From: Burkholderiales bacterium | Lineage (GTDB): Bacteria; Pseudomonadota; Gammaproteobacteria; Burkholderiales; Burkholderiaceae_C | Assembly (NCBI GenBank): GCA_017302655.1 | Contig: JAFLDE010000002.1 | Coordinates: 21,993-85,992, forward strand | Direction of reading: 5' to 3' | DNA length: 64,000 bases | In this document: one piece after another, positions 1-64,000 of the stretch | Numbering within the stretch: the first letter of the stretch is position 1 | Layout of the letters: every line of letters starts with the position of its first letter | The notes under the pieces: generated by a model | Seen by the model: the letters and a program-made list of their open reading frames with translations, nothing else | The model's database searches: none | Told to the model about the DNA's origin: nothing | Translations under genes and position numbers: made by a program

Positions 1-144
1 GAGGACTTCGCCGCCCTGTCCTTCCTGAACGAGACGGCCGAGCAACTTGGCATGGGTGAGTTCGTGGAACTGGTGCCGGACAACCCGGATCCGAAGGATC
101 TGTTCGGTTTGCTGCGCCTTGACAGCATGGCGGTGGCCGCCTGA
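1..144 (+). CDS. 3' end of an unidentified protein, truncated by the window edge
   Basis: Frame 1 is open from base 1 (EDFAALSFLNETAEQLGMGEFVELVPDNPDPKDLFGLLRLDSMAVAA*) with GC3-rich codons; TGA at 142-144; converges on the S8 gene. Confidence 0.6.
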   Translation, partial: EDFAALSFLNETAEQLGMGEFVELVPDNPDPKDLFGLLRLDSMAVAA

Positions 145-210
145 TCGCCCGCTGAGACACAGGCCCAGGCACGCCGTGGTGCACCCGGGCACAGTCCGAG
201 CCTCAATCCC

Positions 211-2103
211 TCAGGGTTGCGCGACCGCCTCGCCGAGGATCCAGGGTTCGTCGGGCCGGAGCACCGGCAAGGGCGCATAGGCCTTCGCCTGCACGATGCC
301 AAGCGCTTGCCGCCACTGTTCGGCGCGGCTGGGGCGCGGACCTTCAGCCAGCGCGTTCACGATCTGCCGCGCCGCCACTGGCGCTGCCACGCTCGTGCCA
401 CGCATGCGTACCCAGGTGCCGGACAACACGCCGGCGCCCAGGAGCCCCGGCGTCAGGACGGCTTCATCGGCCGCCGCAAGCAGGTGCACACCACCGGGCC
501 GCGGCACCTTGCCGTCGACGGGTGCGCTGTACCACGCGGCGCGCTGGTTCTCCAGGCTGCCGGCGCCCACCGAGATCGGGTAGCGGCCGGTGCACAGCAC
601 GTTATGCGCCCCTGCGGCCCCCAGGAACAGCCCACGGGCTTGTTCCAAGTAGGACTGCGACACCGGCACGTTGGGCAGCAAGCTGAAGTCGGGCTGATCG
701 CCTTGCACCATCACCCACAAGGGCACCGGTTCGTCGGATCGATTGCGACACGCGAGCGACCAGCATCCGCCGGGGATCTGGCGCCTGCGCGCTCCCGCCA
801 CGGGCGCCAGCGCCAGGCAAGCCCGCCCGCTGGCCAGCACGCTCAGGCGCGCCAGAGCCACGCCGTCTTGCTCCCAACCGATCTGGTATCCGGCACCCAC
901 CCAGGGGGACGGGGCACCTCCGGGCAAGGTGACGCGGAACTGGAGGTCTGGCCTGGACGCGACCGGCCACCAGGCCTCCAGAAAGCTATCCGTTGGATCC
1001 TCGGGCCGCAAACGCCAGCGCACACTGACTGGCTCGGCTTGCTTGCCGCCTGCAACGCTGCCGCTGGCAATCATCGGCTGCCGGCCGCGGTTCCCGGCCG
1101 CAATGAGCACGAGCAGGCCCGGATCCTTGGCCATCAGTTCGTCGATGGCCCGCACCAGCAGCAGGCTGCCGTCTCGAGGTCCGGCCTGCACGCCCAGGCT
1201 GATGTTCACGACCACCAAGGCCTTGGGCGCATGCCGACGCGCCACGCGTCGAATGTGGTGCAGGGCATCGAGCACTTGCAGTGCCGACGGAGCGCCGGTC
1301 GCCTGCCCGGGGAGCCCCCCCGGGACCGACACCAGCACCAGGGCTGCTCGGGAGGCCGCGTCGGCCAGCGCCGGCTTGGCCGCCCCGGGGAAGGCCGCCT
1401 TGAGCGGCAGCCCGGCCAAGGTGTCCAACACATGTGTGGCGTGATCGACCCCGCCTTGATCCGCGGTCCAAGCCCGGTCCGACATGTCGAGTTCGCCGAG
1501 GTACAGCGCGCGTTCCTGGCTTGCATCGCGCGCGCGCCCGCACAGGGCCTTCAGCGCGGCAGCGTCAAGCTCCCGGCCGTAGCCGGCCGGAGGGCGCTTC
1601 CATGGGCCTGAACGGGCGGCCTGCGTCTGGTCCCAGTAGCTGAGGAGGCGGGTCGGCGCATCGTCGGCGTCGCTTTCGCGAAACGCGCGGTTCAAGGGAG
1701 CGCCGCCGCTGTCGATCACCCCTACGACGACAGCTGGGGGCGGACCGCCGGACCCCACATCGGCCGACGGCGCTGCGACGGGCTGCGGCGCTTCCGCCAA
1801 GGGCTGCGAAAACTCGATGCGATCAACCAGAGCCGCCAACTCGGGCAAGGCAGAGAGCTGCGCCCAAACGGGCTCGACCGATAGATCGACGGGCCAATCG
1901 TCTTGCCAACGAATCGCCAGTTGGAGTTTCAACACTTGCTGGCGCAGGGTCGAGGCATCGCCTCGATGACGAATGAGCAAGGGCAACCAGGCAGTGGAAG
2001 CCTCCTGTGCGCCAAACACGCCGGCGAAGGCATCCGCCCGCGCCCAATCCATGTAGACGTCGTCTTCAAACGCGCGCGGCGCGCTCCAGCGCGAATCGAT
2101 CAC
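211..2103 (-). CDS. S8 (subtilisin-like) serine peptidase, no signal peptide
   Basis: Catalytic motifs VGVIDSGG (Asp), DHATHVLDTLAG (His), AAGN (oxyanion Asn), GTSVAAP (Ser). Start placed at GTG 2103 because it forms a GTGA overlap with the upstream stop at 2100-2102 (ORF track starts at 2193). Confidence 0.9.
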   Translation of the reverse strand: MIDSRWSAPRAFEDDVYMDWARADAFAGVFGAQEASTAWLPLLIRHRGDASTLRQQVLKLQLAIRWQDDWPVDLSVEPVWAQLSALPELAALVDRIEFSQPLAEAPQPVAAPSADVGSGGPPPAVVVGVIDSGGAPLNRAFRESDADDAPTRLLSYWDQTQAARSGPWKRPPAGYGRELDAAALKALCGRARDASQERALYLGELDMSDRAWTADQGGVDHATHVLDTLAGLPLKAAFPGAAKPALADAASRAALVLVSVPGGLPGQATGAPSALQVLDALHHIRRVARRHAPKALVVVNISLGVQAGPRDGSLLLVRAIDELMAKDPGLLVLIAAGNRGRQPMIASGSVAGGKQAEPVSVRWRLRPEDPTDSFLEAWWPVASRPDLQFRVTLPGGAPSPWVGAGYQIGWEQDGVALARLSVLASGRACLALAPVAGARRRQIPGGCWSLACRNRSDEPVPLWVMVQGDQPDFSLLPNVPVSQSYLEQARGLFLGAAGAHNVLCTGRYPISVGAGSLENQRAAWYSAPVDGKVPRPGGVHLLAAADEAVLTPGLLGAGVLSGTWVRMRGTSVAAPVAARQIVNALAEGPRPSRAEQWRQALGIVQAKAYAPLPVLRPDEPWILGEAVAQP

Positions 2104-3314
2104 CACTCTTCGCAGGCCAGTTGCCACAACAGGCGCCAGTCCTGGCTTGGGTCCACCGCGTGCGCGGAATCCAGGAATCCACACAACGGCCAAGCGCCGA
2201 TCTGATCGATGTCAGGCGCCTCAGCGTCCACCTGTTCCATCCAGGCCCCCAACTCGCTCGCGTCCTCCCCTGGCAAGCCAAAGCGTGCGCAGCAAGCCTG
2301 TGCATCCTTGTCATCACACAGCGTGCGCAAGTGGCGAAAGACAGCCTGCCCCAACAGGCGCCCGGCCATGGAGTCCACCGGGAAGTGAACCCCGGCGACC
2401 ACGCGGTTCTCTGCGATGCGCAGCGCCATCCGATCGAGCATCGCCGGCCGGGGGTCTCGCGTGAAGCGACGGCGCATCCAGTGCCCGATCAGGGCGGCCA
2501 CCAGATGGCTTTCCCCGGCATGTCCACTCGGCAGCGACGCATGCCCGGGGACCTCGACATGCGGCATCAGGTCCGGCCGCAAATGGTGCGGCCGCGCGCA
2601 GCCCAGCATGTGCTTCACACGCTGCTGCAGGGCCTGCTGAAAGGCCAGTGCAGCGGCAAGGAACTCCAGACTGCGCGGTCTGCGCTCCCAAGGCACGGCA
2701 GCCACGGCCAGCAGAAATGGCATGGCGGCCCCGGCCTGGGCAATGATCTCGCCTGACCGGGATTCGCGCAGCGGAAGCAAGGCATCCACCGCTTCGACTT
2801 GCCGCGCGAAAAAGGCCTCGGGGGGACGCTGCATCTCGACCCACGCCACCCAGGCACCAGCTGAAGGGGACCATCGCTCAACGAGTGCCCTGTCTGGTCC
2901 CTCTGCGGCAAGCACGCGCACGCCTGAAAGCGCATCAGCCAGCAGGCTTTGGGCGCGAGGGCTGCTGGCCCAGGTGCGCCAGGACTCGCCATCAAGCTTC
3001 GGGTGCCGCACGGGCTGCGCTTCGGTACCTGCTTCCGGCAGCAAAGCACCGCGCGCCGCAGCAAGCAGGTTGGCCATCGTGTCCAAGCTGGGCTCACCAG
3101 CGGTGCCTGCTGCCTGTGAGGCCTGTCCTTGACCGACCGGAGGGCCGCTGACCACGACCACGTTGGGCCATACACCCGCGTTGGGCCATACACCTGCGTT
3201 CGGCCACACACCCGCGTTGGGCCACACACCTGCGTTGGGCCACACACCCGCGTTGGGCCATACACCTGCGTTGGGCCATACACCCGCAAGAGGAAGCAAA
3301 GGATTGGGCGGCAT
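2100..3314 (-). CDS. PAP2 / vanadium-dependent haloperoxidase superfamily protein with N-terminal (AGVWPN)x7 repeat
   Basis: All three PAP2 motifs: K-HMLGCA-RP, PSGH, NR-VVAGV-H-FPV-D. ATG at 3314 follows GAAAGG RBS-like sequence (ORF track starts at TTG 3332). Confidence 0.85.
   Translation of the reverse strand: MPPNPLLPLAGVWPNAGVWPNAGVWPNAGVWPNAGVWPNAGVWPNAGVWPNVVVVSGPPVGQGQASQAAGTAGEPSLDTMANLLAAARGALLPEAGTEAQPVRHPKLDGESWRTWASSPRAQSLLADALSGVRVLAAEGPDRALVERWSPSAGAWVAWVEMQRPPEAFFARQVEAVDALLPLRESRSGEIIAQAGAAMPFLLAVAAVPWERRPRSLEFLAAALAFQQALQQRVKHMLGCARPHHLRPDLMPHVEVPGHASLPSGHAGESHLVAALIGHWMRRRFTRDPRPAMLDRMALRIAENRVVAGVHFPVDSMAGRLLGQAVFRHLRTLCDDKDAQACCARFGLPGEDASELGAWMEQVDAEAPDIDQIGAWPLCGFLDSAHAVDPSQDWRLLWQLACEEW
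3161..3286 (-). repeat. Seven tandem 18-bp coding repeats encoding A-G-V-W-P-N
   Basis: Plus-strand unit CGTT(G/C)GGCCA(T/C)ACACC(C/T)G repeated head to tail 7 times with no spacers. Confidence 0.97.
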
Positions 3315-3349
3315 GTCGATCGTGCCTTTCAAGGAAAAGGGAAAGCCTC

Positions 3350-5056
3350 TCAGCGCTCAGGAAGCCCTGCGGCGGTCAGCGCCCATGCGAAGTCCGTGGC
3401 ATGCGCCGTCTTCCGTCCGCCATAGGTATCCCAGAAGAGCTTGAGGTTGTACTGAGGCCAAAGCTCCCTGAGTTGCAGCAGGTGTTCGTGAGCCACATGC
3501 AAATTGCCGCTTCGCGCATGCGCGATCGTCAAATAGAAGAGGTTCGGTGCATGCCTTGCGCGCTGGCGCGCAGAGCGCTCTGCAAAGGCCAAGCCTTGAG
3601 GAATGTCGCCACGGGCCAAGTGCACGTGTGCCGCCACGGCATCAAAGAGGTAGCGCCAAGGGTCAAGCGGAGAGAGTGCCAACGCCACCTTGAGCGAGTC
3701 GTGAGCTTCGTCCAGTCGGTCATCAAACGTTGCCTGCAGCGCCGAGAACAGCCAAGCGAAGGCATCGCTCGGATTGGCATCCAGGGCGCGCGCGAGCGCC
3801 GCACGAGCCTCGCTTGGCGGATGCCCCTCCATGATGTGAAGGTAGCCCTGCAAGGCCATTGCCATGGCGCAATAGGGGTCAGCCTCCAAAGCGCGCTGGC
3901 AACAGATGACCGCCTCCGCAACCGCTTCGCGCCGTCGCTGCAAACCCTGCAGTGCAGCCATCACATGCCACTTGGCTGTCCACGCATGCACCAGCGCTTG
4001 GTTCGGTGCTCGCTCACGCAAGCCCTCGAGCAACAGCCGAGACCGCTCAAACGAAGCGGGCGAGAGTCGGTGCATGAGCTGGCTGGCACCGATGAGGAGT
4101 TGGTGATCCTCCAGGCTCTGCCAAGCAGGCAACTGAGCGACGCTTAGGGTCTCGCTCATCAGCGCAGCGTGAGCGTCCGCGATCGCGCGCATGAGACCGT
4201 CCGCGCTGCCGGCCAGGAGATCGTCGAGACGCACGCTGATGCGATCGCTCCAAAGCGCGCGTGACTGCCCCTTGGCCAGGACTTCCAGGTTCAGCAGCAG
4301 GGTGCCGCTGTCTCCAAGATGACCCTTGCCGAGCATCACATGGCTGGCGCCGAGCAGGGTGAAGGCGTCCTGCACGGCTCGTGCGGAGTCGGTCAGGCGC
4401 GACGTCGACTCACGCGCAACGACGCGCAAGAGGGCCGAGCGGGCCAGTGAACCGGTCAATGTGTCTGCAATGAGGTCGGCACAAGCTGCGGCGCGCGCGG
4501 GGTCATTGCCGCCGATCTGCGGGCGCAGCACCACCAGTACGTCGCGCAGCGCCACCGGGTCGGGCTGGCCGCTGGCCCCTTCCAAGGGCAGGGCCAGCAC
4601 CTTCAACGGGTCGCTGGCATCGTGACCGAGGTCCACCAGCGGGAGCTCCCAGGTTCGCGACAGGCGGTCGGCGAGGTCGGCACTCAGTCCCACCGCACCC
4701 AGCGGCGCGCGGCGGGCGGCCCGTTCGGCCGCTCGCAGCTCGCTGGCCTGAGGGTTTTCGGTGTCCCGCACCAGGTGCAGACCCATGTGCACAGGGGTGT
4801 GCACCTGCCAGCCCATGAGCAGGCGGCGGGCGACTGAGAGCAAGGCGTCGGCATCAGGCGCGCTCACGGCGGCCGGCAGGGCCTGACGCCAAGGTGCGTC
4901 CGGCAGGGCCTCCTTGAGAGCGTCGGCGATGCGACGCCACCGCTGCTCGATCTGCACAGGTGGCAGGTCATGCCCAAGCTCAGGACAGACCCAAAGCAAA
5001 GCGCCCGTCTGCACATCAGCAGACGTCAGCACGGACACATCGCTCGCCTCTGGCAT
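3350..5056 (-). CDS. Degenerate adenylate/guanylate-cyclase-like domain + TolB-like domain + TPR repeats (sensor/regulator)
   Basis: TolB-N-like block (ADLIADTLTGSLARSALLRVVARESTS...LWSDRI); TPR helices (ALEADPYCAMAMAL, ALDANPSDAFAWL, ALALSPLDPWRY); N-terminus resembles the end of a class III cyclase domain. Start ATG 5056 is uncertain (ORF open to 5242). Confidence 0.75.
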   Translation of the reverse strand: MPEASDVSVLTSADVQTGALLWVCPELGHDLPPVQIEQRWRRIADALKEALPDAPWRQALPAAVSAPDADALLSVARRLLMGWQVHTPVHMGLHLVRDTENPQASELRAAERAARRAPLGAVGLSADLADRLSRTWELPLVDLGHDASDPLKVLALPLEGASGQPDPVALRDVLVVLRPQIGGNDPARAAACADLIADTLTGSLARSALLRVVARESTSRLTDSARAVQDAFTLLGASHVMLGKGHLGDSGTLLLNLEVLAKGQSRALWSDRISVRLDDLLAGSADGLMRAIADAHAALMSETLSVAQLPAWQSLEDHQLLIGASQLMHRLSPASFERSRLLLEGLRERAPNQALVHAWTAKWHVMAALQGLQRRREAVAEAVICCQRALEADPYCAMAMALQGYLHIMEGHPPSEARAALARALDANPSDAFAWLFSALQATFDDRLDEAHDSLKVALALSPLDPWRYLFDAVAAHVHLARGDIPQGLAFAERSARQRARHAPNLFYLTIAHARSGNLHVAHEHLLQLRELWPQYNLKLFWDTYGGRKTAHATDFAWALTAAGLPER

Positions 5057-5365
5057 GCAGTGCCTCCCTGTTACGGCTCTTGCATTGTGAAGCGCAAGCC
5101 ATGTCGACGCTGTTGCATAGAAACCCCGTCTCCAAGGCCTTTTCTTCATGAGGATCGTGCGCTCCGGCGGGCGGCGTTGGCACGTTGCGACGCAGGTGCC
5201 GCCGTCGCCCCTCGCGACTGGGCGGCCGAGCGGATTCATCACAGGCCGAGTCCCGGTGAGCCTTCCGGCTGTCCCCCGTTTCGTTGGCTGGCTCGCTCTT
5301 GACCTTGGTGCTGCGTCAACGCAGGCCAGACTTCGGCGTTGCTGGCACCTCGGTCATCCCGACCG

Positions 5366-5596
5366 ATGGAGCCGACCTTGAGAATCCCTTTGCGCAGCTT
5401 GTCTGTCGTGCTGTTGGCCGTCGTCGGCCTGTCCGGTTGCATCATCATTCCGGCCCACCGACATCATGGCCCACCGCGTGGCGTCGTCGTCATCGAGAGC
5501 CCGCACGCGCACGGGCATGGCCACCGCGGCGGACGGCACCCCGGTCGGGGCGACGGAGGCTACGACCAGCGCGGCTTCGGTCCATACCGCCGCTGA
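5366..5596 (+). CDS. Small His/Gly-rich lipoprotein
   Basis: Signal peptide ending in lipobox LSG-C, then PAHRHHGPPRG...HAHGHGHRGG. Confidence 0.65.
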   Translation: MEPTLRIPLRSLSVVLLAVVGLSGCIIIPAHRHHGPPRGVVVIESPHAHGHGHRGGRHPGRGDGGYDQRGFGPYRR

Positions 5597-5599
5597 CGC

Positions 5600-6019
5600 T
5601 CAGCGGAAGGAGGCCAGCAGGATGTTGGTCTCGGTGTTGGCGATGCCCTTGATGAGCCGCACACGCTCTAGCACCTGGGACAGCTCGGCCATCGAGCCAG
5701 CGCGCAGTTCTGCCAGCAAGTCCCACCGGCCGTTGGTGTCGTGCAGCGCCATCACGGCGGGTTCGCCAAGCAAGGCGGCGGTCACGGCGCGGGTCTGGTT
5801 GCCCTCCACCAGCACGCCCATCCAGGCGCGGATCTGGTCGGGCTCGGCCTCGGGGCGCAAGCGCACCGTGTAGCCGACGATCATTTGCTCGTCCTCGAGC
5901 TTCTTCAGCCGATTCGTCACCGTGCCGCGGCTCACGCCGAGTTTGGCCGCGAGTTGCGCCACGCCAAGGCGGGCGTTGGCGCGCAGCAGGGCGATCAGCT
6001 TGTGGTCGAGGTCGTCCAT
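5600..6019 (-). CDS. Lrp/AsnC family transcriptional regulator
   Basis: MDDLDHKLIALLRANAR...LGVSRGTVTNRLKKLE HTH plus C-terminal RAM domain (TNGRWDLLAE). Confidence 0.95.
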   Translation of the reverse strand: MDDLDHKLIALLRANARLGVAQLAAKLGVSRGTVTNRLKKLEDEQMIVGYTVRLRPEAEPDQIRAWMGVLVEGNQTRAVTAALLGEPAVMALHDTNGRWDLLAELRAGSMAELSQVLERVRLIKGIANTETNILLASFR

Positions 6020-6537
6020 GCGTGCAATGCCTTGTGAAAAACACGGTTGCGATACGAGACGCCGTCGATTCGGTAATCCGTCTCACCAACGTCTTGGTAG
6101 CCCTGTCGCGCGTAGAAGGCCAGCGCGCGCCCATTCCCTTCCCAGGCACTGAGCCAGGAGCAGGCCGCGCCTTGCCCACGCGCCAAGTCCTCCGCGGCCT
6201 TCAGCAAGCGTGCGCCCAGGCCTTGGCACTGCCGTCTTGGGTGCACGTAGAGCCTGAACAACTCGGCACCCTGCAGCGCAGGTCCAGCGCTAGCGCTCGG
6301 CCCGGTCGCTTGCAGTGTGAGGTCGGCAAAGCCTTCCAGCCATCCTTCGGTCTCTGCCACCAGCACGCGCACCCCTGGGTCCTGCAGCCGTGCCGCCAGC
6401 ACCGGCACAGCGAAGCGCTGCTGCACCTCGCTGGCGATGGCGCGGTTCACCCCTTGCGGCACGTAGGTGTCGAGGAAGACATGGCTCGCCAGCAGGCTCA
6501 GCCGTTCTGCATCCAAGGGCGTGGCCAGTCGAATCAA
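5995..6537 (-). CDS. GNAT family N-acetyltransferase
   Basis: LFRLYVHPRRQCQGLGARLL motif A and N..ALAFYARQGY motif. TTG start at 6537 overlaps the upstream TGA (TTGA); 3' end overlaps the Lrp start by 25 nt. Confidence 0.85.
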   Translation of the reverse strand: MIRLATPLDAERLSLLASHVFLDTYVPQGVNRAIASEVQQRFAVPVLAARLQDPGVRVLVAETEGWLEGFADLTLQATGPSASAGPALQGAELFRLYVHPRRQCQGLGARLLKAAEDLARGQGAACSWLSAWEGNGRALAFYARQGYQDVGETDYRIDGVSYRNRVFHKALHAWTTSTTS

Positions 6538-7490
6538 CGGAAGCGCTCGATGTCGCGCGCCAGGTAGAACCATTCCTGCCCTGCCTGTGCCTTGCTGTTG
6601 GGAAAGACGATGCAGCCCGCCACGGGCGCATGCACCGCCTCGCCGCTGGCGCGATGGCCAATCAATTCCCCTTCCGCCACCCGGTCGAAACTGACCCAGG
6701 GCTTGACGAAGTCGTCGTCCACATGATGCTTGTCCTCCACATGGTGCAGGCGCAAGCCGGCCATGCTGTGCACTGCAGGCACGGCACCGTCGATCAAACC
6801 AAAGTGCGTCAGCGTGTTCACGATCGCCTGGTAGGCCACCTCGGGGGCCTCGGTGTCCTGGTGCTGGCCGCATTCCAGCGTCAGTGCCATGCCCCCGGTG
6901 CTGCGCATGTACTCGGTGCTCCCCACGCCGTACTGCTCATCCAGGTCGACGCTGCTGCCCACCTCCCGACCGGCGAAACGCGAACGGCGCTGCGCCACGC
7001 CACCTGCGTAGGTGTCCAGCCAGCCATCCACGCCACGCTGCACACCCAGCACCTTGGCCCAGGCCACCTCCTCGTCGGCCTGACGGACGGGCTGCAGCGG
7101 GCCATCGTTGTTCTCAGGACCCACCATCACGAAAGGCTTGCCGTTGGCCTGGAATGAATGCAAGTCGAGCAGGATCTCGTGCCGTGCCATCAGCGGACAC
7201 AGCCAGTTGGCCACGTGATCCTCGAACTCCTTGGGCTCGTTCGTCGGGCGCAGGCGGCGGTTCAGGTTGCGGTCGCCGTTGCGTTGTTGCTTCTGGTAAG
7301 CCAGCGGGTTGCAGATGGGCACAAACGTGACGCAGCCACGCAGCAAGCGGCGTTCGTCGCGCTCGAATTCGGCAATCAGGCGGCGAATGGCCTGCGTGCC
7401 GCAAACCTCATTGCCGTGCACGGCCCCGGTGACGAGCAGGCGCCGGCCCGGTTCGACGGCGCTGAATTGGGTGGCTTGGAAAGAGTGCAT
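6534..7490 (-). CDS. M14 metallocarboxypeptidase superfamily (succinylglutamate desuccinylase/aspartoacylase-like)
   Basis: GAVHGNE (HxxE), NLNRR, LLDLHS, LTLECG motifs; start ATG 7490. Confidence 0.85.
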   Translation of the reverse strand: MHSFQATQFSAVEPGRRLLVTGAVHGNEVCGTQAIRRLIAEFERDERRLLRGCVTFVPICNPLAYQKQQRNGDRNLNRRLRPTNEPKEFEDHVANWLCPLMARHEILLDLHSFQANGKPFVMVGPENNDGPLQPVRQADEEVAWAKVLGVQRGVDGWLDTYAGGVAQRRSRFAGREVGSSVDLDEQYGVGSTEYMRSTGGMALTLECGQHQDTEAPEVAYQAIVNTLTHFGLIDGAVPAVHSMAGLRLHHVEDKHHVDDDFVKPWVSFDRVAEGELIGHRASGEAVHAPVAGCIVFPNSKAQAGQEWFYLARDIERFR

Positions 7491-7605
7491 GGCCGCCAGT
7501 CTGCCATCTGGGTCCTGGCGATCCCAACCCCATTCGAGCCGGTTATGGGTCGCGCGAAGGCTGCTATGTCTCCGACCCCAGCCAGCCACGTAGCCTTCGC
7601 CCCCG

Positions 7606-8853
7606 ATGCAATCCAAGAATTTCGTCGTCATTGGCGCCGGTGTGGTGGGCCTGACCAGCGCCTGGGCACTGCTGGAGGCCGGCCACCGCGTGCGCATCGT
7701 CGAACGCGATGCGCCAGGCCAAGGTGCCAGCCATGCCAACGGCGGGCAGCTCAGCTATCGCTATGTGTCGCCCTTGGCCGACGCCGGTGTGCCCTTCAAG
7801 GCCATGCGCTGGCTGATGGACCCCGATGGCCCCTTGCGCTTTCGACTGGAAGCCGACCCGGCGCAGTGGAGTTGGCTCGCGCAGTTCCTGCTGAAGTGCC
7901 GCGCCTCGGTGAACCGCCGGGCCACCCAGCGCCTCCTGGCGCTCGGCAGCTTGAGCCAACAGACTTTCCAGGATTGGGCGGCGCAGCTGGACTGGAATGG
8001 ATCAGTGGCGCTGCGCGAACCCGGAAAGCTGGTGATCTACCGCCAGCCCGGCGAGTTCGCCAAGGTCCGTGCCCGCATGGCCGACACCGGTGTCGAGCAA
8101 GCGCTCGATGCGGACGCCTGCGTCGCGCTCGAGCCCGCCCTGACCCACGCCCGCGGCGTGCTGGCAGGCGGCATCTTCACGCCAGGCGAGGCCGTGGCCG
8201 ACTGCCACGCGCTGTGCCTGCACCTGCTTGGCAAGGTGCAAGCCCATCCCGGCTTTGATGGCCTCATTCAGCAAGCCGCCACCGGCTGGAACGTGGAGGC
8301 TGGGCGGCCGCAGTTGCGCACTTCGGGCGGCGAGTTGAAGGCCGACGCTTACCTGATCGCCGCCGGGCTGCACAGCCGGCCGCTGGCTGCGCCGCTGGGC
8401 ATCCGCCTGCCGCTCTACCCGCTCAAGGGCTACAGCCTCACGGCACCGATCCGCGAAGAACACCGCCCACCTGAAGTCAGCGTGACCGACTTCGAACGCA
8501 AGATCCTCTACGCGCGCATGGGCACCCGTCTTCGCGTGGCGGCCATGGCCGACCTCGTGGGCGAGAACCTCGATCTCGACCCGCATCGCCTGGCCTCGCT
8601 GCACCGCTCGGTGCGCGCCATGTTTCCCGATGCAGCTGACTACGACGCCGCCGAACCCTGGGCTGGCTTGCGCCCCGCCACACCCGGCGGCACGCCTATC
8701 CTGGGCGCGAGCCCTTTGCCTGGCGTGTGGCTGAACGTCGGCCACGGCGCACTCGGCTTTACCTTCTCCTTTGCCTCGGCGCGCATCGTGGCGAGTCTGA
8801 TGTCCGGCTTGCCCAGCCCCCTGGCGCTGGATGGCTTCACGCTCGGCACATGA
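7606..8853 (+). CDS. FAD-dependent D-amino acid dehydrogenase (DadA family; resembles the DguA D-glutamate dehydrogenase subgroup)
   Basis: VIGAGVVG dinucleotide motif, ANGGQLSYRYVSPLADAGVP, WAGLRPATP, NVGHGALGFT. Confidence 0.9.
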   Translation: MQSKNFVVIGAGVVGLTSAWALLEAGHRVRIVERDAPGQGASHANGGQLSYRYVSPLADAGVPFKAMRWLMDPDGPLRFRLEADPAQWSWLAQFLLKCRASVNRRATQRLLALGSLSQQTFQDWAAQLDWNGSVALREPGKLVIYRQPGEFAKVRARMADTGVEQALDADACVALEPALTHARGVLAGGIFTPGEAVADCHALCLHLLGKVQAHPGFDGLIQQAATGWNVEAGRPQLRTSGGELKADAYLIAAGLHSRPLAAPLGIRLPLYPLKGYSLTAPIREEHRPPEVSVTDFERKILYARMGTRLRVAAMADLVGENLDLDPHRLASLHRSVRAMFPDAADYDAAEPWAGLRPATPGGTPILGASPLPGVWLNVGHGALGFTFSFASARIVASLMSGLPSPLALDGFTLGT

Positions 8854-9863
8854 AGCTCGCCGACACCCTGAGCAACCTGCTGGGCGAGCTCGACTGGCGC
8901 GCACAGCTTCATGACAGCTGGATGCAGGGCGCCGCGCCTCGGCAGGCGCCCTCGGTCGATCTTGCGGTCTGCCTGTTCCAGCCCGGGCAAGCACCGCAAG
9001 CAGGCAATGTGCTGCTGTCGCGCGAGGGCCTGGTAAAGGCCCGGTTGCCCGCCCACTTCGGGGCTGCGGAGGGCATCGCCTTCCAGGCTGACGTGCGCGA
9101 CACCGAGTTGAACTCCGTGGCCTGGCTGCCCGACGCCGATTGGTCGCACATCGCCTTCCCCCCGCTGCACGGCGAGGGCTGGCGCTTCGTCGCACCCTAC
9201 CCGGCCTCGCTGCTCAAGCTGATGCTCGCGGCGGGCGTCACGCATTGGCTCGACACGCAGGGCGCGTCCATCGACCAGGCCTGGAGCCACGACGGCGACG
9301 AGCGCTGCCTGCGAAGCTGGCAGCACGACATGCTGGCGCTGAGCTGCAACCGGGCCACCGACGCGCTGGTGGCCTGGGGCCATGCCGTGGGCCTGCTGCC
9401 TGGGGCGCTGCCCGAGTTGCTGCGAAACCTGGGCCTGCCCACCCTGCGCTTCGAGCACACCACGCCACGCGGCGGCTGGCGCAATGCCGATGGAGCGGGC
9501 GTCGGCGCCATCCAGATGACCGCCTGGGACGCCCTGCGCCTGGTCTGGTGGCTGGACCCGACCCTGCCCCCCTGCGCCTGGACCGACCTGCCCCGACTGC
9601 GAGACAGCTCGGCCCTGTGGACTGCCCTGGCGGGCCAGCAATTGCCAGGCCTGATCCGCCGCCCCGGCTTCGCACACAAGACCGGCAACACCGACAACTA
9701 CAGCGCCGACGCGGGGCGCTGGGATTTGGGGCAGGGCCGCGTCGCCCTGGTGGCCGTCACGAGCAGCCTGGGCAAGCGCTTTGCCGAGGGCGACCCGGGC
9801 GGATTCGCTCCGGCCCTGGTGAAGCTGGGTGAGCGCCTGGCATGCCAACTGGAGGCCGCATGA
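8850..9863 (+). CDS. SxxK serine hydrolase (class A beta-lactamase/PBP-like fold), no signal peptide
   Basis: YPASLLKL (SxxK), LSCNRAT (SxN), HKTGNT (KTG); ATGA overlap with the upstream gene. Confidence 0.8.
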   Translation: MKLADTLSNLLGELDWRAQLHDSWMQGAAPRQAPSVDLAVCLFQPGQAPQAGNVLLSREGLVKARLPAHFGAAEGIAFQADVRDTELNSVAWLPDADWSHIAFPPLHGEGWRFVAPYPASLLKLMLAAGVTHWLDTQGASIDQAWSHDGDERCLRSWQHDMLALSCNRATDALVAWGHAVGLLPGALPELLRNLGLPTLRFEHTTPRGGWRNADGAGVGAIQMTAWDALRLVWWLDPTLPPCAWTDLPRLRDSSALWTALAGQQLPGLIRRPGFAHKTGNTDNYSADAGRWDLGQGRVALVAVTSSLGKRFAEGDPGGFAPALVKLGERLACQLEAA

Positions 9864-10750
9864 AGGCGCTGATCGCACCGCTTCCGGTCGGCGCGCAACT
9901 GGCGGTCGTCGCGCCGGCTGGCCCGCCGCGCGAAGGCGTGCTGGCGCAGGTGCCCGGCCTGGTGCATCAGCTGGGCTTTCGCGCCAAGCTGTACCCAGGC
10001 TGCCATGGCCCCGCCCACCTGGGACACCTCGCGGCCAACGACGCGCAGCGTCTGGCCGATCTGCACGACGCGCTTGATGACCCCGAGGTCGCGGCCCTGC
10101 TGGCGTTGCGTGGCGGCTATGGCTGCATCCGCCTGCTGCTAGGCCTGGATCTGGAACGCGTGCGCCGGGCCGGCAAGCCGCTGATCGGCTACTCCGACCT
10201 CACCACCTTGCATGGCGTCTGGGCGCGCTGTGGTGTGCCGGCCTGGCATGGGCCCATGCCGGCCTCCGACTGGGCGCAGCCCGGTGGCCTGGCCGACGCC
10301 TCGCGCCTGGCTCAATGGCTGCAGCGCGGCCTATGGGTGGGCGACGAACAACAGGCACCTGCCCCTCATGCGCTCAGTCACGGCCAGCAGGCGGACGGCA
10401 TCTTGCTGGGCGGCAACCTCTCGGTGCTGGCGTCCAACCTGGGCACCGTGGCCCAACCTGAACTGCGGGGCGCCATCCTGTTCCTCGAAGACATCTCCGA
10501 AGACCCCTACCGGGTGGATCGCTACCTGACGCAACTGCTGCTGGCGGGCGTGCTTGACGGAGTGGCCGGCTTCCTGCTGGGCAGCTTCAGCGAAGCCGAC
10601 AACGCCGACGCGGTGATGGCCGAGCGCCTTCACCCCCTCGGCAAGCCCGTGCTGGCCGGCTGGCCCGCTGGCCATGGCCAGCCCAACCACGCGCTGCCGT
10701 TGGGACTGCCGGTGCAGATGGACGTGCCCTCACGCACCCTGCGCTGGTAG
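9860..10750 (+). CDS. ldcA: S66 muramoyltetrapeptide LD-carboxypeptidase
   Basis: RGGYG, IGYSDLTTL (Ser), LLGGNLSVL, LFLED (Glu), GHG.PN (His); ATGA overlap. Confidence 0.92.
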   Translation: MKALIAPLPVGAQLAVVAPAGPPREGVLAQVPGLVHQLGFRAKLYPGCHGPAHLGHLAANDAQRLADLHDALDDPEVAALLALRGGYGCIRLLLGLDLERVRRAGKPLIGYSDLTTLHGVWARCGVPAWHGPMPASDWAQPGGLADASRLAQWLQRGLWVGDEQQAPAPHALSHGQQADGILLGGNLSVLASNLGTVAQPELRGAILFLEDISEDPYRVDRYLTQLLLAGVLDGVAGFLLGSFSEADNADAVMAERLHPLGKPVLAGWPAGHGQPNHALPLGLPVQMDVPSRTLRW

Positions 10751-11677
10751 CCAGGGGTCGCGCGACTCGCCACCGAATGATTCCAGCAGGAAGTCGATGA
10801 AGGCCTTCGTGCGCATGGGCAAGTACTTGCGCGTAGGCATGGCCACATAAAGCATGTACTGACCCAGGTTCCAGTCGCAGAGCACGCGTTCGAGCTGACC
10901 CTTGCGCAGATCCTCCTGCACCTGGAAGGACAGCGTGGCCGCGATGCCCAGGCCCGCGCGGGCCGCCGCCAACAGCACATCGACCGAGTCCGAGCCCACG
11001 CTGCAGGGCTTGCAGGGCACGTGCACGGAAGGCGGCCCCGGGTGGCGTTCGGCATCGCGGCGGCGCAGCGTCCAGCCTTCGGCCACGTTGGCAAAGCTGG
11101 GCACCAGCACCTCGTGGGCCAGCAGGTCCATCGGCTCCGTCGGCCGGCCGTGCTGGTCGAGGTAAGCAGGGGTCGCGCAGAGCACGATTTCGGCCACCGC
11201 CAACTGGCGGGCCACGAAGTCTCCGTCCAGCGGTTGCTGCCCCACGGCCAACAGCGTCAAATCCGCGTGATCCTCAGGGGCCTGCGTGTGCGGCGCACCG
11301 CACAGGAACAGTTCCACACCCGGATACCGGGCACGGAAGGCGGGCAGCAACGGCACGATGAGCTGTGCGAGCAGCGGCGCCGGCCCCGCCAGGCGCAGGC
11401 TGCCGCGCACCTGGCTCACGGTCTCGGCAGCCAAGGCATTGGCCTCCTCCAGGTCGAGCACGATTTGCCTTGCGCGTTCCAGGTACTGCGCGCCCACGGC
11501 GGTGAGCGTCAGCTTGCGCGTGGTGCGGTGCAAGAGCCGGGCGCCCAGGCTTTGCTCCAGGTCGGAGACCAGCCGCGTGACACCGGCGGGCGCGAGATCC
11601 AGGGCGCGCGCAGCCGCCGCGAAGCCACCGTGGTCGACCACCGCGATGAAGACCTTGAGGGCGCGAAGTTGATCCAT
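10730..11677 (-). CDS. LysR family transcriptional regulator (CrgA/DmlR-like)
   Basis: MDQLRALKVF...GGFAAAARAL HTH, RLLHRTTRKLTLT, substrate-binding domain; AT-rich divergent intergenic region 11678-11820. Confidence 0.95.
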   Translation of the reverse strand: MDQLRALKVFIAVVDHGGFAAAARALDLAPAGVTRLVSDLEQSLGARLLHRTTRKLTLTAVGAQYLERARQIVLDLEEANALAAETVSQVRGSLRLAGPAPLLAQLIVPLLPAFRARYPGVELFLCGAPHTQAPEDHADLTLLAVGQQPLDGDFVARQLAVAEIVLCATPAYLDQHGRPTEPMDLLAHEVLVPSFANVAEGWTLRRRDAERHPGPPSVHVPCKPCSVGSDSVDVLLAAARAGLGIAATLSFQVQEDLRKGQLERVLCDWNLGQYMLYVAMPTRKYLPMRTKAFIDFLLESFGGESRDPWLPAQGA

Positions 11678-11820
11678 GACCGGTTTGTAGCAGCCGAATT
11701 ACCTTCACTTTTCGCAACGATGCATTCTCTGGCAGGTGATTTTTCAAGCATTCAATGATTTTTACAGTGCGAACCACTCACCCGGCATGTCGCCGGATGC
11801 GCACTCAAAAGGAGTCTTCC

Positions 11821-12162
11821 ATGCGCGCCCTTCACACCCTCACCACCGCCGTCCTCGCTTCCTTGCTGCTGGCCTCTGCCGGTCACGCCGCGACCGCCGC
11901 CGAGATCGAGGCGCAGGCCATGGCCTACGAAGGCGTGGCCCACCTGGTGCCCCAGCAGGCCGTTCGCCGGAGCAACGCACTGGCTGAGCGCCAGGCCGCT
12001 GTGCCGACCAGCGCACCCACCCCGGAGCGGACCCGCGCTGCTGTGGTGGCGGAACTGGCGCGAGCTCGCGCCGCCGGCGAGATGGACTTCGTGGCCGCAG
12101 AACTCGGCCAGATCTCGGCCCCTGTCGGTCCGATCACCCGCTCGCGCCTGGCACGCCGCTGA
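11821..12162 (+). CDS. Small secreted protein with DUF4148-like repeat
   Basis: AAAGGAG RBS, signal peptide ending AGHA, motif TRAAVVAELARARAAGE. Confidence 0.7.
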   Translation: MRALHTLTTAVLASLLLASAGHAATAAEIEAQAMAYEGVAHLVPQQAVRRSNALAERQAAVPTSAPTPERTRAAVVAELARARAAGEMDFVAAELGQISAPVGPITRSRLARR

Positions 12163-12402
12163 ACGGCCGCTCACCCGGAACGACCGAAGTGGGTGCTCGC
12201 CCCAGGTCTTCCGGGCGGGTTCAAGCTCAGCGTCCCGCCGCCCATGCGCTGCGGTTATGGGTTGGCGGCAAGCCGGGATGGTGATCCCGCGACATTTGCG
12301 GGGCAACCATAGGTCATGACATGGCCAGCTTCCTGAATGATGGGTTATCAGCTCCTGCCCATGCGGCAGCGGGATCTTGGTTCCACTCAGACAGGAAGTC
12401 CC

Positions 12403-15237
12403 ATGAAACTCCATCGTGTCGCTGCAGCTGTCGCGCTGCTGACCCTGAACCCGGCCCTGATGGCGCAAACGCCAGCGCCGGCCGCACAGCCGCAGAAGCT
12501 GGAGAAGGTCACGATCACCGGCTCGAGCATCAAGCGCCTGGCGGCGCAGAGTGCGTTGCCGATCGAGACCATGACCCGCAGTGAGATCGAGCAGCTGGGT
12601 TTGTCGAACGCCAATGAGCTGGTGGAACTGCTGGCCGCCAACGTGGCGGGCGCCAACAACCCGGTGTCCACCAATACCGTGTTCGGCGCCGACCAGGACC
12701 GCCTGACCGGCGGCGCTGCCAATGCCAACCTGCGTGGCCTGGGCCCCACCGGCACGTTGGTGCTGCTGAACGGCCGCCGTGTCTCCACGCACGGCATGAG
12801 CGGCGGCGCGGTAGACCTGAACGCCATCCCGATGGACGCCATCGAACGCGTCGAGACCCTGAAGGACGGCGCATCCGCAATCTACGGCACCGACGCCATC
12901 GGCGGCGTCATCAACTTCATCACGCGCAGCAACTACAAGGGCATGGCGCTTCGCGCGAGCTACAGCACACCGCAGGCCAGCGGTGGTGGGCAGACCTTCC
13001 GTGCTTCGCTCACAGCCGGTATGGGCGACCTGGCGCGCGACGGTTTCAACCTGATGGCCAGCGTCACCTACGACGACAACAAGATTCTGCGCGGCATCGA
13101 CCGTCCCTGGGCCACGGGCTATCAGCCTGGCAACTACCTGACGCCCGACTCCACCAGCGCCGCGCATGCCAACATCATTGCCGCCGCCAACACCGCGCTG
13201 ACCAGCGCGGGCACCGTGGTCGGGGCCAATGACACGACGCGCTACACCAACCTCAATCTGCTGGCCATCCAGGGCAAGTGCGAAGACCTGCCCTACACGG
13301 TGCCGATGGCGCCGAACATCACCATCTGGGACAAGTTCGGCTACACCAACGCCAACTCGCGCTACCGCTGCACACGCGACTACGGTCGCATGTTCATGCT
13401 GCGCAACCCGCGTGAAGCCACCAACGCCTTGCTCAAGGGTTCGGTGAACCTGGGCGATGGCCACACCGCTGCGCTGGAAGTAGTGGCCTCGCGCACCGAG
13501 GTGGCGGGCGAGTACGCGCCCTTCCAGTTCAGCACCACGTCGAACGCGGTGACGCATTTGCAGCCCAGCAGCCCGCACTACCTCAACATGCGCGACCTGG
13601 TGGGCGCGACGCAGTTCGACCCGACCAAGCCGATCGCCTACCGCCTGAACATGCAGGACTGGGGCTTCCGCCTCAACACCAATCGCTCGGACAACCTGCG
13701 CGTGCAGGCCACCCTGGACGGTCAGGTGTTCGGCTTCGACTACTCGGTGGGCGTGGGCATGGGCAAGGCCGAAGCCTCGACGCTGCTGCGCAACGGTTAC
13801 GCCGACACCAACAAGCTGGTGGCCCTGCTGGCGTCCGGCCAGTACAACCCCTTCCTGCGGGCCGGTCAGACGCAGTCAGCCTCGGTCACCCAAGCCATCG
13901 AGGACATGCAGGTGCGCGGCCGCGTGTTCGGCGGGGAGACCGACGTCAAGCAGGCCGACGCCACGATTTCTGGCAGCCTGGGCAACTTCCTGGCCGGCAG
14001 CCTCGACTTCGCGCTCGGCCTGAACTTCCGGCAGGAGAGCTACTCGTTCTCGGGTTCACAGAACTACACCTGCGTGAGTTCCTTCACGCCGGCCAACATG
14101 GCGCTGCCGAACTCGGTGATGGGCTGCCCGGGCAATGCCGCCTCGCCCAAGCTCACCCGCGACATCGGCGCGGTGTTCGGCGAGTTGCTGATTCGCCCTA
14201 CCAAGGCCCTTGAAGTGACCTTGCAGGTTCGGCACGACGAGTACCAAGGCATCGGCGGCACCACCAATCCCAAGATCGGGCTGAAGTTCACGCCCAACGA
14301 CATGCTGCTGCTCCGCGCCTCGGCCAACACCGGCTTCCGGGCCCCGACGCCGCAGCAAGTCAAGCTGGGCCAGGTGGAGCTGCAACTCACGGGTGCTTTC
14401 CGAGATCCGGTGCTCTGCGCCGACATCAATGCCCCGAAGGACCCGACCCAATGCAACCGCGCCGGCCTGCCCTATCGCCAGGGCGGCAACCCGACGCTGA
14501 CCCCGGAGGAATCCGACCAGGCCACCGCAGGCATCGTGTTCGCCCCCGTGCGCAACGCCCAGTTCTACGCCGACTACTGGCAGGTGCGCTTGAGCGAGCG
14601 GATCCGCCAACTCAGCGTCACGAACATGATCCAGAACTACGATTTGTTCGCCGGCAACTTCATCCGCGACCCGGCTACCGGCGTGGTGCAGTACGTGCAG
14701 GCCGGCTGGGTGAACGCGGCAGAGAGCCAGACCAAGGGTGTCGACTTCGGCGCGCAGTTCGACGGCGAGGCGGCTGGCGGCCGTGTGCGCACCACCATCG
14801 GTGGCACCAAAATGATCAGCAACAAGGAACGCTTGCTGAAGAATGCGCCGCTCAATGAGTTCGTCGGCAAGTGGAGCAACACCAACCTCTACCTGCCCTG
14901 GCGCCTGAACGCCAGCATCGGCTACCGCACCGGCCCCTGGAACACCACCCTGTCCATGGCTTACCGCGACAGCTACGAGGACGAGGACCGCACCAGCTAC
15001 ACGGCGATCTCGCCAACCAAGCGCATGATCGAGGACTACACGACCTTCAACCTGGTCAGCACCTACTCCGGCATCAAGGGCCTGACCCTGACCGGCTCGA
15101 TCATCAATCTGTTCGACAAGCAGCCGCCCTTCACCTGGCACAACGTGGACGGCGTGATCGGTGCGGGCTGGGATCCGCGCGTCGCCGATCCGCGCGGCCG
15201 CACCTTCTCGGTGTCGATGCGCTACGACTTCAAGTGA
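12403..15237 (+). CDS. TonB-dependent outer-membrane receptor
   Basis: Signal peptide; TonB box LEKVTITGS; plug motifs NLRGLG...TLVLLNGRR and IERVETLKDGASAIYGTDAIGGVINFIT; C-terminal aromatic strand RYDFK; AGGAAG RBS before ATG 12403. Confidence 0.96.
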   Translation: MKLHRVAAAVALLTLNPALMAQTPAPAAQPQKLEKVTITGSSIKRLAAQSALPIETMTRSEIEQLGLSNANELVELLAANVAGANNPVSTNTVFGADQDRLTGGAANANLRGLGPTGTLVLLNGRRVSTHGMSGGAVDLNAIPMDAIERVETLKDGASAIYGTDAIGGVINFITRSNYKGMALRASYSTPQASGGGQTFRASLTAGMGDLARDGFNLMASVTYDDNKILRGIDRPWATGYQPGNYLTPDSTSAAHANIIAAANTALTSAGTVVGANDTTRYTNLNLLAIQGKCEDLPYTVPMAPNITIWDKFGYTNANSRYRCTRDYGRMFMLRNPREATNALLKGSVNLGDGHTAALEVVASRTEVAGEYAPFQFSTTSNAVTHLQPSSPHYLNMRDLVGATQFDPTKPIAYRLNMQDWGFRLNTNRSDNLRVQATLDGQVFGFDYSVGVGMGKAEASTLLRNGYADTNKLVALLASGQYNPFLRAGQTQSASVTQAIEDMQVRGRVFGGETDVKQADATISGSLGNFLAGSLDFALGLNFRQESYSFSGSQNYTCVSSFTPANMALPNSVMGCPGNAASPKLTRDIGAVFGELLIRPTKALEVTLQVRHDEYQGIGGTTNPKIGLKFTPNDMLLLRASANTGFRAPTPQQVKLGQVELQLTGAFRDPVLCADINAPKDPTQCNRAGLPYRQGGNPTLTPEESDQATAGIVFAPVRNAQFYADYWQVRLSERIRQLSVTNMIQNYDLFAGNFIRDPATGVVQYVQAGWVNAAESQTKGVDFGAQFDGEAAGGRVRTTIGGTKMISNKERLLKNAPLNEFVGKWSNTNLYLPWRLNASIGYRTGPWNTTLSMAYRDSYEDEDRTSYTAISPTKRMIEDYTTFNLVSTYSGIKGLTLTGSIINLFDKQPPFTWHNVDGVIGAGWDPRVADPRGRTFSVSMRYDFK

Positions 15238-15262
15238 CAGCCTGAGCGAACGCTCGCGCCAC

Positions 15263-15292
15263 AAGGGCCCCTTTCGAGGGGCCCTTTTCTTT
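15263..15292 (+). terminator. Rho-independent terminator
   Basis: AAGGGCCCCT-TTCG-AGGGGCCCTT followed by a T-tract, about 25 nt after the receptor stop. Confidence 0.9.
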
Positions 15293-15397
15293 CGGCTTGG
15301 GGATAACCCGCCGGCATGCCGGCGGCCCCCATTGGCATGGCTCTCGGGGGCAAGGCCCGAGGGGTAGCGCGTCTGGCATCTGTCAGCATGCGCGCCC

Positions 15398-16306
15398 ATG
15401 CAATGGATCACTGAAGCCCAGGTCGCGACCACCCTCACGCCGGAGCGCATGCGCGAGGCGCTGCGCGCCGCCTTTCTCGACCTGGCGGCCGGCCGGGCGA
15501 CGGTGCTGGCCCGTTCGCGCGCTGGCGACCCGCAAGCCGGCATGGTGAGCGCGATGGGCGCCGTGCTTCCGTCCCTGGACGTGCTCGGCACCAAGGTCTA
15601 CTCGACGCGCAAGGGCCAGTTCCAGTTCCTCGTCAACCTGTTCGCCGTGAGCAGCGGCCTGCCACTTGCCACGCTGGAGGCCAACGAGCTGACGCGCCTG
15701 CGCACCGCGGCGACCACGGCGCTGGCCGTTGATCTGCTGGCGAAGCCCGCCGCCCGCACACTGGCCGTGTTCGGCACCGGCGTGCAGGCCCGCGCCCACC
15801 TGGAGGCCGTGGCGCCGCTGCGATCGTTCCAGGAGATCCTGCTCTGCACCCGGGGGGACGGCGCCGAGTGGCTGTCCGCTTGGGCTGGCCGCGGCCTGCG
15901 CCTGGCCTCGGCGGCCGAGGCCGCGCAGGCCGATGTGGTGCTGACCTGCACCCGCGCCACCGAGCCCCTGTTCGACGGCGCGCTGGTGCGCCCCGGCGCG
16001 CTGGTGGCCGCCGTGGGCTCCAGCAAGCCGGTGGCGCGCGAACTGGACGACACCTTGCTGGCCCGCGCCGGGCGCCTGGTGGTCGAATGGAAGACCGCCG
16101 CGCTGGCCGAGGCCGGCGAGTTCTGCCGCGCCGCCCCTGGCGTCGTCGACCCTCGGCGCGTGGTGGAACTCGGGGACTTGCTAGCCGCGCCGCCCGCACC
16201 CAGCGAGGGCATCACCGTGTTCAAGAGCGTGGGCATCGGCCTGGAGGATGTGGCGGTGGCGCACGCCGTGTGGCAGGCGCTGAACGCAGAGGAGGCCCCG
16301 GCATGA
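15398..16306 (+). CDS. Ornithine cyclodeaminase / mu-crystallin family protein
   Basis: LTRLRTAATTALA, FGTGVQA, AVGS, FKSVGIGLEDVAVA. Confidence 0.92.
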   Translation: MQWITEAQVATTLTPERMREALRAAFLDLAAGRATVLARSRAGDPQAGMVSAMGAVLPSLDVLGTKVYSTRKGQFQFLVNLFAVSSGLPLATLEANELTRLRTAATTALAVDLLAKPAARTLAVFGTGVQARAHLEAVAPLRSFQEILLCTRGDGAEWLSAWAGRGLRLASAAEAAQADVVLTCTRATEPLFDGALVRPGALVAAVGSSKPVARELDDTLLARAGRLVVEWKTAALAEAGEFCRAAPGVVDPRRVVELGDLLAAPPAPSEGITVFKSVGIGLEDVAVAHAVWQALNAEEAPA

Positions 16307-17769
16307 GCAAGCGAACGCTGATTTCCGCATCGATGGCGCTGACGGCTCTGCTGCTGGCCGGCTGCGCCAGCGTGCCCCAGCCTGCGGATCCCATTCCCGC
16401 CCCCGTTCGGGAGGCGATGAAGGCGCAAGGCCTGCCCGCCGAATCCCTGGCCTTCGTGGCCTTCCCGCTGGAAGACGCCCAGAACGCCAGCGCGCGGCGC
16501 GCCTGGCAGCCCGATCTCTCGGTGCGACCGGCCTCGACCATGAAGGTGCTGACCGGCATCGTGGCGCTGGACCGCCTGGGCCCGAACTGGCGCGGTCGCG
16601 TCGAGCTGCTGGCCGGCGGGGCGGTGAAGGACGGCGTGCTGGACGGCCCGCTGGTGCTGAGCGGCATGGCCCACGCGGCCTTCGACTGGGGAGCGCTCAG
16701 CACCCTGCTGCGCGAGGCGCGCGACGGCGGCCTGCGCGAGGTGCGCGGCGGCCTGGTGATCGATCGCACGCACTTCCGCCCGGCCCGCGAAGATGTCGGG
16801 CTTCCGCCCTTCGATGAAGCCCCTGAGTTCCCCTACAACGTCATCCCGGACGCGCTGCTGCTCGGCGGCAACCTGCTGCAGTTGCAGATGCAGTCCGACG
16901 CCCAGCAATTGCAAGCCCGCTGGAACCCGGCCTGGCAGGGGTTGGTGGTCGACGCTTCCAAGGTGCAGATCGACCCCGCGCTGCGCTGCGCCCAGTGGGA
17001 AGAAGGCTGGAAGCCGGCGACCGTCGCGGCCGATGCGGGAGCCGTCACCGTGCGCCTGAACGGCCGCTTCCCCGCCAACTGCCGCCACGTGCAGGCGCTG
17101 CAACTGATCGACCGCAGCGTGCTCGCAGCCCAGGCCGTGCGCCAGATCTGGACGGAACTGGGCGGCTGCCTGGACGGCGAGGTGCGCGAAGCCGCTGCGC
17201 CCGAAGGCAGCCGCGTGCTCGCCAGCCATCAGGCGCCGCCGCTGGCCGAATGGCTGCGCGGTGCCATGAAACGCAGCGACAACGCCCTGACCCGCCTGGC
17301 CTTTCTGCAAGTGGGCAGCGTGCACGCCCAAGCCGCACAGTTCCCCAGCACGCGCGCGGCGGCCGACGCGCAGGTGCGCGACTGGCTGCGCACCCACGGC
17401 ATCGCCGATGCCAGCCTGGTCACGGACAACGGCTCGGGCCTGTCGCGCAGCGAGCGCCTGAGCCCGGCCCTGCTAGCCGCCGCCATCCAGGTGGCGCTCA
17501 CCAAGCCCTACGCCCCCGAGCTGGTGGCCGGCCTGCCTTTGGCGGGCGTTGACGGAACCTTGAGCCGACGTTTGCGCGGCACGGCCGCCGAGGCCAACGG
17601 GCGCCTGAAGACCGGCACACTGCGCGACGCGGTCGGCCTGGCCGGCACGCTGAAGGATGCGCGCGGACGACTCTGGGTCGTGGCCGCGCATGTGAACCAT
17701 GACCAAGCCGCCCGCAAGGGGCGCCCGGTGCTTGACGCACTGATGGCCCATCTGGCCGCCTCTCAATGA
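16303..17769 (+). CDS. dacB: PBP4-type D-Ala-D-Ala carboxypeptidase/endopeptidase (S13), lipoprotein
   Basis: Lipobox LAG-C; PASTMK (SxxK), KRSDN (SxN), DNGSGLSR, LKTGTL; ATGA overlap. Confidence 0.9.
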   Translation: MSKRTLISASMALTALLLAGCASVPQPADPIPAPVREAMKAQGLPAESLAFVAFPLEDAQNASARRAWQPDLSVRPASTMKVLTGIVALDRLGPNWRGRVELLAGGAVKDGVLDGPLVLSGMAHAAFDWGALSTLLREARDGGLREVRGGLVIDRTHFRPAREDVGLPPFDEAPEFPYNVIPDALLLGGNLLQLQMQSDAQQLQARWNPAWQGLVVDASKVQIDPALRCAQWEEGWKPATVAADAGAVTVRLNGRFPANCRHVQALQLIDRSVLAAQAVRQIWTELGGCLDGEVREAAAPEGSRVLASHQAPPLAEWLRGAMKRSDNALTRLAFLQVGSVHAQAAQFPSTRAAADAQVRDWLRTHGIADASLVTDNGSGLSRSERLSPALLAAAIQVALTKPYAPELVAGLPLAGVDGTLSRRLRGTAAEANGRLKTGTLRDAVGLAGTLKDARGRLWVVAAHVNHDQAARKGRPVLDALMAHLAASQ

Positions 17770-18653
17770 CGATGCTCAACACCGAAACGCCCAGTACCCT
17801 GCACCCTGACCTCGACCGTTATGCCACCGAACCCTTGGTGCGCGCCTTTGTCGACGACCAACTGAACGCCGTTGCGGCGGTGCAGGCTGCGGCACCGGCC
17901 ATCGCGCGTGCCGTGGATCTGGCCGTGCCACGCATCCGGGCCGGCGGTCGCCTGCTCTACCTGGGCGCCGGCACCTCGGGCCGGCTAGGCCTGCTCGATT
18001 CGGTGGAGTTGCTGCCTACCTTCAGCTGGCCCAGCGAGCGCGCGGTGGCGCGATTGGCCGGTGGTGAGCAGGCGATGTTCGTGGCGGTCGAAGGCGCCGA
18101 AGACGACGGCCCCCAGGGCGCAGCTGACCTGCTCGGCCTGCAACCCACGGCGCAGGACGTGGTGATCCTCATCGCCGCCAGCGGCGCCACGCCCTATGTG
18201 CTGGGCGCGCTGCGCGAGGCCAAGCGCCAAGGCTGCCTGACCATCGGGCTGGCCAACAACCCGGGCGCTCCGGTGGCGGGCGAGGCCGATGTCGGCATCC
18301 TGCTCGACACCGGCGCCGAGATCGTCAGCGGCAGCACGCGCCTGAAGGCCGGCACGGCGCAGAAGATCACGCTCAACACGCTGAGCAGCTCGATCATGGT
18401 CAAGCTGCACAAGGTCTACGGCAACCTGATGGTGGACGTGAAGGCCACCAACGCCAAGCTGCGCAGGCGCTCGGTAGCCCTGGCCCAACGCGCCAGCGGG
18501 GCCGACGAGGCCGCGGCTGCTTCGGCGGTGCAGGCGGCGGGCGGCAGCGTGAAGCTGGCCGTGTTGATGCTGCGTGCGGGCCTCGGTGCCGATGCCGCAC
18601 GCGCTCGTCTTGATGCAACGGACGGCAATCTGCGCGCGGCGCTGGGCGAATGA
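17766..18653 (+). CDS. murQ: N-acetylmuramic acid 6-phosphate etherase
   Basis: GAGTSGRLG, AVEGAED, ASGATPYV, GSTRLKAGTAQK, NLMVDVKATNAKL. Confidence 0.96.
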   Translation: MTMLNTETPSTLHPDLDRYATEPLVRAFVDDQLNAVAAVQAAAPAIARAVDLAVPRIRAGGRLLYLGAGTSGRLGLLDSVELLPTFSWPSERAVARLAGGEQAMFVAVEGAEDDGPQGAADLLGLQPTAQDVVILIAASGATPYVLGALREAKRQGCLTIGLANNPGAPVAGEADVGILLDTGAEIVSGSTRLKAGTAQKITLNTLSSSIMVKLHKVYGNLMVDVKATNAKLRRRSVALAQRASGADEAAAASAVQAAGGSVKLAVLMLRAGLGADAARARLDATDGNLRAALGE

Positions 18654-20002
18654 CTGAAAACCACGAGTTGCCGGCCGAGCGCCGGGCCGCTCCCAAGCCG
18701 GCCGGCGTCCCCTCGGGGGACCGATCGACGTACCCGTCGGGCGAGGGGCAGCGTTCCCCTTGGGCCTGGATCCCCACGCTCTACCTGCTGCAGGGCCTGC
18801 CCTATGTGGTGGTGATGACGCTCAGCGTCGTCATGTACAAGAACCTCGGCATCAGCAACACCGACATCGCGCTCTACACCAGCTGGCTCTACCTGCCCTG
18901 GGTGATCAAGCCGCTGTGGAGCCCGCTCGTCGAGTTGCTGGGCACCAAGCGGCGCTGGATGTGGGCGCTGCAGTTCCTGGTGGGCGCCTTGCTGGCTTGC
19001 GTGGCGCTCACGCTGCCGGTGGACCGCTTTTTCCAGCTTTCGCTCGCGGTGCTGTGGCTGATGGCCTTCGCCAGCGCGAGCCACGACATCGCCGCTGACG
19101 GCTTTTACATGCTGGCACTGCCGACGCACCAGCAGGCGGCGTTCGTGGGCATCCGGTCGACGTTCTACCGCGTCGCCAACATCGCCGGCCAGGGTGGCCT
19201 GGTGTACCTGGCGGGCGAGTTGACGGAGCGAAGCGGCAGCGCGGTGTTCGCCTGGCAGGTGGTGATGGCGGTGCTGGCCGGAGTCTTCGGCCTCGTGGCG
19301 GCCTACCACCTGTTCATGCTGCCCAAGCCGAGCAGCGACCAACCCGCGCCGCGCGGCGATTTCCTGGCCGACTTCTGGACCGTCTTCAAGGCCTACTTCG
19401 CGAAGCCCGGCATCCTCGTCGTCCTGGCCTTCCTGCTGTTCTACCGCTTCCCCGAGGCGCAGTTGCTGAAGCTGGCGACGCCCTTCCTGCTCGACCCCGT
19501 GGATCAGGGCGGGCTTGGGCTGAGCACCAAGCAGGTGGGCATCGCCTACGGCACGGTGGGGCTGATCGCGCTCACGCTGGGCGGCATCTGCGGCGGCCTG
19601 GTCATCAGCCGCATCGGCTTGAAGAAGGCCCTGTGGCCACTCATCCTGGCGATGCACGTGCCCAACCTGGTGTTCCTGGCCATGGCGCTCACGCACCCGA
19701 CCAGCCTGTGGATCGTGTCCAGCGCGCTGGCCGTCGAGCAGTTCGGCTACGGCCTCGGGTTCACCGCCTACCTGATGTTCATGATCCTCGTCGCCGACGG
19801 CCCGCACAAGACGGCGCACTACGCCATCTGCACCGGTTTCATGGCGCTCGGAATGATGCTGCCGGGCATGTGGAGCGGCTGGCTGCAGGACCAGATCGGC
19901 TACGTGAACTTCTTCATCTGGGTGCTGGTGGCGACGATTCCCTCCTTCCTGGTGACGGCGCTCATCCAGGTGCCGGACGGCTTCGGGAAGAAGCAGGCAT
20001 GA
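18650..20002 (+). CDS. ampG: AmpG-like MFS muropeptide permease
   Basis: PWAWIPTLYLLQGLPY, LPWVIKPLWSPLV, FASASHDIAADGFY; about 12 hydrophobic helices; ATGA overlap with murQ. Confidence 0.85.
   Translation: MTENHELPAERRAAPKPAGVPSGDRSTYPSGEGQRSPWAWIPTLYLLQGLPYVVVMTLSVVMYKNLGISNTDIALYTSWLYLPWVIKPLWSPLVELLGTKRRWMWALQFLVGALLACVALTLPVDRFFQLSLAVLWLMAFASASHDIAADGFYMLALPTHQQAAFVGIRSTFYRVANIAGQGGLVYLAGELTERSGSAVFAWQVVMAVLAGVFGLVAAYHLFMLPKPSSDQPAPRGDFLADFWTVFKAYFAKPGILVVLAFLLFYRFPEAQLLKLATPFLLDPVDQGGLGLSTKQVGIAYGTVGLIALTLGGICGGLVISRIGLKKALWPLILAMHVPNLVFLAMALTHPTSLWIVSSALAVEQFGYGLGFTAYLMFMILVADGPHKTAHYAICTGFMALGMMLPGMWSGWLQDQIGYVNFFIWVLVATIPSFLVTALIQVPDGFGKKQA
18670..18749 (-). repeat. Palindromic repeat copy A, in frame inside the AmpG-like N-terminus
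   Basis: Reverse complement reads GCCCCTCGCCC...TCGGTCCCCCGAGGGGACGCCGGCCGGCTTGGGAGCGGCCCGGCGCTCGGCCGGC, matching 53744-53877. Confidence 0.8.
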
Positions 20003-21129
20003 AGGGCCGGCTCCTCAGCCTCGACGCCTTCCGCGGCTTCACCATCGCGGCCATGCTGCTCGTCAACAACCCGGGCGACTGGGGCCATGTCTACCAGCCG
20101 CTGCTGCACGCCGACTGGCACGGCTGGACCTTCACCGACTGGATCTTCCCGTTCTTCGTCTTCATCAGCGGCATCTCGATGACGATGAGCCTGTCTCGCC
20201 GTGCGCAGCTGGGCGACGACCGTTTGAAGCTCATGCTGACGACGATGAAGCGAGGGTTGATCATCATCGGCATCGGCCTGGCCTTGAACCTCATCCCGAG
20301 CTTCAACCTGGACACCCTGCGCTGGCCCGGCGTGCTGCAGCGGCTGGGCCTGTGCACCATCCTGTGCGCGCCGCTGGCGGTGTTCCTGAACTGGCGCCAG
20401 CAGGCGTGGGCGGGCGTCCTCATCCTGGCGGTGTTCAGCGCGCTCATGCTCTGGGTGCCGGTGCCGGGCGCGGACGGCATCGTTCGCACCGGCTCGCTGC
20501 TCGCCGCGCAGGACACGGCTTCGTACATCGACCGACTCCTGATGGACGGACACCTCTGGGCCAAGGTCAAGACCTGGGACCCCGAGGGCCTGCTGACCAC
20601 GCTGCCGGCGGTGGCCAGTCAGATCGCCGGGCTGCTGGTCGGCCAATGGCTGGCGACCGATCGCACACGGCTTGAAAAGACGGTCTGGCTGTTCATCGCC
20701 GGTCTGGCCTGCCTGTGGGTCGGCGAGGTGCTGCACGCCTGGAACATGCCGATCAACAAGAACCTCTGGACGCCGGCCTATGTGTTCGCCATGGCCGGCT
20801 GGGCCTGTCTGGTGTTCGGTGTCTGCCACTGGCTGCTCGACGCCCAACCCAGCGAGGCCGCACGCGAGGCCTGCGCGCGCTGGGCTGCGCCGCTGGTGGC
20901 CTATGGCATGAACGCGCTCTTCCTCTTCGTGCTCTCCGGCCTGGTGGCCAAGATGCTCGGCTTCATCCAAATCAACGGCCAGCCGCTGAAGGCGCTGGTC
21001 TACGCGCCGCTGCGCGACTCCGGGCTCGCGCCCATCAACGCTTCGCTGCTCTTTGCGGTCGGCTTCGTGCTGACGTTCTGGGGCGTGGCCGTCTTCATGC
21101 AGAAACGCCAATGGTTCATCAAGGTCTGA
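19999..21129 (+). CDS. HGSNAT/NagX-like (DUF5009) transmembrane acetyltransferase
   Basis: RLLSLDAFRGFTIAAMLLVN, HADWHGWTFTDWIFPFF, PGVLQRLG, WDPEGLL, PINKNLWT. Confidence 0.88.
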   Translation: MKGRLLSLDAFRGFTIAAMLLVNNPGDWGHVYQPLLHADWHGWTFTDWIFPFFVFISGISMTMSLSRRAQLGDDRLKLMLTTMKRGLIIIGIGLALNLIPSFNLDTLRWPGVLQRLGLCTILCAPLAVFLNWRQQAWAGVLILAVFSALMLWVPVPGADGIVRTGSLLAAQDTASYIDRLLMDGHLWAKVKTWDPEGLLTTLPAVASQIAGLLVGQWLATDRTRLEKTVWLFIAGLACLWVGEVLHAWNMPINKNLWTPAYVFAMAGWACLVFGVCHWLLDAQPSEAAREACARWAAPLVAYGMNALFLFVLSGLVAKMLGFIQINGQPLKALVYAPLRDSGLAPINASLLFAVGFVLTFWGVAVFMQKRQWFIKV

Positions 21130-22673
21130 GTCGACGCTCCCTGCTGGCGGCGCTACCGCTGCTTCCCGCCTGCGCGCAGCTCGTCGGTCCGCAGCCCACG
21201 GCGGCGCTTGCGGCGTCGGCACCCGCCATCCCGCGCGAGTTCCGCGCCGCCTGGGTGGCCACGGTGGCCAACATCGACTGGCCCAGCCGCAAGGGCCTCT
21301 CCGACGCCGAGCAGCAGCAGGAGGTGCGCGCCATCGTGGCGCGTGCGCGCGAGGTGGGCTTGAACGCGCTCATCCTGCAAGTGCGCACCAGTGCCGACGC
21401 GCTGTACGCCAGCCGCCTGGAGCCCTGGAGCGAGTACCTGAGCGGCACGCAAGGGCAGGCGCCGGGCTATGACCCGCTGGCCTACTGGATCGAGCAGACG
21501 CATGGCGCCGGTCTGGAACTGCACGCCTGGTTCAACCCTTACCGTGCGCGGCAGCTCAACGCCAAGAGCGACGAAGCGCCCAGCCACTTGGCGAACACGC
21601 AGCCCGGCTGGGTGAAGCGCTACGGCAAGCAGCTTTGGATCGACCCGGGCGAGCCAGGTGCCGCACAGCACTCGCTGGCGGTGTTCCGCGACGTGCTGGA
21701 ACGCTACGCGGTGGACGGCATCCACATCGACGACTACTTCTACCCCTACCCGGAGAAGAACCCCGACGGCACGGAACTGGACTTCCCCGATGAAGCCAGC
21801 TACGCCGCCCACGGCGAGGGCCTGCCCAAGGCCGACTGGCGCCGGCGCAATGTGGACCGCCTGGTGCAGGCCATGCATGCGCTGGTGCGCGAGGTGCGCC
21901 CGGCCGCCCGCCTGGGTATCAGCCCCTTCGGCCTGATGAAGCCCAGCGAGCGCCCCGAGGGCATCCTGGGCTTCAGCCAGTACGACAAGCTCTACGCCGA
22001 CGTGGAGCTGTGGCTGCGCGAGGGCTGGCTGGACTACCTGGTGCCGCAGCTCTACTGGCCGCGCGCCCAGACGGCGCAGGCCTTCGGCCCGCTGCTGCAG
22101 GGCTGGATGCGACTGAACGCGAAGGCCAAACCCATCTGGCCCGGGCTCTACACCAGCCGCATCACGCAGGGGCAAGCCGGCGGCGAGCTGCAGGGCGGCG
22201 GCGACACCCGCGGCTGGCAGCCCGAGGAGGTCAGCGGCCAGATTGCGCTCACGCGCGAGCTGAACCCAGGCAGCGGTCACGTGCACTTCAGCATGGCGGC
22301 ACTGAACCAGGACCGGCGCGGCGTGGTGGGACACCTGCGCGCGCAGAGCTACCCCGAACCCGCGCTCCCACCCGCCTTCGCCGAACTGCCCGACTTGCCC
22401 GCCCCGGCCCTGGCGCTGCGAGCGGTCGACGGCGGCTGGCGTTTGGAGCCCGCGCACGAACCAGCCGGGCCCCTGGTCAGCTGGATTCAAGACCCGCAGA
22501 GCGCGCACAGCCTGCAGCGCGTTTGGCTGTGGTGGCGTGAAGGCGGCCGTTGGCGTGGCGAGTGGCATGCGGCCAGTGCGACCTTTCAGCGGCCCTCAGC
22601 GGCGGACGCCCTGGTGGCCAGCGGCATCAATCGGATCGGAATGGAAGGCCCGCGCCGGGCTTGGAAGCTATGA
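21111..22673 (+). CDS. GHL10 (DUF187/YddW-like) glycoside hydrolase, predicted Tat lipoprotein
   Basis: SRRSLL Tat motif plus LPA-C; REFRAAWVATVANIDWPS, LELHAWFNPYR, DGIHIDDYFYPY, WLDYLVPQLYW. Confidence 0.88.
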   Translation: MVHQGLSRRSLLAALPLLPACAQLVGPQPTAALAASAPAIPREFRAAWVATVANIDWPSRKGLSDAEQQQEVRAIVARAREVGLNALILQVRTSADALYASRLEPWSEYLSGTQGQAPGYDPLAYWIEQTHGAGLELHAWFNPYRARQLNAKSDEAPSHLANTQPGWVKRYGKQLWIDPGEPGAAQHSLAVFRDVLERYAVDGIHIDDYFYPYPEKNPDGTELDFPDEASYAAHGEGLPKADWRRRNVDRLVQAMHALVREVRPAARLGISPFGLMKPSERPEGILGFSQYDKLYADVELWLREGWLDYLVPQLYWPRAQTAQAFGPLLQGWMRLNAKAKPIWPGLYTSRITQGQAGGELQGGGDTRGWQPEEVSGQIALTRELNPGSGHVHFSMAALNQDRRGVVGHLRAQSYPEPALPPAFAELPDLPAPALALRAVDGGWRLEPAHEPAGPLVSWIQDPQSAHSLQRVWLWWREGGRWRGEWHAASATFQRPSAADALVASGINRIGMEGPRRAWKL

Positions 22674-23539
22674 AGTTGAACCTGCAAAGATTGACCGCGC
22701 TCTGCGCCGCCTTGCTGCTGGCGGCTTGCCAGAGCACCGGCGTGAGGATCGACAAGACCTACACGAGCGAGAACCAGGACAGCCGCGTGCTCTTCCTGGT
22801 GCTGCACTACACGGTGGGCAATTTCGAGTCTTCGCTGAAGGTGCTCTCGCAGGCCAAGCACGGCCAGGTGAGCAGCCATTACCTGGTGGCCGAGGAACCG
22901 GTGCGCACCTTCCAGTTGGTGGACGAGACGCGCCGGGCCTGGCACGCCGGTCCCAGCTACTGGAAGGGCCATGCGCAGCTCAATGCCAGCTCGGTGGGCA
23001 TCGAGATCGTCAACCGCGGCTGGGTCAAGGGGGACGACGGCGTGGTGCGCTACACGCCCTTCCCCGAGGCGCAGATCGACGAGGTGGTGGCGCTGAGCGC
23101 CGAAATCGTCAAGCGTCACAACATCCGCCCGGAGCGCATCGTCGGCCACAACGAGATCCAGCCCCGCACCAAGCAGGACCCCGGTCCGCTGTTCCCCTGG
23201 AAGCGCCTGTACGAAGCCGGCCTGATCGCCTGGCCCGACGAGGCCTTCGTGGAAGCGCGCAAGGCCGAGTACAGCCTGCAACTGCCCGACCTCGCCTGGT
23301 TCCAGGACCGCCTGACCCGCCACGGCTATGCACCCGCCGTGATGCCCAACCCGGACGGTCAGCTTGACCCCTACACCCGCGACTGCCTGTCCACCTTCCA
23401 GATGCGCTACCGGCCGAGCAATTACGACGGCCAGATGGACGCCGAGACCGCCGCCCTGCTGCACGCGGTGACGACGCCCGAGGCCATGAAGACCAAGCAG
23501 CTGCCGCCGGCCACGAAGCCCTACACCTCGCGCTGGTGA
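22670..23539 (+). CDS. amiD: AmiD-like N-acetylmuramoyl-L-alanine amidase lipoprotein (Amidase_2 + PG-binding domain)
   Basis: Lipobox LAA-C; LVLHYT, SSHYLV, AWHAG, SVGIEIVN, VGHNEI, KQDPGPLFPW; FQMRYRP..DG..D tail. Confidence 0.88.
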   Translation: MKLNLQRLTALCAALLLAACQSTGVRIDKTYTSENQDSRVLFLVLHYTVGNFESSLKVLSQAKHGQVSSHYLVAEEPVRTFQLVDETRRAWHAGPSYWKGHAQLNASSVGIEIVNRGWVKGDDGVVRYTPFPEAQIDEVVALSAEIVKRHNIRPERIVGHNEIQPRTKQDPGPLFPWKRLYEAGLIAWPDEAFVEARKAEYSLQLPDLAWFQDRLTRHGYAPAVMPNPDGQLDPYTRDCLSTFQMRYRPSNYDGQMDAETAALLHAVTTPEAMKTKQLPPATKPYTSRW

Positions 23540-23572
23540 TCACGATGCCCCCAGTCTCGCGATCGCTCGCCA

Positions 23573-23619
23573 CCCCCCGAGGGGGCGCGCAGTGGCTTCG
23601 GGCGGCCGTGTGCCACTGC
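23573..23619 (+). repeat. Palindromic repeat copy B (shorter, intergenic)
   Basis: CCCCCCGAGGGGG hairpin, then stem GCAGTGGC/GCCACTGC enclosing TTCGGGCGGCC; same two-hairpin layout and loop motif as copies A and C. Confidence 0.6.
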
Positions 23620-23624
23620 AGCCC

Positions 23625-24628
<1,004 letters not shown>

Positions 24629-24632
<4 letters not shown>

Positions 24633-25462
24633 GGCCGCCAGCCTTTCCGAACTCTTTGAAGCTGCCGCTGGCGGTGTTGGTGCTACTCGTGCTGGCGGCG
24701 CTGCTCGCGCCCTGGATCGCACCGCACTCCCCCGTCGAACAGAACCGCGCGCTGCTGCTGGCTCCGCCGGTGTGGGTGGAAGGCGGCAGCAGCGCGCACT
24801 GGCTCGGCACCGACGAACTGGGCCGCGACATCCTGTCGCGGCTGCTGCATGGCGCGCGCATCAGCCTGGGCATCGGCGCAGCGGCGGTAGGGCTGGCGCT
24901 CATCCCTGGCGTGGTGCTGGGCCTGCTCGCCGCCTTCTACCAGCGCTGGCTGGGCACGGTGGTGCTGCGCCTGATGGACCTGCTGCTCGCATTGCCGGGG
25001 CTGCTGCTCGCCATCTGCGTGCTGGCGGTTCTAGGCCCCGGGCTGGTGAACACGGTGATCGCGATCGCCATCGGCGCCCTGCCCGGCATGACCCGCCTGA
25101 CCCGCGCCACCGCGCTGGCCGAGATGAGCAAGGGCTATGTGATGGCCTCGCAAGCGGCCGGTGCCAGCACGGTGCGCCTGATGTTCCGCACCGTGTTGCC
25201 GAATTGCACGGCGCCGCTCACGGTGAGCGCCACCCTGGCCTTCTCGGGCGCCATTCTGGAGGCCGCCGGACTGGGCTTCCTGGGCCTTGGGGTGCAGGCC
25301 CCGCTGCCCGAATGGGGTGCCATGCTGGCCGCCGCCCGCGACTACCACGAGCGCGCGCCCTGGACCGTGTTGCTGCCCGGTCTGGCCATCCTTGTGACCG
25401 TGCTGTGCGTGAACCTGCTGGGCGACGGCCTGCGCGACTGGCTGGATCCGAAGCTGCGCTGA
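24629..25462 (+). CDS. dppC: Dipeptide/oligopeptide ABC transporter permease
   Basis: HWLGTDELGRDILSRLLHGARISL, VLPN, EAAGLGFLGLG...PEWGAML, NLLGDGLRDWLDPK. Confidence 0.92.
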
Positions 25463-25475
25463 ACCGCTGCAAGGA

Positions 25476-26597
25476 TCAGATTGGCGGCACGGGTTCCGGC
25501 AGGCCGCACAGACGCGAGAACAGCACCTCGTAGCGGTGGCGCATCAGCGTCAGGCTGTGCTGTTCGAGCGCCTGCGCGCGGGCAGCAGCACCCAGGCGCT
25601 CCGCCTCCTCGGGGTCCTCCAGCAGTCGCTTGAGCGCCAAGGCTAGCGCGGGAGGATCGGCGGGGGGCACCAAGAGCCCGGTGCGGCCATGCTCCAGCAC
25701 CCCTTCCACGCCTGGCACCAGCGAGGCCACGCAGGCGCAACCGGCGGCCATGGCCTCCACCAGCGCCAGGGGCATGCCCTCCCAGCGCGTGGACAGCACG
25801 AAGATGCGCTGGCTCATCAAGAGCTCGGCCACGCGCGGTTCGTAGCCCAGGAAGCGGACCTGTCCGTCCAGCTTGAGCCGCTGCGCCAGACCTTCCGCCG
25901 CGCGCTGGTAGCTGGCTTTGCCGGAGCCAGCCAGGTGAAGGGTCGGCATGAGCTCGTACTCGTCGCGCAGCAGGGCCAGCGCGCGGATCAGGGTCAGGTG
26001 GTCCTTCTGACGCGCAAAGCGCGCGCTCATCACCAGCCCCGCTTCGCGTGTGCCCAGGCGCGGTGCCGCAGCGAAACGCGAAAGGTCGATGCCATTCGGA
26101 ATGCTCTGCGTGATCTCGGCCGGCATGCCCAGGCGCAGCAGGCTCTGCGCCACGCCCTGGCTGACACCGACCACCGCATCGCTGCGCTGGGCCAGCCAGC
26201 GCGCATGCGCCAGGCGCCAGCGCGTGTAACGCTCGCGCGAGTTGTGCTCAATGTGCACCAAGTGCGGCACGCCAGCCCACAGGGCAGCCTGCCGCCCCAG
26301 CAGGTGCTCGGGGAAGCCATGCGCCACCATCAACGCCGGCTTGAACGCACGGCAAAGTCGCCACAGCGACCAGAGCGTGGCGGCATGGCTCCAGCCCGGC
26401 ACCACCTCGACCGCCAGTCCGGACTCGCGCAGCTTGGCCACCCGCTCGTCGTCGGTGTTGCGCTTGCGGCGCAGCACCAGCATGGGCTCGAAGTGGCCGG
26501 CCGCGAGGTTCGCACGCGCCAGATCGATCGCCACCTGGGTGGCACCGGAAAAGCCACCGGTGACGAAGTGGATGACGCGCGGCAAGGGAGCTGGCAT
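25476..26597 (-). CDS. GT4 family glycosyltransferase
   Basis: IPNGID, ARFARQKDHLTLIRA, STRWEGMPLALVEAMAAG. Confidence 0.92.
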   Translation of the reverse strand: MPAPLPRVIHFVTGGFSGATQVAIDLARANLAAGHFEPMLVLRRKRNTDDERVAKLRESGLAVEVVPGWSHAATLWSLWRLCRAFKPALMVAHGFPEHLLGRQAALWAGVPHLVHIEHNSRERYTRWRLAHARWLAQRSDAVVGVSQGVAQSLLRLGMPAEITQSIPNGIDLSRFAAAPRLGTREAGLVMSARFARQKDHLTLIRALALLRDEYELMPTLHLAGSGKASYQRAAEGLAQRLKLDGQVRFLGYEPRVAELLMSQRIFVLSTRWEGMPLALVEAMAAGCACVASLVPGVEGVLEHGRTGLLVPPADPPALALALKRLLEDPEEAERLGAAARAQALEQHSLTLMRHRYEVLFSRLCGLPEPVPPI

Positions 26598-26632
26598 CGC
26601 CCCAGTTTAGGAGGGCTGAGAATGCGCCCCCC

Positions 26633-28378
26633 ATGAGTGAGCCCGCGCGCGAACCCCTCAAGCAGACCGCCCGTCGCCTGCTGCCCTTCATCCGGCCGCA
26701 CCAGCGTGGCTTCTGGGCGGCGGTGCTGGCCTATGTGGCGGCGGCGTGCACCGAGCCGCTCATTCCGCAACTGCTGAAGGTCGTGCTCGACGAGGGCTTC
26801 GCCAAGCAGGACGCTTTCCCGCTGTGGATGGTGCCGGCGGTGCTGATCGGGCTCTTCGCGCTGCGTGGGCTGTTCGGCTTCCTGGGCCAATACCTGTTGC
26901 ACTGGACGATCGGCCGCACCGTGCAGAGCCTGCGCGAGGCGTTGATGGCGGCGCTGACGCGCGCCGATGCGCGGCTCTTCACCGGCATGGCCGGCGGCAC
27001 GGCGGTGACGAAGATCGTGAGCGACCCGCTGCAGGCCGTGCACCTGCTCGGCACCGCCTCGGTGACGGTGCTGCGCGATGGCCTGCCGGCCCTCGCCATG
27101 CTGGGCTACCTGCTGCTGATCAACTGGCAGCTGACCATGCTGACCCTGGTCATCCTGCCGGTGATGGCCCTGGTCCTGAGCCAGGTGAACCGGCGCGTGC
27201 GCCGCGCCGGCACGGCGGCCTACGACTCGCAGATGGCGCTCTCCAGCGTCACCGACGACATCGCCCGCGCGTGGAAGCTGATCCGCAGCTTCAATGCCAG
27301 GGAGTTCGAGCTGCGCCGCTTCGCCGAGGCCGCCTACCGGCTGCGCCAGAACGCGCTGAAGCAGACGGCAGCCAACGCGATGGCGCAACCCTTGTCGCAG
27401 ATGGTGGCTTCGGTGGGAATTTCGGTCATCGTCAGCATGGCCTTGCTGCAGGGCCGCCAGACGGGCAGCACGCCTGGGGAGTTCGTCGCCTTCATCGGCG
27501 CGCTGATGCTCCTGATGAGCCGGGCGCGCCACCTGGCCGACGTGGCGCAACCGATCACCAATGGCTTGATCGTGGCGCGCGGCTGCATGGAACTGCTGGA
27601 CACCGAGCCCGAAGTGGACCAGGGCACGCGCGAGTTGGGCCGCGCGCGCGGCGACATCGAGCTGGACGGGGTGCGCCTGCAGTACCCCGGTGCCAGCGGG
27701 CCGGCACTGGATGGGCTGAGCCTGAGCATCCGCGCCGGGCAGACCGTGGCCCTCGTCGGCCCCTCAGGCGCGGGCAAGAGCAGCGTGATCCACTTGCTGC
27801 AAGGCTTCGCGGCGCCGGACGCCGGGCGCATCCTGATCGACGGTGCCGACAGCGCTGAACTGAGCCGCTCCTCCCTGCGTGCCCAGTTCGCCGTGGTCAG
27901 CCAGGACATCGTGCTCTTCGACGACAGCGTGCTGGCGAATGTGGCCTACGCACAGGCACAACCCGAGCTCGAGCGCGTTGAGCGCTGCTTGCGCGACGCG
28001 GCGCTGTGGGACTTCGTGCAGACCTTGCCGCAGGGCCTGCAGTCGCGCATCGGCAGCAATGGCAGCACGCTCTCGGGCGGCCAGCGCCAGCGCCTGGCGA
28101 TCGCCCGCGCGCTGTATCGCGACGCGCCGATCTGGATCTTCGACGAGGCCACCTCGGCACTGGACACCGAGAGCGAGCGCGCCGTGCAGGAGGCGCTGAC
28201 CCGGCACCAGGGCCACAAGACGGTGATCCTGATCGCGCACCGGCTGTCCACCGTGCGCGGCGCCGACTGCATCCACGTGCTGCAAGCCGGCCGGGTGGTG
28301 GAGAGCGGCACGCACGCCGAGCTCAGCGCCCGAGGCGGCGTGTACGCCACGCTGGTGCAGATGAACGAGTTGGAGTGA
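26633..28378 (+). CDS. msbA: MsbA-like ABC exporter (TMD + NBD)
   Basis: Six-TM domain; [39 protein letters not shown]. Confidence 0.85.
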
Positions 28379-28404
28379 TACGACGCCCTTCAGGGCGGCA
28401 ATGG

Positions 28405-28428
28405 AAAAGGCGCCCGGAGGCGCCTCTC
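28405..28428 (-). terminator. Rho-independent terminator for ilvC (possibly bidirectional)
   Basis: Plus strand AAAAGGCGCC-CGGA-GGCGCCTCTC; gives stem plus T-tract on the minus strand, between converging genes. Confidence 0.75.
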
Positions 28429-28448
28429 GATGAGACGGTGAGTCGCGT

Positions 28449-29981
<1,533 letters not shown>

Positions 29982-31748
29982 TCAGAGCTCCTCAGAGCCG
30001 AGCAGCATCTCGGTGATGCCCTTGCCGGCCTGCACCATGGGCCAGACGTTTTCGCCCGGGTCGGTGCGCACGTCCAGGAACACGGTGCGGTCCTTCAGGC
30101 GCATGGCTTCACGCAGCGCACCCTCCACGTCCTGCGGCTTTTCCACCAGCAGCCCGACATGGCCGTAGGCCTCGGCGAGCTTGACGAAGTCGGGCAGCGC
30201 GTCCATGTAGCTGTGGCTGTAGCGACCGCCATAGTCCAGCTGCTGCCATTGCCGCACCATGCCCAGGTAGCGGTTGTTCAGCGCGACGATCTTCACCGGC
30301 GTCTTGTACTGCTGGCAGGTGGAGAGTTCCTGGATGCACATCTGGATGGAGCCTTCGCCAGTGATGGCGAAGACGTCCGCCTCGGGCTTGGCGAGCTTGA
30401 TGCCCATGGCGTAAGGCAGGCCCACGCCCATGGTGCCCAGGCCACCCGAGTTGATCCAGCGACGCGGCTGGTCGAACTTGTAGAACTGCGCCGCCCACAT
30501 CTGGTGCTGGCCGACATCCGAGGTGATGTAGGTCTCGCGATCGCGCGTCAGCTCCCAGAGCTTCTCCACCACCATCTGCGGCTTGATCAGGGTGCTGCTC
30601 GGCTTGTAGGCCAGGCAGTTGCGCCCCTGCCATTCCTTGATCTGGCGCCACCAGGCATTGATGTCCTCGGGGCGGGCTCGCTCGTTCGAGGCCTTGATCT
30701 GAGCGATGAGTTCGAGCAGCACGTCCTTGACGTCGCCGACGATGGGAATGTCGACCTTGACGCGCTTGGAGATCGAGCTGGGGTCGATATCCACATGAAT
30801 GATCTTTCGCTCGACGCTGGCGAAGTGCCTGGGATTGCCGATCACCCGGTCGTCAAAGCGAGCCCCCACGGCCAGCAAAACGTCGCAGTTCTGCATGGTC
30901 ATGTTGGCTTCGTAGGTGCCGTGCATGCCCAGCATGCCCAGGAAGCGAGGGTCGGTGGCCGGCATGGCGCCCAAGCCCATCAGGGTGTTGGTGACCGGGT
31001 AGCCAAGCAGATCGACCAGCTCACGCAACTCGGCCGCGGCATTGCCCAGCACCACGCCCCCGCCGGTGTAGATGTAGGGGCGCTTGGCCGAGAGCAGCAA
31101 CTGCACGGCCTTGCGAATCTGGCCCGAGTGGCCCTTCTTCACCGGCTGGTAGCTGCGCAGCGAGATGGTCTCGGGGTAGTGGAAGTCGGCCTTGTGCAGG
31201 GACACGTCCTTGGGAATGTCCACCACCACCGGACCTGGCCGGCCGGTGCGCGCGATGTGGAAGGCCTTCTTGATCGTCACCGCCAGATCGCGCACGTCCT
31301 TGACCAGGAAGTTGTGCTTGACGACAGGGCGGGTGATGCCCACGGTGTCGCACTCCTGGAAGGCATCGAGGCCGATGGCCGGCGTCGGCACCTGGCCGGT
31401 GATGATCACCATCGGGATGGAATCCATGTAGGCCGTCGCGATGCCGGTGATGGCATTGGTGACACCTGGACCCGAGGTCACCAGCGCGACGCCTACCTCG
31501 CCGGTGGCGCGGGCGTAGCCGTCGGCAGCGTGGATGGCAGCCTGTTCGTGGCGCACCAGCACATGCTGAATCGTTTCTTGTTTGTAGAGGGCGTCGTAGA
31601 TGTAGAGCACGGCACCGCCGGGATAGCCCCACAAATACTTCACACCTTCGGCCTGCAGGCAGCGCACCATGATTTCGGCGCCCATCAACTGCTGCGGCTC
31701 GGCGGCTGCGGTGTTGGCACCGGCCGCTGCGGTCGTCATGACGGTCAT
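29982..31748 (-). CDS. ilvI: Acetolactate synthase large subunit
   Basis: GYPGGAVL, VRHEQAAIH, TSGPGVTN, GEGSIQM ThDP motif; AGGAG RBS before ATG 31748. Confidence 0.96.
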   Translation of the reverse strand: MTVMTTAAAGANTAAAEPQQLMGAEIMVRCLQAEGVKYLWGYPGGAVLYIYDALYKQETIQHVLVRHEQAAIHAADGYARATGEVGVALVTSGPGVTNAITGIATAYMDSIPMVIITGQVPTPAIGLDAFQECDTVGITRPVVKHNFLVKDVRDLAVTIKKAFHIARTGRPGPVVVDIPKDVSLHKADFHYPETISLRSYQPVKKGHSGQIRKAVQLLLSAKRPYIYTGGGVVLGNAAAELRELVDLLGYPVTNTLMGLGAMPATDPRFLGMLGMHGTYEANMTMQNCDVLLAVGARFDDRVIGNPRHFASVERKIIHVDIDPSSISKRVKVDIPIVGDVKDVLLELIAQIKASNERARPEDINAWWRQIKEWQGRNCLAYKPSSTLIKPQMVVEKLWELTRDRETYITSDVGQHQMWAAQFYKFDQPRRWINSGGLGTMGVGLPYAMGIKLAKPEADVFAITGEGSIQMCIQELSTCQQYKTPVKIVALNNRYLGMVRQWQQLDYGGRYSHSYMDALPDFVKLAEAYGHVGLLVEKPQDVEGALREAMRLKDRTVFLDVRTDPGENVWPMVQAGKGITEMLLGSEEL

Positions 31749-31957
31749 TTCAAGCTCCTGAGTCTTCCGGCAGGAAGACCGTTTGCCACCCTCCGCGCGA
31801 CTCATGGCCGCGACTTGGGACTTACCCTCCGGACTCCAAGCCGAAGGAGACTGCACTCTAGCGCCTTAGCCTCTGTTGATCGCGAAGGCAGGCCGCGCCG
31901 AGTCAAGAGGCCCATGGGCTGGTCATAATCCGCGCCCCCGCCACCTCGCCCCGTCTC

Positions 31958-32524
31958 TTGGCCCAAGAACCCGAACTCGAAGCCTTCTTGCGCTCGATTG
32001 AGCGACGGGCCTTCAAGCGCACGGCCTACATGGTGCGTGACGATGATGCGGCACTGGACATCGTGCAGGACGCCATGATCCGTCTGGCCCAGCACTATGC
32101 GCACCGGCCGGCCGAAGAATGGCCCATGCTTTTTCAGCGCATCCTGTCCAACGCGACCATGGATCACTTCCGCCGACTGCGCGTGCGTAACGGCGTGATG
32201 GTCAACCTCTCCGACTTCGAGGGCGAGGATCCGGACGACGGCTTTGACCTGTTGGCGGCGATCACCGGTGGCGAAGGTGCTCTGGGCGCCTTGAGCGCCG
32301 CAGACGAAGTCGAACGAGCGCAAGTCGTCGCCCTGATCGAAGAAGAAGTGCAGAAGTTGCCCGCGCGTCAACGGGAAGCTTTTTTGTTACGTTACTGGGA
32401 AGAATTCGATACCGCAGAGACCGCCAGCGTGATGGGATGCTCGGAAGGCAGCGTGAAAACGCATTGCAGCCGAGCCGTCCATGCGCTGGCCAAAGCCTTG
32501 AAAGCACGGGGAATCCAACGATGA
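31958..32524 (+). CDS. ECF RNA polymerase sigma factor
   Basis: DAALDIVQDAMIRL region 2; LPARQREAFLLRYWEE...ETASVMGCSEGSVKTHCSRA region 4. Confidence 0.93.
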   Translation: MAQEPELEAFLRSIERRAFKRTAYMVRDDDAALDIVQDAMIRLAQHYAHRPAEEWPMLFQRILSNATMDHFRRLRVRNGVMVNLSDFEGEDPDDGFDLLAAITGGEGALGALSAADEVERAQVVALIEEEVQKLPARQREAFLLRYWEEFDTAETASVMGCSEGSVKTHCSRAVHALAKALKARGIQR

Positions 32525-32973
32525 GCCAGCCCGACAAGACGACCGCCGCCGACCGCCTGGGCAAGGATCTGGGCCGCCTGTTGGCCACGCGGGCTGAGCA
32601 GCTCGAACCGAGCATCGAGGAACGGCTGGCAACGGCGCGTAAGACGGCGCTTCAGGCTGCTGCGGACGCCCGCCTGGTCAGCGAAGCCGCCCTGGTGCCT
32701 GCCGTGGCTGGCGCAGGACGTGGCAAGCGACAAGGCGGGCGCTGGTCTCTGCTTCTCCCGGCGGGAGTGCTGCTGGCCGGCCTGCTGGCCCTGGCCCACA
32801 GCCAGTGGATGCAGGAGACCCTGGGCCTCGCCGACCGTGACGCTGCCGTGCTGCGTGACCGCCTGCCGCCCAACGCCTACGGGGACCCGGGCTTCAACGA
32901 GTACCTCGACGAGAAGACCGAGGACGAATTGCCCAAGCCCGACGAGGAAGAGGAAGGAGCAGAGGGCCGATGA
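32521..32973 (+). CDS. DUF3619-like membrane protein (putative anti-sigma factor)
   Basis: ERLATARKTAL, single TM, DRLPPNAYGDPGF; ATGA overlap with the ECF gene. Confidence 0.75.
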   Translation: MSQPDKTTAADRLGKDLGRLLATRAEQLEPSIEERLATARKTALQAAADARLVSEAALVPAVAGAGRGKRQGGRWSLLLPAGVLLAGLLALAHSQWMQETLGLADRDAAVLRDRLPPNAYGDPGFNEYLDEKTEDELPKPDEEEEGAEGR

Positions 32974-33491
32974 GAGCGCTGCTGCCAGCGCTGCTTGCGA
33001 CCGCCCTGCTGCTCGCCAGTTTCGGCGCAACGGCCCAGTTGCCGGGGCTGGCTGGAAAGTCTTGGGACGGGCTGACTGCTGCCCAACGCGAGGTTCTTGC
33101 GCCCTTGGCCAGCCAATGGGGGCAAATGGACGCCAGCTCCCGCGACACCTGGGCTGCGCTGGCGCTGCGCTACCCCCGGCTTGAAGCCAACGAACAAGAA
33201 CGCCTGCGCGAACGGATGCGTGATTGGGCCGCCCTCAGCCCCGCCGAACGCCAGCGCGTTCACCAGGGCTTTTTGGCGGCGCAACGCATCAGCGCAGCCG
33301 AGCGTCAGGCAAAGTGGGCGAGGTACCAGGCTCTGCCCGCTGAACAACGCCAGGCCTTGCAGGAGCGTGCAGCGCAGCGTTCACACGCACTGCCCACGCC
33401 TGCGACGCCAGGCTCTGCCCCGGCACGCAGACCGGGCATGGACCGCCTGGACACGCAGACCCTGCTGCCCCGCCCCAAGCAGACGCCGTGA
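32970..33491 (+). CDS. DUF3106-like secreted helical-repeat protein
   Basis: Signal peptide; repeated W..L...Q/E units (WDGLTAAQR, WAALSPAER, YQALPAEQR). Confidence 0.8.
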   Translation: MRALLPALLATALLLASFGATAQLPGLAGKSWDGLTAAQREVLAPLASQWGQMDASSRDTWAALALRYPRLEANEQERLRERMRDWAALSPAERQRVHQGFLAAQRISAAERQAKWARYQALPAEQRQALQERAAQRSHALPTPATPGSAPARRPGMDRLDTQTLLPRPKQTP

Positions 33492-33994
33492 GCACACCGC
33501 CACCGGTGCGGGTGCGGATCGCCTGCGGGATCTACGAAGGCCTGTTGCTCTTTGGCGTGTTGGCGGGTGCCGGCCTGCTTTACGGCGTTTTGATGCGGCC
33601 GAGTGGGAGCAGCAGTTGGGGCTGGGGTTTCTCGGTGTTCACGCTGGCGGTGACGGCCATCTATTTCAGCTGGTTTTGGTCCAAGGGCGAGACCCTGGCC
33701 ATGGCTACTTGGCATTTGCGGCTGCAGCGGCGCGGCGAAGCCCAGCCCCCGCGACCGGCTCAAGCCCTGCTGCGCTTTGCGATCAGCTTGCTGGCCGTTC
33801 TACCAGCCTTGGCCGCCGTTGGCTGGACCGGCCTGACCAGCCAAAAAGCGGCCGCCTGGACCGTGCTGCTGGTGAACGTGCTGGGTTACGCCCTGCTGGC
33901 CCGGCTGCACCCGAGCCGCCAGTTCCTGCACGACCTGGTGTCAGGCACCGAGATGGTGACCTTGCGACGCACCATCCAGAAAAGGCCGGGCTGA
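33488..33994 (+). CDS. RDD family membrane protein
   Basis: RIACGIYEGLLL, GETLAMATWHLRL, QFLHDLVSGT. Confidence 0.85.
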   Translation: MSTPPPVRVRIACGIYEGLLLFGVLAGAGLLYGVLMRPSGSSSWGWGFSVFTLAVTAIYFSWFWSKGETLAMATWHLRLQRRGEAQPPRPAQALLRFAISLLAVLPALAAVGWTGLTSQKAAAWTVLLVNVLGYALLARLHPSRQFLHDLVSGTEMVTLRRTIQKRPG

Positions 33995-34026
33995 AGCGAA
34001 GCCAACCCGGACCGGGCGTGGGGCGA

Positions 34027-35996
<1,970 letters not shown>

Positions 35997-36107
35997 CTTG
36001 AATGACTCTCCAGAAACAGAAACGGCGGCCCGCCGGGCTGCGGAGCCGCCGTCATCATGCCCGAGGCCGCGTCACCCCGAGGGGCCGCCGCCGAGGCGCT
36101 CAGCCCA

Positions 36108-36644
36108 TCAGGCCTTTCGCGACTTCCACGCAGCAATACCGTCGACGATTTCCTTCTTCGCGCCTTCCACCCCCTCCCAGCCGATCACCTTCACCCACTT
36201 GCCCTCTTCGAGGTCCTTGTAGTGCTCGAAGAAGTGCTGGATGGCGCGCAGGCGGGAGGGGTTCAAATCCTCATAGCTCTGCCAGCGGGAATACAGCGGC
36301 AGGATCTTGCTGGTCGGCACGGCTACCAGCTTGTTGTCGCCTCCGGCTTCATCCTGCATCTTCAGCATGCCCAGGGGCCGGCAGGTGACGACCACACCGG
36401 GAATCAGCGGCACCGGGGTGACCACCAGCACGTCCACCGGATCGCCGTCGTCGGCCAGGGTTTGCGGCACATAGCCGTAGTTGCACGGGTAGTGCATGGC
36501 GGTGCCCATGAAGCGGTCGACGAACAGCGCGCCGCTGTCCTCGTCCACCTCGTACTTGATGGGATCGCCGTTCATCGGGATCTCAATGATGACGTTGAAC
36601 TCGTCGGGCGCCTTCGCGCCGGGGGTCACGTTGTGCAGGCTCAC
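36108..36644 (-). CDS. ppa: Family I soluble inorganic pyrophosphatase
   Basis: [45 protein letters not shown]. Confidence 0.97.
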
Positions 36645-36815
36645 TGGGCGGCTTTCTATTGCTGGAAAACCCGCAGTCTAGGGGCAATCCTTCAGCGGGT
36701 TGACCCTGTAGCGCTTGGGCAAACCCGCAAGAGTGCTGAAAGAGAGCGTCCCTAGCATGCGCCGCGCCGGATACCCGCCGGGTGTCCCTTTACTTCAATC
36801 GACGGAGTGGTTCGC

Positions 36816-39005
36816 ATGACAACGGAAATGGCGCTGTACTTCGCGCTGGCTTGCGGAGTGGCGGCGGTTCTTTATGGCTTCATCCAGCGCAGCTGGATCA
36901 TGAGCCAGGACGCGGGCAACGCCCGCATGCAGGAGATTGCCCTGGCGGTGCAACAGGGTGCGGCGGCCTACCTGGGCCGGCAGTACCGCACCATCGGCAT
37001 CGTCGGCGTGGTGCTGGCGGTCCTCATCGCGGTGTTCCTCGGCACCAAGACGGCCATCGGCTTTGTCGTGGGTGCCGTGCTCTCGGGCGCCTGCGGCTTC
37101 ATCGGCATGAAGGTGTCGGTGAGTGCCAACGTGCGCACCGCGCAGGCGGCCACCAAGGGCATCGCCGCCGCGCTGGACGTCGCGTTCAAGGGCGGCGCCA
37201 TCACCGGCATGCTGGTCGTCGGCCTCGGTCTGCTGGGTGTCGTCGGCTTCTACATGGCCATCGGCGGCGGCAGCAGCTCTGAAGCGCTCAAGCCCATGCT
37301 GGGCCTGGCTTTCGGCTCCTCGCTGATCTCGATCTTCGCCCGCCTGGGCGGTGGCATCTTCACCAAGGGTGCTGACGTCGGCGCCGACCTCGTCGGCAAG
37401 GTCGAGGCCGGCATTCCGGAAGACGACCCGCGCAACCCGGCGGTGATTGCCGACAACGTGGGCGACAACGTCGGCGATTGCGCCGGCATGGCCGCCGATC
37501 TGTTCGAGACCTACGCGGTGACCCTGATCGCCGCCATGGCCCTGGGCGCCTTGATGCTCACCGGCCCGAGCCAGCTCACCGGCGTGATCTACCCGCTCGC
37601 GCTCGGCGGCGTGTCCATCATTGCGTCGATCATCGGCTGCTACTTCGTGAAGGCCAGCAACGGCATGAAGAACGTCATGCCGGCGCTCTACAAGGGCCTG
37701 ATCGTGGCGGGCGTGCTGAGCCTCATCGCCTTCTTCTTCGTGACCAAGGCCATGTTCCCCGGTGCCGTCGAACTGACCGGCGGCGGCACGACCAACGCAA
37801 TGGCCCTGTTCGGCGCTTGCGTCGTCGGCCTGGTGCTGACGGCGGCCATGGTGTGGATCACCGAGTACTACACCGGCACGCAGTACAAGCCGGTGCAGCA
37901 TGTGGCGCAGGCCAGCACCACCGGCCATGGCACCAACGTGATCGCCGGTCTGGGCGTGAGCATGAAGTCCACGGCCTGGCCGGTGCTCTTCGTCTGTGCG
38001 GCCATCTGGGTGTCCTTCGAGCTCGCGGGCCTGTACGGCATCGCCGTCGCCGCCACCTCGATGCTGAGCATGGCCGGCATCATCGTCGCGCTGGACGCCT
38101 ACGGCCCCATCACCGACAACGCCGGCGGCATCGCCGAGATGAGCGAGCTGCCGCAGAGCGTGCGCGATGTCACCGACCCGCTGGATGCCGTGGGCAACAC
38201 CACGAAGGCGGTGACCAAGGGCTACGCCATCGGCTCGGCCGGCCTGGCGGCGCTGGTGCTGTTCGCCGACTTCACGCACGCGCTGGAAGCGCGCGGCATG
38301 CATGTCGCCTTCGATCTGTCCGACCACAAGGTGATGCTGGGCCTCTTCATCGGCGGCCTCATCCCCTTCCTGTTCGGCGCCATGGCCATGGAAGCCGTCG
38401 GTCGCGCGGCCGGCTCGGTGGTGGTGGAAGTGCGCAAGCAATTCGCCGACGGTCAGATCATGGCCGGCAAGCGCCAGCCCGACTACGGCGCGGCCGTCGA
38501 CATGCTGACCGCCGCCGCGATCAAGGAAATGATCGTCCCCTCGCTGCTGCCTGTCGTCGTGCCTATCCTGGTCGGCATGGTGCTCGGCCCAGCCGCACTG
38601 GGTGGCCTCTTGATGGGCACCATCGTCACCGGCCTCTTCGTCGGCATCAGCATGTGCACCGGCGGTGGCGCTTGGGACAACGCCAAGAAGCTCATCGAGG
38701 AAGGATTCACGGATGACGCCGGCGTGATGCACAAGAAGGGCGGCGAGGCGCACAAGGCCGCCGTCACCGGCGACACCGTGGGTGACCCCTACAAGGACAC
38801 CGCCGGCCCTGCCGTCAACCCGCTGATCAAGATCATCAACCTGGTCGCGCTGCTGATCGTGCCGCTGCTGCCCATGACAGCCACGTCGCAGAAGGTGGAG
38901 GCGCCGGTCGCCGTCAGCGCACCTGCCGCCATCGTGCAGACCGCGTCGGAACCCGCGACTGCCGATGCGGCCAGCGCAGTAGCCAGCGCGGCCTCGCAGC
39001 CTTGA
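36816..39005 (+). CDS. hppA: Membrane H+-translocating pyrophosphatase (K+-independent type)
   Basis: [43 protein letters not shown]; [10 protein letters not shown] (Lys at the K+-dependence site); [14 protein letters not shown]. Confidence 0.96.
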
Positions 39006-39053
39006 GTCGCCGCTAGTCACAGCGGCCTGAGCGCCAGACCGCTCGCTCCTCGC

Positions 39054-39080
39054 AAGGCCCGCCCACCGGCGGGCCTTTTT
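39054..39080 (+). terminator. Rho-independent terminator
   Basis: AAGGCCCGCC-CACC-GGCGGGCCTT followed by TTT. Confidence 0.88.
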
Positions 39081-39081
39081 C

Positions 39082-40002
39082 ATGCCGACGGCTGGCGACA
39101 ATGCCCGCTCGATGACCCCCGATCTCTCCAAGGCCCTGCTCAACCCCCAGCTCTGGCGGCTGGAAGCGGCGCGCCGGCGCCGGCAGTTGGAGGATCTGCA
39201 GACTTTCCTTGCCACGCTCGAGCGCGAATACGCGCAACTCGAAGCGCAGGTGCGCGGCTTTGAGGAGCGTTATGGGGCATGGCTGGGTCGCGGCTGGGCG
39301 CAGGTCGAGACCTTGCAAGGGGAGTTGCTGCGCGCACTCGAGGTCTTGGCCCGAGCGGGCGGCAATCAGCCGCCGTCACCGCCCCCGCAGCGTCGGCGTC
39401 AAGCGCTGCCCGAGTTGCCGGCCGCCCTGCCCTTTCCTGCACCACCGGCCAGCGAACTGGCCAACAGCGCGCCCACGCTCAAGGAGTTGCACCGCCGCGC
39501 GGCCATGCGCCTGCATCCCGACCGCGCCCACGATCCAGCCGACCGCGAACGTCGCGAGGCGCTGATGCGCGACGCCAACCTCGCCTACGCAGATGCCGAC
39601 CGCGCCACGCTGGAAGCGCTGCTGATCGCCTCCGGCGAGAGCCCACAGCGCCTGGGCGGCTTCGATGTACACGCCCATTGGCGCTGGCTCGAACGCTGCG
39701 AGCACATCGCCCAGGGCCGCCTGCGCGTGCTGCGCGCTCACCTGGTGCTGCTGCGCCAGCACCCCTTGACCGTGCTCGCCGAGGCCGTGGAACGCGCCGA
39801 AGCGCGAGGCCTGGCGCCGCTGGCCGTCATGGCTGCCCGGCTGGCTGCCCAGCAGCAGGAGCTGCAGCAGCAGCTCTACATCGGTGCGCGCCTTCAGCCC
39901 GGCTCGGCGCTATCGGCGGCCTTTCTCGCGCAGTGGCAGCAGCGCTGGGGCGCCGAGCCGCCGCCAAAGTTCGCCCAACCCAGCTGCCTGTCAGGCTCTT
40001 GA
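39082..40002 (+). CDS. Coiled-coil protein with central J-domain-like (HPD) segment
   Basis: LKELHRRAAMRLHPDRAHDPADRERREALMRDANLAY; flanking heptad-rich helices. Start may be ATG 39112. Confidence 0.75.
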   Translation: MPTAGDNARSMTPDLSKALLNPQLWRLEAARRRRQLEDLQTFLATLEREYAQLEAQVRGFEERYGAWLGRGWAQVETLQGELLRALEVLARAGGNQPPSPPPQRRRQALPELPAALPFPAPPASELANSAPTLKELHRRAAMRLHPDRAHDPADRERREALMRDANLAYADADRATLEALLIASGESPQRLGGFDVHAHWRWLERCEHIAQGRLRVLRAHLVLLRQHPLTVLAEAVERAEARGLAPLAVMAARLAAQQQELQQQLYIGARLQPGSALSAAFLAQWQQRWGAEPPPKFAQPSCLSGS

Positions 40003-42891
40003 GCCGGCGCGTCCGCCACGGCGCAAGCTCAGCCAGCCCAGTCCCAGCAACAGCAGGCTCGCTGCATCCGGCTCAGGCACCGCGCTCACGCTCAGCACCC
40101 CGTCGATCAGCAGGCGCGAGCGGTCCCAGACCCACCCCGCCCGCAGACTCGGTAGATCCAGCAAGCCGAACTGGCCGTCCAGACTGCCGAAGTCCAACAG
40201 GTCGAAGCGATCACCCGGTCGGGCGCTGAAGCCTTCGGCGAAAGTCACGGACAACGCTCCGCCGCGGAGGCTGAGGCGTCCGGAAACCCGCAACGCGTCG
40301 TGGCCGCTGCCAGCCTGCAGCCCGCCCACCTCCATGAAGAGGGTCTGAGCACCTAGCGTCGCCTCGCCGTCGATCGATAGCAGGCTGGCGCCTTGGCCCG
40401 TTCGCAGATCGCCCTCGAAGAAGAAGGCGCCGCCGCCGGTGAATGCGCCATCCCCCTGCACATTCCCGAAGAACACCATGGTGTTTCCCTTGCTGGCGCG
40501 CATCTCCAGGCCGTTGTGCAGCAGGTCGCCGAACAGGGTCAGCGTCGCGCCGCCCGAGACCAGCACGCGGCCGTCCTTGGCGTTGTCCATGGTGGTCACC
40601 AGATCGGTGTCGTCGCTGAAGGCCAGCAGCCCTTCGTTGCGCAGCGAGCCGGCCTCTACCAGGCCGCGCCCACCCAGTGTGGCGCCGGCGCCGTTCAGCA
40701 GCTTGCCATCCACCTGCAGCGCCCCGCCCAGCACCAGCAGCGATCCTTCGTTGTCCAGCGCACCGTCGAGCTGCAACAACTGGCCCGCGCCGACGCGCAC
40801 CTGCCCCTGCTTGGCGTTCTGCAGCGAGCCGCTGAGCAGGCCTTCGCCCTGCAGGCGCCCCTCGTTGAGCAGGCTGCCCACCTCGATGCGCGCCCCGCCA
40901 GGCTGCATCTGCAGCGTGCCCTGGTTGCGCAGGCTGCGTGCGGCCAGTCCGTCGCCTGACACGCTCAGCAGCCCAGCGCTCACCACTTCGAGGCTGCCCA
41001 GCACCTCCACGCGGCGTTCGGCGCTCAGTGCCAGCGAGGCCCCCAGCAACCCACCGCTGCCCACCACCAGCGTGTCACGCGTGAGTCCCAGCACGCCGCT
41101 CTGGAAGCTGAAGCGCCCGGCACCTTGCAGGCCCCCCAGGTTCAGGCGCCCGCCGTCCAGCGTCAGGTTGGACAGTGGCGCGAGTTGCAGGATGCCGTCG
41201 ACGCTCAGCTGACGGCCATGGCTCAGTGTCAAGCTGTTGCCCAGCAGCGCTGTGCTGCCCAGCGCCAGATCGCTGCGCACGCGCAGATACCCATGCTCGA
41301 AGTCGAGCGTCCCCGTGAAGCCGTCGATGCGCCCTACGTCGAGCGTGCCGCCGGACAGCGTCACCGTCACCGGTCCGCTGCTGCGCAACGCGCCCGTAAC
41401 GGCCAGCGTCGCCTCGCTCTCGATGGCCACAAGCGTGGAGAAGGTGACTCCGGAGCCGGAAAAGCCCGAGAGCTCGGCATCGCCATTGACCCGCCAGGCA
41501 CTGCCTGCACCGGTTAGCAGCACATTGGCACTGCCCGTACCGACCTGCATATCGCCGCTGGTGAGCACCGAGCCCGACTCGATGCGCAGATCGACCACAC
41601 CCTGGCGGCCCGCAATCACTCGGCCCGCCTGCAAGCTGGCGCCGTTGCGCATCAAGAGCTGCGAGCCGTTGGGCACGTAGTTGCAGAACGGCACGCAGCC
41701 CCCGTCCGGGACCGAAACGAAGTAAAGCGTCCCCACCTGCATGTGCCCGTCGTCGAGCGTGATGCGCGCCACCGACTCTGAGCGGTTCGCCACCTCCAGG
41801 TCGCCGGCGATGGTCCAGCGTCCGTCCGAGCGGATATCGACGGTGGCGGCCGCATTGCGGCTGCCCAATACGCGAGCGCCGGCGCTGTTCAGCTGCCCGC
41901 CCTCGGACACCTCGAGCGCGCTGCCCCCGCCCACCACCGACATCGCTCCCTCCACGCGCACCGCGCCGCCGGCCACATGGAAATGCCGGCTCGCACTGGG
42001 CGTGGTGATCGAGGAAAAAGTCGCCGGCCCCACCGACAGGCTGCCCAACTCCACCACACCGCCACGCTCCACCGCCACCGTGGCGCTGCCCCGCGCAACG
42101 CCCCCATAAATGGCTTCCATGAACAGTTGCTGCGCGCGCAGGGTGCCGCCATCGCCCACCGTCAGGCGGGCGACTTGGTTCTGCTCGGTCATGGTGATCG
42201 TGCTGGCATGCAACACCCCACCGGAGCGGATGTCCACCGTGGCGTGACCGCTGCGCGCCAGCGACAGCTGGCCGGCGTCGAAGTAGCCGCTGTTTCGCAG
42301 GGTCAGTGCGCCCTCGCCGAACGACTCCCCGATGACGCTGCGCTGGGCCGAGGCGGCGCCGCCGTCAATGTCCAGCAAGCCGCTGTAGCCCGTGCCGACC
42401 TGGATCTGCTGCACCGACAGACGCCCGTCGTCCGCCACACGCAGGGTGGCCAGCCGGGCGCCGGCCACATCGAGCGTCGGCGCCGACAGCTCCGAGCCCG
42501 CCCCCAGGTGCAGGGTGCCCGCATCGTTCACCCAGACCCGCCCCGAGGACTGCATCAGGCCCTGCTGCAACTCGATGCGACCGGTCTGCACATCCACATC
42601 GCTGTTGACGAACCAGTCGTTGAACTCCAGGTTCACCGTGGTGTTGCCGGCCAGCACGGCCAGCCCGGCCGTGTAGGCGCGGCTCGAGACATAGACGAAG
42701 GAACCAACCGCCGCATTGAAAACCACACGATCGAACTCTGAGGGAACCCGCCCGCCCTGCCAAGCACCCGGATCGAAAAAGTCGCCATCGTCGCCCAGCC
42801 AGGCAACGTCAGCGGCACCAGCGGGGGCCAGCAGGAGGGCCGCAGCCAGGGCCACTGCAGGGCGGCGAAATCGTGTCGTGAGTAGGCGCAT
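39991..42891 (-). CDS. Large secreted beta-strand-repeat protein with C-terminal PEP-CTERM sorting signal
   Basis: Signal peptide; Gly-rich passenger-like beta repeats; C-terminus VPEPDAASLLLLGLGWLSLRR. Confidence 0.88.
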   Translation of the reverse strand: MRLLTTRFRRPAVALAAALLLAPAGAADVAWLGDDGDFFDPGAWQGGRVPSEFDRVVFNAAVGSFVYVSSRAYTAGLAVLAGNTTVNLEFNDWFVNSDVDVQTGRIELQQGLMQSSGRVWVNDAGTLHLGAGSELSAPTLDVAGARLATLRVADDGRLSVQQIQVGTGYSGLLDIDGGAASAQRSVIGESFGEGALTLRNSGYFDAGQLSLARSGHATVDIRSGGVLHASTITMTEQNQVARLTVGDGGTLRAQQLFMEAIYGGVARGSATVAVERGGVVELGSLSVGPATFSSITTPSASRHFHVAGGAVRVEGAMSVVGGGSALEVSEGGQLNSAGARVLGSRNAAATVDIRSDGRWTIAGDLEVANRSESVARITLDDGHMQVGTLYFVSVPDGGCVPFCNYVPNGSQLLMRNGASLQAGRVIAGRQGVVDLRIESGSVLTSGDMQVGTGSANVLLTGAGSAWRVNGDAELSGFSGSGVTFSTLVAIESEATLAVTGALRSSGPVTVTLSGGTLDVGRIDGFTGTLDFEHGYLRVRSDLALGSTALLGNSLTLSHGRQLSVDGILQLAPLSNLTLDGGRLNLGGLQGAGRFSFQSGVLGLTRDTLVVGSGGLLGASLALSAERRVEVLGSLEVVSAGLLSVSGDGLAARSLRNQGTLQMQPGGARIEVGSLLNEGRLQGEGLLSGSLQNAKQGQVRVGAGQLLQLDGALDNEGSLLVLGGALQVDGKLLNGAGATLGGRGLVEAGSLRNEGLLAFSDDTDLVTTMDNAKDGRVLVSGGATLTLFGDLLHNGLEMRASKGNTMVFFGNVQGDGAFTGGGAFFFEGDLRTGQGASLLSIDGEATLGAQTLFMEVGGLQAGSGHDALRVSGRLSLRGGALSVTFAEGFSARPGDRFDLLDFGSLDGQFGLLDLPSLRAGWVWDRSRLLIDGVLSVSAVPEPDAASLLLLGLGWLSLRRGGRAGSRA

Positions 42892-43028
42892 GCAAGCTCC
42901 GTGGAGGCATTGAGGGAGGCAACTTTCGCCAGCGCAGGGCCGTCATCACGTCACCGCGAAGGGCCGCCAATGCCTTGGGCCGCCCGGCTGAAGGCAATCT
43001 AGCCGGCCACCGACGGACGGCAGACTTG

Positions 43029-43050
43029 TTGTCCCGTATTCACGGGACAA
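43029..43050. promoter_or_regulatory. Perfect 9-bp inverted repeat (possible operator or hairpin)
   Basis: TTGTCCCGT-ATTC-ACGGGACAA, about 140 nt upstream of the PEP-CTERM start and 53 nt past the FemAB-like stop; no T-tract. Confidence 0.4.
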
Positions 43051-43103
43051 GCGTTCCCAGCTCAATCAGGGGAACCAGCGATCGGCGGCGGTCCTGTTGC
43101 GCC

Positions 43104-44231
43104 TCAACGGAAAGGCGTTCGAGCCACCAACTCTGCCTCGTATACCTGCACGGCGGCTTGTTCCTGCACGCTGAAGCGCCGCACCGCATCGGCGAAGCGA
43201 TCGTCGGCCAAGCAATGGAAGCTGTGGGTGGCCACCGGCAGCAGGCCCCGCGCCATCTTGTGCTCGCCCTGCGCGCCGCCCTCGAAGCGCTGCGCTCCTT
43301 CGGCGAGGCACCAGACCAGCGGCGCGTAATAGCAGAGCTCGAAGTGCAGGGAGCGAATCTCGCGCAGGCAGCCCCAGTGGCGGCCGTAGAGCACGCCGCG
43401 TTCGGCGTCCCAGGCGCACAGGCTGGCCGCCACGCGTTCGCCATCCAGCTCCGCGCTGAACAGCAGCCACTCCACCCCGCACGCGGCGAAAAAGTCATCG
43501 GCCAGATAAGGCGTCTGCCCGCGCACCGCGTAAGTGGCGGCGTAGCAGCGTGCCCAGAAGGCCCAATCCGCCGCGCCGATCTCGTGGCCGCGCTGCACCC
43601 TCATCTGAGCGCCCGACTCGCGCACCTGGCGGCGCTCCTGCAGGATCTTCTTGCGCTTGTCGGCCCGCAAGCTGGCCAGAAAGTCCTCGAAGCTGGACCA
43701 CGCCGGCTGACGCTGCCAATGAAACTGCGGCTGCTCGCGCCGCGCCCACTCGTTCGCGGGCATGGCGGCGGCATCGGCGGCGCTGCCGAACAGCAGGTGC
43801 AAGCCGCTCAGCCCCAGTTCGCTCGCCAGCAACGGCAACTGCCTCACCAGCGTGGCACGCGCCAAATCGTCCTCGGCCAGCAACCGACTGCCCGGCACCG
43901 GTGTGAAGGGCACGGCCAGCACGCCCTTCGGGTAGTAGCGCAGCCCATGCTGGGCGTAGGCGCGCGCCCAGGCCTGGTCAAACACGTACTCGCCCCAGGA
44001 ATGCGCCTTGATCCACAGCGGCGCGGCGGCGCACAGGCGGTCGCCCGCCTCCAGCAGCACGAAGCAGGCCTGCCAGCCGCTTTCGGCCACCGCACTGCCG
44101 CTGGCCTGCAACTGCTGCAAAAAATCCCGGCGCATGAAGGGGGTCGGCGCATCCTGCCGCGCCAGCAAGTCATCCCACGCGTCCGGCAGCGAAGCCAGGT
44201 CTTGCACGCAGCGCAGTTGAAACCTCGACAT
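43104..44231 (-). CDS. FemAB-like / DUF482 GNAT-fold protein
   Basis: KAHSWGEYVFDQAWA, YYPKGVLAVPFTPVPG, LYGRHWG, HFELCYY, FEGGAQGEHKMARG. Confidence 0.9.
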   Translation of the reverse strand: MSRFQLRCVQDLASLPDAWDDLLARQDAPTPFMRRDFLQQLQASGSAVAESGWQACFVLLEAGDRLCAAAPLWIKAHSWGEYVFDQAWARAYAQHGLRYYPKGVLAVPFTPVPGSRLLAEDDLARATLVRQLPLLASELGLSGLHLLFGSAADAAAMPANEWARREQPQFHWQRQPAWSSFEDFLASLRADKRKKILQERRQVRESGAQMRVQRGHEIGAADWAFWARCYAATYAVRGQTPYLADDFFAACGVEWLLFSAELDGERVAASLCAWDAERGVLYGRHWGCLREIRSLHFELCYYAPLVWCLAEGAQRFEGGAQGEHKMARGLLPVATHSFHCLADDRFADAVRRFSVQEQAAVQVYEAELVARTPFR

Positions 44232-44242
44232 GGGCCGGCATC

Positions 44243-44617
44243 ATGCCGGGCATGCTGTACCGCCTGGCCGCCGAGGGCATCTTGCTGCTGCACCTGGCGT
44301 TCATCGTCTTCGCCGTCGGTGGCGGCTGGCTGGCTCTGCGCTGGCGCCCGGTGCTCTGGCTGCAATTGCCGGCCTGTGCCTGGGCGGTGTGGATCATGGC
44401 CAGCGGCCGCATCTGCCCGCTCACGCCTTTGGAGAACCGCCTGCGCCAACTGGCCGGCGAGCAGGGCTACACGGGTGGTTTCATCGAGCACTACGTGCTC
44501 GCGCTGATCTACCCGGAGGGCATCACGCGCGAGGTGCAGATCGCCCTGGCCATGGTGGTCCTGGGCCTCAATCTGCTGGTCTGGGTGATCCTGCTGCGGC
44601 GCTCGCATCGCGCCTAG
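44243..44617 (+). CDS. DUF2784 family membrane protein
   Basis: LLLHLAFIVF...ICPLTPLENRLR...GYTGGFIEHYV..LIYP. Start may be ATG 44252. Confidence 0.85.
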   Translation: MPGMLYRLAAEGILLLHLAFIVFAVGGGWLALRWRPVLWLQLPACAWAVWIMASGRICPLTPLENRLRQLAGEQGYTGGFIEHYVLALIYPEGITREVQIALAMVVLGLNLLVWVILLRRSHRA

Positions 44618-44691
44618 GAACCGGGGCGGAAGCAGCCGCTCCGGCAAGCCGGTCTCTCGCCAAAACGACTGGCGATGCTTGGCACCCGGTG

Positions 44692-45153
44692 TCAGCTCTT
44701 GGCCATGCTCAGGCCTTCGTGCGAGACCACCAAGCTCTCGATGGCGAATTCGTTGCCACTGACCTTGAATTCACTGCTCTGCACCCTGCTGGGCCAGGCA
44801 TCGGCCAGGGTCCAGACCATGACGGCGGCGCCCGACTCGTCGAGCAGGCGGATGGTCAGCGGCTTGCGCTGGATGGTGGTCGTCTTGGCCTCGTTGAACC
44901 AGTCCCAGAACTGGCGCTCGCCCTTGAAGAGGCCGCGCTTCAGGGTCACGTCGCCGAACTTCTTCACGCCGGGCATCTTGAGCACCGAGAACTGCGGGCT
45001 GTTGCCCGCTCGGTATTCGATGGGCTGAGCCTCCATGCCGAGGCCGGAGACCTCCTGGAAACGCATCTCGGCGCCGCCCCACTGGACATGGAACTGGAAC
45101 TTGGGCTGCGGCCAGACGGCTTCACCGGAGCTGGGGGCAGATGGATCAGGCAT
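44692..45153 (-). CDS. T4-gp19-like tail tube protein (eCIS Afp1/5 type)
   Basis: PKFQFHVQW, FQEVSGL, IEYRAG, KMPG.KKFGDVTLKRG, FWDWFN, W.L.DAWP, AIESLVVSHEGL. Confidence 0.9.
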   Translation of the reverse strand: MPDPSAPSSGEAVWPQPKFQFHVQWGGAEMRFQEVSGLGMEAQPIEYRAGNSPQFSVLKMPGVKKFGDVTLKRGLFKGERQFWDWFNEAKTTTIQRKPLTIRLLDESGAAVMVWTLADAWPSRVQSSEFKVSGNEFAIESLVVSHEGLSMAKS

Positions 45154-45166
45154 GGCGCAACTCCTT

Positions 45167-46651
45167 TCAGGACACTTGCATGGGCTGCTGGAAGGTGATC
45201 TCGATGAACTCCGCCGGCCGGCTCACCGCCACCTGCACGGTGACCCGCAGGATCCCTTGCTGCACGTCTTCCGCAGTCATCGTCTCACCCAGTCCGCACT
45301 GCACGCTGAAGGCCTGCTCGGGCACTGCACCAGCCAGGCCACCCCGCTTCCACAGGATGGTGAGGAAGTCGCCGAGCATGGACTGGATCGCCACCCAGGT
45401 GTGGGCGACATGGGGCTCGAACACCAGCGCCTTGCAGGCGAGTCGGCAGCTCTCCTCCACCATCATCAAGGTTCGTCGCACGTTGACATAGCGCCCATCC
45501 AAGCTGTTGCCGTCCAGCGTGCGGGCGCCCCACACCAACACGCCCTCGCCGACGAAGCTGCGGATGGCGTTGATGCTCTGGCCCTGAGGGGACAGGTTCA
45601 GACCTTCCTGCTGTTCTTGCGAAACGGGCACCGCTGGCTTGACCACGCCGGCCACGCGGACATTGGCCGGCGCCTTCCACACGCCGCGCTCGTGGTCCAC
45701 CCAGGCGTAGACGCCGGCCATGGCGGCGCACGGGCCCAGGCGGTTCATCTGGCGGCAGATTTCGGCCATCAAGGCCCCGTAGGCGGGCGAACCGGCAATC
45801 AAGGCCTCGTGCAGTTCCGCGGCGCCTGCGGGCCTGGCCGTCTGGTCGCCGAGTTCGGCCGCATCAAGCAGCCGCTTCACGTCCTTGGAGGCCTGCGCAT
45901 CGGCGCGCACCATGGCTGCCACGGTGCCGGTCAGCGATGCGTGTTCGATGTGCCTCCAGTCGACCTCGTGCGGGTCAACGACCGTAGTGTCGAGGTAAGG
46001 GAAGTAGGCGGCACCGTTGATCAGCCCGGTCTGGCCCAGCCGCCTGCAGAAGTCGTTCACCGGGTCGCGCGGCGAGTCGAGTTCCTGGTCGCCGTTGGGC
46101 ACGTCGAGGATGGCAAAGCGCTGGCGCTGTCTCGCGTCCGAGCCTTGCCTCAGCATCTGCTGCTGCAAACCGATGCAAGCTTCAAGCGCCAACGACACGG
46201 CGTCGGGAACGACGAGCAGGCTCGATTCCCGCTCGCCCTGCAGCGCGGAGATTCCCCTCACCAGCGCTTCCTCCGAAGGTGCGTGGGTGTAGTCGCCCAC
46301 CGAGACGACCCAGCACGCTCCCCCGCCATTGGTGAAGTAATGGCGCATGCCGTGGTACAGGCGGAAGCGCGGACCGGTCTGCGCCACGGTGTAGCGCTGG
46401 GCGCCAACCCGAAAAGCGCCGTCAGCGGCCTCGGTGAGGCTGAAGCGAGCCGGAGGCGCACCGCCGAAGAAGCGCTCGAACTCGGCCATCGAGCCGATGC
46501 GCCAGGGCACGCCGAAAAGGGACTTGCCACCGTCCTCGGCTCTGGCGGTGTAGCCGATGAAGGCGGGCACCGCCGTGGCCACCTCGACCACCGCCCCGGC
46601 CAAAGGGTTCCTCTCGGCGATGTAGACGCCCGGGGTCTTCATGTCGCTCAT
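45167..46651 (-). CDS. Contractile tail sheath protein (eCIS Afp2/3/4 type)
   Basis: KTPGVYIAE, TAVPAFIGYT, RGVWKAPAN, WGARTLDGNS, YVNVRRT, LVFEP, RPAEFIEITFQQ. Confidence 0.92.
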   Translation of the reverse strand: MSDMKTPGVYIAERNPLAGAVVEVATAVPAFIGYTARAEDGGKSLFGVPWRIGSMAEFERFFGGAPPARFSLTEAADGAFRVGAQRYTVAQTGPRFRLYHGMRHYFTNGGGACWVVSVGDYTHAPSEEALVRGISALQGERESSLLVVPDAVSLALEACIGLQQQMLRQGSDARQRQRFAILDVPNGDQELDSPRDPVNDFCRRLGQTGLINGAAYFPYLDTTVVDPHEVDWRHIEHASLTGTVAAMVRADAQASKDVKRLLDAAELGDQTARPAGAAELHEALIAGSPAYGALMAEICRQMNRLGPCAAMAGVYAWVDHERGVWKAPANVRVAGVVKPAVPVSQEQQEGLNLSPQGQSINAIRSFVGEGVLVWGARTLDGNSLDGRYVNVRRTLMMVEESCRLACKALVFEPHVAHTWVAIQSMLGDFLTILWKRGGLAGAVPEQAFSVQCGLGETMTAEDVQQGILRVTVQVAVSRPAEFIEITFQQPMQVS

Positions 46652-46681
46652 GGCGGCACCTTCAGAGGTCGCGACGGATCG

Positions 46682-47788
46682 TCACTCACCTGCCGCCGGC
46701 AATCCATTCGCCACGGCGTCGGCGATGGCAGCGCCCACCTGCGCACAACTGGCGCTGCCGCTGAGGTCGGGCGTGCGCGGCGCGCGGGGGTCGGACAGCA
46801 CCTGCTCGATGGCGGCCAGCACGGCGTCGTGCGCAGCGCGGTGGCCCAGGAAGTCCAGCATCATGGCGCCGGCCCAGATCTGCCCGATGGGGTTGGCGAT
46901 GCCCTTCCCTGCGATATCCGGGGCCGAACCATGCACCGGCTCGAACAGGCTGGGCCAGCGCCGCGTCGGGTTCAGGTTGGCCGAGGGCGCGATGGCGATG
47001 GTGCCGGTGCAAGCCGGCGCGAGGTCGGAGAGGATGTCTCCGAACAGATTGCTGCCCACCACCACATCGAAATGGCCGGGCCGCTGCACGAAATGCGCGC
47101 ACAGGATGTCGATGTGGAACTGCTCCACCGTCACATCCGGGTAGCGCGCGGCCATGGCCTGCACCCGCTCGTCCCAATAGGGCATGGTGATGGAGATGCC
47201 GTTGCTCTTCGTGGCCGAGGTGAGCTTGCGTCGCGGCCGACTGGCGGCGAGTTCAAAGGCGAAGGCCAGCACGCGATCCACGCCGACACGGCTCATCACC
47301 GTCTCCTGAATCACCAGTTCCCGCTCGGTGCCGGCGAACATGCGCCCGCCGATGCTGCTGTACTCGCCCTCGGTGTTCTCGCGCACGATCCACAGGTCGA
47401 TGTCGCCGGGCTTGAGCGGCTCTCCCTGGCGGTTCACCAGCGGCGAACGCACGCCCGGCAGCAGGCGGGCCGGGCGCAGGTTCACGTACTGGTCGAACTC
47501 GCGGCGGAACTGGAGCAGCGAGCCCCAGAGCGAGACATGGTCGGGCACCGTGGCCGGCCAGCCGACCGCACCGAAGTAGATCGCATCGTGCCCGCCGATC
47601 TGCGTCTTCCAGTCCGGCGGCAGCATGCTGCCGTGGCGCTCGAAGTAAGCGCAGTGGGCAAAGTCGAATTCGTCGAACTGCAGTGCCAAGCCGAAGCGCT
47701 GCGCGGCGGCACGGAGCACACGCAGGCCTTCGGGCATCACCTCCTGGCCGATGCCGTCGCCGGCGATCACGGCAATGCGCTGCGTCAT
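46682..47788 (-). CDS. Tartrate / D-malate dehydrogenase (decarboxylating), IDH/IMDH family
   Basis: IAVIAGDGIG.EV, HVSLWGSLL..RREFDQYVNLRP, VRENTEGEYS, TSATKSNG, SNLFGDILSDL, FEPVHGSAPDI; ATGA overlap at 47785-47788. Confidence 0.92.
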   Translation of the reverse strand: MTQRIAVIAGDGIGQEVMPEGLRVLRAAAQRFGLALQFDEFDFAHCAYFERHGSMLPPDWKTQIGGHDAIYFGAVGWPATVPDHVSLWGSLLQFRREFDQYVNLRPARLLPGVRSPLVNRQGEPLKPGDIDLWIVRENTEGEYSSIGGRMFAGTERELVIQETVMSRVGVDRVLAFAFELAASRPRRKLTSATKSNGISITMPYWDERVQAMAARYPDVTVEQFHIDILCAHFVQRPGHFDVVVGSNLFGDILSDLAPACTGTIAIAPSANLNPTRRWPSLFEPVHGSAPDIAGKGIANPIGQIWAGAMMLDFLGHRAAHDAVLAAIEQVLSDPRAPRTPDLSGSASCAQVGAAIADAVANGLPAAGE

Positions 47789-48672
47789 TCGGACTCCTCG
47801 TTGAAGAAGGGCAGCGCCTCGGCCAGCAGCGCCTCGGGGGCTTCCTCGGCGATGTAGTGGCCACAGTCCAGCGCGCGGCCGCTCACGTTCGTGGCCGCGG
47901 CCTGCCACAACGCCAGCGGGTCGAAGCACCTTGCCACCACACCCTTCGCGCCCCAGAGCACGCGCAAGGGTTGAACCAGCCGCCGGCCAGCCGCCCGGTC
48001 GGCGCGATCGTGTTCAAGGTCCACCCCGGCACTGGCGCGGTAGTCGCTGCAGATGGCCTGGGCACTGCCGGGGCGTGCGATGCAGCGCGCGTACTCGGCC
48101 CAGGCTTCCGGAGCGAAAGCGTCCGAGCCCGCCAGGCGTCGACCCACGCTTTCGCGCAGATAGGCCGCCGGGTCGGCCTCGATCAAGCGCTCGGGCAAAG
48201 GCGCCGGCTGAATGAGGAAGAACCAGTGCCAGTACGCCCGCGCGAAGGCCTCGCCGGTGGCCTCGTACATCGCCAGCGTGGGTGCGATGTCGAGCAGCAT
48301 GGCGCGCGAGACAGCATCGGGGTGGTCGAGCATCAGGCGGTGGGCCACGCGAGCGCCACGGTCGTGCGCCAGCACCGCAAAGCGCTCATGACCGAGGCTG
48401 CGCATCAGGTGCAAGGCATCTCGCGCCATCTCGCGCTTGCTGTAAGCCGCGTGCCCAGGTCCCGGCTCAGGTCGACCGCTGTCGCCATAGCCCCGCAGGT
48501 CCAGCAGGATGACGCGATGCTGCCGCGCCAAGCGCGGCGCCACGCGATGCCACATCGCCATGGTCTGCGGATGCCCATGCATCAGCAGCAGCGGCGACCC
48601 CGCGCCGCCTTGCCGCCACACCAGTTCCACGCCATCCCGTTGAAGGCGTCGGCGATCGAAGTCTTGCCACAT
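47785..48672 (-). CDS. Alpha/beta hydrolase, haloacetate (fluoroacetate) dehalogenase-like
   Basis: LLMHGHPQT, AHDRGARVAHRL (Asp nucleophile + 2 Arg), AYWHWFF, SDYRA, CGHYIAEE. Confidence 0.85.
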   Translation of the reverse strand: MWQDFDRRRLQRDGVELVWRQGGAGSPLLLMHGHPQTMAMWHRVAPRLARQHRVILLDLRGYGDSGRPEPGPGHAAYSKREMARDALHLMRSLGHERFAVLAHDRGARVAHRLMLDHPDAVSRAMLLDIAPTLAMYEATGEAFARAYWHWFFLIQPAPLPERLIEADPAAYLRESVGRRLAGSDAFAPEAWAEYARCIARPGSAQAICSDYRASAGVDLEHDRADRAAGRRLVQPLRVLWGAKGVVARCFDPLALWQAAATNVSGRALDCGHYIAEEAPEALLAEALPFFNEESE

Positions 48673-48766
48673 GGGCAGGGATTGTGGCGAGAGGCTTCAG
48701 AGATCGCCGGACCGGCGATCGGGTACGCCTCCAACTTCAGGAATGGCGCACTGCGGGGTCAGAGGC

Positions 48767-50173
48767 CTAGAACCACCAGGGTGCAGGATGACCGTTGCTG
48801 ACCAGGAATACCTGCTGTCGGTAAAAGCGCTGAATGCTCTGCGCGCCCATGCGGGTACCGCCAAGGCCGGACAGACCGAAGCTCTGCTTTGCGCCCTCAT
48901 GCACAAGCGCGGTGAGCGAGCAGTCGTTGATGGACACCGCGCCCGCCCGCAGGGCAGAGGCCACACGGCGGGCGCGTTCGACATCCGCACTGAAGACGGC
49001 GCCGCTGAGGCCGTACTCGCTGTCGTTGGCCAAATGCAAGGCCTCGGCTTCATCGGCGAACGCCTGCAGGGGAAGGATGGGACCGAAAGTCTCCTCGCGC
49101 ATGACACGCATGCTCGGCTTCACGTCCACCAGCACCGTCGGTTGGCACCAGATGCCGCCGCCGTGTTCAACGAGGCGCCCACCGCACAAGGCGCGGGCAC
49201 CCTGTGCAAAAGCGTCGTCAAGCTGCGCCTGAATCAGCCTTGCCTGAGCCGCTGCAATGACGGGACCGATGTGGCCCTCACGCGGGTCGGACGTGTTCAG
49301 GCCCAAAGCTGCTACCCGCTCGGTCAAGAGCTGGGCAAAGGCTTCAAAGACCGGCTGCTGCACGTAGCAGCGCTCCAGCGACATGCAGCTTTGCCCGGCA
49401 TTGACCATGCTGCCCCAAGCCAGCGATCGCGCGGTGCGTGGCAGGTCGGCGTCGGCAAAGACCAAGGCGGCGTCCTTGCCACCCAGTTCGAGCTGTGCCG
49501 GGATGAAGCGCCGCGCCGCCTGTTCGGCCACCTTGCGGCCGGTGGCCATGCTGCCGGTGAAGGCGATGGTGTCGACGCAGTCGATCAGGGCCTGACCGGT
49601 GGCGCCGGCACCGGTCACGAAGTCGATGGGCAGCTCGGACGTCAAGCCTGCCAAGCTGGCGCGCAGGGGTTCGACGAAGCGCGGCGTGATCTCGCTCGGC
49701 TTGACGAGCACCGCGCAGCCCGCCATCAAGGCCGGGATGGCGTCGATCAGGGAAAGCAGCAGCGGGAAGTTCCAAGGGCTGATGACGCCGACCAGCGGAT
49801 AGGGCTGCATGCCCTGCTCGATCGTGAGGAAGGGAATCGAGGCACGTTGCTGGCTCGGCGCCAGCAGGCCTGGCCCCTGGGAAGCCCAGCGCGCCAGGGA
49901 TGCGGCGCAGGCCTGGATCTCCAGCAAGCCTTCTTGCCAGCGGCCGGTGTCGGCCAGCAAGGCTTCGGCCAGAGCAGACTCCTGGCCCAGCAAGCGCTCG
50001 CGCCAGGCCAGCAGGGCCTCGGCTCGCTGTGGCGCCGTCCGCGCCGCCCACGCAGGCTGGCGTGCACGCAGTTGCGCGGCCACTGCAGCCACTTCTGTGG
50101 CGTCGTGCACAGGCATGAAGTGGTCCAGCCGGCCTGTGCGCGGATTGCGCGTGTTCGGCAGCGCCTCAGTCAC
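48767..50173 (-). CDS. NAD(P)+-dependent aldehyde dehydrogenase
   Basis: ISPWNFP, KPSEITP, FTGS, LELGGKD, GQSC, EETFGP. GTG start 50173 overlaps the upstream stop. Confidence 0.93.
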   Translation of the reverse strand: MTEALPNTRNPRTGRLDHFMPVHDATEVAAVAAQLRARQPAWAARTAPQRAEALLAWRERLLGQESALAEALLADTGRWQEGLLEIQACAASLARWASQGPGLLAPSQQRASIPFLTIEQGMQPYPLVGVISPWNFPLLLSLIDAIPALMAGCAVLVKPSEITPRFVEPLRASLAGLTSELPIDFVTGAGATGQALIDCVDTIAFTGSMATGRKVAEQAARRFIPAQLELGGKDAALVFADADLPRTARSLAWGSMVNAGQSCMSLERCYVQQPVFEAFAQLLTERVAALGLNTSDPREGHIGPVIAAAQARLIQAQLDDAFAQGARALCGGRLVEHGGGIWCQPTVLVDVKPSMRVMREETFGPILPLQAFADEAEALHLANDSEYGLSGAVFSADVERARRVASALRAGAVSINDCSLTALVHEGAKQSFGLSGLGGTRMGAQSIQRFYRQQVFLVSNGHPAPWWF

Positions 50174-51206
50174 GGCGAAGCACACCCCGCGTCAGCAGCT
50201 TCTCGATGCTGGCCCGCTGCTGCTCCAGGAAATGGGCGCGACCGGGAACCTGCAACTCACCATCCTTGAGCATGCTGTTCGGGCTGACCACGCTGTCCGC
50301 GTACTGCGCGGCGAACAACTCCAGGCGCTGGCGCGCCAGCAGATTGCCCATGCCCGGCTTGAGCCGCTGGCGGCGCAGGGCTGCGATGTCGATGACGGCG
50401 TGGGCGACCATGCTCTCACCATAGCCGGCCTCGGCCCGCACCTCGCCCAGGGGGTCGACGATCTTGCTCATGCCGTCCACGGACTCGCCGGGGATGTCCA
50501 CGTCGACGATGCCCGCCGAGTTGGCGCTCACCACCCAGCAACTGTTCTCGTAGGCACGCGCGCGCTTGGCCACATCCTTGGGGGTGAAGCGCGGGCTGGC
50601 CACTTCGGAACTGCTGTGCAGCAGCACCTCGGCACCGCGAAGCGCTAGGCCACGAGCAATCTCCGGGTAGAGGATTTCCTCGGACGCGACGCAGCCCAGG
50701 CGGCCGAGCGGCGTGTCAGCGACCGGGAAGACACCTTCGAGCCCGTACAGCTCCAGGTACCGGTCCCAGACATCGTGCGGCGTGGGCGCAAACAGCGAGA
50801 CCAGGCGGCGGTAGCGCAGCACGCAGGCGCCTTGGTCGTCCAGCACGAAGCTGGTCTGGAAGTAGAGACCGGGAAAGTGAGCGTCGGTCTCGTACACATT
50901 GCCACTGAGGTAGACACCCGCCTGCCTTGCGACCTGGCCGAGCAGCTCGTACTCGACCCCGTCGGGCGCCAACGCCGCCTTGCTCGCCCAAGCCGGCAAC
51001 GCGTCACCCAGCGGGTAGCCGCTCAGGAAGTACTCGGGCAGCACCACCAACTTCAGGTCGGGGCCGATGAAGGCCTTGGAGCCCAGCACCTGACGCCCCA
51101 CGCGTTCGATGTTGGCGCGCATGCGCTCCCGCGCCTCGGCGTCGCTGACACAACGGTTGACGGCGTGACACCGGGTTTGCAACGCGAGGGCGGTATAGGC
51201 GCTCAT
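50166..51206 (-). CDS. Nitrilase / carbon-nitrogen hydrolase fold protein with atypical triad
   Basis: VVLPEYFL; YFQTSFVLD; YRRL; GCVASEEILYPE.ARGLALRGAEVL; RARAYEN..WVVSAN. Confidence 0.82.
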   Translation of the reverse strand: MSAYTALALQTRCHAVNRCVSDAEARERMRANIERVGRQVLGSKAFIGPDLKLVVLPEYFLSGYPLGDALPAWASKAALAPDGVEYELLGQVARQAGVYLSGNVYETDAHFPGLYFQTSFVLDDQGACVLRYRRLVSLFAPTPHDVWDRYLELYGLEGVFPVADTPLGRLGCVASEEILYPEIARGLALRGAEVLLHSSSEVASPRFTPKDVAKRARAYENSCWVVSANSAGIVDVDIPGESVDGMSKIVDPLGEVRAEAGYGESMVAHAVIDIAALRRQRLKPGMGNLLARQRLELFAAQYADSVVSPNSMLKDGELQVPGRAHFLEQQRASIEKLLTRGVLRRD

Positions 51207-51209
51207 GGT

Positions 51210-51890
51210 TCAGAAGGGCTTGACGGCGCCAAAGTAGGCGACGGTGGCAATGGACACCCAGTACACATAAGCGATGTTGCGGCCGAAGCGGATGCTCTTG
51301 TCCAGCTTGGCCTCCACGTCGGCGTTGGGGCCCTGTGCCAGCAGGCGGAACATGGCCGTCCACTCCCGCATGATGAAGCGCAGCTTCAGGCCAATGATCA
51401 GCGTCCAGGCGTACACGAGCATCTTGGCCGCGTACCAACGCGTGCCCGGATCGGCCACCAGCGGGCCATGCCCCATCAAGGACGCGATGCTGACGAGGAA
51501 CAGCAGCGGGATCAGCACGAAGCGCACGCTCTCGTCGACCTTCGTCAGGCGAACGCCGGTGTCGGTCTCACGCTTGATGAAGGCGCCCCAGCACAGGCCC
51601 AGCCACAGCGCCGTGAGCACCCACATGCCAGTTAGCCAAGCGCCGCCCAGGGGCTGCAGATTCCACAAATGCCCCATGTGCAGGCCCAGGGGCAGCAGCA
51701 GGATGATGCCGGTGCGGGCCAGGATGTCGATGCGGTAGGCCGTCTCCATGTGGCGACGGCGCTCGTCCAGCGGCAGCTTGCGGTTGATGACGTTGTAGGA
51801 GGTCTGGAATACCCCCCACTCGCCACCCAACCAATAGACCATGCAGATGATGTGCAGCCAGCGCAGCACGGCGAGCTCGTTGAAGTCCAT
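51210..51890 (-). CDS. Uncharacterised multi-pass membrane protein
   Basis: About 6 hydrophobic helices (WLHIICMVYWLGG...), GAGAG RBS-like sequence, first gene after the leftward sigma54 promoter. Confidence 0.8.
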   Translation of the reverse strand: MDFNELAVLRWLHIICMVYWLGGEWGVFQTSYNVINRKLPLDERRRHMETAYRIDILARTGIILLLPLGLHMGHLWNLQPLGGAWLTGMWVLTALWLGLCWGAFIKRETDTGVRLTKVDESVRFVLIPLLFLVSIASLMGHGPLVADPGTRWYAAKMLVYAWTLIIGLKLRFIMREWTAMFRLLAQGPNADVEAKLDKSIRFGRNIAYVYWVSIATVAYFGAVKPF

Positions 51891-51922
51891 GTGGGCTCTC
51901 GATTCAGCGGATGCCGTGCGGC

Positions 51923-51938
51923 TGCAAGACCTGTGCCA
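51923..51938 (-). promoter_or_regulatory. Sigma54 -24/-12 promoter (leftward operon)
   Basis: Minus strand TGGCAC-AGGTC-TTGCA; GG-N10-GC spacing exact; 32 nt upstream of ATG 51890. Confidence 0.85.
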
Positions 51939-51957
51939 TTCGGTCGGCGGCCCTCGA

Positions 51958-52006
51958 TGTTTCAACATGGAACGCATCGGGCAGCATCTGAAACCGACTT
52001 GAAACA
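51958..52006. promoter_or_regulatory. Candidate enhancer (UAS) for a PrpR-like sigma54 activator
   Basis: Imperfect palindrome TGTTTCA-ACA-TGGAACG (51958-51974) plus TGAAAC (51989) and TGAAACA (52000) half-sites between the two sigma54 promoters. Confidence 0.5.
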
Positions 52007-52025
52007 CTCGGCGCAGCCCATCACT

Positions 52026-52041
52026 TGGCACGCCGATTGCA
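52026..52041 (+). promoter_or_regulatory. Sigma54 -24/-12 promoter (rightward operon)
   Basis: TGGCAC-GCCGA-TTGCA; GG-N10-GC exact; AGGAG RBS and ATG 52080 follow. Confidence 0.88.
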
Positions 52042-52079
52042 CCAAGCCCTGAGCTCACCAACGCTCAGGAGACTCAGGC

Positions 52080-52967
52080 ATGCGCCCCCATGTGGAATTG
52101 ATCGACGAGAAGGACCTCATCTGGCACGTGGCCGAGTTGCCACATGGCGTGGGCGCGGCACGCCAGCGCCATCTGAACTACTGTGAAGAGAAGGGTGAGG
52201 CCTCGCTGTCCGTCGAGTTCACCAGCGACTGGAGCCGCCCGGCGGGCTGCCATGCGGCCCAGACCGAGTGGTTCGTCCTCGAAGGCGAACTCACGCTGGG
52301 CGAGCAGGCCATGACCAAGGACGACTACTTCATGGCGCCGGCCGGTGTGCTCACGCCGGCGCTGCATGTGAAGGCAGGCACCCGCGTGCTGCTCTTCCGC
52401 GAGTTCGGCGACTGGGGCTTCACGCCCGCCAGTCAGAGCGAAAAGGAGGGCGAATTGGTGGTCATGCGCGCCAGCCAGATGGCTTGGTTCGACATCACCG
52501 ATCCGCACAACGGCAGCCCGATGGACTTCAGCCGCGGCGGCACCCCGGTGCCAGGCCTGAGCATCAAGCTGCTGTATCACAACAAGCAGACGGGCTTCTA
52601 CACCCGGCTGATTCGCGCCAAGGCCGACTGGGTGGAGCATCCGCTGGCCCACCACCCCTGCTATGAAGAGGCCTACTGCCTGGATGGCAGCTTTGAGTAC
52701 AACTACGGCTCGATGTGGCCGGGCACCTACTTCTTCCGGCCGGCCGGCGTGCGTCACGGCGACTTCAAGAGCGGGCCCACCGGCACCACCTGGCTGCTGC
52801 GATGCGACGGCCGCCTGGTGGACTGGTACACCGAAGGCGCCCGCGTGGAAATGCAGGGCAAGGCGCTCAACTGGGGCCCGGAGTACCCCGGCACCGAGCC
52901 GCCCGTGCTGCTGCAACCGACCCGTAGCCGCTCGATCGGTCCGATGAAAGACCCGGCCTACCAGTGA
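52080..52967 (+). CDS. Bicupin protein (DUF4437 / ChrR-like)
   Basis: Two cupin barrels; EWFVLEGEL in the first, HHPCYEEAYCLDG and YFFRPAGVRHG in the second. Confidence 0.75.
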   Translation: MRPHVELIDEKDLIWHVAELPHGVGAARQRHLNYCEEKGEASLSVEFTSDWSRPAGCHAAQTEWFVLEGELTLGEQAMTKDDYFMAPAGVLTPALHVKAGTRVLLFREFGDWGFTPASQSEKEGELVVMRASQMAWFDITDPHNGSPMDFSRGGTPVPGLSIKLLYHNKQTGFYTRLIRAKADWVEHPLAHHPCYEEAYCLDGSFEYNYGSMWPGTYFFRPAGVRHGDFKSGPTGTTWLLRCDGRLVDWYTEGARVEMQGKALNWGPEYPGTEPPVLLQPTRSRSIGPMKDPAYQ

Positions 52968-53734
52968 TGCAGCCCAGTCACCGCGATGCACTGGGCTGGC
53001 GCCGCGTCTTCGCGGTGTTCGGCCCCAGCACCAACACCATCGTCGAGCCGGAGTTCGCCGCCATGCGACCGGCCGGCGTCACCAACCAGTACCGCGACCT
53101 GTACATCGAGAACGCCAAGGCGCTCAGCGACGAAGCCTTCATGGCCGGTGCCGAGTTGATCGACGCCGCCGTGGAGCAAGCGCTGCGCACCGCGATGACG
53201 GCCGAGCCCGACTACTACGTGATGGGTGTGTCGGCCATCAGCTTCATCGGCGGCGCGCCCGCCTGCGAGCGCCTGCTGCAGCGCATTCGCGACCTCACCG
53301 GCAAGGACGTGAGCGTCGGCTCGATGAGCTGCGTGGAGGCCATGAAGGCCTACGGCAACATCCGGCGCATCGCCGTGCTCTCGCCCTATTACCCGGCGGC
53401 CAACGCGCATGTGAAGCACTTCTTCAGCGACCACGGCTTGAGCACCGTGCGCGACCTGCCGCTTCGCTGCACCAGCTGGACGAACATCAGCCGCGTCACC
53501 GAGCGGCAGATCGCCGACGCGCTCAAGCAGCTCGACGGCGACGACATCGACGCCATCGTGCAGGTGGGCACCAACCTGCAGATGGCCCGCATGGCGCCCT
53601 ACGCCGAAGCCTTCCTGGGCAAGCCGGTGATCGCCATCAACACCGCCACCTACTGGCACGCGCTGCGCCGCAATGGCATCCGCGACGCCGTCGACGGCTT
53701 CGGCTCCCTGCTGCAACACATGGACCTGGCCTGA
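52967..53734 (+). CDS. Asp/Glu racemase superfamily protein (maleate isomerase / arylmalonate decarboxylase-like)
   Basis: GPSTNTIVEPEF, IAVLSPY, AIVQVGTNL, GKPVIAINTATYWHALR; TGATG overlap. Confidence 0.85.
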   Translation: MQPSHRDALGWRRVFAVFGPSTNTIVEPEFAAMRPAGVTNQYRDLYIENAKALSDEAFMAGAELIDAAVEQALRTAMTAEPDYYVMGVSAISFIGGAPACERLLQRIRDLTGKDVSVGSMSCVEAMKAYGNIRRIAVLSPYYPAANAHVKHFFSDHGLSTVRDLPLRCTSWTNISRVTERQIADALKQLDGDDIDAIVQVGTNLQMARMAPYAEAFLGKPVIAINTATYWHALRRNGIRDAVDGFGSLLQHMDLA

Positions 53735-53743
53735 CATGAATCG

Positions 53744-53877
53744 GCCCCTCGCCCAAACTCGCCGCGCTGAACGCGGGCGAGTCCGGTCGGTCCCCCAAGG
53801 GGACGCGCCTGCACGCGGCATGGAGCCGCAAGCAGGCGCAGGCGGGCCGGCTTGGGGCGGCCCGGCGCTCGGCCCGC
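53744..53877 (+). repeat. Palindromic repeat copy C (intergenic, longest)
   Basis: GCCCCTCGCCC...TCGGTCCCCCAAGGGGACGC + extra hairpin + GCGGGCCG-GCTTGGGGCGGCCCGGCGCT-CGGCCCGC. Confidence 0.8.
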
Positions 53878-53931
53878 AACGCCCCGTTTTCATGCGTCGC
53901 GGGTGCCGCGAATCTGCAATGGACAACTGAC

Positions 53932-54591
53932 ATGGAACAGAGCAACAAGACGGCACGCGAGATCTGGAACGAGCTGAAAGCCAACCCGACGCGCGCGCGC
54001 TTCGGCTTTGGCCTGAAGGCCGCGCTGGTCAACATCGACTTCCAGTGTGCCTACACAAGGGTTGATGAATTCAAGACCGCGTACGAAACCGATCCGCAGC
54101 AGATCCAGTACGTGAACCAGCTCGCGACTGCCTTCCGCGCCAAGGGCTGGCCGGTGGTCTGGACGCATGTTGCATATGCCGACTCGGGGGAGGACTGCGG
54201 CGTCTGGGGCACGCGGACGAACACGCCGGACTCGCTGCAGAACATCAAGCATGGCTCTCGCCGAGCCCAGTTCGACGAGCGCTGCGACATCCGGCACGGC
54301 CTCGACATGGTCTATTGCAAGCGAATGCCCTCGGTGTTCTTCGAAACGCCCCTGCACTCGCTCTTGACCTTTCATCGGGTGGACACCGTGGTGCTGACCG
54401 GCGGGTCCACCAGCGGCTGCGTGCGCGCCAGCGCGGTGGACTCCCTTTCGCGCAGCTTCCGCACCATCGTTCCTGAGCAGTGCGTGGCCGACAAGCACGA
54501 GAGCTATCACTTCGCCAACCTGACCGACATGCAGCTGAAGTACGCCGACGTGCTTGACGTTCAGCAGGTGCTGGACTGGCTGAAGGCCTGA
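53932..54591 (+). CDS. Isochorismatase-family cysteine amidohydrolase (NicF / N-carbamoylsarcosine amidase-like)
   Basis: NIDFQ (Asp), KRMPSVFFET (Lys), GGSTSGCVRASAVD (Cys). Confidence 0.9.
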   Translation: MEQSNKTAREIWNELKANPTRARFGFGLKAALVNIDFQCAYTRVDEFKTAYETDPQQIQYVNQLATAFRAKGWPVVWTHVAYADSGEDCGVWGTRTNTPDSLQNIKHGSRRAQFDERCDIRHGLDMVYCKRMPSVFFETPLHSLLTFHRVDTVVLTGGSTSGCVRASAVDSLSRSFRTIVPEQCVADKHESYHFANLTDMQLKYADVLDVQQVLDWLKA

Positions 54592-54595
54592 GCCC

Positions 54596-55480
54596 ATGAA
54601 AGCCGATCCAGGCGTCTACGCGCATCGGCCGTATCGGGGCCGACCCAAGATCGAATGGCCGGGTGGGAAGCGCGTCGCCTTCTGGGTAGCGCCCAACATC
54701 GAGTTCTACGAACTGCAGCCGCCCGCCAACCCGCATCGCGCGGCCTGGCCGCATCCCTACCCGGCCGTGCCCGGCTACAGCATCCGGGACTGGGGCAACC
54801 GTGTCGGCCACCAGCGTCAGATGGCCCTGCTCGACAAGTACGGTATCCGAGGCTCGATCTCGTTGAGCGCTGCCCTGTGCGAGCACCACCCCGAGATCAT
54901 TGCCATGTGCAAGGAGCGGGACTGGGAGTTCTTCAGCCACGGCATCTACAACACGCGCTACGTGTACGGCATGAGCGAGGCCGAGGAGCGGGCGATGCTG
55001 CTGGACTCGATGGACACCATCGAGCGTGCTTGTGGTCGCCGCCCGGCCGGATACCTGGCGCCGGCGCTTTCGCACAGCGAGGTCACGCTCGACCTGTTCG
55101 CCGAACTAGGCGGGCTCTACACCTGCGACCTGTTCCACGACGACCAGCCGACGGCCGTGGACGTGCGCGGCGGGCAGCGCTTCTGCTCCGTGCCGTACTC
55201 GCTGGAATTGAACGACACGATTGCCTACGTGGTGAACAAGGTCGAGCCGCGTCGCTACGGCCAGATGATCTGTGACGCCTTCGACCAGCTGCGCCTGGAA
55301 GGCGGCACGGTGATGTGCATCCCCACGCACAACTACCAGGTGGCGAATCCGCATCGGCTGGCTGCCTTTGAGCGGGCGCTGGACTACATCACGTCGCATG
55401 ACGATGTTTGGGTCACGACGGGGCGTGAGATTGCTGAGTGGTACTTGGCTTCGTCTGCCGAAGCTGGAGAGTTGAAGTGA
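54596..55480 (+). CDS. Polysaccharide-deacetylase-fold hydrolase (PuuE allantoinase-like) 1
   Basis: WPGGKRVAFWVAPNIEFY, DWGNRVG, WEFFSHG, GYLAPA, DDQP, VPYSLELND, CDAFDQL. Confidence 0.88.
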   Translation: MKADPGVYAHRPYRGRPKIEWPGGKRVAFWVAPNIEFYELQPPANPHRAAWPHPYPAVPGYSIRDWGNRVGHQRQMALLDKYGIRGSISLSAALCEHHPEIIAMCKERDWEFFSHGIYNTRYVYGMSEAEERAMLLDSMDTIERACGRRPAGYLAPALSHSEVTLDLFAELGGLYTCDLFHDDQPTAVDVRGGQRFCSVPYSLELNDTIAYVVNKVEPRRYGQMICDAFDQLRLEGGTVMCIPTHNYQVANPHRLAAFERALDYITSHDDVWVTTGREIAEWYLASSAEAGELK

Positions 55481-55538
55481 GAGCCCTTGGGGCGCTTCGC
55501 CCCCAAATCCCCGCGGGCTCTTGCATAGGGAGCACTCC

Positions 55539-56435
55539 ATGAGCCAACCGCCCTACCCCATGCGCCGCTACGGCATGGACCACGAGCGCTACACGTGGTC
55601 CATGCTCCAGGACCGGCCGCCCATCCAATGGCCCGGCGGCAAGCCGCTGGCGGTCTGGATCAACGTTTCACTCCAGCACTTCCCGCTGAACCCGGCGGCC
55701 AAGGTCAAGCTGCCCGGCAGCATGACCATGCCGTATCCCGACCTGCGCCACTTCACGCTTCGCGACCACGGCAACCGGGTCGGCATCTGGCGATTGCTGT
55801 CGGAGCTGGACCAGGCCCAACTCCCCGCCAGCTTCGCCATGAACGCCGAGCTGGTGCTGCGCGCGCCCGAGCTGCTGGCCGAGATCCGCCAGCGCGGCGC
55901 CGAGCTCATCGGCCACAGCTGGAACATGGACACCCCGCATGCGGGCTCCCTGGACAACGAACGAGCGCTCATCCAGCGCAGCCTGGAGCATCTTGGCGGC
56001 GGCATCAGCACCTGGCTCAGCCCCGGCCGCCTGCAAACCGCGCACACCCCCGAGTTGCTCCGCGAACAGGGCATCACCGCCTGCGCCGACTGGGTGAACG
56101 ACGAACTGCCCTACCGCTTTCACACGCAGCAGGGCGATTTGTGGAACCTGCCCCTGCCCACCGAGACCGAGGATCGCTTCGTCATCCTCGACAACCTGCA
56201 CAGCGAAGCCAGCTGGGCCGAGCAGGTCATCGACGCCTTCGAGTTCCAGCTCGCCGAGGCCCGGGCCGCTCATGCCGGGCGGCTCTTCAGCCTCTCGCTG
56301 CATCCCTGGGTGACCGGCCAGGCGCACCGCGTCAAGCACCTGCGCCGCGTGCTCGCGCACATCGCCGCGGCGCGTGCTGATTGCTGGTTCTGCATGCCGC
56401 GCGATCTCGTCCAGCACATGGAATCCCTCGCGTGA
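55539..56435 (+). CDS. Polysaccharide-deacetylase-fold hydrolase (PuuE allantoinase-like) 2
   Basis: WPGGKPLAVWIN, RDHGNRVGIWRL, ELIGHSW, WLSPG, DWVNDELP, LSLHPWVTGQAHR; GGGAG RBS before ATG 55539. Confidence 0.88.
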   Translation: MSQPPYPMRRYGMDHERYTWSMLQDRPPIQWPGGKPLAVWINVSLQHFPLNPAAKVKLPGSMTMPYPDLRHFTLRDHGNRVGIWRLLSELDQAQLPASFAMNAELVLRAPELLAEIRQRGAELIGHSWNMDTPHAGSLDNERALIQRSLEHLGGGISTWLSPGRLQTAHTPELLREQGITACADWVNDELPYRFHTQQGDLWNLPLPTETEDRFVILDNLHSEASWAEQVIDAFEFQLAEARAAHAGRLFSLSLHPWVTGQAHRVKHLRRVLAHIAAARADCWFCMPRDLVQHMESLA

Positions 56436-57337
56436 TCCTCGTCTCCGAAGTCGGTCCGCGCGACGGACTGCAGTCCATTTCCACCGTGATGCCCACGGCG
56501 GCCAAGTTCGCGTGGATCGACGCCCTGGTTGCTGCAGGCGTTCGCGAGATCGAAGTCGGCTCCTTCGTGCCGGCCAAGCTCTTGCCGCAGCTGGCCGACA
56601 CCGCCGACGTGGTCGCGCATGCACGCCGGCATGCAGGCCTCACCGTGGCCGTGCTCGTGCCCAATGCGAAGGGCGCCGAGGCGGCGCTTGCTGCGGGTGC
56701 CCACAAGCTCACCCTGCCGCTGTCCTGCAGCGAGACGCATAGCCTGAAGAACCTGCGCAAGACCCACGCCCAGGTGCTGGACGAAGCACGTGCCATCGCC
56801 GCCCTGATCGCTGCGCAGCCCATCGGTCAACGCCCGCACTTCGAGGGCAGCCTGTCCACCGCCTTCGGTTGCACGCTGGAAGGCAGCGTGCCCGAAGCCC
56901 AGGTGCTGCGTTTGGGCGAGGCGCTGCTGAAAGCCGGCTGCGACGAGGTCGGCCTAGCCGACACCACCGGCTACGCCAACCCCACCCAGGTGCGCCGCCT
57001 GATCCGCCAGCTCTGGGACGCACTGGGGCAAGACAAGCTCACAGGCATCCACCTGCACAACACGCGTGGGCTGGGCCTGGCCAATGCCTTGGCCGCGCTG
57101 GACACGGGCCTGAGCACCTTCGACAGCAGCCAGGCCGGCCTGGGCGGCTGCCCCTTCGCGCCGGGCGCCAGCGGCAACATCGTCACCGAGGACCTGGTCT
57201 TCATGCTGCAGAGCATGGGCCTGGACACCGGCATCGACTTCGACCGCCTCATGCAGGCGCGCCAGGTGCTGGCGGCCGCGCTTCCCGGTGAGCCGCTCTA
57301 CGGCATGACCCCGCAGGCAGGACTTCCCAAGCCATGA
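56432..57337 (+). CDS. HMG-CoA lyase family (DRE-TIM) acyl-CoA lyase
   Basis: EVGPRDGLQ, IEVGSFV, LADTTG, HLHNTRGLG, GGCPFAPGASGNIVTED; GTGA overlap. Confidence 0.92.
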   Translation: MILVSEVGPRDGLQSISTVMPTAAKFAWIDALVAAGVREIEVGSFVPAKLLPQLADTADVVAHARRHAGLTVAVLVPNAKGAEAALAAGAHKLTLPLSCSETHSLKNLRKTHAQVLDEARAIAALIAAQPIGQRPHFEGSLSTAFGCTLEGSVPEAQVLRLGEALLKAGCDEVGLADTTGYANPTQVRRLIRQLWDALGQDKLTGIHLHNTRGLGLANALAALDTGLSTFDSSQAGLGGCPFAPGASGNIVTEDLVFMLQSMGLDTGIDFDRLMQARQVLAAALPGEPLYGMTPQAGLPKP

Positions 57338-58479
57338 CACCCTTGCAAGGCCTCAAGGTCATCGAGTTCACCCACATGGTGATGGGCCCGAGCATGGGCC
57401 TCATCCTGGCCGATCTCGGGGCCGAGGTGCTGAAGATCGAACCGCCGGGCGGCGACAACACGCGGCGCCTGACCGGCTCGGGCGCCGGCTACTTCGCCAT
57501 GTACAACCGCAACAAGGCCAGCCTGCAATTGGACCTGAAGACCGAAGCCGGCAAGGCGGCGGCGCTGGCCCTGATCGACGGCGCCGACATCGTCATCGAG
57601 AACTTCCGTCCCGGCGGCATGGCCGCGCAGGGCCTCGGGTACGAGCAGTTGTCGGCGCGCAATTCCGGCCTCATCTACTGCAGCGGCAAGGGCTTTCTGT
57701 CCGGTCCCTACGCCCACCGCACCGCGCTCGACGAAGTGGCGCAAATGATGGGCGGGCTGGCCTACATGACCGGTCTGCCTGAGCGCCCGATGCGGGCCGG
57801 CGCGTCGGTGATCGACGTGGGGGGCGCGATGTTCGGCGTCATCGGCATCCTGGCCGCGCTGCACGAGCGCCAGCGCACCGGCCGTGGCCAGGCCATCACC
57901 ACCTCGCTGTATGAGACCTGCGCCTTCTTCGTCGGCCAGCACATGGCGCAAACCGCAGCCACCGGCGAAGCGCCACCGCCGATGTCGGTGCGCCGGTCCG
58001 CCTGGGCGGTGTACGACGTGTTTGACTGCGCCGACCCCGGCGAGAAGGTCTTCGTGGGCGTGGTCAGCGACACGCAGTGGCGCGTGTTCTGCGAGGCCTT
58101 CGCGCTGCCCGAGCTGGCCGCCGATGCCAGCCTGGCGCAGAACAACGAGCGTGTGCGACAGCGCGAGCGCATCCTGCCGCTCATCCAGGCACGCTTCGCT
58201 CAGCTGACCAAGGCCGAGCTGATGGCCAAGCTGGAACACAGCGGCCTGCCCTTTGCCCCGGTGGCCAAGCCGGCGCAACTGTTCGACGACCCGCAGCTCC
58301 GGGCCGGCGGCCTGCTGCCCATCACCCTGCCGGGCGGCCAGCGCACCGCGCTGCCGGCACTGCCGCTGGAGATGAACGGCCAGCGTGGGCAGCTTCGCCA
58401 CGACCTGCCCGCCCCAGGCGACGGCGGCGACGCCTGGCTGCGCGCGGCCGGCATCGACCCCGACTCGGTGCGTTGCTGA
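57334..58479 (+). CDS. Family III (CaiB/BaiF) CoA-transferase
   Basis: GPSMGLILADLGAEVLKIEPPGGD, NRNKASL.LDLK, ENFRPG, ALDEVAQ, LHERQRTGRGQ. Confidence 0.93.
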   Translation: MTPLQGLKVIEFTHMVMGPSMGLILADLGAEVLKIEPPGGDNTRRLTGSGAGYFAMYNRNKASLQLDLKTEAGKAAALALIDGADIVIENFRPGGMAAQGLGYEQLSARNSGLIYCSGKGFLSGPYAHRTALDEVAQMMGGLAYMTGLPERPMRAGASVIDVGGAMFGVIGILAALHERQRTGRGQAITTSLYETCAFFVGQHMAQTAATGEAPPPMSVRRSAWAVYDVFDCADPGEKVFVGVVSDTQWRVFCEAFALPELAADASLAQNNERVRQRERILPLIQARFAQLTKAELMAKLEHSGLPFAPVAKPAQLFDDPQLRAGGLLPITLPGGQRTALPALPLEMNGQRGQLRHDLPAPGDGGDAWLRAAGIDPDSVRC

Positions 58480-59870
58480 TGGTGGCGCCGCAGAGCCTGT
58501 TCGACAAGCTCTGGCAGGGCCGGCGGGTGGCCAGCCTGCCCGGCGGCAGCGACCTGCTGCATATCGACCGCGTGATGCTGCACGAACGCACCGGCGGCGT
58601 GGCATTGGCCGCGTTGGCATCACGCGGCCTGAAGCCGCGCCGGCCCCGCCAGGCCTTCGCCACCTTCGACCACATCGTCGACACCTTTCCGGGCCGGGGG
58701 GACCAGACCCTGATGCCCACCGGCCAGGCCTTCATCACCACCACGCGACGCGAGGCACGGGCCGCCGGCATCCAACTCATCGACCTGCCCGACCCCCGCC
58801 AGGGCATCGTGCACGTCATCTCGCCGGAACTGGGCATCGTGCTGCCCGGCGCCACGCTGGTCTGTCCGGACAGCCACACCTGCACGCAGGGCGCTTTTGG
58901 CGCGCTGGCCTGGGGCATCGGCTCCAGCGAAGCCGAGCACGCGTTGGCCACTGGTGCCTTGCGTGTGCGCCGACCGCCCAGCATGCGCGTGTCCTTCAGC
59001 GGCCGCCTGCCCAAGGGCAGCACGGCCAAGGACATGGCGCTGGCGCTGATAGCCCGCCACGGCGCCGGCGGTGGCCAGCGCTGCGCCATCGAGTTCGCCG
59101 GCGAGGCGGTTCGCGCGCTCGGCATCGAGGCGCGGCAGACCCTGTGCAATCTCGCCGTCGAATTCAGTGCCTGGGGCGCCTGCATCGCGCCGGATGACAC
59201 CGTCTTCGGCGCACTGCACGGCAAGGCCTTCGCCCCTCAAGGTGCCGCCTGGGAAGCCGCCCTGCCGCATTGGCGCCGCCTGGCCAGCGACGCGGACGCG
59301 TCCTTTGACCACGAACTGAGCCTGGACGTGAGCCGCCTGGCTCCGCAGTTGAGCTGGGGCACCAGCCCTGGCCATGGGGGCGACATCGACGCAGCCGTGC
59401 CAGCGCCACGTGACGACAGCGAACGGGCCGCCCTGGACTACATGGGCATCGAGCCCGGCCGCCCCCTGCTCGGCCTGCCCATCCAGGCCGCTTTCATCGG
59501 CTCCTGCACCAATGCCCGCCTGAGCGACCTGCGTGCCGCCGCCGCCCTGCTTCGCGGTCGGCGCATCGCGCCGGGCGTGCGTGCGCTGTGCGTGCCGGGC
59601 TCGGGCAGCGTCAAGCGCGCGGCCGAAGCCGAGGGGCTGCACGAGGTCTTCCAGGCCGCGGGTTTCGAGTGGCGCGAGGCTGGCTGCTCGCTGTGCTTCC
59701 ATGCCGGCGGCGAGCGCTTCGAAGCGCAGTGGCGCGTGGCCTCCACCACCAACCGCAACTTCGAAGGGCGCCAAGGGCCTGGTGTGCGCACGCACCTGGC
59801 CAGCCCCATCACCGTGGCGGCCAGCGCACTGGCGGGCTGTCTGGCAGATCCCCGCCCCCTGCTGCCATGA
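58479..59870 (+). CDS. LeuC-like [4Fe-4S] hydro-lyase large subunit
   Basis: GIVHVISPE, CPDSHTCTQGAFG, GIGSSE, FIGSCTNAR, GCSLC, STTNRNFEGRQG; TGATG overlap. Confidence 0.92.
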   Translation: MVAPQSLFDKLWQGRRVASLPGGSDLLHIDRVMLHERTGGVALAALASRGLKPRRPRQAFATFDHIVDTFPGRGDQTLMPTGQAFITTTRREARAAGIQLIDLPDPRQGIVHVISPELGIVLPGATLVCPDSHTCTQGAFGALAWGIGSSEAEHALATGALRVRRPPSMRVSFSGRLPKGSTAKDMALALIARHGAGGGQRCAIEFAGEAVRALGIEARQTLCNLAVEFSAWGACIAPDDTVFGALHGKAFAPQGAAWEAALPHWRRLASDADASFDHELSLDVSRLAPQLSWGTSPGHGGDIDAAVPAPRDDSERAALDYMGIEPGRPLLGLPIQAAFIGSCTNARLSDLRAAAALLRGRRIAPGVRALCVPGSGSVKRAAEAEGLHEVFQAAGFEWREAGCSLCFHAGGERFEAQWRVASTTNRNFEGRQGPGVRTHLASPITVAASALAGCLADPRPLLP

Positions 59871-60454
59871 ACCCGCCCTTCCACCAGCACGAGGGCCTGG
59901 CCGTGGGCCTGCTGCGCGACCACATCGACACCGACGCCATCATCCCGTCGCGCGAAATGAAGGGTGTGGGCAAGACCGGGCTGGCCGAAGGTCTGTTCGC
60001 CAACTGGCGCTACCGCGACCCGGCCACGCGCGAGCCCGAGCCCGGCTTCGTGCTCAACCAGCATCCGCAGGCGAGCATCCTGCTGGCCGGTCGCAACTTT
60101 GGCTGCGGCTCCTCGCGAGAACACGCCGTCTGGGCGCTGAAGGAATGGGGCATCCGCGTGGTCATCGCACCCAGCTTCGGCGCGATCTTTTTCGACAACT
60201 GCATCCGCAACGGCCTGCTGCCCCTGGTGCTCACCGCGCCGCTGGCCACGCCCCAGCGCCTTCGCATCGACCTGGACGCGCTCACCGTGCAGGAAGCCGA
60301 CGGCAGCCTGCACCGTTTCAGCCTGGACGACGAGCCGCGCGACCTGCTGCGCAGCGGCCTGGACCCGGTGGCCCTGACCCTGGCCCAACAGGGCGATGCC
60401 CTGGCCGCGTTCGAAGCCCATGACCGCCAGCAGCAACCCTGGCTCTACCTGTGA
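59867..60454 (+). CDS. LeuD-like hydro-lyase small subunit
   Basis: IDTDAIIP, NFGCGSSREHAVWAL, APSFGAIFFDNCIRNGLLP. Confidence 0.92.
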   Translation: MNPPFHQHEGLAVGLLRDHIDTDAIIPSREMKGVGKTGLAEGLFANWRYRDPATREPEPGFVLNQHPQASILLAGRNFGCGSSREHAVWALKEWGIRVVIAPSFGAIFFDNCIRNGLLPLVLTAPLATPQRLRIDLDALTVQEADGSLHRFSLDDEPRDLLRSGLDPVALTLAQQGDALAAFEAHDRQQQPWLYL

Positions 60455-61305
60455 CTGCCCTCGCCCCCGGCTTGAATCGCCCGCACATCGAGTTCCTGCA
60501 AGCCCAGCACCTGCCCTGGCGTCGCCTGCCGCCTGGCGCAGCGCGGCCCGATGCGCAGTACAAGTTCCTGAGCCGCGACGCCGCCACAGGCGCCTGCAGC
60601 TGCCTGATCCGCTACCCCAAGGGCTGGATGCGCGAGGGCGACGAAACCCTGGCCGTGGCCGAGACGGTCTACGTGCTCGAAGGATGTTTCGAGGTGGACG
60701 GCCACCCAATGAGGGCTGATCACTTCGGCCACTGGCCCGCCGGTTGTGCCCGCCAAAGCCTGAAGGCGCCCGAGGGCGCGGTGGTGCTGAGCTTCTTCGA
60801 TGCTGCCCCTGAGTTCGGCCCTGTCGACCCCGCCGCACAGCCCCTGCTGACCGACGTGCTGCACATGGCGTGGGACATGAAGCTCAACGACCCCAAGCTG
60901 GCGCACCTGGGTTTGGCTCGCAAGAACCTGCTGGCCGGCGCGGATGGTTCGCGCACCTTTCTCTCCATGATGCTTCCGCACGCCGAGCCGCTGGGCTCAC
61001 GTGGACCGCGCGAGAGCCATCCGGTCGTCGAGGAGTGCTACGTGCTGGCCGGTTCGCTGGTCGGTCCGCACGGCGAGATGCAGGCAGGGGCCTACTTCTG
61101 GCGCCCGCCCGGCATTCCCCATGGCCCCTTCGGCACCCGCTGGGGCTGCGTGGCGCTGATTCGCTTCCTGGGTGGCAACCATGTGAACGTGTGGAGCGAA
61201 GACGAAGCCCCGTTTCGCTTCGACGCTCCCTACGCGCCGGTGCTGCCCGCTGAGTTGGAAGGGCTGCGCGCCTTGGGGGCGGTGGAAGGCGCGCCAAGAT
61301 ATTGA
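60451..61305 (+). CDS. Second bicupin protein (DUF4437 / ChrR-like)
   Basis: SCLIRYPKGW, ETVYVLEG, SHPVVEECYVLAG, YFWRPPGIPHGPF; paralogous to 52080-52967. Confidence 0.75.
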   Translation: MTALAPGLNRPHIEFLQAQHLPWRRLPPGAARPDAQYKFLSRDAATGACSCLIRYPKGWMREGDETLAVAETVYVLEGCFEVDGHPMRADHFGHWPAGCARQSLKAPEGAVVLSFFDAAPEFGPVDPAAQPLLTDVLHMAWDMKLNDPKLAHLGLARKNLLAGADGSRTFLSMMLPHAEPLGSRGPRESHPVVEECYVLAGSLVGPHGEMQAGAYFWRPPGIPHGPFGTRWGCVALIRFLGGNHVNVWSEDEAPFRFDAPYAPVLPAELEGLRALGAVEGAPRY

Positions 61306-61348
61306 GCGTGCGCGCCCTGGGCCTGGACCGCACCGATAGAGTCAAGGC

Positions 61349-62095
61349 GTGCGTCTCCTCTTCACCCTGCTGCTGGCCGCGGCCTTGAGCCCCACCTGGG
61401 CTTGCTCGCGCATGCTCGTGGTGCCCTTGGCCCAAGCGAATCGGGAGACCTCCGGCTATGACTTCGCCGAGGTGCTCCGCGAGCAGGGCCTCAAGCGCGG
61501 CTGTCGTTTCGAGTTCCCGGTGGTGCCCAGGGCCAGGCTTCAGATGATGTTGAGCACGGGCCAGGCGGACCTGATGATTCCCGCCACACGCACTGCCGAA
61601 CGCGACGCCCTCGCCCGCTTCGTGCCGCTGCTGTCGATGCGCCCGGAATTGGCGTGGGTGCCTGGCCGCGGCGCCATGCCCGAAAGCCTGGCGGCTCTCA
61701 CAGCGCAAGGGGCCGTACGAGGCGCGTTCGTGCGCGGCCAGTCCTGGGGACCCAGCTACGAAGCCATGATCGACACGCTGCGCCGCGCGAACCGGGTCGA
61801 TCTGGTGGCCGATTTGGCCACCGTGCTGCGCATGTTGGCAGCCGAGCGCGCCGAGTTCACGATCTCGATGCCCGGCATCCTAAAAGCCGCGGCGGCGCAA
61901 GATGCCTCGTTGACCGCGGTGGTGAACCAACTGCAGTTCAAACCCCTGCCGGATCTGGCCCCTGTAGAGACCGGCATTTACCTTTCGCGGCGCAGCCTCA
62001 GTGAAGCTGAACAGGATGCGCTTGCGGCTTGGTTGAAGGAGATCTTCGACCCGGCCACGCTCCAGCGCGTAAGGGGAGGCAGAGCGGGCCAATGA
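61349..62095 (+). CDS. Periplasmic substrate-binding protein (family 3-like)
   Basis: Signal peptide; VPRARLQMML.TGQADL, RTAERD, RGQSWG, MLAAERAEF. Confidence 0.75.
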   Translation: MRLLFTLLLAAALSPTWACSRMLVVPLAQANRETSGYDFAEVLREQGLKRGCRFEFPVVPRARLQMMLSTGQADLMIPATRTAERDALARFVPLLSMRPELAWVPGRGAMPESLAALTAQGAVRGAFVRGQSWGPSYEAMIDTLRRANRVDLVADLATVLRMLAAERAEFTISMPGILKAAAAQDASLTAVVNQLQFKPLPDLAPVETGIYLSRRSLSEAEQDALAAWLKEIFDPATLQRVRGGRAGQ

Positions 62096-62142
62096 GCGCG
62101 TCACATCCGCGCGCAGTTGAAGCGCGGCAGCCCCGTACCGGC

Positions 62143-64000
62143 TCAAGCATCTCCCTCTCGTAGGCGCCGCCAAAGCGTCGTTCGGCTCACGCCCAGCAAC
62201 TGCGCCGCCAATTGACGGTTGCCCCCGGTGCGACGAAGGGCTTCCTGGATGGCGGCGTCACTGGGCAAGCCGCTGAGCGAGAGCGGAGCGTCTGGCGGGT
62301 GGCTGGCCTCTGCAGCGATGCTCCCCTGCAGCGGTGGCGCCTCGGACGCACGCAGCTCCGGCGCTTCCAGCAGAAATTGCTGCACGTCGATGCCCCCCAA
62401 CTCGCGCGCGCCGCTGACGAAGACGGCAAAACGCTCCATCAGGTTCTCCAACTCGCGGATGTTGCCCGGCCAGCGGTAGGCCAGCAGAGTGGGCAGCAAG
62501 GGCTCGAGCAGGCGGCGGCCCTGGGCCGCCTGGCCCAGTTCGCGCAGCTTGGCGTCGAGCAAGTGGGCGGCCAAAAGCGGCAGGTCGGCCCCACGCTCGC
62601 GCAAAGGGGGCAGCGCGATGTGCAGGATGTTGAGGCGGTAGTAGAGGTCGGCGCGGAAGCTGCCTTCGGCGATGCGCTCCGTCAGGCGCTGATGGGTGGC
62701 GGCGATGACGCGCACGTCGATCTGCACCGGTTGATGCGAGCCCAGGCGCACCACCTCGCGTTCCTGCAGCACACGCAGCAGGCGGGTCTGCAGGCTGATC
62801 GGCATGTCGCCGATCTCATCGAGGAACACAGTGCCGGTATGCGCGGCCTCGAAGAGACCCGGCTTGCCGCCTTTGCGGGAGCCCGTGAAGGCGCCTTCCT
62901 CGTAGCCGAACAACTCGCTCTCGAGCAGGCTCTCAGGGAAGCTGGCGCAGTTCAAGGCCACGAAGGGGCCAGCGCGGCGCGCGCTCTCGTTGTGGATGGC
63001 CTGGGCGAAGAGTTCCTTGCCGGTGCCGGTTTCTCCGGTGATGAGCACGGTGCTGTGCGTGGCGGCACAGCGCTTGGCCACCTGCCGGGCAAAGGCCAGC
63101 GGTGCGCTGCTGCCGGCGATGCCGTCGAAGCGGTGGCGCGCCGCGCGGCTTTGCGTGCGGCGCTGGGCCCGGATGGCCGAGTCGGCACGCTGGATGGCGG
63201 CGGTCTCGCGCAAGGTGATGAGCGCACCGGTGAGCAGGCCCCGCTCGCGCAGGCTGCTGCGATTCATCAGATAGGTGCCGCGCCGCAAAGCCAGCACGAC
63301 TTCGTCCGGACCTTCGTCGACCTGGCCCGCCAGCACGGCGGCCAGACTCAGCTCCTGCGCCACATCGGGCAGGCGCTGGCCGATCACGTCCCGGTCCTGC
63401 AGGTCCAGGATACGGCGCATCAAGGGATTCAGCGCCGTGATGCGGTGCTGGGTGTCCACCGCCAGGATGGCTTCGTGCAGGTGCGACAGCACGGTGTTGA
63501 GTTGCTCGAAGCGAGCGGCCTGGCGCAGCACGTTCTCGCCCAATTCCACGGCCTTCTCCAGCGCCCGCTCCACCGACGCGGCGGTGTAGTACAGGACGCC
63601 CCGCAAGCCCAATTGCTCCGCAATGCCGACGATGAGGCTGGAGCCCACCACCACCTGGATGCCCTGGTCGCGCAGCCGGAGCACGCATTCGCGCGCTTCG
63701 GCCAGCGTGGTGTAGCTGAGTTGCTCCAGGTCCACCTGCAACAGGCCGCGCACCGGCTCCAGTTCGCGGATGCTGCCGGCGTACACCACCAGACCGAAGC
63801 GACGGCTGATGCCACTGGCGGACTTGAAGGCGTTCAGCAGATCGAAGCCGGTGACCTCGATGCTGGCCACCGGCAGGTCCACCTGCGAGCGCAGCACGGC
63901 GGCGTTGTAGCCGGCACTGACCAGCACATCCACTTGCCCCTGCTGCTGCAGTTGGCGGCCGCGGAACACTGCGTCGTCCAGCACGTACTCGTCCACGGCG
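62143..64000 (-). CDS. prpR: PrpR-family sigma54-dependent activator (5' end truncated)
   Basis: PrpR_N-like domain (VLVSAGYN...EVTGFDLL), [45 protein letters not shown], Fis HTH ([12 protein letters not shown]). Confidence 0.8.

Follow-up and report, generated by a model that had tools for sequence, protein, structure and literature searches.

Four intact open reading frames on the plus strand, at 56432-60454 of the window (the whole 64-kb stretch of Burkholderiales DNA analysed here), encode an HMG-CoA-lyase-like (HMGL-like) enzyme, a family III CoA-transferase, and LeuC-like and LeuD-like subunits (Table 1). These genes overlap at their successive junctions by 4, 1 and 4 nt, and their GC3 values (0.86-0.91) resemble that of a housekeeping gene from the same window. 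The overlaps continue past both ends of the quartet, with the upstream PuuE-like gene running into the start of the HMGL-like gene (GTGA) and the downstream DUF4437 cupin gene overlapping the LeuD-like stop, so that 56432-60454 cuts a longer operon, 52080-61305. The translational coupling of the four genes that had been claimed in an earlier note on this DNA is thus apparent at every junction, with the amendment that the coupled unit is larger. That note had mentioned neither the imide and amide hydrolases upstream nor the bilin-family uptake operon downstream.

Table 1. Coordinates of the features in the window and the matches on which their assignment is based
Feature	Position	Strand	Basis
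Tartrate/D-malate dehydrogenase	46682..47788	-	TIGR02089 526 bits, cut-off 470
Divergent operon: membrane protein, nitrilase-family amidase, aldehyde dehydrogenase	48767..51890	-	
Back-to-back sigma54-type promoters with PrpR-like boxes	51924..52040	.	pattern match (predicted)
DUF4437 double cupin encoded at the operon's 5' end	52080..52967	+	PF14499 2e-33
Arylmalonate-decarboxylase/maleate-isomerase-fold protein	52964..53734	+	PF17645
Isochorismatase-family cysteine amidase	53932..54591	+	PF00857
PuuE-like (CE4) cyclic-amide hydrolase, candidate 1	54596..55480	+	PF01522
PuuE-like hydrolase, candidate 2	55539..56435	+	profile match; stop overlaps lyase start
HMG-CoA-lyase-family (DRE-TIM) acyl-CoA lyase	56432..57337	+	PF00682 4e-49; PRK05692 296 bits, cut-off 246
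Family III CoA-transferase	57334..58479	+	PF02515 5e-111
LeuC-type aconitase-family large subunit	58479..59870	+	PF00330; PRK12466 636 bits, cut-off 531
LeuD-type small subunit	59867..60454	+	PF00694; TIGR00171 176 bits
DUF4437-like cupin no. 2, coupled to LeuD	60451..61305	+	profile match, overlap
PrpR-type sigma54 activator gene, cut by the window end	62143..64000	-	TIGR02329 526 bits, cut-off 499

The operon and its conserved company

The lyase belongs to the HMG-CoA lyase family by its PRK05692 score and by the presence of the DRE, HxH and GCP motifs (Arg10/Asp11, His207/His209, Cys240), and its best PDB matches are HMG-CoA lyases; no (R)-citramalyl-CoA lyase model is found among its NCBIfam matches, and a higher-scoring HMG-CoA lyase (439 bits) is encoded behind a biotin carboxylase on contig C120. 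The CoA-transferase scores below every named equivalog cut-off, the best NCBIfam match being that to succinate-glutarate CoA-transferase (230 of 750 bits), and aligns with PDB 4ED9 across the catalytic Asp region. Upstream, the cysteine amidase possesses the triad Asp36-Lys130-Cys163, and its closest solved relatives are PDB 4L07/4L08 (E 1e-28) and 3OT4/3UAO, which we take to be maleamate amidases; at about one third identity, the likeness is one of family. The first PuuE-like candidate matches the PuuE model TIGR03212 with 111 bits, far below the cut-off. The isomerase-fold protein has Gly at both positions that we assume to be those of the catalytic cysteines, and so lacks the two-cysteine signature of maleate cis-trans isomerases.

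The divergent operon recurs alongside the module in relatives. Its membrane protein was considered as a HemJ homologue and rejected in this capacity given that the HemJ model matches only another gene, and in the Atlas it is found in unnamed clusters only. The divergent sigma54-type promoter pair recurs in the corresponding position in JuS9 and G100, hence in three genomes in all; matches to the pattern would be expected about 1.3 times in 30 kb. No PrpR_N protein other than the activator is encoded in the genome, and the activator represents a family of 2-methylcitrate sensors; PrpR-type control was seen in only a few Burkholderiales, with GntR-type regulators in most relatives.

Comparison of 37 flanked loci of the LeuC clade described below with 51 loci of other LeuC homologues, used as controls, indicates that the linkage is not due to chance: an orthologue of the CoA-transferase adjoins the clade LeuC in 33 of the 37 loci and in none of the 51 controls, the lyase orthologue accompanies it in 27 (0/51), and the amidase and the PuuE pair in 17 (0/51), with the caveat that Fisher tests on such counts overstate the association because the genomes are related. 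The four genes make up the lower section of a catabolic cluster that is widespread.

The LeuCD-like enzyme

All hallmarks of a two-subunit hydro-lyase of the aconitase superfamily are present, namely, the three Fe-S cysteines (343, 403 and 406) and the catalytic Asp/His/Arg motifs of the LeuC-like protein, including the Asp-His pairs and NRNF..R, as well as the intact GSSRE motif of the LeuD-like subunit, residues whose roles have been described (PMC8184944, PMC7308503). The LeuC-like protein falls within a clade of 52 tree rows with a support of 99, and its score against the leuC model TIGR00170 (484 bits) is under the cut-off of 560. HERT and CFxAGG in the large subunit and PSREM in the small one replace the canonical HEVTSPQAF, CLxMN and PKQFL; the last change, in the substrate-recognition loop of LeuD (PMC7308503), is clade-wide.

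The same claim of distinctness extends to the predicted pocket. Arg37 of the LeuC-like protein is near-invariant in the clade and is Arg in all 120 top homologues, in contrast to the Gly of homoaconitase, the Ile of MJ0499, the Val of canonical LeuC and Ala74 of aconitase with which it aligns, and it is accompanied by further conserved pocket changes. Judging from this alignment, Arg37 would face the side chain of the substrate, so that the exchange of an aliphatic residue for Arg, along with the other changes, suggests a polar or anionic side chain rather than a methyl or alkyl one. From its sequences, we regard the clade as a distinct Arg-pocket group within the aconitase family. The earlier note had predicted a methyl- or alkyl-substituted upstream substrate; the substitution is retained here and its nature is revised.

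Could this nevertheless be a second isomerase of leucine biosynthesis, set beside HMG-CoA lyase genes of leucine degradation? Databases label the homologous proteins as 3-isopropylmalate dehydratase and HMG-CoA lyase, which would point that way, but this possibility is vanishingly small and a leucine role was rejected: the TIGR00170 cut-off is missed, the motifs are replaced, and the genome has canonical leuC, leuD and leuB together on contig C119, scoring above the cut-offs of TIGR00170/00171/00169, the better HMG-CoA lyase likewise being located elsewhere in the genome. The clade LeuC never adjoins leuB (0/37), as against a LeuB-like match in 22 of the 51 controls. The earlier statement that leuB is absent nearby is correct, and with the canonical set on C119 the enzyme cannot be the genome's sole isopropylmalate isomerase. 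Compared with the isopropylmalate/citramalate isomerase LeuCD (MJ0499, PDB 4KP1), the two-subunit aconitase family, the three Fe-S cysteines and GSSRE are shared, and anti-hydration of a cis-enedioate is expected in common with MJ0499 and HbzIJ; in contrast to MJ0499, the module LeuCD has its own clade with HERT, CFxAGG and PSREM loops, and its genes are coupled to those of a CoA-transferase and a lyase rather than to leuB or the genes of the gentisate pathway to which HbzIJ belongs.

Bilin-family neighbours

Just past the window lies an operon for a TonB receptor, CpeT and DUF1838; the only two CpeT genes of the genome begin about 7 kb past leuC of the module, in an order identical to that in Paucibacter JuS9. 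Both CpeT proteins match PF06206 and carry the YRQR motif, which makes them predicted members of the CpeT/CpcT bilin-lyase family. Six further genomes have CpeT-like genes 0.2-35 kb from their clade LeuC; Pfam CpeT was detected in only 4 of the 34 genomes tested. Two partly overlapping random samples, of 300 and 400 genomes, contained six CpeT carriers, four of which hold the clade LeuC, compared with about 10 carriers overall; three of these four genomes come from one family, so the counts are not independent. DUF1838 is found in 22 of the 37 clade genomes versus 3 of 200, and a DUF1838 homologue chosen regardless of LeuC adjoins a HERT-type LeuC. In a VIA comparison, the DUF1838 fold matches calycin-like barrels of a generic kind (best Z 8.7), which, at such middling Z scores, is compatible with a pigment reading and says little more; a Foldseek search with DUF1838 was uninformative.

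A gene neighbouring the module in marine relatives encodes a protein whose fold resembles that of red chlorophyll catabolite reductase (E 2.7e-11, TM 0.75); this gene was found in only 8 of 37 genomes, seven of the eight being close kin, and is missing from the Burkholderiales source genome. PDB sequence searches with CpeT1 and with the reductase-fold protein yielded nothing significant. Neither a haem oxygenase nor a bilin reductase was found in the source genome, and no obvious ring-fragmenting oxygenase within the 64-kb window. Near the module, CpeT, the ferredoxin-dependent bilin reductase fold and HbpS-like proteins, all families with tetrapyrrole-binding members, recur together with HapK.

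A proposed route and its alternatives

The genes, protein families, catalytic motifs, clade, synteny, regulator family and bilin-family neighbours observed here suggest a scenario in which each reaction and substrate is a prediction. The PuuE-like pair would open a substituted maleimide to a maleamate, from which the cysteine amidase would free ammonia to yield a 2,3-disubstituted maleate; the [4Fe-4S] LeuCD paralogue would hydrate the latter, giving a substituted malate whose hydroxyl is tertiary, the family III transferase would form its CoA ester, and the HMG-CoA-lyase-type enzyme would split the ester into a 2-oxoacid and an acyl-CoA. The ring would most likely derive from the pyrroles of linear tetrapyrroles imported via the adjacent TonB receptor/CpeT/DUF1838 operon. 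The best candidate for the hydratase substrate would be ring-opened hematinic acid (2-methyl-cis-homoaconitate), giving pyruvate and glutaryl-CoA or 2-oxoglutarate and propionyl-CoA, depending on the hydroxyl-bearing carbon. Leaves and lake sediments contain hematinic acid and maleimides, which are end products of haem and chlorophyll (PMC7318184, PMC10343206).

The components of this scenario are not equally secure. The logic of hydration, activation and cleavage, already present in the earlier note and compatible with the separate leuCDB and the conserved synteny, is very probable, and the imide or amide origin of the substrate is probable as well. We put a tetrapyrrole origin of the ring at somewhat below an even chance, and hematinate specifically as the source is rather unlikely. 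For the reading as a whole, with the module as the carbon-skeleton end of a nitrogen-ring-compound pathway most likely fed by tetrapyrrole pyrroles, the chance seems only slightly short of even, and we suggest, tentatively, that the module acts on a maleate that carries a side chain and stems from a pyrrole or maleimide ring; ring-opened hematinic acid from the debris of such tetrapyrroles as chlorophyll, haem or phycobilin is one possibility.

In Chloroflexus, succinyl-CoA:(R)-citramalate CoA-transferase, of family III, is paired with (R)-citramalyl-CoA lyase, an HMG-CoA-lyase-family enzyme that cleaves a 3-hydroxyacyl-CoA; the module has the same two families, whereas no LeuCD partner is known there and the module substrate is probably larger. 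In the nicotinate fermentation of Eubacterium barkeri, the LeuCD-type dimethylmaleate hydratase DmdAB adds water to a 2,3-disubstituted maleate and 2,3-dimethylmalate lyase then splits a C-C bond to release pyruvate, a sequence of steps like that proposed here, and larger versions of our cluster resemble that system further in having a second LeuCD together with a lyase of the isocitrate-lyase family; the module, in contrast, would cleave via a CoA ester, belongs to aerobic proteobacteria and has imide and amide hydrolases upstream. With the maleamate pathway of nicotinate and nicotine degradation (NicF, Ami; 3UAO, 4L07), the module shares the Asp-Lys-Cys amidase of the isochorismatase family, but it has no active maleate isomerase (predicted, both cysteines being missing), NicX and NicD were not seen, and the acid is proposed to be hydrated rather than isomerised. 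In the Ict-Ich-Ccl cluster for itaconate and methylsuccinate, too, a CoA transfer is followed by hydration and by cleavage into pyruvate and an acyl-CoA, but its Ich and Ccl are of other families, hydration acts on the CoA ester, and no growth on citraconate or (R)-citramalate is supported (PMC12290011, PMC9875883).

Which other substrates could enter such a route? According to the earlier note, citraconate or another simple alkylmaleate would be hydrated to (R)-citramalate, activated and cleaved to pyruvate and acetyl-CoA, with the D-malate dehydrogenase possibly taking care of the product of unsubstituted maleate. The enzyme families do match, and methylmaleimide is also a pigment fragment, but canonical LeuCD already hydrates citraconate, so a dedicated Arg-pocket paralogue would be unnecessary, and the pocket, in which Arg replaces the Ile of MJ0499 or the Val of LeuC, and the recognition loops are unlike those of citraconate-hydrating IPMI-type enzymes. 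A maleate hydratase, HbzIJ, does exist, as named in a title cited in PMC12294151, but gentisate and maleylpyruvate genes were not seen in the annotated neighbourhoods. The gene at 46682, with a likely ATG start at 47788 and coupled to an alpha/beta hydrolase gene (47785-48672), was correctly recognised as D-malate dehydrogenase-like; as a partner of the module, it fares poorly, being absent from all 37 flanked loci and from the side of the same operon in JuS9, with an orthologue near the module in a single other genome (G049), and is probably peripheral. We consider citraconate improbable as the physiological substrate. Still less probable is a modified route for methylcitrate, aconitate or homocitrate under PrpR control, in which a common tricarboxylic acid (e.g. 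2-methylcitrate from propionate) is processed independently of the amide hydrolases. The regulator does score above the cut-off of the PrpR equivalog model, PrpB is not above its cut-off in the genome (99.96% complete; best 96 bits, cut-off 354), a third carboxylate would suit Arg37, and PrpD-family and isocitrate-lyase-family genes occur in larger cluster versions; yet methylmalonyl-CoA mutase is present for propionate, no annotated neighbourhood has a methylcitrate-synthase-like gene, and the amidase and PuuE genes share the operon, one overlapping the lyase start. The PrpR-type regulator is what the module has in common with the methylcitrate cycle (PrpR, PrpB, PrpD, AcnD), the proposed substrate being the one-carbon-longer homologue of 2-methyl-cis-aconitate.

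Another alternative keeps the lower chemistry and draws the ring from another nitrogen heterocycle with a polar side chain, such as a pyridine, pyrrolidone, indole-type compound or other cyclic imide or lactam; CpeT, DUF3598 and the reductase-fold proteins would then be barrels that serve for other ligands. In agreement with this, relatives possess FAD monooxygenases, molybdenum hydroxylases and hydantoinase/oxoprolinase pairs, as is typical where heterocycles are catabolised, short cluster versions have a TctC transporter and carry no bilin-family genes, and CpcT homologues outside photosynthetic organisms are uncharacterised (PMC2327270). The recurrence of the tetrapyrrole-associated families by the module and the two-hydratase versions, which match two ring types, speak against such a source, and we deem it fairly unlikely.

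Chlorophyll turnover is on the scale of 10^12 kg per year (PMC7318184). Our literature searches, with most subscription papers outside their scope, found no description of the cluster, no function for DUF1838 or DUF4437, no bacterial growth on bilins via maleimides and no bacterial genes for mineralising maleimide or hematinic acid fragments. The tetrapyrrole reading, if true, would name the missing enzymes for mineralising these fragments of chlorophyll, assign functions to DUF4437, DUF1838, non-cyanobacterial CpeT and a reductase-fold family that has no Pfam model, and extend the aconitase family by a class with a new specificity. It is conceivable, at somewhat less than even chances, that this is the first genetic route by which heterotrophs import linear tetrapyrroles or maleimide fragments and burn pyrrole carbon via the Arg-pocket clade; exported CpeT-like proteins would then bind bilins or release them. 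Because hematinic acid is easily made from haem, the pigment idea is directly testable. Whatever the source compound, the clade is present in roughly 1-2% of the sampled proteobacterial genomes, where it is mis-annotated as leucine genes.

Operon structure and active-site signatures of the divergent LeuCD pair

The four translationally coupled genes on which the earlier note was based are indeed present and intact (see the table), with successive overlaps of 4, 1 and 4 bases. Because the coupling runs on both upstream and downstream, these genes belong to the end part of a ten-gene operon that starts at 52080 and encodes, in order, a DUF4437 cupin, a maleate-isomerase-fold protein, an isochorismatase-family amidase, two PuuE-like hydrolases, the four module proteins and a second cupin. 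In the amidase the Asp-Lys-Cys triad is preserved; the solved structures closest to it are 4L07 and 3UAO, both maleamate amidases. The contig (C112) belongs to a near-complete 4.4 Mb genome, with the nearest named homologues in Paucibacter and Roseateles.

Coordinates of the module, its regulator and associated features (window positions unless a contig or locus, C or L, is named)
Feature	Position	Strand	Remark
HMG-CoA-lyase-family enzyme	56432-57337	+	intact
Family III CoA-transferase	57334-58479	+	intact
LeuC-type large subunit	58479-59870	+	intact
LeuD-type small subunit	59867-60454	+	intact
Maleate-isomerase/arylmalonate-decarboxylase-fold protein	52964-53734		both catalytic cysteines replaced by Gly; found repeatedly with cluster
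PrpR-type regulator	62143 onward	divergent	over PrpR equivalog cut-off
Operon just right of window	G000:C112:86141-95300 (L081:4142-13320)		integrase follows
Reductase-fold protein, 251 aa	L029:19538-20356; also L023, L024, L026-L028		predicted fold
42-kb cluster version	pJE1, L121 2554-35311; pTomTYG65b, L122/L126

The window LeuCD cannot be acting as this genome's sole isopropylmalate isomerase, the case that would have undone the earlier note: a canonical leuC-leuD-leuB on contig C119 reaches the equivalog cut-offs by profile score. The window LeuC, at 484 bits against a cut-off of 560, falls outside the leucine-biosynthesis type, and a role of the pair in leucine metabolism can be dismissed on both counts. 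A higher-scoring HMG-CoA lyase is encoded on contig C120, after a biotin carboxylase gene. Contig C142 of the same genome carries a third LeuD-like or aconitase C-terminal fragment (32870-33026), truncated by the contig end.

Since the window LeuC retains Cys343, Cys403, Cys406, the Asp-His pairs and both arginines of the NRNF..R motif, and LeuD retains GSSRE, the pair is expected to work as an Fe-S hydro-lyase. The substrate loops of the clade are altered, with HERT instead of HEVT and CFxAGG instead of CLxMN in LeuC, and PSREM instead of PKQFL in LeuD, at a loop that determines specificity in its family (PMC7308503). Furthermore, Arg37 of LeuC is found in 120 of the 120 top homologues; at the aligned position MJ0499, an isopropylmalate/citramalate isomerase, carries Ile, homoaconitase Gly and mitochondrial aconitase Ala74. 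This position presumably adjoins the binding site of the substrate's third substituent, so Arg37 suggests a substrate with an anionic side chain.

Conservation, regulation and bilin-family neighbours

Relatives of the window LeuC (56-74% identity) occur in alpha-, beta- and gammaproteobacteria, the clade making up one side of a branch whose support is 99 (52 rows in the tree) and appearing in about 1-2% of sampled genomes (family and phylum). Within 10 kb of clade LeuC, the orthologous CoA-transferase is found at 33 of 37 loci, the lyase at 27, and the amidase, like either PuuE gene, at 17, compared with 0 of 51 loci of other LeuC homologues in every case; gene order and orientation differ between loci. 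Two sphingomonad plasmids bear near-identical copies of a mobile 42-kb version adjoining an integrase. This version also has a PrpD-family gene, a hydantoinase/oxoprolinase pair and a second LeuCD pair whose neighbour is an isocitrate-lyase-family lyase, an arrangement known from dimethylmaleate metabolism. In genome G100, the central operon (L117:16253-18626) is without the CoA-transferase between lyase and LeuC and the second transferase is retained in the genome, an arrangement which suggests that either can stand in for the other. In genome G522, an in-frame TAG stop lies inside the clade LeuC (L134:8221-9231), the rest of the cluster being intact.

The regulator is the sole PrpR_N protein of the genome, in which no PrpB was found. 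Back-to-back sigma54 promoters with PrpR-like boxes are predicted at 51924-52040 and conserved in Paucibacter sp. JuS9 and G100, and a promoter-like sequence of similar kind lies ahead of the operon beyond the right window edge. PrpR responds to 2-methylcitrate, and hence, by analogy, a methylated tricarboxylate would be a fitting inducer.

The right-hand operon, which lies right of the regulator and probably serves uptake within the same regulon, encodes a TonB-dependent receptor, two CpeT-family proteins whose leaders resemble those of lipoproteins (the only CpeT proteins in the genome), DUF1838, a second CoA-transferase, a second lyase (44% identity), a second amidase and an MFS transporter, in the same order as in JuS9. 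In six further genomes, CpeT-like genes lie 0.2-35 kb from clade LeuC; in random samples, 4 of 6 CpeT carriers (3 of these 4 being kin) have clade LeuC, one LeuC copy being broken, against only about 10 sampled genomes overall. DUF1838, a barrel that resembles BFA1, nitrobindin and CpeS with middling scores, is present in 22 of 37 clade genomes versus 3 of 200 controls, and an independently chosen DUF1838 gene adjoins a HERT-type LeuC. In marine gammaproteobacteria, the predicted structure (pLDDT 94) of a cluster neighbour with no Pfam match shares the fold of red chlorophyll catabolite reductase and the ferredoxin-dependent bilin reductases (E 2.7e-11). The neighbour's family has more than 1,500 homologues and occurs in 8 of 37 clade genomes versus 0 of 200 controls; Azotimanducaceae-type and Halieaceae genomes carry 2-3 related copies. 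HbpS-like, DUF3598-like and HapK genes likewise recur around the cluster.

A candidate pathway and its rivals

When haem, bilins and chlorophyll are broken down oxidatively, the end products are hematinic acid and maleimides that carry methyl groups (PMC7318184, PMC10343206). Opening of the imide ring and removal of ammonia would yield 2-methyl-3-substituted maleates, in the case of hematinic acid 2-methyl-cis-homoaconitate; aconitase-type hydration would produce a tertiary alcohol, and its CoA ester might be cleaved by the HMG-CoA-lyase-type enzyme to pyruvate and glutaryl-CoA, or to 2-oxoglutarate and propionyl-CoA, which the methylmalonyl-CoA mutase present in the genome would serve. Vinyl- or ethyl-bearing rings could be the task of the second lyase module and, in larger clusters, of the second hydratase. 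Every one of these reactions is inferred. As a single substrate, 2-methyl-cis-homoaconitate derived from hematinic acid would account for the arginine in the pocket, the sensor of PrpR type, the imide/amide hydrolases and the bilin-family neighbours. Functionally, the module would resemble HbzIJ or DmdAB joined to the citramalate transferase and lyase of Chloroflexus. We found no description of the cluster in the literature searched; if it does serve tetrapyrrole debris, the pathway would be one not yet described.

Several facts count against tetrapyrroles: CpeT is undetected in most clade genomes, searches of this genome matched neither a haem oxygenase nor a bilin reductase, the window contains no ring-fragmenting oxygenase, and short cluster versions come without any bilin-family gene. 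Another nitrogen heterocycle as the source of the ring is a serious rival, though the less probable of the two. Still less probable is citraconate, which the earlier note proposed to be converted to (R)-citramalate: Arg37 and the HERT, CFxAGG and PSREM loops set the clade apart from isopropylmalate-type enzymes, so that citraconate is hardly the reason for its existence, even if it may be a side substrate.

The tartrate/D-malate dehydrogenase gene (46682-47788), which the earlier note had suggested could act on the unsubstituted product, is genuine, but its linkage did not hold up: it is found at 0 of 37 clade loci, is missing from the otherwise identical JuS9 locus, and lies near the module in one other genome. 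Also to the left, on the minus strand, a nitrilase-family protein with Ser at the nucleophile position (50166-51206) is kept with the cluster at 49-75% identity, and a conserved 226-aa membrane protein without a Pfam match (51210-51890), which is not HemJ, accompanies it in many genomes. A lone phage-tail-sheath-like gene (45167-46651, minus strand) adjoins the left end of the cluster, and a 966-aa secreted repeat protein with a C-terminal PEP-CTERM-like sorting motif is encoded at 39991-42891 (minus strand).
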